Source: Synechocystis sp. PCC 6803 substr. PCC-P
GTDB taxonomy: Bacteria; Cyanobacteriota; Cyanobacteriia; Cyanobacteriales; Microcystaceae
Direction: 5' to 3'
Length of the DNA: 32,000 nt
NCBI RefSeq assembly: GCF_000284455.1
Contig: NC_017039.1
Span: forward strand, 2,340,001-2,372,000
Shown here: piece by piece, positions 1 through 32,000 of the stretch
How positions within the stretch are numbered: the stretch's first letter is position 1
Layout of the letters: the number at the start of each line of letters is the position of its first letter
The notes under the pieces: generated by a model
Databases searched by the model: none
Told to the model about the DNA's origin: nothing
What the model saw: only the letters and a program-made list of their open reading frames with translations
Position numbers and translations under genes: made by a program

Positions 1-1
1 G

Positions 2-1882
2 TTCCAACGGCGAGATGGCAGTGTGCTCTGGGGTTTGGTGTCCCGCAGTGCTTGGTATGACCAATGGGGCAATTATCGGGGGGAACTGGCCATGCTAACG
101 GACATCACCAAACGGAAATCCGCTGAGCAGGCCCTGTCCGCTAGTGAGCAACGCTTGGAGGGAATTTTGGGCTCCATTCAGGATGTGGTTTGGTCCGCCG
201 ATGCGGTCAGTTTTGCCACCCTTTATCTCAATCCCACCACGGCCATGGTCTATGGTCAATCCCTAGAAGTCTGTTACCAGAGCCAAAATTTTTGGTTTGA
301 ACAGGTCCACCCTGGCGATCGCCTTTTGCTGGAATATCACTTGCAATTGTTGATGGAAAAGGACCAGACGGAGTTGGAGTATCGCATTGTCCAACCGGGG
401 GGCAAGGAGCGATGGCTATTTCGCCGTAGTCAATTAGTGCGGGATGGCGAGCATCAACCCCTACGCATTGACAGCATTGACAGTGACATCACCGAGCGCA
501 AATTGGCGGCGGAAAAACTCCACTACAACGCCAACCACGATTCCCTGACGAATTTGCCCAATCGATCAATGTTTCTCGATCGCCTGGGCCATGCTCTGCA
601 AAGAAATTTGCGTCGTCGGGATTTAAGATTTGCGGTGCTATTTCTGGATTTAGACGGCTTTAAAATTATCAACGATAGTTTGGGGCACAGTTGTGGGGAT
701 TTACTGCTCCAGGGCATTGCCCATCGTCTGCGCCAATGTTTGCGGCCAGAAGATACGTTAGCGCGTTTGGGGGGGGATGAATTCACCATGTTGATTGAAA
801 ACATCACCTGTCCCGAAGACGTGATCGCCGTGGCCCAAAGAATTCACCAGGAACTGCAAAAACCGTTTAACTTGAACGGCCAGGAAATTTTCACCAACAC
901 CAGCATTGGCATTGCCCTTAACCATCCCCACTATGGCCATCCCCAGGATGTTTTGCGGGATGCAGACACCGCCATGTATCGAGCTAAGGCCGCAGGTAAG
1001 GGCCGCTACGCTATTTTCAACCAGACCATGCACCACCATGCTGTGCAGAGGCTCCAGCGGGAAAATGACCTACGGCGAGCCATCGATCGCCAGGAATTGC
1101 AGTTACATTATCAACCGATTGTCTGTCTCAAGACTGGACAGTTACAGGGGGTTGAGGCCTTAGTGCGCTGGCAACATCCCGAAGAGGGTCTGATCCTACC
1201 CGAAGAATTTGTGGCGATCGCCGAGGAAACGGGCTTAATTGTGCCCATGGGGGATTGGATTCTCTGGGAAGCAAGCCGACAAATACTAGAACTTAAACAA
1301 AGTTTTCCCCAATTGTCCCATCTTCAAGTCAGTATTAACGTTTCCAGTCGGCAATTACGGGACCAACGGCTACTAAAAACAGTGGATGAAATTCTGTCCA
1401 GCACGAACCTGGCCCCCCAGGACCTCAAATTAGAAATTACCGAGAGTTTATTGATCGATAATTTGAACTTGGCCGCTGATGTACTGAAAAGTTTAAGGCA
1501 AAGAAATATCCAAATTTCCCTCGACGATTTTGGCACGGGCTATTCCTCCCTCAGCTACCTGCACCGCTTTCCCATTAACACCATTAAAGTGGACCGCTCC
1601 TTTGTGAACACCATGGAGCCCAACAACCAAAACACTGCCATTGTCCACACCATTGTGACCCTGGCCCACACCCTCGGATTAGACGTGATTGCCGAGGGCA
1701 TTGAAACGGAACGGCATCTAACCCAACTCCATTGGCTGGGGTGCGATGCAGGGCAAGGATATTATTTCGCCCGGCCTATTCCCTCAGAGGATTTGCTAGA
1801 TTTTTTAACCATCCAAATACCCCGTTGGTCTGTGCCCGCTGTGACAGAATGCCATGGGGATAGGAAAGAGCCATTTTCCTGA
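2..1882 (+). CDS. PAS - GGDEF - EAL c-di-GMP signalling protein (5' end cut by window edge)
   Basis: The frame is open from base 2, so the GTG at 23 is only the first possible start in the window. Translation shows a PAS-like segment (RKSAEQALSASEQRLEGILGSIQDVVWS). The GGDEF motif is intact (ARLGGDEFTMLI) and so is the EAL motif (QGVEALVRW), with DDFGTGYSSLSYL and EGIETE also present. Stop at 1880-1882. Confidence 0.9.
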   Translation, partial: FQRRDGSVLWGLVSRSAWYDQWGNYRGELAMLTDITKRKSAEQALSASEQRLEGILGSIQDVVWSADAVSFATLYLNPTTAMVYGQSLEVCYQSQNFWFEQVHPGDRLLLEYHLQLLMEKDQTELEYRIVQPGGKERWLFRRSQLVRDGEHQPLRIDSIDSDITERKLAAEKLHYNANHDSLTNLPNRSMFLDRLGHALQRNLRRRDLRFAVLFLDLDGFKIINDSLGHSCGDLLLQGIAHRLRQCLRPEDTLARLGGDEFTMLIENITCPEDVIAVAQRIHQELQKPFNLNGQEIFTNTSIGIALNHPHYGHPQDVLRDADTAMYRAKAAGKGRYAIFNQTMHHHAVQRLQRENDLRRAIDRQELQLHYQPIVCLKTGQLQGVEALVRWQHPEEGLILPEEFVAIAEETGLIVPMGDWILWEASRQILELKQSFPQLSHLQVSINVSSRQLRDQRLLKTVDEILSSTNLAPQDLKLEITESLLIDNLNLAADVLKSLRQRNIQISLDDFGTGYSSLSYLHRFPINTIKVDRSFVNTMEPNNQNTAIVHTIVTLAHTLGLDVIAEGIETERHLTQLHWLGCDAGQGYYFARPIPSEDLLDFLTIQIPRWSVPAVTECHGDRKEPFS

Positions 1883-1977
1883 AAATAGTGACAAAATAAC
1901 GATTTTTTACCGGGGATGAAGTAGCCTTTGTATGTCGGCGACCAGTCGGCTCAGCTTTCCATTTTCTACATAGGTCT

Positions 1978-3585
1978 ATGAGTGCTACGGCGATCGCCCC
2001 CCGTTGGTTTGTTAAACAGGACATTGATGGCTTCTTTGGCCTGGCGGTGAACAACTTGGTGCAGATCCTGGTAATTGTGGGATTAACCCAATCGGTGTTG
2101 CAATTTCCTCTGACCCTGATCTATGGGCGCATTTTGCCCAGCATTGCCATTAGCTTAATTGTTGGCAACTTTTATTACAGTTGGTTGGCCTATCACCAGG
2201 GAAAAAGAGAAGGAAGGGATGACATCACCGCTTTGCCCTATGGCATCAATACAGTCAGTTTGTTTGCCTATGTTTTTCTGGTTATGCTGCCGGTGCGATT
2301 ATTGGCGATCGGCTCCGGGGCCAGCAGTGAAGCGGCGGCGGAATTGGCCTGGCAGGCGGGCTTAGTGGCCTGTTTCGGCTCCGGTCTGATTGAATTGGGG
2401 GGAGCTTGGGGAGCGGATTGGTTACGGCGTTATACCCCCAGGGCCGCTCTACTTTCCACCCTAGCGGGCATTGCGTTGACTTTCATTGCCCTAGGTTTTT
2501 TCCTCCGTACCTATGCCCATCCCTTAGTGGGCATTTTGCCCTTGGGAGTCATTCTGCTCAGCTATTTCGGCAAGGTTACTTTCCGTTTGCCGGGACTAAA
2601 ATTGGCGATTCCCGGGGGATTAATGGCCATTGTGCTGGGCACTGGCCTGGCTTGGATAACGGGATTAGTCGCTTGGGATGCTCCACAGGTGGAAGCGGCG
2701 ATCGCCCCCTTGGGAATTTATCTACCCAGCCTTGATTTGGTTAGCCTCTGGCAAGCAAAAGGGGTATTGGTCAGCTATTTCAGCATTATTCTGCCCATGG
2801 GGTTGTTCAATTTGGTGGGCAGTTTGCAAAACCTGGAAAGTGCGGCGGCGGCGGGGGATGATTATCCGACTGCTCCCTGTTTAGCGGTGAATGGTTTGGG
2901 CACCATTGCGGCGGCCCTATTTGGCTCCTGTTTTCCCACCACCATTTACATTGGTCATCCCGGTTGTAAAGATATGGGGGCAAGGATTGGTTATTCCTGG
3001 CTCAACGGTTTGGTGATGGCGGTTTTATGTCTCACCGGTAGTCTGAGTTTATTGGTTTATCTGATTCCCATCGATAGTGCCATGGCGATCGTGCTCTGGA
3101 TTGGCATCATCATTGTTAGCCAAAGTTTTAGTGCCACCCCGGTCAACCATTACCCCGCTGTGGTCATTGGCCTGTTGCCGGGCATTGCCGCTTGGGGGGC
3201 CTTAGTGGCAAAAAATTCTCTCCGGGTGGCAGGTCTAGGCACTCCGGATAATCCCATTACTCCAGAATTGGTACCTGCTTTTCAACAGGCAGATTTGTTT
3301 ATCACCGGAGCCTTTGCATTGGAACAGGGATTGATTTTTTCTGCCATGATCCTGGCCGCCATGACCGTTTACATCATTGAGCAAAAATTTGGCCTAGCTG
3401 CCCTCTGGGCGATCGCCGCCGGAATTTTATCCTGGTTGGGATTGATGCACAGTTACCGCTGGACAGGGGCGGACACAGTGATGGCTCTGGGGTGGGGGGC
3501 TGGAGCCAGTTGGGCCATCAGTTACTTTTTGCTGGCTTTGTTATTGATTTATGTGCAGTGGACTAACCCCAAAGGGCAAGATTGA
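1978..3585 (+). CDS. Polytopic membrane permease, NCS2/AzgA-like (xanthine/uracil/purine permease superfamily)
   Basis: 535-aa ORF with many hydrophobic helices throughout. The segment LQNLESAAAAGDDYPTAPCLAVNGLGTIAAALFGSCFPTTIYIGHPGCKDMGARIGYS resembles the conserved signature region of AzgA/COG2252 purine permeases. The family call rests on motif recollection only; the substrate is unknown. Confidence 0.6.
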   Translation: MSATAIAPRWFVKQDIDGFFGLAVNNLVQILVIVGLTQSVLQFPLTLIYGRILPSIAISLIVGNFYYSWLAYHQGKREGRDDITALPYGINTVSLFAYVFLVMLPVRLLAIGSGASSEAAAELAWQAGLVACFGSGLIELGGAWGADWLRRYTPRAALLSTLAGIALTFIALGFFLRTYAHPLVGILPLGVILLSYFGKVTFRLPGLKLAIPGGLMAIVLGTGLAWITGLVAWDAPQVEAAIAPLGIYLPSLDLVSLWQAKGVLVSYFSIILPMGLFNLVGSLQNLESAAAAGDDYPTAPCLAVNGLGTIAAALFGSCFPTTIYIGHPGCKDMGARIGYSWLNGLVMAVLCLTGSLSLLVYLIPIDSAMAIVLWIGIIIVSQSFSATPVNHYPAVVIGLLPGIAAWGALVAKNSLRVAGLGTPDNPITPELVPAFQQADLFITGAFALEQGLIFSAMILAAMTVYIIEQKFGLAALWAIAAGILSWLGLMHSYRWTGADTVMALGWGAGASWAISYFLLALLLIYVQWTNPKGQD

Positions 3586-3622
3586 AATAAGAGCATTAAT
3601 TATTGTTGTGGTGGCATAACCT

Positions 3623-4372
3623 ATGGCTGAACGTATTCAAAAATTGCTTTCCCAGTGGGGTATTGCCTCCCGTCGCCATGCGGAGGAAATGATTCTGGCG
3701 GGGCGGGTCAGCGTCAATGGCAAAGTGGCCAACCTGGGGGATAAGGCCGATCCCCAGCAGGATTTTTTATCGGTGGATGGCAAACAAATTAAAGCTGATA
3801 ATCGGCCTCGGGACATTTATTTATTGGTTAATAAACCGAGGGATGTGCTGTCCACCTGTGACGATCCCCGGGGCCGGAAAACAGTGCTGGATTTACTGCC
3901 CCAGGACTTACAGCGGGGCAAAGGACTGCATCCCGTTGGCCGGTTAGACCGTAATTCCACTGGCGCTCTCCTGCTCACCAATGATGGCGAATTGACTCTG
4001 CGGCTGACCCATCCCCGTTACCATTTGCCAAAAACCTATGACGTTTGGTTAGAAGGTAATCCCAGTGATGAAGATCTGGAAAAGTGGCGATCGGGCATGA
4101 TGCTAGATGGCAAAAAAACCCTACCAGCTACTCTGGAAGTAATTTCCGAAAATAAAGACCAGATTCATTTGTTGGTGACGTTGACGGAGGGACGTAATCG
4201 CCAAATTCGTCGTTTAGCGGAAGAATTGGGATTGACGGTGCTGAAGCTCCATCGCCGCACCATTGGCCCCCTACAGTTGCATACCAGGGGCAAAGTTCTG
4301 GGTAGTGGGCAATTTCGTTTTCTTTCCCCGGCGGAAATTCGACTGTTGAAAAAACAGGTCAATCTGCGGTAG
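3623..4372 (+). CDS. rRNA pseudouridine synthase, RsuA/RluB/RluE/RluF family (S4 domain + catalytic domain)
   Basis: N-terminal S4 RNA-binding motif ([32 protein letters not shown]). Catalytic-Asp motif [20 protein letters not shown] and the GRNRQIRR motif are present. At 249 aa the length is typical of the family. Confidence 0.9.
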
Positions 4373-4428
4373 GGTGGTTTCGCACAATTGTATTGTTAGT
4401 GTTATTTAATCTCCCTATTTTCTTCCCC

Positions 4429-4953
4429 ATGACCCGCGCCAAATTACTGCAACCGGATTTAGTTTTGGGCAAAACCATTGTGGAATTGTCCCCGGCCATT
4501 CTCGATCGCCATGGGGTCAAGGGTTTAGTGTTGGATGTGGACGAAACCCTGGTACCTTTTCGGGGGGATCAAGTTTCCGAGGAACTCCAGGCTTGGATTG
4601 ATCCCATTAAGGCCAAACTGCCCATTTGGTTGGTGAGCAACAATATGAGCGAGTCCCGCATTGGGGGAGTGGCCCAAACCCTGGATTTACCTTTCCTTTA
4701 TGGGGCGGCTAAACCGTCTCGCCGTAAACTGCGCCAAGCCATTGCCGAAATGCAATTGCCAGTGGAATCCGTTGCCATGGTGGGCGATCGCCTGTTTACC
4801 GATGTGCTGGCAGGGAATCGTTTGGGCATGTTCACCATTTTGGTGGAACCGATGGAGTTACCTGGTAAACCCCTCTATCCCTGGTCGATTAGGAATATTG
4901 AAGTCTGGCTTTCCCAGAAACTAGGGGTGACCTTGCAGGGCATTTTTGAATAA
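4429..4953 (+). CDS. HAD-superfamily phosphatase, YqeG-like (subfamily IIIA)
   Basis: HAD motif I is present as LVLDVDETLVP, with SNN, AAKPS and a late GDRLFTDV motif. I prefer the ATG at 4429 (MTRAKLLQ...) over the TTG at 4393 given in the ORF track. The start is uncertain. Confidence 0.75.
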   Translation: MTRAKLLQPDLVLGKTIVELSPAILDRHGVKGLVLDVDETLVPFRGDQVSEELQAWIDPIKAKLPIWLVSNNMSESRIGGVAQTLDLPFLYGAAKPSRRKLRQAIAEMQLPVESVAMVGDRLFTDVLAGNRLGMFTILVEPMELPGKPLYPWSIRNIEVWLSQKLGVTLQGIFE

Positions 4954-5173
4954 ACCCAGCTACAGTAAGGAAAACAGATTTGAAATGCTAGTCAAGGCAA
5001 AAGTCAATCCCCGTAGGCTATAATTTTGTTACAAAACTTAATAAGAAATGATTATGAGAATTATAAAGAGAATCTTAAAAAAAGCGGCGATCGCCTGGGG
5101 ATCAGCCATAATTGATCCAACGAAATAACACGGGGTCACCTTTATAAAGACCCTTAACATAATAAAAAACACG

Positions 5174-5200
5174 GGGATCAGGTCATTTTGGCTTGATCCC
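5174..5200 (-). terminator. Candidate intrinsic terminator downstream of the LptD-like gene
   Basis: Read on the minus strand: GGGATCA-13 nt loop-TGATCCC, then CGTG and TTTTTTATT. It lies 126 nt after the stop at 5326. The large loop and the 4-nt spacer before the T-tract weaken the call. Confidence 0.35.
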
Positions 5201-5325
5201 TTTAAAATTGTGGCAATTTAGCTAAAGAATCATTCCTTGGATTTTCTTTTACTGGTCAGCCCAAAAATGTCAAGAAAAACAAACAAAGTTGAGGAACAAT
5301 TGTCAGCCCCAGTCTATGTTGAGCT

Positions 5326-7737
5326 TCAGCGGATAACGCCTTGGGTGACAGGGCGGATGTCACTGCCGTCAAAGGTACCGGGATTACCACTCCAGTTAAA
5401 ATCGCTGATGCGTAGATTAATCGAACCCACCTGCAGTTGGGGGTTGTAGCGCAATTGAATGTTGTAGGTGCGGCGGCTATATTCCAACACGTAATCGGTG
5501 CTAATTTCTTCGTTGGCAGTCAGACTGTAGGCTCCCTGCACCCCGAACCTTAGTGGGCCGTAAATTTGTTGGGTCAGGCCAAAGCTCAGTATTTCCGTGT
5601 CGGCAAAGCGGTCAAAGAAAAAGGGAGACGCATCGCCCCGAATACCTTGGGAATAACCAATGTTAAAACCGGTGTAGTCCAAATAGGGTTTGGAGAAGTT
5701 ACCAAATTGTCCAAAAAAACCGACGCTGCCGGTGAGGGAAGGTTGGGTACTGCCATCGCCGTAATAACTACCCACCCCGGTAATGCCAGTGTTAAACACC
5801 ACGTAGGGTACCACCACATTGGGGCTATAGCGCAGACCCTCTTCGGCGGTGGGGGGGAGTGCTTCCCCAGCCCAAAGCACAAAGTATTTCGTTAAGGATG
5901 CCGCCGCCTGCAAGCGCATCAGGCTAACTAAGTTATCTCCGGTGGTGGGATTAATTAATTCCTGGCGATCGGTGCTGGCTTCCACACTTTGAACCGAAGC
6001 CTGGTAATTGAGGGCCCAACTGGGGTCTTCAAAGGGATTAATGGTGGGGGAAACCAGGATCGCCCCCACACTGCTTTGCACCGTTTGGAAACCGAGGGAG
6101 CCATTGTATAAACGCTCGCGGTAGTTGTATTCAAACCTTAGATCGTAGGGATTGCCCAAATCCCCCAGTTTATTTTGCACCGCCAATTTAGCCCGCAGGG
6201 AATTGTCGATGGAATCTAAGTTGAGGTTGGAAAAGTTGAGGGTATTAAGTAAATTGAGTCTTTCGTTAAAATTGACGTTCAACTCCGTAATTAAACCAAA
6301 GGCGGCGGGACATAGGGCACAAACCTCTGCATCACTCTGGTTAGCTACCGGGAAAGCATCGGGAAAAAATACCTTTTGTATTAAATATTGAGGCTTAACT
6401 TGAAAGGTGACATTTTCCGTGTCGATGGGGGTGAAATTACCTTGGAGGTATAAACCGCCCCGGTCTTCTCCGTCATAGCCAATGCTAATCAATCCCGGTT
6501 GGCGATCGCGGCGATCGATGGTAAGTCGGTCTTGGAAGGGCAAAGACGTGGTTTGATCCAGCAATACCCGGGAGCCAGTCAGTTTTAATTCATCCACTTC
6601 CGGGGCGACGTTGTAGTAATCGGCGGTTTCCGCTTGCACCTCCAATTCCGGCGGATTAAACGGATCATTGGTGATGCGGACTTTTTTGGCCCGCCAACCA
6701 TCGGCGTCAAAATCCACCTGCTCCGCTTGAAACCGGAGGCGATTAACTTGGCCCCCAGTTTCTGTCTGGCTGGCACTCTGGGCCCCTGGGGTACTGGCCC
6801 CAATGCCTGTGCTAAAACCTTCTTGTCCTACTACGTTGGTGACAGGCTGGTTGACGGCCAGGCGATCGTTCAAACTTTGGTTGGACACAATGGGGTTACC
6901 AAAGTCGGTGGGCACAGTTTGGGCAAAGTCCCGGGCGGTGCTGGGCTGGTAAATTTCCCCGTTGGCGTCGTAAATTACCCCCTGGTTGAGCACAAAGAAG
7001 TATTCAAATCTTTGCCCCTGGAGGATTTGTTCCCCCCGCTTCAGGGTGACGTTACCTTCGGCCACCGCAAATCGATCGGGCAAATTAACTCGCAGGCGAT
7101 CGGCCAGTAGTAACCCGTTAGCAAAACGCATGGTAACGTTACCGGTGGCAGTGACTATTTCCCGATTGCTATCGAACTCTTGGTGATCAGAAATTAATTC
7201 AATTACTTCTGGAGCAATGGGTACGTCATTCTCCTCCGTGGCCGGAATGGGGGAACTATCTAAGAATTGATTTGGCTCCGGGTCATTTTCCGTTGCCTCT
7301 GGGGAGGGGGAAGCTCCGGGGTCAATTTCCAAGACTTCACCGATCGCCTCTTGGCCCTGTTCAATGGCGGGCTCAGCCTCACCAGTGGGCCCGGTGATTA
7401 CTTCCAGCTCCGAGTCGCTGGGGGGTGTGATCAAATACTCCTGAATTTCCCCATCCCGGGATTGACTGATAATTTTCTTGGCCGTGGCAATGGGTACTTC
7501 CACAGACCGATCGCCGATTTTTCCGTCTGGGATAGCGGGGGGACCCCCGAGGGATAAACCAGAGTTGGGGCTAAGGTAAAGATCCTTAGCTGAAGCTTGG
7601 GCGATCGCCGGATCCGCCGATGGAGGGGTGGACGAGGAAAGTGTTGCCCCGTCAGTTGCCAGCATTTCTTCAGTCTCCCTCGGACTGATCACTTCAATGG
7701 GTACCGGAGGAGGGGGAGGGGAAACAATAGGGGGCAT
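5326..7737 (-). CDS. LptD/OstA-like outer-membrane protein (OstA_N-like domain plus beta-barrel-like C-terminal region) with a low-complexity N-terminal extension
   Basis: 803-aa ORF. The segment REIVTATGNVTMRFANGLLLADRLRVNLPDRFAVAEGNVTLKRGEQILQGQRFEYF looks like the OstA/LptA beta-jellyroll fold. The C-terminal roughly 450 aa are rich in alternating aromatic/Gly/Asn beta-strand-like segments. The protein ends QGVIR rather than with the terminal aromatic residue typical of many outer-membrane beta-barrels. The first roughly 200 aa are Pro/Glu/Ser-rich. Confidence 0.65.
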   Translation of the reverse strand: MPPIVSPPPPPVPIEVISPRETEEMLATDGATLSSSTPPSADPAIAQASAKDLYLSPNSGLSLGGPPAIPDGKIGDRSVEVPIATAKKIISQSRDGEIQEYLITPPSDSELEVITGPTGEAEPAIEQGQEAIGEVLEIDPGASPSPEATENDPEPNQFLDSSPIPATEENDVPIAPEVIELISDHQEFDSNREIVTATGNVTMRFANGLLLADRLRVNLPDRFAVAEGNVTLKRGEQILQGQRFEYFFVLNQGVIYDANGEIYQPSTARDFAQTVPTDFGNPIVSNQSLNDRLAVNQPVTNVVGQEGFSTGIGASTPGAQSASQTETGGQVNRLRFQAEQVDFDADGWRAKKVRITNDPFNPPELEVQAETADYYNVAPEVDELKLTGSRVLLDQTTSLPFQDRLTIDRRDRQPGLISIGYDGEDRGGLYLQGNFTPIDTENVTFQVKPQYLIQKVFFPDAFPVANQSDAEVCALCPAAFGLITELNVNFNERLNLLNTLNFSNLNLDSIDNSLRAKLAVQNKLGDLGNPYDLRFEYNYRERLYNGSLGFQTVQSSVGAILVSPTINPFEDPSWALNYQASVQSVEASTDRQELINPTTGDNLVSLMRLQAAASLTKYFVLWAGEALPPTAEEGLRYSPNVVVPYVVFNTGITGVGSYYGDGSTQPSLTGSVGFFGQFGNFSKPYLDYTGFNIGYSQGIRGDASPFFFDRFADTEILSFGLTQQIYGPLRFGVQGAYSLTANEEISTDYVLEYSRRTYNIQLRYNPQLQVGSINLRISDFNWSGNPGTFDGSDIRPVTQGVIR

Positions 7738-7870
7738 TTAAATCGACGAACTAAACGCCAACGCTAACATTTGCTTTGTTTGGACTGAGATAAAGCTAAG
7801 GCTAACCGGGCTTGGTTAACAAGGGGGACGAACAATTGCCAGAAATCGTTTCGTCTGTGGCCCCAGTGAC

Positions 7871-7895
7871 AAAAAACTCTCCGGTGGGGGAGAGT
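7871..7895 (-). terminator. Rho-independent terminator downstream of psbI
   Basis: Minus strand reads ACTCTCC-CCCACC-GGAGAGT followed by TTTTTG. That is a 7-bp GC-rich stem, a 6-nt loop and a T-tract, 71 nt after the psbI stop codon. Confidence 0.6.
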
Positions 7896-7965
7896 AATCA
7901 GGTTCCAATCTACCCTTGGCACCAAAATTAGTCTAGGGAGAGAAGGAAGAATTTTGGGCTAAAGC

Positions 7966-8082
7966 TTATTCAAAGTCTTTGCGGCCAGGGTTCCGGGTGG
8001 GGTCACTGGAAAGAAAGCCGAAGATAAATAAGGAAATAAACAAGCCAACAACGATATAAACGGCGATTTTAAGGGTTAACAT
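7966..8082 (-). CDS. psbI: Photosystem II reaction-centre protein I (PsbI), 38 aa
   Basis: Manual translation of the minus strand gives [38 protein letters not shown]. This matches the conserved PsbI pattern ([27 protein letters not shown]). A GGAG Shine-Dalgarno lies about 8 nt upstream (ctaAGGAGaatttATG). The gene is too short to appear in the supplied ORF track. Confidence 0.95.
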
Positions 8083-8234
8083 AAATTCTCCTTAGTTAAA
8101 TGCAAAGGCGTAGCAAAGCTTAATTTGGGTAAAAATCCGGGCGCAGAAACCATTCTACCTTGCCTACTTTACCCCATTTCGGTCTAGGCTTTGGGGAGAT
8201 GGCCGGGGAATTTCCACCGCCAAGGGAGCACACC

Positions 8235-8810
8235 ATGGGCTTAAACAATCTTGAACAATTACTGGGCCGCCTGGGGCGATCGCCAGGGTGGGAACAACTG
8301 CGCCGTTACCAATTGGTCAAAGAAGCTTGGCAGAAGGTGATTGATCCCCGTTTCCATGACTGTACTAAACCTCTAGGTATCCAGCGGGAGGTACTGACAG
8401 TGGCGGTTATCTCCCCAGCTCTGGCCCAAAATCTTCAACTCCAACGCATTAATCTTTTGGCCCAACTGAATCGAGAATTACCGGAGCCCTTGGCTGATCT
8501 GCGCTTTTCCCCTCTCCATTGGCATCAACAACATTCAGGGAAACCACCAGAAGCTTCTGCCCCCATGCCCCGTCCTGCCCCTCCCTCCCCTGGCGATCGC
8601 CGAGAAAAAGTCACTAGTGCGACAGAAGCACTGGATCAATGGCTGACAACTTTGAAAAGACGAGCCGAGGTTTTGCAACCCTGTCCCCAATGCGGCAGTG
8701 CCGTCAATCCAGGGGAAATCGAGCGTTGGGGCCGCTGTAGTGTCTGTGCAAGGCAACCCTGGCAGGAAATTTTTTCCCAATCCCGGCCGGAAAAGGATGG
8801 AAGTCATTAG
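8235..8810 (+). CDS. DUF721/DciA-like family protein with C-terminal CxxC...CxxC zinc ribbon
   Basis: The N-terminus LGRSPGWEQLRRYQLVKEAWQKVIDPRFHDCTKPLGIQREVLTVAVISPALAQNLQLQR is typical of DUF721 proteins. The C-terminus has CPQCGS...CSVCARQ. I chose the ATG at 8235 because an AAGGGAG Shine-Dalgarno sits 6 nt upstream. The ORF track starts at an upstream TTG at 8160. Confidence 0.7.
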   Translation: MGLNNLEQLLGRLGRSPGWEQLRRYQLVKEAWQKVIDPRFHDCTKPLGIQREVLTVAVISPALAQNLQLQRINLLAQLNRELPEPLADLRFSPLHWHQQHSGKPPEASAPMPRPAPPSPGDRREKVTSATEALDQWLTTLKRRAEVLQPCPQCGSAVNPGEIERWGRCSVCARQPWQEIFSQSRPEKDGSH

Positions 8811-9149
8811 GTTTAGTTTGTTTTGCAGACGAGCTATGAAAAACTTTAAAATTGGTTGAGTCTGCCAAGGTTTATTGATAACCGTGAATACTTTGAAGTT
8901 TTTTTTGGGTATGATGGTGAAACACGTAGGTAAATGCGGAGAAATTCCGGGATGTTTTTTTCACTTGCCCCCATTCATCGGAATAATGTAAGGGTTTTCC
9001 CGCTTTTCAGTGCCCTGTGAGTTCTCCCGGGTTTAACTACCTAGCTGAATTTGCTTGAAGCTAGAGTCTTTCGGCAAGCCTTCGTTGTGCTAACCGCTGC
9101 TTGAATCCTAAATAATTTTTCAACTTTTTCGAGTCTTTTTGTCCCGAAT

Positions 9150-12100
9150 ATGCCTAACTCGACCTTGTTCGTCCTCGATTCCCGGGTGTTCCATGGGGGT
9201 CTGCTTCAGGCGGCTACTCTACCCAATATTGCGGTAATAACCCTAGATCCCGACCAAAGCGGTCTCCGGCAGATTACGGAAGCTTTGGGAAGACAAGGCG
9301 CTGTTCGTTCTCTGCATATTCTTTGCCATGGCTCTCCTGGCTGTCTGCACCTAGGTGATGGCCATCTGGGCTTAGATAATTTGGTCTACCACAGTGACGA
9401 GTTAAAAAGCTGGTTTGTCGGGGTTGAGTCTCCCCAACTATTTCTCTACGGCTGTAATGTAGCCGCTGGTGATGCCGGTACGGAATTTATTGAAAAGTTG
9501 GCCGGCTTGGCGGGGGCCGGGGTCTCCGCTTCTACCACGGCGATCGGGCATCAAGCCCTAGGTGGTAACTGGGTTTTAGATTTTCAAAAGGGTGATATTG
9601 TCATGGAAAATATTTTTTCTGCTCCTGAGTTAGCGGCCTATCCCGGCATCTTGGATGGCAATGGGCAATGGTCTTTGTTTGATCTAGTGGACTCCTCTGG
9701 TATCTACACCGAGCGACTGGATGCTCTGCAACCATTAGTACAAGAACAACTTTCCAGCTTTTTTGCCCAATCCGACTATCTCACCCAATTAGCCATTCCT
9801 TTTAGTGCCACTGCCAGCACTGATGACTGGACTAATAATGCGGAATCTTTGCGTTCTTCAATTTCGAACGGTAGTTACCAAATCCGTTTGGAAGTACGTT
9901 CTAGCGCTGAATTACAGGGAGCTTTGGGGGCTTATAGTGCTACGGGAACCACTGATACCCCGACCGTTTATCTCAACGCCGATTGGTTTGCCACTGCCAG
10001 TCAGGAGCAAATTGTTGCTGTCTTACTCGAAGAAATTGGCCATGACTTCGACCAGATTTTAAATGACGGGGCCGATAGCCAAGGCGATGAAGGGGAGATC
10101 TTTGCTAATTTAGTCAAACTAGGGGAAGTTAATCCAACCTATCTAGAAACTCTAAAAACACAAAATGATACTGGCTTTGCTTTTATTGACGGGCAAAAGA
10201 TAAATCTAGAGAATGCAGAAGATACCGTCTTAAATATTAATTTTCAAAACTTTGTATTTAACACTAATTTCACTACATCGACTCCTCCTCCAGGTGTACA
10301 AGAGGTTCGTTTATACACAAACATCATTCCAACTTTCACTACTCAGCAGATTAATGCAAAAGTAACTATAAGAGCTGTTAATATCACAATTGCCAACAGT
10401 ACCATTGATTCTAATGCTTCTAATACAGCAAGGATTCAGCCCCTCATTGATGCCAACGCTACTGGAGGTGGCTATTTTGAGTATCAGTTTGAATTCCAAG
10501 ATACTTTAGGAAATCCCATTTCTCTCAACCAATTTGCTCTGACAGGTATTGATGTTGATGGGAACTCAACAACTGAAAGAGAATTTTACGAAGTAAGCGG
10601 CTACTCCAATTACCAAATTGCTGTAGTTGGACCTCCTCGATTAAACGTTTCTGAATCCACTCAAGGAGATACTAAAACCTTAAGGGTTGATGGTAGGCCT
10701 TCCGTATTAACAGGCATTAGTTTTGACGACACTGCTTCTTTCATTGCCAACTTCCTCACACCTGTTTCATCTCTCACAGTCAGAGCCGGAGTTATCTGGA
10801 ACAATGCAAGTAATGATGTAAGGCAATTTTCTTTTGCTTTAGGAGCCCCACTTGGCACATTTTCAAACCCCCAGACTATTGACACCATTGCCCCCATTGT
10901 CACCAGCATTCTTCGCAATAATCCAACTTCAGAAATAACCAATGCCGATTCTTTAACTTTTCAAGTCACATTCTCGGAAAATGTTCAAAATGTCGATGTA
11001 AACGACTTTATCCTCAGTGGAACCGGCGTAAGCGGCGCTACCATCAGCAATGTTTCTGGCAGTGGGAGTGTTTACACCGTAACTGTCACAGGTATTGCCA
11101 ATAATAATGGAACCGTCAATCTGGACTTTGCCAGTGGACAGAACATACGAGATACCGCCAACAATGCCCTAAGCAATACCACTCCTACAACTGACGAGCA
11201 ATACACTTTAGACAACACAGCGCCAGCTGCCAGCATCACCTTAGATGCGAATATCACCGCCGATGACATCATCAACATTGCCGAGTCAGGACAAGCGATT
11301 CCTATCACCGGCACTGTTGGTGGTGAATTTAATGTTGGTGACACCGTCACATTGACGGTCAATGACAAGACCTTCACTGGTGCAGTCGGTGCGGGTGGTC
11401 TTTTCAGTATCAATGTTCCTGGTAGTGACCTCATTGTAGATGCTGATCTCACCATTGCTGCAAGTATTGCCACCACGGATGCAGCGGGTAATCTCGGCAG
11501 TGCCACCGATAACCAAACCTACACGGTTGATACGACAGCACCGATTCCAATAATCACAGTCAATGATGTCACTGCCGACAACATCATCAATGCTGCCGAG
11601 TCAGGACAAGCGATTCCTATCACCGGCACTGTTGGTGGTGAATTTAATGTTGGTGACACCGTCACATTGACGGTCAATGGCAAGCCCTTCACTGGGACTG
11701 TTGATGCCAATGGTGACTTCAGTATCGACGTTCTTGGTGGTGATTTAGTTAATGGCTCTGACCTGACCATTGCTGCCAGTGTTGCCACTACCGATGCAGC
11801 TGGTAATCCAGGCAGTGCTTCCGATAACCAAACCTACACTGTTGATACCACTGCTCCGACTGTCACCATCAATGCCATTGCGGTTGATGACATCATCAAT
11901 GCCGTGGAAGCAGGTAGTCCTGTTGCAGTCAGTGGCACCACGACTGGTGTTGAAGATGGTCAAGTCGTCACTGTCACCATTGATGGCAATACCTACACCG
12001 CCACCGTTACTGGTAATGCTTGGACATTCAATATCCCTGTCGCAGACATTGCCAACTTTGAAGCGACTGAAGAAGTCGTAGCTACTGTCAGTGATCTCGC

Positions 12101-15100
12101 TGGGAATCCCGCTACCCCTGCTACTCGCAACATCACTGTTGATACGGTTGCACCGGCCGTCACGATTGACAGCATCAGTGATGATACTGGCGCACAAGCT
12201 AATGACTTCATTACCAATGACGACACCCTTGTCTTCAATGGCACTGCAGAAGCAGATAGCACAGTTGTTGTCAGCTTAGATGGTATTGAAATCGGCACTG
12301 TGACTGCTAATGGTGCTGGTGAGTGGACCTTGGATTACACCGGCACCCTCCTGGCAGATGGCGACTATGAGCTGAGTGTGACTGCCACCAATCCCACTGG
12401 CAACAGCGCAACAGCAACTCAAACAATTGTTGTTGATACCACTGCTCCGACTGTCACCATCAATGCCATTGCGGTTGATGACATCATCAATGCCGTGGAA
12501 GCAGGTAGTCCTGTTGCAGTCAGTGGCACCACGACTGGTGTTGAAGATGGTCAAGTCGTCACTGTCACCATTGATGGCAATACCTACACCGCCACCGTTA
12601 CTGGTAATGCTTGGACATTCAATATCCCTGTCGCAGACATTGCCAACTTTGAAGCGACTGAAGAAGTCGTAGCCACTGTCAGTGACCTAGCCGGGAATCC
12701 CGCTACCCCCGCTACTCGCAACATCACTGTTGATACCACTGCTCCGACTGTCACCATCAATGCCATTGCGGTTGATGACATCATCAATGCCGTGGAAGCA
12801 GGTAGTCCTGTTGCAGTCAGTGGCACCACGACTGGTGTTGAAGATGGTCAAGTCGTCACTGTCACCATTGATGGCAATACCTACACCGCCACCGTTACTG
12901 GTAATGCTTGGACATTCAATATCCCTGTCGCAGACATTGCCAACTTTGAAGCGACTGAAGAAGTCGTAGCTACTGTCAGTGATCTCGCTGGGAATCCCGC
13001 TACCCCTGCTACTCGCAACATCACTGTTGATACGGTTGCACCGGCCGTCACGATTGACAGCATCAGTGATGATACTGGCGCACAAGCTAATGACTTCATT
13101 ACCAATGACGACACCCTTGTCTTCAATGGCACTGCAGAAGCAGATAGCACAGTTGTTGTCAGCTTAGATGGTATTGAAATCGGCACTGTGACTGCTAATG
13201 GTGCTGGTGAGTGGACCTTGGATTACACCGGCACCCTCCTGGCAGATGGCGACTATGAGCTGAGTGTGACTGCCACCAATCCCACTGGCAACAGCGCAAC
13301 AGCAACTCAAACAATTGTTGTTGATACCACTGCTCCGACTGTCACCATCAATGCCATTGCGGTTGATGACATCATCAATGCCGTGGAAGCAGGTAGTCCT
13401 GTTGCAGTCAGTGGCACCACGACTGGTGTTGAAGATGGTCAAGTCGTCACTGTCACCATTGATGGCAATACCTACACCGCCACCGTTACTGGTAATGCTT
13501 GGACATTCAATATCCCTGTCGCAGACATTGCCAACTTTGAAGCGACTGAAGAAGTCGTAGCCACTGTCAGTGACCTAGCCGGGAATCCCGCTACCCCCGC
13601 TACTCGCAACATCACTGTTGATACCACTGCTCCGACTGTCACCATCAATGCCATTGCGGTAGATGACATCATCAATGCCGTGGAAGCAGGTAGTCCTGTT
13701 GCAGTCAGTGGCACCACGACTGGTGTTGAAGATGGTCAAGTCGTCACTGTCACCATTGATGGCAATACCTACACCGCCACCGTTACTGGTAATGCTTGGA
13801 CATTCAATATCCCTGTCGCAGACATTGCCAACTTTGAAGCGACTGAAGAAGTCGTAGCTACTGTCAGTGATCTCGCTGGGAATCCCGCTACCCCTGCTAC
13901 TCGCAACATCACTGTTGATACGGTTGCACCGGCCGTCACGATTGACAGCATCAGTGATGATACTGGCGCACAAGCTAATGACTTCATTACCAATGACGAC
14001 ACCCTTGTCTTCAATGGCACTGCAGAAGCAGATAGCACAGTTGTTGTCAGCTTAGATGGTATTGAAATCGGCACTGTGACTGCTAATGGTGCTGGTGAGT
14101 GGACCTTGGATTACACCGGCACCCTCCTGGCAGATGGCGACTATGAGCTGAGTGTGACTGCCACCAATCCCACTGGCAACAGCGCAACAGCAACTCAAAC
14201 AATTGTTGTTGATACCACTGCTCCGACTGTCACCATCAATGCCATTGCGGTTGATGACATCATCAATGCCGTGGAAGCAGGTAGTCCTGTTGCAGTCAGT
14301 GGCACCACGACTGGTGTTGAAGATGGTCAAGTCGTCACTGTCACCATTGATGGCAATACCTACACCGCCACCGTTACTGGTAATGCTTGGACATTCAATA
14401 TCCCTGTCGCAGACATTGCCAACTTTGAAGCGACTGAAGAAGTCGTAGCCACTGTCAGTGACCTAGCCGGGAATCCCGCTACCCCCGCTACTCGCAACAT
14501 CACTGTTGATACCACTGCTCCGACTGTCACCATCAATGCCATTGCGGTTGATGACATCATCAATGCCGTGGAAGCAGGTAGTCCTGTTGCAGTCAGTGGC
14601 ACCACGACTGGTGTTGAAGATGGTCAAGTCGTCACTGTCACCATTGATGGCAATACCTACACCGCCACCGTTACTGGTAATGCTTGGACATTCAATATCC
14701 CTGTCGCAGACATTGCCAACTTTGAAGCGACTGAAGAAGTCGTAGCTACTGTCAGTGATCTCGCTGGGAATCCCGCTACCCCTGCTACTCGTAACATCAC
14801 TGTTGATACGGTTGCACCGGCCGTCACGATTGACAGCATCAGTGATGATACTGGCGCACAAGCTAATGACTTCATTACCAATGACGACACCCTTGTCTTC
14901 AATGGCACTGCAGAAGCAGATAGCACAGTTGTTGTCAGCTTAGATGGTATTGAAATCGGCACTGTGACTGCTAATGGTGCTGGTGAGTGGACCTTGGATT
15001 ACACCGGCACCCTCCTGGCAGATGGCGACTATGAGCTGAGTGTGACTGCCACCAATCCCACTGGCAACAGCGCAACAGCAACTCAAACAATTGTTGTTGA

Positions 15101-18100
15101 TACCACTGCTCCGACTGTCACCATCAATGCCATTGCGGTTGATGACATCATCAATGCCGTGGAAGCAGGTAGTCCTGTTGCAGTCAGTGGCACCACGACT
15201 GGTGTTGAAGATGGTCAAGTCGTCACTGTCACCATTGATGGCAATACCTACACCGCCACCGTTACTGGTAATGCTTGGACATTCAATATCCCTGTCGCAG
15301 ACATTGCCAACTTTGAAGCGACTGAAGAAGTCGTAGCCACTGTCAGTGACCTAGCCGGGAATCCCGCTACCCCCGCTACTCGCAACATCACTGTTGATAC
15401 CACTGCTCCGACTGTCACCATCAATGCCATTGCGGTTGATGACATCATCAATGCCGTGGAAGCAGGTAGTCCTGTTGCAGTCAGTGGCACCACGACTGGT
15501 GTTGAAGATGGTCAAGTCGTCACTGTCACCATTGATGGCAATACCTACACCGCCACCGTTACTGGTAATGCTTGGACATTCAATATCCCTGTCGCAGACA
15601 TTGCCAACTTTGAAGCGACTGAAGAAGTCGTAGCTACTGTCAGTGATCTCGCTGGGAATCCCGCTACCCCTGCTACTCGTAACATCACTGTTGATACGGT
15701 TGCACCGGCCGTCACGATTGACAGCATCAGTGATGATACTGGCGCACAAGCTAATGACTTCATTACCAATGACGACACCCTTGTCTTCAATGGCACTGCA
15801 GAAGCAGATAGCACAGTTGTTGTCAGCTTAGATGGTATTGAAATCGGCACTGTGACTGCTAATGGTGCTGGTGAGTGGACCTTGGATTACACCGGCACCC
15901 TCCTGGCAGATGGCGACTATGAGCTGAGTGTGACTGCCACCAATCCCACTGGCAACAGCGCAACAGCAACTCAAACAATTGTTGTTGATACCACTGCTCC
16001 GACTGTCACCATCAATGCCATTGCGGTTGATGACATCATCAATGCCGTGGAAGCAGGTAGTCCTGTTGCAGTCAGTGGCACCACGACTGGTGTTGAAGAT
16101 GGTCAAGTCGTCACTGTCACCATTGATGGCAATACCTACACCGCCACCGTTACTGGTAATGCTTGGACATTCAATATCCCTGTCGCAGACATTGCCAACT
16201 TTGAAGCGACTGAAGAAGTCGTAGCCACTGTCAGTGACCTAGCCGGGAATCCCGCTACCCCCGCTACTCGCAACATCACTGTTGATACCACTGCTCCGAC
16301 TGTCACCATCAATGCCATTGCGGTTGATGACATCATCAATGCCGTGGAAGCAGGTAGTCCTGTTGCAGTCAGTGGCACCACGACTGGTGTTGAAGATGGT
16401 CAAGTCGTCACTGTCACCATTGATGGCAATACCTACACCGCCACCGTTACTGGTAATGCTTGGACATTCAATATCCCTGTCGCAGACATTGCCAACTTTG
16501 AAGCGACTGAAGAAGTCGTAGCTACTGTCAGTGATCTCGCTGGGAATCCCGCTACCCCTGCTACTCGTAACATCACTGTTGATACGGTTGCACCGGCCGT
16601 CACGATTGACAGCATCAGTGATGATACTGGCGCACAAGCTAATGACTTCATTACCAATGACGACACCCTTGTCTTCAATGGCACTGCAGAAGCAGATAGC
16701 ACAGTTGTTGTCAGCTTAGATGGTATTGAAATCGGCACTGTGACTGCTAATGGTGCTGGTGAGTGGACCTTGGATTACACCGGCACCCTCCTGGCAGATG
16801 GCGACTATGAGCTGAGTGTGACTGCCACCAATCCCACTGGCAACAGCGCAACAGCAACTCAAACAATTGTTGTTGATACCACTGCTCCGACTGTCACCAT
16901 CAATGCCATTGCGGTTGATGACATCATCAATGCCGTGGAAGCAGGTAGTCCTGTTGCAGTCAGTGGCACCACGACTGGTGTTGAAGATGGTCAAGTCGTC
17001 ACTGTCACCATTGATGGCAATACCTACACCGCCACCGTTACTGGTAATGCTTGGACATTCAATATCCCTGTCGCAGACATTGCCAACTTTGAAGCGACTG
17101 AAGAAGTCGTAGCCACTGTCAGTGACCTAGCCGGGAATCCCGCTACCCCCGCTACTCGCAACATCACTGTTGATACCACTGCTCCGACTGTCACCATCAA
17201 TGCCATTGCGGTAGATGACATCATCAATGCCGTGGAAGCAGGTAGTCCTGTTGCAGTCAGTGGCACCACGACTGGTGTTGAAGATGGTCAAGTCGTCACT
17301 GTCACCATTGATGGCAATACCTACACCGCCACCGTTACTGGTAATGCTTGGACATTCAATATCCCTGTCGCAGACATTGCCAACTTTGAAGCGACTGAAG
17401 AAGTCGTAGCTACTGTCAGTGATCTCGCTGGGAATCCCGCTACCCCTGCTACTCGCAACATCACTGTTGATACGGTTGCACCAGCGGTTAATGAGCTTGA
17501 CATCACTGACAACACCGATACCGGCGCAGATGACTTGATTACTAGCAATGGCAATCCTGTCCTCACCTTCACGGGTGAACCTGGACTCACCATCACCCTT
17601 ACCGGTCCGGATGGTGCACTGGCTCCATCTGCTGCCTACACCGTCGCAGAGACACCCAGTGCGAATGGATCTACCTACACTGTCATCCTGCTGGATGCAA
17701 TTCCCAATGGAGAGCCAGATCCCTTTGGTGATTTTGCGAATGGTGTAGCAACCAATAATCCAGACAACACTGGCGACGGCACCTACACCATCGTTGCAAC
17801 CGATGCTGCCGGTAACAGTGTTGAAGTTGATGAGTTTGTCATTGACACCACTCCTCCCAACATTGCTATCACCGCTATCACAAACGACAGTGGCACCCCC
17901 GGCGACTTCATTACCAACGATCAAACCCTGATCTATAGCGGGACAACCGATGCCAATGCCACGGTGACAGTAACCCTCACCGACAGCAGCAACAACCCTG
18001 TCTTCACAGCCACCACCACCGCAGATGCCAATGGCAACTGGTCGCTAGACCGCACTGCCAACGAAACCTTAGCCGGAGGCACTTACACCCTCACGGCCAG

Positions 18101-21100
18101 CACAACGGATCTGGCTGGCAACACAACCACCGATACTCAAGCCATTCGCATTGAAACCAATGCACCAGGCATTGCCATCGCCAGCATCAGCACTGACAGC
18201 GGCATCCCCGGCGACTTTGTCACCAACGACCAAACCCTAGTCATTGCTGGAACCTGGACCAACCTGGATACCAACACCTTGGCAGTGACCTTTAACGGCA
18301 CGACCTATACCTTTGGGGAAAATCCTCAGCTAACAGTCAGTGGCAACAACTGGACCCTAGACCTCAGCGGTATCACCACCCCTCCAGGGGATTACGTCAT
18401 CACTGCTGTCACCACTGACTTAGCTAACAACACCAGCCAAGCCACTCAAAACGTCACGATCGACACCACAGCACCCAATGCCAGCATCACACTGACATCC
18501 AACATCACAGCAGATGATGTCATCAATGCCGTCGAAGCCGGTCAGCTCATTCCGATCACCGGCACCGTCGGTGGCAACGTCAGAGCCGGTGACATTGTCA
18601 CCCTCGCGATCGGTGGTCAAACCTTCACAGGAGCAGTCGCCAATGGTGGTACCTTCAGCATCGATGTTCCAGGTAGCGCCTTAGTCGCTGACCCTGACCG
18701 CACCATTCAGGCCAGCGTCACCACCACCGACCTAGCCGGTAACAGCACCACTGCTACCGACACGGAGAGTTATACCGTAGATACAACAGTGCCCGGAGCA
18801 CCGATTGTCACGATTACGGAAGACGTCAACAATGACGGGCTAATTAGTGTCGGGGAATTGAGTGGGTTAGTGGATGTATCTATAGCTATACCAGGTGGTG
18901 TGGTAGCAGGGGATATCCTGACTATCAGCGATGGCACCACTCCCCAAACCATCGTCTTAACCGCCGCCCAAATCAACGCCGGAGTAGTAACCACCCAGGT
19001 AGCAGTACCCAACCCAGGTACTACTTTAACGGTGACCGCCTTTGTTACAGATATTGCCGGTAACCAAGGTACCAGTGGCCGTGATAGTGCCGTATTAGAT
19101 ACCACCGCTCCCGGAGCACCCACCGTAACGATTACGGAAGATACCAATAATGACGGCTTCATAAGTGCAGGGGAATTGAATGGCCTAGTAGATGTATCGA
19201 TCGCCTTGCCCACTGGGTTAGTTGCTGGGGACACCCTGACCATTAGCGATGGCACCACTCCCCAGACCATTGTCCTCACCACCGCCCAAATCACCGCCGG
19301 AGTAGTAACCACCCAGGTAGCAGTACCCAACCCAGGTACTACTTTAACGGTGACCGCCTTTGTTACAGATATTGCCGGTAACCAAGGTCCCAGTGGCCGT
19401 GATAGTGCCGTATTAGATACCACCGCCCCCGAAGCACCGGTGGTCACGATCGCCGAAGATGCCAATAATGATGGCTTAATCAGTGCTGGGGAATTGAATG
19501 GCTTAGTAGATGTATTGATCGCCTTGCCCACTGGGTTAGTTGCTGGGGACACCCTGACCATTAGCGATGGCACCACTCCCCAGACCATTGTCCTCACCAC
19601 CGCCCAAATCACCGCCGGAGTAGTAACCACCCAGGTAGCAGTACCCAACCCAGGTACTACTTTAACGGTGACCGCCTTTGTTACAGATATTGCCGGTAAC
19701 CAAGGTCCCAGTGGCCGTGATAGTGCCGTATTAGATACCACCGCCCCCGAAGCACCGGTGGTCACGATCGCCGAAGATGCCAATAATGATGGCTTAATCA
19801 GTGCTGGGGAATTGAATGGCTTAGTAGATGTATTGATCGCCTTGCCCACTGGGTTAGTTGCTGGGGACACTCTGACCATTAGCGATGGCACCACTCCCCA
19901 AACCATCGTCTTAACCGCCGCCCAAATCAACGCCGGAGTAGTAACCACCCAGGTAGCAGTACCCGCCGAAGGTGCCACTTTAACGGTGAGTGCATTCATA
20001 ACGGATAATACTGGGAACCAAGGTCCTGATGGCAGCGATAGTGCCGTATTAAACACCACAGCGCCTAATGCCGGCCCCCTGGACATCACTGACGCAACTG
20101 ATACCGGCGCCGATGACTTGTTGAGCAGTAATGGTAACCCCGAACTGACTTTCACTGGTGAACCAGGATTAGAGATTGAGTTGCTTGGGCCTGATGGTAA
20201 CCCTGTTGATCCCGATGCCTATGAAGTGGTAGAAACCCCCGGTGCCAACCCTGGTGACCCTTCCACCTACACAATCAAATTAATTGACGCTGATCCATCT
20301 GACCCAGATAGCGATCCGTTTGGAGACTTCTTCAATGGAGTTGTCACAGGGAACCCTGCCAACACTGGGGATGGAACCTACACCATCACAGCAACGGATA
20401 ATGCAGGCAATACCAACGATGTAGGTCAATTTGAAATTGATACGACTTCTCCCGGTACTCCCAACAATGGCAATTCTCCTTTCAGTCCCCTGGACATCAC
20501 TGACCCAACTGATACCGGTGCCGATGACTTGTTGAGTAGTGATGGTAACCCCGAACTGACTTTCACTGGTGAACCAGGATTAGAGATTGAGTTGCTTGGG
20601 TCTGATGGTAATTCTGTTGACCCCGATGCCTATGAAGTGCTAGAAACCCCCGGTGTAAACCCTGGTGACCCTTCCACCTACACAATCAAGTTAATTGACG
20701 CTGACCCATCTGACCCAGATAGCGATCCGTTTGGAGACTTCTTCAATGGCTCCCCCACAGGTAATGGGGCCAATACCGGCGATGGCATTTACACCATCAC
20801 AGCAACGGATAATGCAGGTAATACCAACGATGTAGGTCAATTTGAAATTGATACGACTTCTCCCGGTACTCCCAACAATGGCAATTCTCCTTTCAGCCCC
20901 CTAGACATCACTGACGCAACTGATACCGGCGCCGATGACTTGTTGAGCGGTAATGGCAACCCCGAACTGACCTTTAGCGGTGAGTCAGGATTAGAGATTG
21001 AGTTGCTTGGGCCTGACGGTAATCCCGTCGATCCCGATGCCTATGAAGTGGTGGAAACTCCCGGTGCCAACCCTGGTGACCCTTCCACGTACACAATCAA

Positions 21101-23513
21101 ATTAGTTGACGCTGACCCTGACCCATCTGACCCGGATAGCGATCCGTTTGGAGACTTCTTCAATGGAGTTGTCACAGGGAACCCTGCCAACACTGGGGAT
21201 GGAACCTACACCATCACAGCAACGGATAATGCAGGCAATACCAACGATGTAGGCCAATTTGAAATTAAGACTAGTTCTCTAATTTCTATCAACGATGATC
21301 GGGGTACCGTTGTCATTGGCGATCTGGGTTTTGGCTCCATCAATGTCGATGTCTTAGCCAACGATCAGGGCTTGGGCATTCAGATCACCAACCTGACCCA
21401 ACCTCTTAAAGGTACGGCGGTGCTGCGGGATAATGGCACCCCCAATAATTTCAGTGACGATTTCTTGACCTATCACATCCATGAAGAGTTATTGGATTTA
21501 CGTTCAGCCACAGGGCCTGTACGCATAGATATCAGTGATATTTTCAGCAGTGCGAGCTACAACAATTCCGTCGGCTTCTATCAAGTTTTGGATCATTTTG
21601 GCACCATTCTTGATCCGGCTTCTGGGCGACTTTTAACCCCGGCAGATCTGGAATACAGAAATGTGGCCCTGGCCAGCGCCATTCCTGGGCTACAAATCAG
21701 TAAGGATAATCCAGTTCAGTCCATTGAACTACCTGGAGGCGGCATCTATGCTCCGTTCCTAACGTCTGACCAGGGTAACGGGCAAGTGAATCACTTCTTC
21801 GCCCTCATTGATGCCAATCCAGGTCAAGTGGACTATGTTCGTTTTGCCAATGGCACCTATAGCTTTGAAGATAGTGCCTTTGGCGATCGAGATTTCAATG
21901 ATCTGCGATTTGCGGTCAATATTTTGCCCCAGGGAGGTTTCGTTCCCCCAGCCATTGGCCTCACCGCTAACGCGGGAGTTTTCACCGCCAATGGGCTCGT
22001 TGATCAATTTACCTACACCATCACCGATGTTAATGGGGATAATCGGACCGCTAGCGTTGCCATTGACAATCAGGAACATCTCAAATTCACCCTGCTGGGA
22101 GTGGACGGAGATTTCAAAAATGAGGTGGCTATTTTCAGGGTGGACGATCGCCAGGGAACTATCAATGGCATTGCCCCAGGACAAGCAGGCTATCTGGAAG
22201 CGGCCTTAAGCAATAGCCAGGTGATATTTACCGGTATCAGTGGACAGACTCAGCTTTTCGGTGAATCCCTGACCCGGACTATGGAAGAATTCAAAGTTAG
22301 TGATAGTTTTGGTTTCCTGTTAATCCAGAATAATTCCCTGGATATGGTGCTCAGAGAGCAGGCCGCCGGGGCCATATCCACTCCGGTTTTCTTCAGTCAG
22401 GCGATCGCCAATGGCAATCAAATCCAACAAATCCCGAGTAATGATGGTCAGGGGATAGTTGTTGCTTGGGAAGATATTGCCCAGGGAGGAGACGGGGACT
22501 TTAATGACTTTATCTTCCGGGTGGCAATGACAGACCAACCGGCTCCCTTGGGGACGCTCTACCAAGGGCAAGCTCAACAGGAGATCTTCGCTAATACGAG
22601 CAATCAAAACGTTCAAATCGGGGTTCAGATCGCCAGTGACTCTGCCTATGACAATACTGTTGGTTTCTACCTGGTTCAAAATGCCCAGGGCACGGTGCTG
22701 GATTACACCACCGGTCAACTGGTCAACCCCGGTGATGCCAACTATGCTGAAGTGGCGGTGCGGCAACGTCTTGCCCTTGGTTCCAACGGCCAACCCATTG
22801 GGGGGGAAATTCGCCCAGGGCAAATTATTGCTCCCTTCCTGATTTCCAATGGCACCGAAAATCAATTCCTGACGGTTAATCCTGTCAACCAGGCGATCGC
22901 CGCTGGCCCCGTTGCCTTCTTTAGCTACATCAATGCCAACCCCGATGGACTGGATCATTTCCGGTTACTGGCGGATAACACCTTTGGGGTGGAAGACATG
23001 TTAGGAGGAGGAGACTTTGACTACAACGACGTGGTCATTAAGTTGGATCAGAATCCTGTTAATCGGGAATTATTGGACCTGCGTTCCCTCAGTGGCTCCG
23101 TAAATCTTGGCATCAACGAAATCACCGGTGATGCTTCCTTTGGGCTCTCCGTTGGTTTTTATCGGGTGGAAAATCAGTTTGGTGCCATTGCGGACCCCCT
23201 GACGGGCCAACTGCTAAACCCTGGTGATGGCAACTATCAAGCCGTGGCGCTGCAAAATACTGCCGCCCAATTTACTGTTACCCCCAGTACCACGACCCAG
23301 GCATTGGAGCTAACCGGGGGGAGCTTGTTTGCTCCTTACCTCACCGTCAGTCAGTCCGACGGCAATGTCTTTAATTACTTCTCCTATCTGGGGGCTAACC
23401 CTGATCAGGCAGATCACATTCGGGTTTTGGGGGATACCTTCCAATTTGAGGATGGCTTCTGGGGGGGAGATATGGACTTTAATGACCTCCAGTTCCGGAT
23501 TAACATCCAATAG
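9150..23513 (+). CDS. Giant (4787 aa) modular Ig-like repeat surface/adhesin-like protein: DUF4347-like N-terminus, about 33 Ig-like modules, cadherin-like segment, 4 x DUF4114-like C-terminal domains
   Basis: Single uninterrupted 14,364-nt ORF. All tandem repeats have periods that are multiples of 3 and stay in frame. The composition is Thr/Val/Asp/Asn/Ala/Gly-rich and acidic, with recurrent TVDTTAP linkers. No hydrophobic N-terminal signal peptide (MPNSTLFVLDSRVFHGG...) and no GGxGxD RTX nonapeptides were seen. No Shine-Dalgarno is evident before the ATG at 9150. Confidence 0.9.
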   Translation: MPNSTLFVLDSRVFHGGLLQAATLPNIAVITLDPDQSGLRQITEALGRQGAVRSLHILCHGSPGCLHLGDGHLGLDNLVYHSDELKSWFVGVESPQLFLYGCNVAAGDAGTEFIEKLAGLAGAGVSASTTAIGHQALGGNWVLDFQKGDIVMENIFSAPELAAYPGILDGNGQWSLFDLVDSSGIYTERLDALQPLVQEQLSSFFAQSDYLTQLAIPFSATASTDDWTNNAESLRSSISNGSYQIRLEVRSSAELQGALGAYSATGTTDTPTVYLNADWFATASQEQIVAVLLEEIGHDFDQILNDGADSQGDEGEIFANLVKLGEVNPTYLETLKTQNDTGFAFIDGQKINLENAEDTVLNINFQNFVFNTNFTTSTPPPGVQEVRLYTNIIPTFTTQQINAKVTIRAVNITIANSTIDSNASNTARIQPLIDANATGGGYFEYQFEFQDTLGNPISLNQFALTGIDVDGNSTTEREFYEVSGYSNYQIAVVGPPRLNVSESTQGDTKTLRVDGRPSVLTGISFDDTASFIANFLTPVSSLTVRAGVIWNNASNDVRQFSFALGAPLGTFSNPQTIDTIAPIVTSILRNNPTSEITNADSLTFQVTFSENVQNVDVNDFILSGTGVSGATISNVSGSGSVYTVTVTGIANNNGTVNLDFASGQNIRDTANNALSNTTPTTDEQYTLDNTAPAASITLDANITADDIINIAESGQAIPITGTVGGEFNVGDTVTLTVNDKTFTGAVGAGGLFSINVPGSDLIVDADLTIAASIATTDAAGNLGSATDNQTYTVDTTAPIPIITVNDVTADNIINAAESGQAIPITGTVGGEFNVGDTVTLTVNGKPFTGTVDANGDFSIDVLGGDLVNGSDLTIAASVATTDAAGNPGSASDNQTYTVDTTAPTVTINAIAVDDIINAVEAGSPVAVSGTTTGVEDGQVVTVTIDGNTYTATVTGNAWTFNIPVADIANFEATEEVVATVSDLAGNPATPATRNITVDTVAPAVTIDSISDDTGAQANDFITNDDTLVFNGTAEADSTVVVSLDGIEIGTVTANGAGEWTLDYTGTLLADGDYELSVTATNPTGNSATATQTIVVDTTAPTVTINAIAVDDIINAVEAGSPVAVSGTTTGVEDGQVVTVTIDGNTYTATVTGNAWTFNIPVADIANFEATEEVVATVSDLAGNPATPATRNITVDTTAPTVTINAIAVDDIINAVEAGSPVAVSGTTTGVEDGQVVTVTIDGNTYTATVTGNAWTFNIPVADIANFEATEEVVATVSDLAGNPATPATRNITVDTVAPAVTIDSISDDTGAQANDFITNDDTLVFNGTAEADSTVVVSLDGIEIGTVTANGAGEWTLDYTGTLLADGDYELSVTATNPTGNSATATQTIVVDTTAPTVTINAIAVDDIINAVEAGSPVAVSGTTTGVEDGQVVTVTIDGNTYTATVTGNAWTFNIPVADIANFEATEEVVATVSDLAGNPATPATRNITVDTTAPTVTINAIAVDDIINAVEAGSPVAVSGTTTGVEDGQVVTVTIDGNTYTATVTGNAWTFNIPVADIANFEATEEVVATVSDLAGNPATPATRNITVDTVAPAVTIDSISDDTGAQANDFITNDDTLVFNGTAEADSTVVVSLDGIEIGTVTANGAGEWTLDYTGTLLADGDYELSVTATNPTGNSATATQTIVVDTTAPTVTINAIAVDDIINAVEAGSPVAVSGTTTGVEDGQVVTVTIDGNTYTATVTGNAWTFNIPVADIANFEATEEVVATVSDLAGNPATPATRNITVDTTAPTVTINAIAVDDIINAVEAGSPVAVSGTTTGVEDGQVVTVTIDGNTYTATVTGNAWTFNIPVADIANFEATEEVVATVSDLAGNPATPATRNITVDTVAPAVTIDSISDDTGAQANDFITNDDTLVFNGTAEADSTVVVSLDGIEIGTVTANGAGEWTLDYTGTLLADGDYELSVTATNPTGNSATATQTIVVDTTAPTVTINAIAVDDIINAVEAGSPVAVSGTTTGVEDGQVVTVTIDGNTYTATVTGNAWTFNIPVADIANFEATEEVVATVSDLAGNPATPATRNITVDTTAPTVTINAIAVDDIINAVEAGSPVAVSGTTTGVEDGQVVTVTIDGNTYTATVTGNAWTFNIPVADIANFEATEEVVATVSDLAGNPATPATRNITVDTVAPAVTIDSISDDTGAQANDFITNDDTLVFNGTAEADSTVVVSLDGIEIGTVTANGAGEWTLDYTGTLLADGDYELSVTATNPTGNSATATQTIVVDTTAPTVTINAIAVDDIINAVEAGSPVAVSGTTTGVEDGQVVTVTIDGNTYTATVTGNAWTFNIPVADIANFEATEEVVATVSDLAGNPATPATRNITVDTTAPTVTINAIAVDDIINAVEAGSPVAVSGTTTGVEDGQVVTVTIDGNTYTATVTGNAWTFNIPVADIANFEATEEVVATVSDLAGNPATPATRNITVDTVAPAVTIDSISDDTGAQANDFITNDDTLVFNGTAEADSTVVVSLDGIEIGTVTANGAGEWTLDYTGTLLADGDYELSVTATNPTGNSATATQTIVVDTTAPTVTINAIAVDDIINAVEAGSPVAVSGTTTGVEDGQVVTVTIDGNTYTATVTGNAWTFNIPVADIANFEATEEVVATVSDLAGNPATPATRNITVDTTAPTVTINAIAVDDIINAVEAGSPVAVSGTTTGVEDGQVVTVTIDGNTYTATVTGNAWTFNIPVADIANFEATEEVVATVSDLAGNPATPATRNITVDTVAPAVNELDITDNTDTGADDLITSNGNPVLTFTGEPGLTITLTGPDGALAPSAAYTVAETPSANGSTYTVILLDAIPNGEPDPFGDFANGVATNNPDNTGDGTYTIVATDAAGNSVEVDEFVIDTTPPNIAITAITNDSGTPGDFITNDQTLIYSGTTDANATVTVTLTDSSNNPVFTATTTADANGNWSLDRTANETLAGGTYTLTASTTDLAGNTTTDTQAIRIETNAPGIAIASISTDSGIPGDFVTNDQTLVIAGTWTNLDTNTLAVTFNGTTYTFGENPQLTVSGNNWTLDLSGITTPPGDYVITAVTTDLANNTSQATQNVTIDTTAPNASITLTSNITADDVINAVEAGQLIPITGTVGGNVRAGDIVTLAIGGQTFTGAVANGGTFSIDVPGSALVADPDRTIQASVTTTDLAGNSTTATDTESYTVDTTVPGAPIVTITEDVNNDGLISVGELSGLVDVSIAIPGGVVAGDILTISDGTTPQTIVLTAAQINAGVVTTQVAVPNPGTTLTVTAFVTDIAGNQGTSGRDSAVLDTTAPGAPTVTITEDTNNDGFISAGELNGLVDVSIALPTGLVAGDTLTISDGTTPQTIVLTTAQITAGVVTTQVAVPNPGTTLTVTAFVTDIAGNQGPSGRDSAVLDTTAPEAPVVTIAEDANNDGLISAGELNGLVDVLIALPTGLVAGDTLTISDGTTPQTIVLTTAQITAGVVTTQVAVPNPGTTLTVTAFVTDIAGNQGPSGRDSAVLDTTAPEAPVVTIAEDANNDGLISAGELNGLVDVLIALPTGLVAGDTLTISDGTTPQTIVLTAAQINAGVVTTQVAVPAEGATLTVSAFITDNTGNQGPDGSDSAVLNTTAPNAGPLDITDATDTGADDLLSSNGNPELTFTGEPGLEIELLGPDGNPVDPDAYEVVETPGANPGDPSTYTIKLIDADPSDPDSDPFGDFFNGVVTGNPANTGDGTYTITATDNAGNTNDVGQFEIDTTSPGTPNNGNSPFSPLDITDPTDTGADDLLSSDGNPELTFTGEPGLEIELLGSDGNSVDPDAYEVLETPGVNPGDPSTYTIKLIDADPSDPDSDPFGDFFNGSPTGNGANTGDGIYTITATDNAGNTNDVGQFEIDTTSPGTPNNGNSPFSPLDITDATDTGADDLLSGNGNPELTFSGESGLEIELLGPDGNPVDPDAYEVVETPGANPGDPSTYTIKLVDADPDPSDPDSDPFGDFFNGVVTGNPANTGDGTYTITATDNAGNTNDVGQFEIKTSSLISINDDRGTVVIGDLGFGSINVDVLANDQGLGIQITNLTQPLKGTAVLRDNGTPNNFSDDFLTYHIHEELLDLRSATGPVRIDISDIFSSASYNNSVGFYQVLDHFGTILDPASGRLLTPADLEYRNVALASAIPGLQISKDNPVQSIELPGGGIYAPFLTSDQGNGQVNHFFALIDANPGQVDYVRFANGTYSFEDSAFGDRDFNDLRFAVNILPQGGFVPPAIGLTANAGVFTANGLVDQFTYTITDVNGDNRTASVAIDNQEHLKFTLLGVDGDFKNEVAIFRVDDRQGTINGIAPGQAGYLEAALSNSQVIFTGISGQTQLFGESLTRTMEEFKVSDSFGFLLIQNNSLDMVLREQAAGAISTPVFFSQAIANGNQIQQIPSNDGQGIVVAWEDIAQGGDGDFNDFIFRVAMTDQPAPLGTLYQGQAQQEIFANTSNQNVQIGVQIASDSAYDNTVGFYLVQNAQGTVLDYTTGQLVNPGDANYAEVAVRQRLALGSNGQPIGGEIRPGQIIAPFLISNGTENQFLTVNPVNQAIAAGPVAFFSYINANPDGLDHFRLLADNTFGVEDMLGGGDFDYNDVVIKLDQNPVNRELLDLRSLSGSVNLGINEITGDASFGLSVGFYRVENQFGAIADPLTGQLLNPGDGNYQAVALQNTAAQFTVTPSTTTQALELTGGSLFAPYLTVSQSDGNVFNYFSYLGANPDQADHIRVLGDTFQFEDGFWGGDMDFNDLQFRINIQ
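9159..9595 (+). other. DUF4347-like N-terminal domain of the giant protein
   Basis: The pattern LFVLDSRV...ITLDPDQSGLRQITEAL...SLHILCHGSPGCLHLG...LYGCNVAAGDAGTEFIEKLAGLAGAGVSASTTAIGHQALGGNWVLD matches my recollection of the DUF4347 signature. That domain heads many giant bacterial adhesin-like proteins. Confidence 0.7.
11215..11840 (+). repeat. Two tandem 315-bp (105-aa) Ig-like modules (TAD(D/N)IIN..ESGQAIPITGTVGGEFNVGDTVTLTVN type)
   Basis: An identical roughly 85-nt block (ccgagtcaggacaagcgattcctatcaccggcactgttggtggtgaatttaatgttggtgacaccgtcacattgacggtcaatg) starts at 11281 and again at 11596, an offset of 315. A third, more diverged copy lies at about 18465..18775. Confidence 0.85.
11841..17465 (+). 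repeat. Higher-order in-frame tandem array: 888-bp unit (A 297 bp + A 297 bp + B 294 bp), about 6.3 copies; 13 A modules and 6 B modules
   Basis: A modules (TTAPTVTINAIAVDDIINAVEAGSPVAVSG...) start at 11841, 12432, 12729, 13320, 13617, 14208, 14505, 15096, 15393, 15984, 16281, 16872 and 17169. B modules (TVAPAVTIDSISDDTGAQANDFITNDD...) start at 12138, 13026, 13914, 14802, 15690 and 16578. Off-frame ORFs in the track recur at exact 888-nt offsets with identical translations except at two sites. Confidence 0.95.
18774..20045 (+). repeat. 4 x 318-bp (106-aa) tandem modules (APxVTIxEDxNNDGLISxGELxGLVDV... type)
   Basis: The boundary motif gtattagataccacc recurs at 19092, 19410 and 19728, with related boundaries at 18774 and 20046. 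Copies 2-4 share long identical blocks in a mosaic pattern. Confidence 0.9.
20079..21275 (+). repeat. 3 x about 411-bp (137-aa) tandem acidic modules (LDITDxTDTGADDLLS...DPSDPDSDPFGDFFNG...GDGTYTITATDNAGNTNDVGQFEIDTTSPGTPNNGNSPFSP)
   Basis: L-D-I-T-D starts at 20079, 20490 and 20901, an offset of 411. The third copy carries a 2-aa insertion (DPDPSDPDSD). A diverged fourth copy lies at about 17485..17850, immediately after the 888-bp array. Confidence 0.9.
22401..22408. repeat. HIP1 octamer GCGATCGC (one of only two inside the giant gene)
   Basis: Exact GCGATCGC read directly from the sequence. Confidence 0.95.
22893..22900. repeat. HIP1 octamer GCGATCGC (second of two inside the giant gene)
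   Basis: Exact GCGATCGC read directly from the sequence. Confidence 0.95.
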
Positions 23514-23757
23514 GGGCGCTGATCAGGGTAAAAAGTGGCTCTGGATTTCCCCCGCCGGTGGGTCTAGGGCAGGGCAAATTTAAAGAAACTCTGGGGATTG
23601 GCTCCATTCCCCAGAAAAACCTTTAAGATGGGTGGGATCTTTGCACTCTGGACATTCCCGCCCCCGGCGATCGCCATGGGTAGGGGAAGCTTTTTTCCCC
23701 TGTTGCCGTCAATGGATTCCGTGAGTCCGGTTTACCTTTCCGCCGTCCCCCAGGTTT

Positions 23758-26700
23758 ATGTTGCTGAGTATCTCCAACGTTTTCATCAAAAACCCCGTGC
23801 TGACTACGGTGTGCACCATCGTGATCATCCTCCTCGGGGCGATCGCCTTACCCCTCCTGCCCCTGGCCAAACTTCCAGACATGGCCCCCAAACAGGTGCA
23901 GGTAACCACCAACTATGTGGGCTCCGATGCCCAAACTGCAGTGGATAATGTCACCACTGTGCTAGAGCGGCAGATTAACGGTACGGAGCAAGTCATTTAT
24001 ATGAACTCCACCACCGACAACACTGGCACTAGCACCATCAACGTCTATTTCCCGGTGGAAATGGACCGCAACATTGCCCAGGTACTCGTCCAAAATAACG
24101 TGGCGATCGCCGCTTCCAGTTTGCCGGAAGTTGTCAACCGCCAGGGGGTAACGACCCAGACCCAATCCCCCTCTGTCACCATTGCCTATGGGGTTTACTC
24201 AGAAAACGATGACCAGGGCAAACCGATCTATGACGACATCTTTGTCAGTAACTTTGTTGACCGGGTGTTGCTGGATGAAATTAAACGGATTGACGGGGTG
24301 GGTTCGGCCATTTTAATTGGGGCTTCTGAATATGCCATGCGTTTTTGGCTAGACCCCGATGCCTTGGCCGCTAGGGACTTAACCGCGGCCGATGTTACCA
24401 ACGCCATTCGGAGCCAAAACATTCAAGTGGGGGTAGGGGGGGTTAACCTGCCGCCGGTCACTGATCAACAACGTTTCCAAATTAATGCCCGGGCCCTGAG
24501 TCGCTTTACCACCCCGGAAGAAGCGGAACAAATTGTCGTCAAAGTGGGGGATGATGGTACTCTCATTCGTATTAAAGATGTGGGGAGGGCCACCATTGGT
24601 ACCCAAAACTATATTCAAACTGCCCTGTTCAATAACGCCCCGGCAGTGGCATTTGTTATCTATCAACTGCCCGGTACCAATGCCCTAGACACGGCCAACA
24701 TGGTCAAGGAAAAAATGGCGGAGTTACGGCCCCTATTTCCCCCTGGTCTAAATGCAGAGGTAGCTTTGGATAACACCCTGTTTGTGACGGCATCTTTGGA
24801 AGAAGCGGCCCTGACCCTAATTGAAGCCATTTTGCTGGTAATTTTAGTGATTTTTATCTTCCTACAAAATTGGCGTACTACCCTAATCCCAGCCCTGGCC
24901 ATTCCCGTATCTTTGATTGGGGCCATGGCCTTTGCCCTAGCTTTTGGTTTTAGCTTGAACCAGTTGACCCTGTTTGGGGTAATTCTGGCCACTGGTCTCG
25001 TGGTGGATGACGGTATTTTGGTGGTGGAGGCGATCGAGGTAAAACTGGATCAAGGCATGAAGCCATTCCAGGCCGCCCTAGATGCCATGGGGGAACTAAC
25101 GGGAGCCGTAATTTCCACCTCTTTGGTGTTGATGGCTGTGTTCATCCCTGTGACATTCTTCCCAGGTACTACGGGGATTGTTTATAAGCAATTTGCTGTA
25201 ATTATGGCTTCGGCGGTAGCGGTATCTACTTTTAATGCCATCAGTTTTTCCCCTAGTATGTCCGCCATTTTAATGCGGCCCAAAAAAGAGGTCCATGGCC
25301 CCCTCGCTTGGTTTTTCAATCTTTTTAACCGCACCTTTGACTGGTTAAAGGAACGCTACGGCAATATTATCACGGCAATTTTAAAGGTCAGACTGCTGGC
25401 TATTCCCATTTTTATTGGCAGTTTAATCCTCACAGTAATTGTCTATAACATCACCCCCACTGGGTTTATTCCCGAAGAAGATCAGGGGTATTTTTTCATG
25501 TTGGGCAACTCCCCCGCCGGTGTGTCTATTGAGTACACTAAAGATGTGATTTCCCAAGCAACGGAAATTGTCTCCGCTCGCCCAGAGGTGGAACATGTGC
25601 TGGGTATGGGGGGCTTTAGCTTTTTAGGCAATGACAGTAGTAAATCCCTCTTTTTCGTCAAGCTGAAAAATTGGGACGAACGCCCCGGGCAAAAGGGGTC
25701 TGTGTTCGGTCTGTTGGCAGAAATTAACCGAGAGTTAGCTCAAAAAATTCCCGATGCCCAGGTGTTTGCCGTTAATGCTCCCCCGGTGGACGGCCTTAGT
25801 AGCACAGGGGGTCTGGATTTTTACATCCAAAACCGGGGTGGTATGCCCCTGGAAAATTTCTTGGACTATGTCCAGCAATATATGGAAAAGCTGCGCCAGG
25901 AACCGGCTCTCAATCCCCGTACGGTTTTTACCCAATTTACCTTTAATGCTCCCTTGTTAGAAATTGGGGTGGATCGGGAAAAGGCCAATGCCCAAAATGT
26001 TGATATTTCGGAGGTGTTCAACACCATTGGTATTTACATGGGGTCTAGCTATATCAACCAATTTGTGATGGAAAGCCGGCTTTATCAGGTGTATGCCATG
26101 GCCGATGGGCAATTCCGTTCTAATCCCCGGGATATTGGTCGCCTTTATGTCCGTTCCCGCACTGGGGCTTTAGTTCAGCTCAGCAATTTAATTGATGTTA
26201 AACAAACCACCTATCCCCCGATTCTGACCAATTTCAATATTTATCCGGCGGTGGATGTCCAGGCTTCTCCGGCGGCGGGCTACAGTACGGGGCAAGCCAT
26301 GGCAACCATGGAAAGGTTGTCTAAGGAGATGTTCCCCGATTCCATTGGTTATGCCTGGTATGGTACGGGCTATGAAGAATTGCAATCGGCGGGGGCGGCT
26401 CCGATCATTTTTGGTTTAGCCTTCATCATGGTGTTCCTGGTACTCTCAGCCCAGTACGAAAGTTACGTGGATCCCGCCATTATCATGATGACTGTTCCCC
26501 TAGCTATTCTCGGGGCGATCGGGGCGATTTTACTGCGGGCCAACTTTATGGTAGCCACCAACATGGTTTGGCCCACGGTAAACAACAATGTTTACGCCCA
26601 GGTAGCCTTGGTTATGTTAATTGGTCTAGCTAGTAAAAACGCCATTTTGATTGTGGAATTTGGTAATCAGGCTATGGATTTGGGCATGAAAATTCCCCAG

Positions 26701-27009
26701 GCGGCGGCTTTTGCGGCCAAGGAAAGGATGCGACCGATTCTGATGACCGCCATTTCCGGGCTGGTGGGTTTTTGGCCCTTGGTAATTGCTTCTGGGGCGG
26801 GGGCGATGAGCCGCTGGTCCTTGGGAACGGCTATTTTTGGTGGTTATCTAATTTCCACCATTCTTAGTTTGTTCCTAGTGCCGGTGCTCTATACCCTTGT
26901 CAAAGAGGCTGAGGCTCGCTTTTTGAAGGGGGAGAAAGGGGAAGGTGATTCTAATCCACCCCCTCCCTCCGGGGAAGATAATGGGGAGCCTGTTAATAAC
27001 CCCAGCTAG
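23758..27009 (+). CDS. RND-family inner-membrane efflux transporter (AcrB/AcrD/AcrF-like)
   Basis: 1083 aa. The N-terminus ISNVFIKNPVLTTVCTIVIILLGAIALPLLPLAKLPDMAPKQVQVTTNYVGSDAQ is typical of the family. Two large periplasmic loops alternate with hydrophobic TM bundles, including ATGLVVDDGILVVE in TM4 and LASKNAILIVEF in TM10. Confidence 0.9.
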   Translation: MLLSISNVFIKNPVLTTVCTIVIILLGAIALPLLPLAKLPDMAPKQVQVTTNYVGSDAQTAVDNVTTVLERQINGTEQVIYMNSTTDNTGTSTINVYFPVEMDRNIAQVLVQNNVAIAASSLPEVVNRQGVTTQTQSPSVTIAYGVYSENDDQGKPIYDDIFVSNFVDRVLLDEIKRIDGVGSAILIGASEYAMRFWLDPDALAARDLTAADVTNAIRSQNIQVGVGGVNLPPVTDQQRFQINARALSRFTTPEEAEQIVVKVGDDGTLIRIKDVGRATIGTQNYIQTALFNNAPAVAFVIYQLPGTNALDTANMVKEKMAELRPLFPPGLNAEVALDNTLFVTASLEEAALTLIEAILLVILVIFIFLQNWRTTLIPALAIPVSLIGAMAFALAFGFSLNQLTLFGVILATGLVVDDGILVVEAIEVKLDQGMKPFQAALDAMGELTGAVISTSLVLMAVFIPVTFFPGTTGIVYKQFAVIMASAVAVSTFNAISFSPSMSAILMRPKKEVHGPLAWFFNLFNRTFDWLKERYGNIITAILKVRLLAIPIFIGSLILTVIVYNITPTGFIPEEDQGYFFMLGNSPAGVSIEYTKDVISQATEIVSARPEVEHVLGMGGFSFLGNDSSKSLFFVKLKNWDERPGQKGSVFGLLAEINRELAQKIPDAQVFAVNAPPVDGLSSTGGLDFYIQNRGGMPLENFLDYVQQYMEKLRQEPALNPRTVFTQFTFNAPLLEIGVDREKANAQNVDISEVFNTIGIYMGSSYINQFVMESRLYQVYAMADGQFRSNPRDIGRLYVRSRTGALVQLSNLIDVKQTTYPPILTNFNIYPAVDVQASPAAGYSTGQAMATMERLSKEMFPDSIGYAWYGTGYEELQSAGAAPIIFGLAFIMVFLVLSAQYESYVDPAIIMMTVPLAILGAIGAILLRANFMVATNMVWPTVNNNVYAQVALVMLIGLASKNAILIVEFGNQAMDLGMKIPQAAAFAAKERMRPILMTAISGLVGFWPLVIASGAGAMSRWSLGTAIFGGYLISTILSLFLVPVLYTLVKEAEARFLKGEKGEGDSNPPPPSGEDNGEPVNNPS

Positions 27010-27109
27010 CAAGATTGGGGGCCAGCAACCTAGACTAGAAAGTGAAGCCAATGGCTTTGGGGCAACTTAAACTCTGGAATTTTCCAGCTTGAGGGGGAGG
27101 CATTAACCC

Positions 27110-28474
27110 ATGGCGATCGCCACTATTAATCCGGCCACGGGCCAAACGGTGCAGACTTTCATCGCCCATAGTCAGGTGGAAGTTAATGCCAAGTTGGATT
27201 TGGCCCAGGAAACATTCCAAAGTTTTCGCCATTTACCTTTTGCTCAACGGGGGCAATGGTTAAGAAAGGCGGCGGATATCCTCGAACAACGGCGGGATGA
27301 ATGGGCCGCCCTGATGACCCTGGAAATGGGCAAATCGATCCCACAGGCGATCGCCGAAGTGAATAAATGTGCCCTGGTCTGTCGTTTTTATGCGGACAAA
27401 GCCGAGGAATACTTAGCCGATGAAGTGGTGACCACCGATGCTAGCCAGAGTTTCATTGCTTACCAGCCCCTGGGGGTAATTTTGGCGGTGATGCCCTGGA
27501 ATTTCCCCTTTTGGCAGGTGTTTCGTTTTGCGGCCCCAGCTCTGATGGCCGGTAATGTGGGTCTGCTCAAACACGCTTCCAATGTGCCCCAATGTGCGTT
27601 GGCGATCGCCGAAATTTTCCAAACCGCCGGGTTTCCCGAAGGAGCGTTTCAAACCCTATTGATTGGAGGCAAAGTGGCCAGTGAGTTGATGGCCGACGAC
27701 CGCATCCAAGCAGGAACTTTAACCGGTAGTGAACCCGCTGGAGCTAGTTTCGCCAGCGCCGCCGCAGGGCAAATTAAAAAAACCGTGTTGGAATTGGGCG
27801 GTTCCGATCCCTTCATCGTCCTCGAAGATGCGGATTTAGACCAAGCCCTAAAAGTAGCTGTGCCAGCCCGGATGCAAAACAACGGCCAATCTTGCATTGC
27901 CGCTAAAAGATTCATTGTCCAAGCCAGTGTTGCTGAGGAATTTTTCCAACGTTTAACCAAAGCATTCCAAGCTCTTAAAGTAGGAGATCCCAGCCTCTCA
28001 ACCACCGATATTGGGCCCCTAGCTACCCCTGATATTTTGGCGGACATTGTTGCGCAAGTAGAACAAACCATTGCTGCTGGAGCCCACTGTCGTTGTGGCG
28101 GCCAAGCCCTAGACCAACCGGGAAATTACTATCCTCCCACCCTGCTCACCGACGTTCCCCCCAACGCCCCTACCTACCGTCAGGAATTTTTTGGCCCCGT
28201 GGCCCTCGGATTTACTGTCGATAATTTAGAGGAGGCGATCGCCTTGGCCAATGACATTCCCTTTGGGTTGGGGGCCAGTGCATGGACAACTAACCCGGAA
28301 AATCAACAAAAACTAATCCGGGGCATAGAAGCCGGGGCTGTATTCATTAACGGTATGACTAAATCTGACCCCCGCATTCCCTTTGGAGGCATCAAGCGCT
28401 CTGGCTTTGGGCGGGAACTTGGCCGCATGGGCATTTTAGAATTTGTCAATGCTAAAACCGTTTGGATTGCTTAG
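27110..28474 (+). CDS. gabD: NAD(P)+-dependent succinate-semialdehyde dehydrogenase (aldehyde dehydrogenase superfamily)
   Basis: 454 aa. ALDH catalytic motifs are present: ELGGSDPFIV (catalytic Glu), NGQSCIAAKRF (catalytic Cys) and WNFPFWQ. The short N-terminus (MAIATINPATGQ) is typical of the SSADH subgroup. A GGAGG Shine-Dalgarno lies about 11 nt upstream. Substrate assignment rests on family resemblance and my recollection of the Synechocystis slr0370 context. Confidence 0.8.
   Translation: MAIATINPATGQTVQTFIAHSQVEVNAKLDLAQETFQSFRHLPFAQRGQWLRKAADILEQRRDEWAALMTLEMGKSIPQAIAEVNKCALVCRFYADKAEEYLADEVVTTDASQSFIAYQPLGVILAVMPWNFPFWQVFRFAAPALMAGNVGLLKHASNVPQCALAIAEIFQTAGFPEGAFQTLLIGGKVASELMADDRIQAGTLTGSEPAGASFASAAAGQIKKTVLELGGSDPFIVLEDADLDQALKVAVPARMQNNGQSCIAAKRFIVQASVAEEFFQRLTKAFQALKVGDPSLSTTDIGPLATPDILADIVAQVEQTIAAGAHCRCGGQALDQPGNYYPPTLLTDVPPNAPTYRQEFFGPVALGFTVDNLEEAIALANDIPFGLGASAWTTNPENQQKLIRGIEAGAVFINGMTKSDPRIPFGGIKRSGFGRELGRMGILEFVNAKTVWIA
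27113..27120. repeat. HIP1 octamer GCGATCGC (example from flanking genes, encoding A-I-A at the SSADH N-terminus)
   Basis: Exact GCGATCGC within atg gcg atc gcc. By eye roughly 20 such octamers lie outside the giant gene, for example at 315-322. Confidence 0.95.
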
Positions 28475-28645
28475 TCCGCCACCATTTTAAAATTATCGCT
28501 CTTCTATTCAGTGTAGGCGGTAAAGTCTATGGGAACTTCCAGTTTAAGGGCTGTCCCGTTAAATATGGCTTCGAGTTTTTGAAGCATAATTTTCTAACGT
28601 CTGTGGATTTTTTTAAGCATAGCTTGACCTTCTGTTGGTCGAATT

Positions 28646-29938
28646 CTAGGGATTTTCATCCATATTCGGTTCATAGGGCAGCTCAATGGTGAACATTGCT
28701 CCCCCAGTTTCATGGTTAGCTGCGGTTAAATTTCCCCTGTGGGCCAGGACAATTTCCTTGGCGATCGCCAAACCCAGGCCACTGCCATGGCGTTGACTAT
28801 CGGGATGTAGGCGAGCACGGGAACTATCACCCCGATAAAGTCGCTCAAAAATGTAGGGTAAATCCCTTGGTTGAAATCCTAGGCCTTGATCCCTAATAAT
28901 CATGGTGATCCCTTCTGTGCCTTGATGACCCTGCACAAAAATAGTCCCTTCCGGTGGGCTATATTTCAGCGTATTGTCCAAAATATTCATCAATACCTGC
29001 ATCAGACGATCGCCATCCCCCTCTAGGTTCAACTTGGTTGGCCCTTGGTAATCCAGGGTGATATTTTTTACCACGGCGATCGGGGTTAATCGCTCCCAGG
29101 TAATGGCGAGTAAATGGCGTAAATTAATCGGTTCTGGCTCGAGGTAAAGATTGGGATTAGCGGTTATTTGGGTTAAATGGAGCCAACTTTCCACCAAATT
29201 CTGCAAACGAGAAATCTCCTTCAACAACCGTTCGGCCCAGTCCCCATCTTCAGCGGGCAGTCGAGCCTGTAAACGTTCCGCAATCAAAGCCACCGCTGTT
29301 AAAGGGGTTCGTAACTCGTGGGCCAGATCGGAAAAAGCTTGATCCCTACCCTGGCGCAGGGCCGCTAAAGTTTGGCGATTTTCCACAAATACAGCCACTT
29401 TGCCTTCTTTGAGGGGAAATCCCGATCCCCTGAGAAGAATCGACTCTGGTGTTAGTGGGCGGTGATTGCCCCAACCTTCCATGGCGGCGGTGAGGGGAGG
29501 AAAAAATGACCATTCCCGAGTCTGGTTAGTTTGGGTTTGCCGGGTACACTCAATTAATTGATCCAATTCGTAGGAGCGAATAAACTCCAAAAAAAGCCTG
29601 CGTTCCCCCGGTTGCCAATAACGGATATGTAGCAAACTTTCAGCCGCAGGATTACACCATTCCAAATTATTTTCCTGATCGATTAATAAATAACCGAGGG
29701 GAGAAAGGGACATTACTCCCCGCCAATGGGCAATGGTATCTAGATATTCCGCACAGAGATCATTTAAGTGATTAATTTCTCGCCGCACCAGGGACACAAG
29801 GGACAGGGAATGGGAAACTTCCTGGGTATCCGGCAGCCCAGTGAGCAATTTTTTAATTTTATTATTGAGCCGAAACCGTTCGATCGCCCCGATGCCAAAA
29901 CCAATTGCCCCGCCGATCGCCAATGTAATTATTTCCAT
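28646..29938 (-). CDS. sphS: Sensor histidine kinase, PhoR/SphS-like (N-terminal hydrophobic segment, PAS-like region, HisKA, HATPase_c)
   Basis: 430 aa. H-box FSDLAHELRTPLT, N-box NILDNTLKYSP, G-boxes IRDQGLGF and GSGLGLAIAKE. A single N-terminal hydrophobic stretch (MEIITLAIGGAIGFGIGAI) is present with no periplasmic loop. This matches my recollection of the phosphate sensor SphS, and the symbol is given on that basis. Confidence 0.75.
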   Translation of the reverse strand: MEIITLAIGGAIGFGIGAIERFRLNNKIKKLLTGLPDTQEVSHSLSLVSLVRREINHLNDLCAEYLDTIAHWRGVMSLSPLGYLLIDQENNLEWCNPAAESLLHIRYWQPGERRLFLEFIRSYELDQLIECTRQTQTNQTREWSFFPPLTAAMEGWGNHRPLTPESILLRGSGFPLKEGKVAVFVENRQTLAALRQGRDQAFSDLAHELRTPLTAVALIAERLQARLPAEDGDWAERLLKEISRLQNLVESWLHLTQITANPNLYLEPEPINLRHLLAITWERLTPIAVVKNITLDYQGPTKLNLEGDGDRLMQVLMNILDNTLKYSPPEGTIFVQGHQGTEGITMIIRDQGLGFQPRDLPYIFERLYRGDSSRARLHPDSQRHGSGLGLAIAKEIVLAHRGNLTAANHETGGAMFTIELPYEPNMDENP

Positions 29939-30076
29939 GTTCTAGCAGTTGCCTAGTCCGGAGCAGCATTTTTTCCACCAGCGATGATAGCAATTATCAT
30001 CAAGTACAGCTAATAGCTAATGCGAACCCATTGAATTCTAGTCTTTTTAAGCTGAATCGCCATCAGTAGATACTTT

Positions 30077-31057
30077 TTAACCATCTTGATTGACGGAAAT
30101 TTGATTATCCACCGCCAGGGCCGTATGGCTGAGCACTAACTCTGGGTTCACCTGATTGGAGTCAGCATTGAGGGGGGGCAAAATGGGATAAAAGGGTTGA
30201 TGTAGGCTAATCAACTGAGCCAAAGTCCTTTTCAGTTGGGGACGGGGCACAATGGCATCGACAAAACCGTGGTGTAGTAAATATTCGGAAGTTTGAAAAT
30301 CGTCGGGTAACTTTTCCCGCAATGTTTGCTCAATCACTCGCCGCCCCGCAAAACCGATGGTGGCTTTGGGTTCCGCTAAAATCAAATCCCCCAACATGGC
30401 AAAGCTGGCAGTCACCCCGCCAGTGGTGGGATGGGTGAGCACAGGGATGTAAAGTAACTTTTGCTCCCGATGGTTTTGCAAAGCTCCAGAAATTTTGGCC
30501 ATTTGCATTAGGCTCAGCATGCCTTCCTGCATTCTGGCTCCACCGGAGGCACAAATAATTACCACGGGCAATCTTTCCAAAGTGGCGTACTCAATTAGGC
30601 GGCATAGTTTTTCCCCTACCACGGAGCCCATACTACCGCCCATAAACCGGAAATCCATTACCCCCAAGGCGATCGGTAGACCGTCAAGGCGACCGTGGCC
30701 AGTTTGCACTGCGTCCGTCAAATCTGTTGCTTTTTGGGTATCGCGGATGCGGTCTTTATAGGATTTGCGGTCTTTAAATTTGAGGGGATCGGTGGGCCGC
30801 AAATGTTCATTGATGGGTTGCCAGGTCTTGGCGTCAATCAACTGGCGAATCCGCTCGTCACTGTCCACCCGGAGATGGTGCCCACATTCGACACACACCA
30901 TCCAATTGCCCTGCAGATCCTTGGTGTAGGTCAACACACCGCAGGCCGGGCACTTAGTCCAGAGACCATCGGCCACCTCCCTTTCCTGGGGGGATTGGGG
31001 CTGGAGCACTGGGGGCTCAGCTTTTTCACGGTTGGCAAACCAATCAAATAGAGACAT
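30077..31057 (-). CDS. accD: Acetyl-CoA carboxylase carboxyltransferase beta subunit
   Basis: 326 aa. N-terminal C4 zinc ribbon [26 protein letters not shown], followed by the carboxyltransferase core ([41 protein letters not shown]). Confidence 0.95.
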
Positions 31058-31170
31058 ATTTGTTCGGGGACAGTGGCGATCGCCGGGGTAATCCAGAATA
31101 CATTCGCCATTCTACCAAGATCGTTGACCCCGCTTTGGCGATCGCCGGGTTGTCAGGGCTACAAAAGCCA

Positions 31171-32000
31171 TTATTGCGTGGAACCTTGCAACACCCAGGT
31201 ATCCTTACTGCCGCCGCCCTGGGAAGAGTTGACCACCAAGGAACCTTTGCGGAGGGCAACCCTAGTCAAGCCACCGGGATGGACATAAATTTCATCGCCC
31301 CGGTTAAGGATATAGGGACGGAGATCCACATGACGACCCTCCACCTGATCGCCGATCAAAGTGGGTACTCGGGAAAGATTTAGCACCGGTTGGGCAATGT
31401 AGTTACGGGGATTATGGCGAATGCGTTCGGCAAACTGGGCCCTTTCCTGGGGGCTGGCACTGGGGCCCATCAACATACCGTATCCCCCAGCTTCGTTGGC
31501 GGATTTGACCACCAATTCCGCCAGATGATCCAGCACATAATTTCTATCTTCTTCTCGCCAGCAAAGATAAGTGGGCACATTGGCCAAGAGGGGTTCTTCC
31601 TTGAGATAGTAATTAATCATCTCTGGCACATAGGCATAGATGACCTTATCATCCGCCACGCCCGTGCCGGGAGCATTGGCCAGGGCCACCCGCCCTTGGC
31701 GATACACTTCCATCAACCCTGGTACTCCCAGAAGGGAGTCTGGCCGAAACACCTCTGGGTCAATGAAATCATCATCCAGACGGCGATAGACCACATCCAC
31801 CCGTTGTAAACCCTTGGTGGTACGCATTTGTAGATAGCCATCGGCCACCACTAAATCCCGACCTTCCACCAACTCCACCCCCATTTGTTGAGCCAGGAAG
31901 GAATGCTCAAAGTAAGCAGAATTATTAATACCAGGGGTTAACACCACCACCACCGGGGCGGCTAAGTGGGGCGGAGCCAGGTTCAGCAAAGTTTCCAGTA
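31171..32000 (-). CDS. Circularly permuted ATP-grasp type 2 protein (COG2308 / DUF404-DUF407 family), N-terminus beyond window end
   Basis: The C-terminal 272+ aa are readable ([35 protein letters not shown]...[13 protein letters not shown]...VDLRPY). The frame stays open to the window edge. The family call is by motif recollection. Confidence 0.7.

Follow-up and report, generated by a model that had tools for sequence, protein, structure and literature searches.

The locus and its reading frame

A single giant gene, slr0364/slr0366 in its merged form, lies in the Synechocystis sp. PCC 6803 DNA analysed here (the window, 32 kb over its full length), and the coordinates of its features are collected in Table 1. 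A preliminary description of this DNA had reported one reading frame filling 45% of the window and had suggested that it might correspond to slr0364/slr0366. The frame was found to run without interruption, and the suggested identity was correct, since the translated product is an exact match to AGF52383.1/BAK50872.1. The probability of 4787 stop-free codons arising by chance is approximately 1e-100. The start codon at position 9150 is the earliest one downstream of an in-frame stop, and an N-terminal extension harbouring a signal peptide is therefore impossible. The former split into slr0364 and slr0366 goes back to a database error of 1 bp near window position 18075. The merged protein has an NCBI accession, without a locus tag or UniProt identifier in its own right.

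The product has a mass of 489.9 kDa and a pI of 4.05, with 611 Asp+Glu residues versus 83 Lys+Arg, and its three Cys residues are all located in the DUF4347 head. The identical 4787-aa protein has been deposited under several separate Synechocystis accessions, and orthologues in other Synechocystis strains show 65-77% identity. The flanking genes encode, among others, DciA, a DUF3769/LptD_N protein, an AcrB-type RND permease, an aldehyde dehydrogenase and a histidine kinase. We take pgk to be a different gene from slr0364. The equation of slr0364 with Pgk in PMC6801645 was judged to be a mislabel.

Table 1. Features of slr0364/slr0366, with positions counted in the window
Feature	Position	Strand	Basis or remark
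Whole gene (merged slr0364/slr0366; AGF52383.1)	9150..23513	+	Single ORF, 4787 aa, ATG start
DUF4347 head (aa 1-175)	9150..9674	+	Pfam, conservation, AF2 model, Foldseek
'LLEEIGH...GDEGxIF' module (aa ~176-340)	9675..10169	+	Motif survey
Module aa ~341-579	10170..10886	+	Low-GC stretch (0.394)
Extender, ~33 tandem Ig-like modules (aa 580-4039)	10887..21266	+	NCBIfam, Pfam, iterated profile
888-bp higher-order repeat inside extender	11837..17482	+	~6.4 copies
Four 106-aa Ig-like modules with EF-hand loops	18780..20054	+	TRF period 318
Three 137-aa 'LDITD' modules, Asp/Pro-rich loops	20052..21266	+	TRF period 411
Short cadherin-like/Big_9-like segment (VDVLANDQG)	21267..21485	+	Big_9 E 0.011, Cadherin_4 E 0.054
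DUF4114 unit 1 (type A), aa 4113-4262	21486..21935	+	Own alignment
DUF4114 units 2 and 3, canonical 'B-A' pair (aa 4308-4636)	22071..23057	+	Alignments, AF2
DUF4114 unit 4 (type A), aa 4640-4787	23067..23510	+	Own alignment

Head, stalk and tail of the protein

The domain order proposed initially, a DUF4347 head followed by Ig-like modules and DUF4114 tails, was right as judged by Pfam, NCBIfam and profile searches. The head matches Pfam DUF4347 (PF14252) over aa 7-168 with an E value of 2.4e-45 and 154.6 bits against a gathering cut-off of 24.6, and the columns His60-Gly61 and Tyr100-Gly-Cys102 are invariant among 55-118 relatives. The AF2 model of the head, in which strand 1 begins already at residue 5, has a pLDDT of 92.3. 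The predicted fold is of the caspase/CPD type (clan CD), a caspase-hemoglobinase alpha/beta fold in which the His follows one strand and the Cys follows the next. The best Foldseek match was Tce1 (9qpe_G; E 1.7e-5, 17% sequence identity), in which His186 and Cys240 align to H60 and C102 of the head, and it was followed by caspases 1/3/7/8, TPR-CHAT, legumain and CED-3, while the CPDs of TcdB and MARTX were absent among the 50 matches listed. We describe the head as a cysteine-protease-like domain with a putative catalytic dyad, His60/Cys102. At least 164 DUF4347-headed relatives were found in one search, and in relatives the domain is always placed N-terminally and begins no later than residue ~90.

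For the region between head and stalk (aa 170-590) no family match was obtained in Pfam, NCBIfam or PDB, in agreement with the earlier description of the module after the head as unknown and putatively beta-rich. The 'LLEEIGH...GDEGxIF' module is nevertheless conserved and is present also in giant proteins lacking the DUF4347 head. Two relatives (P0049 and P0050) cover ~60% of the first 580 aa, and two others (P0047 and P0048) show ~60% identity over ~30% of this 580-aa query.

The iterated profile identified 28 full Ig-like modules at aa 688-3633, which together with one Big_12 module and four 'LDITD' modules of 125-137 aa give 33, so that the original count of about 33 holds at 28-33 depending on whether the added modules are included. 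The fourth 'LDITD' copy is placed apart from the three others, at aa 2774-2899. NCBIfam assigned 24 stretches of the extender to Ca_tandemer and 17 to Ig_like_ice, and Pfam assigned Big_13, Big_12 and Big_6. The 106-aa modules carry EF-hand loops of the form D-x-N-x-D-G-x-I-x-x-x-E at aa 3225, 3331, 3437 and 3543 in a regex survey, and match Pfam EF-hand_5 with an E value of 3.8e-9. From its module families and loops the stalk is predicted to be calcium-dependent. The cadherin-like segment that had also been proposed was recovered at its position, but the profile matches support this assignment only weakly.

Each 888-bp unit of the higher-order repeat comprises three Ig modules in the order A-A-B, and successive copies differ at just 5 positions. 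The GT-W substrain carries a 5.3-kb deletion in slr0364/slr0366 (PMC4867675). This deletion falls in the 888-bp array and corresponds to whole repeat units (6.0 x 888 bp), and it is attributable to the near identity of the repeats. Since the substrain tolerates the loss of six units, no essential function is implied. The array is also a warning that the length of this protein varies among laboratory substrains.

Pfam DUF4114 (PF13448) was matched in 3 stretches with 149.1 bits against a gathering cut-off of 27. Our own alignment resolved the four units that had been described, each closing with D-[FY]-N-D (at aa 4248, 4450, 4624 and 4776), and the chain ends 8 residues past the D-F-N-D of unit 4. 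The B-A pair was modelled with a pLDDT of 87.7 (AF2) as two beta-sandwiches, each ending with E-D-x(3-5)-G-D-x-D-[FY]-N-D, and the B-A arrangement recurs in 106 of 150 relatives. A word-index search with a single DUF4114 unit returned itself alone, and an exhaustive profile search was used instead; DUF4114 units are present in ~2,560 cluster representatives.

No PDB match to the DUF4114 units was obtained in sequence and profile searches. In the structural comparison the best single-domain PDB matches to the B-A sandwiches were RS-IIL, LecB and BclA (TMt 0.50-0.56), with Foldseek probabilities of 0.69-0.75 but E values of 0.08-0.25, below usual significance. Members of the PA-IIL/LecB family are small beta-sandwiches in which an E-D...D-x-D-x-N-D loop holds two Ca2+ ions and binds the sugar as well. 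The D-x-D-[FY]-N-D motif of all four units matches the Ca2+ loop of LecB, though hhalign against a LecB sequence gave a probability of 2% and aligned the Ca2+ loop only. The structural models and this motif are weakly suggestive of lectin-like units with a LecB-like Ca2+/sugar loop. A DUF4114 Ca2+ site in PilY1.1 of Myxococcus is needed for EPS-dependent motility (PMC9109919).

Export and presence outside the cell

The protein is expressed and is found outside the cell. The slr0364/slr0366 transcript was detected by RNA-seq at a low level (RPKM ~5.6; PMC4759255), and AGF52383.1, at its 4787 aa, was detected and quantified by mass spectrometry in the Synechocystis exoproteome in 2024 (PMC11424642). 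The same study tabulated it under 'Putative T1SS substrates', on composition grounds only. The protein is accordingly not as essentially uncharacterised as had been supposed, and what was already known is a catalogued 490-kDa exoprotein, Slr0364/Slr0366, with two unusual ends. Detection in the exoproteome could also mean shedding, vesicles or lysis.

The absences listed in the preliminary description were all confirmed, namely those of a signal peptide, of RTX repeats, of PEP-CTERM- and LPXTG-type ends and of T1SS genes in cis. Neither the GGxGxD motif nor a looser variant occurs in the 4787 aa, PF00353 gave no match, and ABC, HlyD and TolC genes are absent from the window. Classical T1SS substrates carry an uncleaved secretion signal in the final ~60 residues, which is read by an ABC/MFP/TolC system. 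Signals of this kind are without any model and none was recognisable here, where the C-terminal 150 aa belong to a DUF4114 unit.

The conclusion drawn from these absences, that there is no recognisable export route, does not follow. In seven neighbourhoods of related DUF4347/DUF4114 genes, T1SS genes were not consistently found in cis even beside RTX-bearing proteins, and adjacency is for this reason uninformative. A lone C39-ABC gene was seen 6 kb away in one of these neighbourhoods (L001). The T1SS of Synechocystis is encoded elsewhere, and parts of it have been named, sll1181 HlyD (in a supplement) and Slr1270 TolC (PMC11424642). Furthermore, 51 of 120 DUF4347-headed relatives harbour two or more GGxGxD motifs, the last of which is mostly ~75-105 aa from the C-terminus. 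That DUF4347 heads are found on such classical RTX proteins points to a T1SS, and RTX proteins with a terminal DUF4114 pair also exist. Export of the slr0364/slr0366 protein by a T1SS encoded elsewhere is most likely, on the evidence of its relatives and of its own T1SS-type properties (no signal peptide, low pI, few Cys, Ca2+-type extender and EF-hand loops). The RND pump slr0369 was considered as exporter and rejected, being an AcrB-type small-molecule permease.

One may speculate that export bypasses the classical T1SS, either through a dedicated and so far unrecognised system that reads the DUF4114 pair at the terminus or by way of outer-membrane vesicles or shedding, and we regard this as improbable. 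Of the 150 best relatives, 107 have a DUF4114 unit whose end is at most 6 residues (mostly 0-2) from the C-terminus. Nearly all of these lack a signal peptide, and their cargo ranges widely (cadherin, VCBS, legume lectin, cyclophilin and ubiquitin-like), as would be expected of a sorting domain. According to PMC11424642, moreover, it is not known through which main channels proteins cross the outer membrane in cyanobacteria. Against this, no conserved partner gene was present in the seven neighbourhoods, and RTX co-occurs both with the DUF4114 pair and with DUF4347 heads. In addition, 29 of the DUF4114 relatives from two pooled searches have the pair towards the N-terminal end, and the proposal that it is in itself a C-terminal export signal was downgraded for that reason. 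The terminal carboxylate of LecB-type lectins takes part in Ca2+ binding, and a similar role here would explain the terminal position of DUF4114 without any sorting.

Proposed function and comparison with known systems

The observations are probably best accounted for by a giant and very acidic adhesin, Ca2+-dependent and both cell-surface and extracellular, which by its architecture belongs to the T1SS 'RTX adhesin' class but has non-canonical ends. The locus had been put forward as the leading candidate for a novel surface system. With a T1SS encoded elsewhere, RTX-bearing DUF4347 relatives and the prior listing in the exoproteome, it is instead to be regarded as a giant Ca2+-dependent adhesin of T1SS type in a variant form without RTX. 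The modelled caspase-fold head, the B-A tail pair and the 888-bp repeat array are what the present analysis adds to its annotation.

The head raises the question of whether the protein might be a secreted effector or toxin, in which a clan CD protease would be the payload (as in Tce1/Tce2 or the CPD of MARTX and large clostridial toxins), the Ig stalk a spacer and the lectin-like tail a means of targeting the glycans of grazers or competitors. Among DUF4347 proteins, only injected effectors have been characterised: Tce1 (PA0256; PDB 9QPE) is an Hcp3-loaded T6SS effector of P. aeruginosa, and the yeast toxicity of Tce2 (PA2372), a second putative Cys-protease effector, depends on its predicted active site, although no toxicity was seen for Tce1 itself (PMC13323088). 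An invariant His60/Cys102 dyad speaks for a catalytic role and not for that of a passive plug, DUF4114-type folds are found in amoeba-infecting giant viruses, and the protein is present in the medium. The effector reading is nonetheless unlikely, as Pfam and NCBIfam searches of the protein revealed no translocation or pore-forming module, 33 Ca2+-type Ig modules in a stalk are a hallmark of adhesins, and many DUF4347 relatives are simply a head joined to cadherin or LVIVD and RTX. That the gene is dispensable, decaying or inflated by assembly and without present function is very improbable, for although its transcript level is low, GT-W lost 5.3 kb with no phenotype reported (PMC4867675) and near-identical repeats invite assembly error, the 14.4-kb frame is intact against all chance expectation, the deletion spans a whole number of units, and the protein has been seen by mass spectrometry, recurs unchanged under separate accessions and has conserved orthologues in other Synechocystis strains.

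For the adhesin that we favour, a mechanism can be outlined. The chain would be threaded C-terminus first and unfolded through the type I system Sll1180/Sll1181/Slr1270. Once outside, the Ig linkers, together with the EF-hand loops and the DUF4114 units, would bind Ca2+ and fold, and this Ca2+-driven folding would render export irreversible, as the RTX repeats do for canonical substrates. The stalk, stiffened in this way and roughly 100-150 nm long, would then present the C-terminal lectin-like units to sugar ligands, which may be EPS, LPS or the glycans of other cells or surfaces. More speculatively, the head and the LLEEIGH module may leave last or never, thereby anchoring the protein to the envelope, and the His60/Cys102 dyad may cut the chain, in cis or in trans, for maturation or release.

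It is a tentative and rather doubtful extension of this mechanism, argued by analogy, that the DUF4347 head might be a built-in, self-cleaving release switch and a cis-encoded counterpart of LapG/LapD. The head would fold in the cell, stall as the last part of the T1SS substrate and hold the adhesin at the surface, until His60/Cys102 cut the chain and the stalk was shed. If true, this switch would be common to hundreds of cyanobacterial proteins ending in RTX or DUF4114. The terminal DUF4114 B-A pair could possibly be a Ca2+-driven folding and recognition module that replaces RTX in a large class of signal-less cyanobacterial exoproteins. The export of large proteins across the cyanobacterial outer membrane and the sticking of cells matter for flocculation, biofilms and harvesting, and slr0364/slr0366 offers a tractable case of a widespread architecture in a model organism.

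Among known systems, the cell-surface motility protein SwmB of the marine Synechococcus WH8102 (10,791 aa) is similar in being a giant repetitive exoproteome protein, the comparison being by description alone. Synechocystis moves by type IV pili and, unlike the host of SwmB, does not swim. In PMC4867675 slr0364 is labelled 'swmB', which is a label only.

The head shares with Tce1 the Pfam family DUF4347 and the aligned His/Cys dyad, and Tce1 is its closest solved structure. Tce1 and Tce2 are, in contrast, cargo of 190-310 aa that fits inside the Hcp ring, whereas the domain here heads a chain of 4787 aa, and this length makes the Hcp-ring route impossible. The clan CD autoprocessing CPDs (C80) of TcdA/TcdB and MARTX also differ, being internal and activated by InsP6 in the host cytosol, while the domain here is N-terminal. 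The tail units, as modelled, are weakly similar to LecB, RS-IIL and BclA, at a level below usual significance, in that a small beta-sandwich carries the acidic D-x-D-[FY]-N-D loop close to its C-terminal end, but these units are ~150 aa with long insertions and form B-A pairs in one chain.

The closest likeness as a whole is to the RTX adhesins LapA of Pseudomonas fluorescens, MpIBP of Marinomonas primoryensis and SiiE of Salmonella, which are likewise giant, signal-less, very acidic and Cys-poor, with a long run of Ca2+-type Ig-like modules (Ca_tandemer, Ig_like_ice) and ligand-binding modules near the C-terminus, here predicted to be lectin-like. In contrast to these three, the slr0364/slr0366 product has no RTX nonapeptide block, and ABC, MFP and outer-membrane factor genes do not stand beside its gene in the window. 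LapA-type adhesins have an N-terminal retention module with a LapG site, and LapG and LapD as partners. The N-terminus here is instead the DUF4347 domain, which by description is set apart from that module. A modelled caspase-fold domain thus occupies the usual place of the retention module, and predicted lectin-like Ca2+ units occupy the usual place of RTX.

A giant gene and its layout

By exact-sequence look-up the giant protein is identical to AGF52383.1, BAK50872.1 and others from Synechocystis sp. PCC 6803, and the genes flanking it are sll0350 and slr0369. By chance, so long a reading frame without a stop would arise with a probability of ~1e-100, and since the start codon is the first after an in-frame stop, a hidden signal peptide is excluded. 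The 1996 record holds slr0364 (3029 aa) and slr0366 (1742 aa) in place of one gene, as the preliminary description had suggested, and this split has been attributed to a 1-bp database error in three resequencing papers (PMC3190959, PMC3276265, PMC3514855). When the two old proteins are compared with the giant, the error falls at about window 18075.

Features of the window and of the giant protein
Feature	Residues (aa)	Window (strand)	Evidence or remark
PAS-GGDEF-EAL gene (c-di-GMP turnover)		23-1882 (+)	7 kb upstream of giant gene
535-aa ORF		1978-3585 (+)	no Pfam or NCBIfam match; in a stretch of strongly negative AT skew (-0.245)
sll0350, candidate cyanobacterial LptD-type outer-membrane protein		5326-7737 (-)	full DUF3769; weak LptD_N/LptA-like stretch
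Giant gene		9150-23513 (+)	single ORF, 4787 codons
DUF4347	7-168		E 2.4e-45
'LLEEIGH...GDEGxIF' module	~176-340	9675-10169	motif survey
Region including this module	170-590		no Pfam, NCBIfam or PDB match
Ig-like modules, about 33	580-4039
888-bp repeat array		11837-17482	~6.4 copies
Cadherin-like/Big_9 segment	4040-4112		weak
DUF4114 units, four	4113-4787
slr0369, AcrB-type RND permease		23758-27009 (+)	245 bp downstream of giant gene

The layout first described, a DUF4347 head, some 33 Ig-like modules and four DUF4114 tails, was borne out by profile matches and our own alignment; the cadherin-like segment was also found, but with weak support. The Ig-like count comprises 28 full modules from an iterated profile, one Big_12 and four 'LDITD' modules (125-137 aa). 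NCBIfam assigned 24 stretches of this array to Ca_tandemer and 17 to Ig_like_ice, models built on Ca2+-stabilised extenders of RTX adhesins, and canonical EF-hand loops are found in four modules. The protein (489.9 kDa, pI 4.05) contains 611 acidic versus 83 basic residues and three cysteines, every one within the head. As stated earlier, it lacks RTX repeats, no GGxGxD motif being found in a scan of all 4787 aa.

Each 888-bp unit encodes three Ig modules, and successive copies differ at five positions only, a near-identity which means that copy number is not fixable by short-read assemblies. The 5326-bp deletion reported in substrain GT-W (PMC4867675) was placed at window ~11868-17194 and equals 6.0 whole units within the array, indicating that the length of the putative stalk is unstable in laboratory strains.

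Family and structure searches with the 'LLEEIGH...GDEGxIF' module gave no match. It is also located ~100-150 residues from the N-terminus in other signal-less giants without a DUF4347 head, and is N-terminal in the signal-less giants P0047, P0048, P0174, P0184 and P0295. Its motif resembles, in sequence, a metzincin HExxH in which Glu takes the place of the first His. GC is 0.394 in window 10001-11000, coding for the unassigned module (aa ~285-620), versus ~0.50 elsewhere. With regard to the PAS-GGDEF-EAL gene, c-di-GMP controls LapA-type adhesins.

The DUF4347 head

The first 580 aa of the giant retrieved 164 relatives, nearly all cyanobacterial, every one with DUF4347 close to the N-terminus and its start among the first ~90 residues. 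D10, H60-G61, P63-G64, Y100, C102, G107, G110, S128 and W141 are among the invariant columns, and the His-Gly ... Cys pattern is, judged from the alignment, of the caspase/CHAT type. The AlphaFold2 model of aa 1-180 is confident (pLDDT 92.3, pTM 0.88). Its best PDB match was 9qpe_G (E 1.7e-5, TM 0.56); next came caspases 1/3/7/8, the TPR-CHAT protease of Craspase, legumain and CED-3. Profile alignment puts H60 and C102 of the giant on 9qpe_G chain residues 77 and 131, which are Tce1 His186 and Cys240 if the resolved chain begins at residue 110. As modelled, the head is of clan CD type and its dyad is intact; proteolysis is putative.

9qpe_G is Tce1 (PA0256), which belongs to DUF4347 and is carried by Hcp3 in the P. 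aeruginosa H3-T6SS; Tce1 and the second Hcp3 cargo Tce2 (PA2372) are putative cysteine proteases likened to the TcdB CPD, and the yeast toxicity of Tce2 requires its predicted active site (PMC13323088). One may speculate that the giant is likewise a protease-delivering effector, which we consider unlikely.

The DUF4114 tail

The four DUF4114 units, of types A and B, are alignable and share an invariant E-D ... G-D-x-D-x-N-D. Their profile matched 2564 cluster representatives at E <= 1e-3 and 496 at E <= 1e-30 (1.84 billion proteins searched). Among the best 150 of the 2564 matches, the two-unit 'B-A' arrangement is present in 106 (the giant itself is A-B-A-A), a unit ends <=6 residues from the C-terminus in 107, and almost none has a signal-peptide-like N-terminus; DUF4347 heads occur in 13 and RTX motifs in 12. 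Those with RTX have it in their N-terminal or central part and, as a rule, the pair at the very end. Cargo fused to the pair is very diverse and includes cadherin, VCBS, Calx-beta, FG-GAP, legume lectin, cyclophilin and ubiquitin-like domains. In 29 of the DUF4114 relatives collected the pair is near the N-terminus, and it is therefore an autonomous module and not merely a terminal signal.

Units 2 and 3 were modelled as two beta-sandwiches (pLDDT 87.7). No PDB match to this model was as good as E 1e-3; RS-IIL, LecB and BclA had the top probability and target-normalised TM-score (prob 0.69-0.75, TMt 0.50-0.56), in agreement with the reported relation of DUF4114 to Ca2+-dependent lectins of this type and the need for the DUF4114 Ca2+ site in EPS-dependent motility of Myxococcus (PMC9109919). 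At sequence level the LecB-type likeness is confined to the Ca2+ loop. That the tail units are lectin-like is moderately supported.

In a viral structure library, the best matches to a model of aa 4300-4640 were DUF4114 proteins of the amoeba-infecting giant viruses Yasminevirus, Hokovirus and Orpheovirus, with a Synechococcus phage tail-fibre-like protein lower in the list. In metagenomic P0277 (neighbourhood L006, 10001-11557) the C-terminal B-A pair is joined to a ubiquitin-like domain and Rad60-SLD, and its surroundings (~25 small unannotated ORFs, UvrD helicase, AAA_24, DUF932) look like a phage or mobile element. The small proteins P0337, P0338 and P0340 (L009, 10001-11638) combine N-terminal RTX repeats with a terminal DUF4114 pair, and the gene for P0337 has PhoD, PhoX and phytase-like genes around it, suggesting a secreted phosphate-scavenging set.

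Export and proposed function

The 32-kb window contains no ABC, HlyD or TolC gene, in keeping with the earlier observation that none adjoins the giant. The permease slr0369 was rejected as exporter, AcrB-type RND permeases being small-molecule pumps; no AcrA/HlyD membrane-fusion gene adjoins it, so its partner proteins must be encoded elsewhere. T1SS genes are also missing around relatives, some of them RTX-bearing, in seven neighbourhoods, except for one C39-ABC gene 6 kb away, and adjacency is therefore uninformative in this family.

Classical RTX blocks were found in 51 of 120 DUF4347-headed relatives, the last repeat mostly ~75-105 residues from the end. These blocks, and the signal-less, acidic, Cys-poor composition of the giant with its many Ca2+ motifs, are positive evidence for T1SS-type export. 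AGF52383.1 has been found in the Synechocystis exoproteome and tabulated as a putative T1SS substrate, in a data set that also contains the T1SS membrane-fusion protein Sll1181; for S-layer deposition, a role of both TolC-like Slr1270 and T1SS is cited there (PMC11424642). Encoded outside the window, the DUF4114-annotated Synechocystis giants slr0408 (4199 aa) and slr1028 (3972 aa) were likewise quantified, and slr5005 (3797 aa) is a further listed putative substrate (PMC11424642 supplement). Given the RTX blocks, the composition and this listing, the preliminary description overstated the case in calling the export route unrecognisable and uncharacterised.

Overall, the giant is probably an adhesin of T1SS type with a putative route; we are more confident that it is an extracellular, modular adhesin-like protein, and less so of its export route. 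The Ca2+-binding, lectin-like C-terminal units would stand in for the RTX block as extracellular folding element and ligand-binding tip, the Ig array would form the stalk, and the head and LLEEIGH module the cell-proximal end. Self-cleavage by the head, releasing the giant, is a speculative and rather doubtful extension. Export by a route reading the DUF4114 pair, or by vesicles, is improbable. It is very hard to believe that the giant is a functionless relic. The ORF is uninterrupted, and its transcript is low yet detectable and 2-4.6-fold up in a lexA mutant (PMC4759255); together with detection in the exoproteome, this contradicts both refuting outcomes named in the preliminary description, a gene that is silent or one that is broken.

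In the searchable literature DUF4347 is mentioned by only four papers, and no adhesin-related one is among them. Nor did we find there that hundreds of cyanobacterial proteins ending in RTX or DUF4114 have a DUF4347 head of the same clan CD fold, its dyad intact, or that a large class of signal-less exoprotein candidates usually has the conserved B-A pair at the C-terminal end. Already published are the gene and its merged form, its detection in the exoproteome and the T1SS suggestion, as well as the likeness of small DUF4347 effectors to proteases.

Follow-up and report, generated by a model that had tools for sequence, protein, structure and literature searches.

Near-identical tandem arrays are ordinary in giant bacterial adhesins, and the array that we describe here, in Slr0364/Slr0366 of Synechocystis sp. 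PCC 6803, is typical of them. Identical intragenic repeats that vary among isolates occur in alpha C/Rib of group B Streptococcus, SasG of S. aureus, Aap of S. epidermidis, Esp of Enterococcus, and the yeast FLO/ALS genes, in which frequent variation is tied to immune escape or adhesion phenotypes. SiiE of Salmonella contains 53 BIg domains that are diverged rather than near-identical, and SiiE, staphylococcal Bap, and the RTX-adhesin tetra-tandemers are exported by known T1SS or sortase routes. In region II (RII) of MpIBP/MpAFP from Marinomonas primoryensis (4P99, 4KDV, and 5IRB), about 120 near-identical, Ca2+-stabilised Ig-like extenders of 104 aa stand in tandem. Swimming of marine Synechococcus WH8102 requires SwmB, a repetitive protein of 1.12 MDa at the cell surface, and Tichy et al. 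2016 labelled slr0364 as SwmB. Both are giant, highly repetitive cyanobacterial proteins; however, motility in PCC 6803 depends on type IV pili and not on swimming, and the label should be treated as loose annotation.

The window (the whole 32-kb stretch of the PCC 6803 chromosome that was analysed) holds a repeat array lying in frame within a single 4,787-aa open reading frame, with the following landmarks.

9150-23513, forward strand: giant open reading frame (4787 aa, 490 kDa, pI 4.05), slr0364 and slr0366 joined as one gene
9168-9653, forward strand: N-terminal DUF4347 domain with a caspase-like fold (Pfam E 2.4e-45)
18072-18074, forward strand: codon Ala2975 (GCC), of which one C is missing in the 1996 Kazusa sequence
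22290-23504, forward strand: C-terminal DUF4114 modules, three of them scored by Pfam

The 1996 Kazusa record divides the gene into slr0364 and slr0366, of 3029 and 1742 aa, because of the missing C, and this split is a frameshift error in the database. The undivided protein is matched exactly on 13 chromosome-sized contigs, CP129343.1 and AP012495.1 among them. Transcript levels are low in published RNA-seq, with an RPKM of about 5.6 in the wild type.

Slr0364/Slr0366 is a highly acidic, adhesin-like protein in which a long extender is followed by three distal DUF4114 modules of the ligand-binding type; a fourth DFND motif, at about 21891, lies beside the three that Pfam scores. The DUF4114 family has been described as Ca2+-dependent, sugar-binding, and lectin-like (PMC9109919). 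The protein may be exposed at the cell surface. At the opposite end, the well-folded DUF4347 domain (AlphaFold pLDDT 86.5) has His60-Gly61 and Cys102 as invariant columns (alignment A1), and its best Foldseek matches are Hcp3-Tce1 (9QPE), followed by caspases and legumain; this caspase/Tce1-like N-terminus differs from the retention (plug) module fold of MpIBP and LapA. Several observations count against export. No Sec signal was found, DUF4347 already beginning at residue 7. Also in contrast to MpIBP, the 4787 aa contain no RTX nonapeptide (neither GGxGxD nor GGxGx[DN], and no PF00353 match), and the 32-kb window encodes no component of a type I secretion system (ABC transporter, membrane fusion protein, or TolC-like protein). 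The neighbours of the gene encode a PAS-GGDEF-EAL protein, a 535-aa product with no Pfam match, an RluA-type pseudouridine synthase, HAD, DUF3769, PsbI, DciA, an AcrB-type RND pump, an aldehyde dehydrogenase, a histidine kinase, and AccD.

The array and the older repeats around it are arranged as follows, with domain types as predicted.

11254-11859, forward strand: two older A-like Ig modules, 315-bp period, about 83% identical, directly 5' of the array
11837-17482, forward strand: array of an 888-bp unit x 6.36, with 13 A and 6 B Ig-like domains (aa 898-2772), by self-comparison and TRF
11841-12137, forward strand: module A (99 aa), first copy, an MpIBP-RII-like Ca_tandemer Ig-like domain
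12138-12431, forward strand: module B (98 aa), first copy, a Big_13 Ig-like domain (best Big_13 stretch aa 1008-1097)
12432-12728, forward strand: module A' (99 aa), first copy, equal to A in protein and different in DNA at five synonymous sites
12674-12710, forward strand: 37-bp patch to which the five A/A' differences, each in a third codon position, are confined, recurring every 888 bp
17466-17482, forward strand: right array boundary, where the next, unrelated module opens with the first 17 nt of module B (VDTVAPAV...)
18778-20059, forward strand: older tandem array, 318 bp x 4, 80-95% identical
20074-21266, forward strand: older tandem array, 411 bp x 2.9, about 89% matches

Self-comparison at an offset of 888 bp gave 5646 bp of identity (11837-17482), interrupted only by mismatches from two sites, and the longest perfect stretch at this offset is 2420 bp. 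An earlier, sequence-only reading had proposed a near-identical 888-bp array at 11841-17465; the array is confirmed, at 6.36 units, and the proposed extent holds for its core, though identity in the DNA opens 4 bp earlier and closes 17 bp later. The same reading described an A-A-B unit. Its 888-bp phasing and module sizes are correct, but the order from 11841 is A(297)-B(294)-A'(297), and the two A modules, identical in protein, differ within the unit at the five synonymous sites (12674, 12686, 12689, 12692, and 12710, each + 888n). A search of the window gave no further donor-like copy of this patch. At 888 bp (296 codons) the unit preserves the reading frame and carries three Ig-like domains, making 19 in the array, which TRF describes as a 297-bp period x 19. 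All A copies are identical in protein (13/13) and all B copies in DNA (6/6).

Profile searches and structural models agree in predicting that the array modules are Ig-like beta-sandwiches of the Ca2+-stabilised Ca_tandemer / MpIBP-region-II type. One unit matches two NCBIfam models built on the MpIBP RII family, NF033510 Ca_tandemer (199.5 bits, with three matched stretches per unit) and Ig_like_ice (108.7 bits), each against a cut-off of 50, and the Pfam match to Big_13 has an E of 4.5e-151. In a PDB sequence search module A aligned with MpAFP RII 4P99 (E 4.4e-52), and further matches were to RTX adhesin 5IRB, SiiE 2YN3, and Bap 7DM0. The AlphaFold model of the unit (pLDDT 94.1) consists of three all-beta, beta-sandwich domains of ~100 aa each, set head to tail, for which Foldseek returned 4P99 (E 1.9e-21, 39% identity), 5IRB, 2YN5, 6XI3, and 6XI1. 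SiiE (2YN3/2YN5), Bap (7DM0), and the RTX-adhesin tetra-tandemers (6XI1, 6XI3) belong to the same fold class and share with Slr0364/Slr0366 a beads-on-a-string layout. Indirect evidence for Ca2+ at the inter-domain junctions comes from the pI of the unit, 4.05, and from the complete or almost complete conservation of Asp where the domains start (alignment A2). By homology, the domains may bind Ca2+ and form a rigid rod, and the 19 of them could act as a rod-like spacer between a cell-proximal DUF4347 and the distal, lectin-like DUF4114 modules. As in MpIBP, head-to-tail, near-identical, in-frame DNA units sit in a giant acidic protein with ligand-binding modules towards its C-terminus. The Synechocystis repeat differs in being a three-domain cassette (two RII-like domains and one Big_13) rather than a single domain, and in being present in only 6.4 copies.

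Exact comparison of the units agreed with the earlier reading that precisely two sites vary between them, both synonymous; the positions that it listed for the first are all right, with 11885 left out.

11885-17213, forward strand: variable site 1 (11885 + 888n), T,T,A,T,T,T,A, with A at 13661 and 17213, Val GTT/GTA
12128-17456, forward strand: variable site 2 (12128 + 888n), C,C,C,T,T,T,C, with T at 14792, 15680, and 16568, Arg CGC/CGT

Both are third codon positions in the frame of the giant gene, and the mean pairwise difference between full units (pi) is 0.00105 per site. This value, the 2420-bp perfect stretch, the 80-95% identity of the other tandem arrays in the gene, and the occurrence of the same array at 2354010-2359655 of the 1996 Kazusa record BA000022.2 speak against chance. 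Among the 13 A copies, 7/7 variable positions are synonymous third-codon positions, which argues that the protein sequence is constrained and the gene live.

Such uniformity raises the question of whether the identity of the units, or their number, might be a consensus collapse in the 1996 shotgun assembly, carried forward by later resequencing that was guided by the reference. In favour of this explanation, the window is base-for-base the same as CP129343.1 and AP012495.1 over 32 kb. Many PCC 6803 substrain records were made by mapping reads onto the Kazusa sequence. Short reads are unable to resolve the array: contigs of FACHB-898, FACHB-908, and FACHB-929 end at both of its edges and one ENA scaffold conceals it in a 100-N gap, as expected from the earlier description of the locus as a short-read assembly hazard. 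Tajima et al. also report no clean PCR across a 3-kb repeated region of unstated location. Against these points, nanopore sequencing of three wild-type lines compared with BA000022 yielded no structural variant at this gene, in the sense that the supplementary table has no slr0364-annotated rows. Moreover, in both GT-T lines the same data contain A>T at Kazusa 2355834 (window 13661), a single-unit change with an ONT allele fraction of 0.97-0.99 (0.985 in Stockholm and 0.972 in Uppsala), while no such call was made in the Freiburg line (PCC-M). That this SNP is resolved to a single unit, in two of the three lines, shows unit-specific placement of the reads and a genuine reference A in PCC-M. 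The two marker sites also form a consistent three-haplotype pattern among units. An artefact of assembly is thus very unlikely and already largely refuted.

We consider it highly probable that the array came about when a three-domain cassette was amplified in frame very recently, and that homologous recombination holds its units uniform. The earlier reading had put forward recent amplification or concerted evolution, and two comparisons support it: the units are 99.9% identical as against 80-95% in older arrays of the same gene, and the single A-like module in the orthologue of Synechocystis FACHB-383 has only 75% DNA identity. In FACHB-383 and CS-94 the middle part of the syntenic orthologue is built differently, which suggests a lineage-specific origin. 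From a likely starting arrangement of A-B-A'-A, the A-B-A' cassette of 296 codons would have been tandemly amplified in the extender (stalk) region, possibly through unequal, RecA-type recombination of sister chromosomes or of the many genome copies in the polyploid cell. Perfect homology of up to 2.4 kb would then feed continuing unequal crossover and gene conversion between units, and it may be because of this long perfect homology that the array stays uniform. The change in GT-T, in which site 1 of unit 2 is homogenised to the majority T, likewise supports the proposal of gene conversion or unequal crossover. The further argument that the two SNP patterns contradict nested duplication does not compel, as the unit string TC,TC,AC,TT,TT,TT,AC can be derived by five tandem block duplications and two mutations, without conversion.

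Identity could alternatively be held in old units by purifying selection at the protein, RNA, or codon level, with neither recency nor recombination, and the synonymous nature of every observed difference does speak for constraint on the protein. Selection at the protein level, however, cannot keep six units the same at the roughly 296 synonymous sites that each contains; domains of the same type in older arrays of this gene have drifted apart, and homogenisation of a synonymous site was directly observed in GT-T. We regard purifying selection as an extremely improbable cause of the identity.

Under recent amplification with homogenisation, each recombination event would lengthen or shorten the protein by 296 aa, equal to 29.8 kDa or three domains, and leave the frame intact, the unit length being divisible by three. 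Such changes in length may affect fitness. The predicted difference in copy number between laboratory substrains was found in GT-W, for which a published variant list gives '5326 bp del' at Kazusa 2354038 on the basis of short-read mapping to the reference. Its start corresponds to window 11865, inside unit 0, and its length is close to that of six units (~6 x 888, or 5328 bp). Read literally, 5326 rather than 5328 bp would be a frameshift and not an in-frame collapse. Apart from this one contraction, the survey of substrains gave the same unit count in 14/14 chromosome-sized assemblies (13 with identical proteins and the split Kazusa record), although most of the 13 may be reference-guided, in which case their counts are not independent. 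Near-identical in-frame units, contraction by homologous recombination (here in GT-W), and gene-conversion-like homogenisation (here in GT-T) are features in common with alpha C/Rib, SasG/Aap, Esp, and FLO/ALS; the difference is that change in the array is rare among the surveyed PCC 6803 lines.

The array had also been proposed as a contingency or length-tuning mechanism, that is, a programmed locus in which high-frequency copy change is selected to adjust the reach of a fibre or to vary the surface. In alpha C protein, SasG/Aap, and the yeast FLO genes, changes in the number of repeats affect antigenicity or function, and here the in-frame unit, the large contraction in a laboratory lineage, and the great differences between the middle regions of orthologues in Synechocystis strains are compatible with such a role. 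Yet the proposal was not borne out. With a unit of 296 codons, repeat number does not switch expression or frame, so that only length alters and on/off switching is impossible. Frequent copy differences among clones were not seen in what is a small sample with many records probably reference-guided, and there is no sign of a high-frequency switch given the equal copy number in the 14 chromosomes and the lack of structural-variant calls at this gene in the three nanopore-sequenced lines. The neighbourhood holds neither a dedicated recombinase nor an associated element, and no phenotype has been linked to the GT-W deletion in the literature. We consider programmed contingency unlikely.

More speculatively, the array might be a working length regulator of a lectin-tipped surface fibre, with copy number varying among the many chromosome copies of one polyploid cell, or among culture regimes, and being subject to selection, to which we assign a low probability. 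If this were so, selection could match the fibre to the depth of the S-layer or exopolysaccharide coat, and collapse of the array, as in GT-W, could be favoured during laboratory domestication. In that case the locus would double as a tunable trait and a natural reporter of intragenomic recombination.

The tandem array lies in frame within a single giant open reading frame, and its units are almost identical to one another. At an offset of 888 bp, positions 11837-17482 (5646 bp, 6.36 units) match themselves everywhere save at two sites, with a longest perfect run of 2420 bp; Tandem Repeats Finder described the same interval as a 297-bp period repeated 19 times. This degree of identity far exceeds chance, and the self-comparison showed all of the coordinates given in the sequence-only reading to be right. 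The features of the array and of its host gene are as follows.

Features of the giant gene (window coordinates, forward strand)
9150-23513 (+): giant open reading frame of 4787 codons, slr0364 and slr0366 joined
9168-9653 (+): N-terminal DUF4347 domain (Pfam), aa 7-168
11837-17482 (+): array of 888-bp units
from 11841 (+): Ig-like modules of the unit in order, A (297 bp), B (294 bp) and A' (297 bp)
11885 + 888n (+): variable site 1, reading T, T, A, T, T, T, A; third codon position, synonymous Val GTT/GTA
12128 + 888n (+): variable site 2, reading C, C, C, T, T, T, C; third codon position, synonymous Arg CGC/CGT
12674-12710 (+): 37-bp patch that distinguishes A from A', recurring every 888 bp
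22290-23504 (+): C-terminal DUF4114, three modules scored by Pfam
within the giant gene (+): older arrays of 315 bp x 1.9 at 83% identity, 318 bp x 4 at 80-95% and 411 bp x 2.9 at about 89%

The array holds 13 A-type and six B-type modules, the A-type copies encoding the same protein throughout and the B copies sharing the same DNA. A and A' are the same over their first 240 bp and differ at five third-codon positions, all in the 37-bp patch near the module 3' end. All five being synonymous, these differences place the A-A' duplication before the 888-bp amplification and show selection acting on the protein sequence. The patch looks as if it was spared, or brought in, by an older conversion event, and no donor for it was found within 8 mismatches elsewhere in the window. 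Full units differ by a mean of 0.00105 per site in pairwise comparison, against 80-95% identity in the older arrays, which bears out the proposal of a recent amplification. Syntenic orthologues in Synechocystis FACHB-383 and CS-94 keep the RluA-HAD-DUF3769-psbI-DciA context; their contigs stop within repeats. Since the middle architectures of these orthologues differ, and FACHB-383 carries one A-like module (75% DNA identity to A) followed by another kind of module, the cassette modules are old and the six-fold amplification recent and specific to the PCC 6803 lineage. A search of genome contigs with the unique N-terminal 897 aa returned distant Chloroflexota only and missed close relatives.

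The sequence-only reading had further held that the two marker patterns do not fit a single nested duplication, and this part did not stand. A breadth-first search that allowed tandem block duplications and single mutations reached the observed order TC,TC,AC,TT,TT,TT,AC in seven steps, five of them duplications and two of them mutations, so the marker pattern alone does not need gene conversion. Recombination between units is visible in the laboratory substrains of PCC 6803. The 1996 Kazusa reference (BA000022.2) carries the same array with no difference at 2354010-2359655; subtracting 2342173 from a Kazusa coordinate gives the window coordinate, a conversion valid between two known database insertions. 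For the substrain GT-W, Tichy et al. (2016) reported a "5326 bp del" in slr0364 at Kazusa 2354038, restated by Kukil et al. (2023). This position is window 11865, within the first unit, and six units amount to 5328 bp, 2 bp over the reported length. Because 11837-12154 repeats at an offset of 5328 bp except at 11885, the breakpoint is ambiguous. Judged from these coordinates, the GT-W deletion would be the array collapsed to its last partial unit, reported as 5326 rather than 5328 bp; this reading is ours and not that of Tichy et al. (2016), whose supplements do not mention the deletion. A loss of about six units starting in the first agrees with the prediction that copy number changes between substrains.

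A second change concerns the substrain GT-T. A 2026 preprint (doi 10.64898/2026.04.08.717167) used nanopore sequencing of three wild-type lines against BA000022 and lists 2355834 A>T (gtA/gtT, V1504) in both GT-T lines, at an allele fraction of 0.985 over 271 reads in the Stockholm line and 0.972 over 217 reads in the Uppsala line; its SNP sheet has no such row for the Freiburg PCC-M line, and its sheet for the three nanopore lines has no row of structural variants annotated to slr0364. Kazusa 2355834 is window 13661, that is, site 1 of the third unit, where GT-T has exchanged the minority A for T, the majority base of the neighbouring units, while the A at 17213 in the last unit is unchanged. 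Since a random mutation to the exact site and the paralogous base is very unlikely, the natural reading is gene conversion between units, or an equivalent pair of crossovers, and the homogenisation by recombination that had been suggested from the sequence is thus supported. Searching the literature for the marker sites by Kazusa coordinate yielded nothing more. The Illumina tables of the same preprint also contain calls at allele fractions of 0.06-0.10, with lowered depth, at 12081, 17177, 17186 and 17197 (Kazusa 2354254, 2359350, 2359359 and 2359370). Reads cross-mapped from the older A-like modules are the likeliest source of these low-frequency calls, a less likely one being genuine heteroplasmy between genome copies.

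Short-read assemblies break or collapse in the array, as had been anticipated. In FACHB-898, 908 and 929 an N-terminal fragment of the protein stops at aa 930-938, and FACHB-898 and 908 also have a C-terminal fragment that begins about 48-52 aa before the array end. Contigs of 530-590 bp are A+B pieces collapsed circularly. One of these, a 590-bp contig (P0127, MEA1231484.1) deposited as "Acinetobacter sp. IRS14", codes for B-tail, A and B-head and is equivalent to window positions of about 12236-12826, a circularly collapsed A+B (591 bp) of the Synechocystis array; it is probably contamination combined with repeat collapse. A 530-bp PCC 6803 contig (P0131) shows a similar circular collapse. 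In a public metagenome, an ENA scaffold (L014, ERZ4200885 NODE_597) joins the flanks across the whole 5.5-kb array by exactly 100 N and is open to being misread as a deletion allele. We rejected that reading: its contigs end 56 nt inside the array on each side (equivalent to window 11891 and 17428), which is k+1 for k = 55 and marks a repeat-induced break. A search of public assemblies for copy-number variants, made through the neighbouring genes, found only the reference count or broken and short contigs.

The unit count is the same in all 14 chromosome-scale records of the collection (13 identical proteins and the Kazusa split), many of which are probably reference-guided. The giant protein has exact matches on 13 chromosome-sized contigs, including CP129343.1 (3.57 Mb) and AP012495.1 (7.59 Mb), both the same as the window at every base over 32 kb; the latter we take to be a Bacillus subtilis strain with a cloned Synechocystis genome. 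The same protein cluster includes Kazusa slr0364 (3029 aa) and slr0366 (1742 aa) of PCC 6803, which are one gene split by a C missing at Kazusa 2360245 (window 18072-18074), a database error according to three resequencing papers. The further idea that array length serves as a contingency or length-tuning mechanism found no support. All changes keep the reading frame, few of the surveyed lines show any, and none is known to have a phenotype.

The array encodes the extender region of what resembles a giant adhesin, with an anchor, an extender and then distal ligand-binding modules. One unit scored 199.5 bits against the NCBIfam model Ca_tandemer ("Ca2+-stabilized repeat-containing adhesin"; cut-off 50), with three stretches matched, and 108.7 bits against Ig_like_ice, while the B modules are covered by Pfam Big_13. 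By sequence, the best solved structure was the region II tetra-tandemer of the Marinomonas ice-binding adhesin (4P99, E 4.4e-52), and an RTX adhesin (5IRB), SiiE (2YN3) and Bap (7DM0) also matched. AlphaFold modelled the unit as three beta-sandwich domains (pLDDT 94.1), for which the best fold match was again 4P99 (E 1.9e-21), followed by the extender regions 5IRB, 2YN5, 6XI3 and 6XI1. The whole protein (490 kDa, pI 4.05) has 611 acidic against 83 basic residues and only three cysteines, all inside the DUF4347 domain. We rejected a canonical RTX adhesin because nonapeptide repeats are absent, the GGxGxD motif being found nowhere in the giant protein, and because no type I secretion genes lie within the 32-kb window.

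The pairs His60-Gly61 and Cys102-Asn103, each preceded by a hydrophobic strand, do not vary among 24 DUF4347 homologues. The AlphaFold model of the domain (pLDDT 86.5) had as its top PDB match the Pseudomonas aeruginosa T6SS effector Tce1 with Hcp3 (9QPE, TM 0.54), followed by caspases 1, 3 and 7 and legumain. The domain looks like a clan-CD (caspase-like) fold and could be a self-processing or retention module. PA0256 is a DUF4347 protein standing alone. At the other end, a G(D/G)xDFNDxxF motif closes four C-terminal modules, the fourth (near 21891) not being scored as DUF4114. In PilY1.1, DUF4114 has been described as a Ca2+-dependent, PA-IIL-like sugar-binding domain (PMC9109919). Since the family is reported to be Ca2+-dependent and lectin-like, for PilY1.1 and the Acanthamoeba mannose-binding protein, this suggests sugar binding by the distal end.

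The giant gene is surrounded by unrelated housekeeping and signalling genes (a PAS-GGDEF-EAL protein, RluA, HAD, DUF3769, psbI, DciA, an AcrB-type pump, an aldehyde dehydrogenase, a histidine kinase and accD), and upstream a 535-aa ORF (1978-3585, +) is without a Pfam match at E <= 0.001. Published RNA-seq data place slr0364 (9150-23513) at a low RPKM of about 5.6, and in a lexA mutant it is up 2- to 4.6-fold, as is the nearby slr0362 (4393-4953). Outside the giant gene, 17.6 kb of sequence holds 21 copies of the HIP1 palindrome GCGATCGC (1.19 per kb). There is not one in 8594-22400, nearly all of that gene, where about 10-16 copies are expected (P about 3e-5 even with redundant units discounted). 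This gap may mean that the repetitive core is foreign or arose recently, or it may reflect constraint.

Near-identical in-frame Ig-like arrays are well known in giant adhesins (e.g. MpIBP region II, alpha C/Rib, SasG/Aap, and Bap), so the array reveals no new kind of system, and its value is modest and mainly practical. The observation itself is confirmed and the core of its interpretation supported, in part by data beyond the reach of the sequence-only reading. A plausible architecture can now be given to an uncharacterised 490-kDa protein, in which a caspase-like N-terminus is followed by an Ig-like extender of Ca_tandemer type and by C-terminal modules that are lectin-like. At few other PCC 6803 loci have laboratory "wild types" been shown to differ through recombination, not point mutation, and such differences are invisible to short-read resequencing, which mis-assembles the region. 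Repeat collapse now offers an explanation for the "5326 bp deletion" of GT-W, and inter-unit homogenisation one for the GT-T SNP seen only by ONT. More generally, the two synonymous markers provide a ready readout for unequal crossover and gene conversion in a polyploid bacterium.
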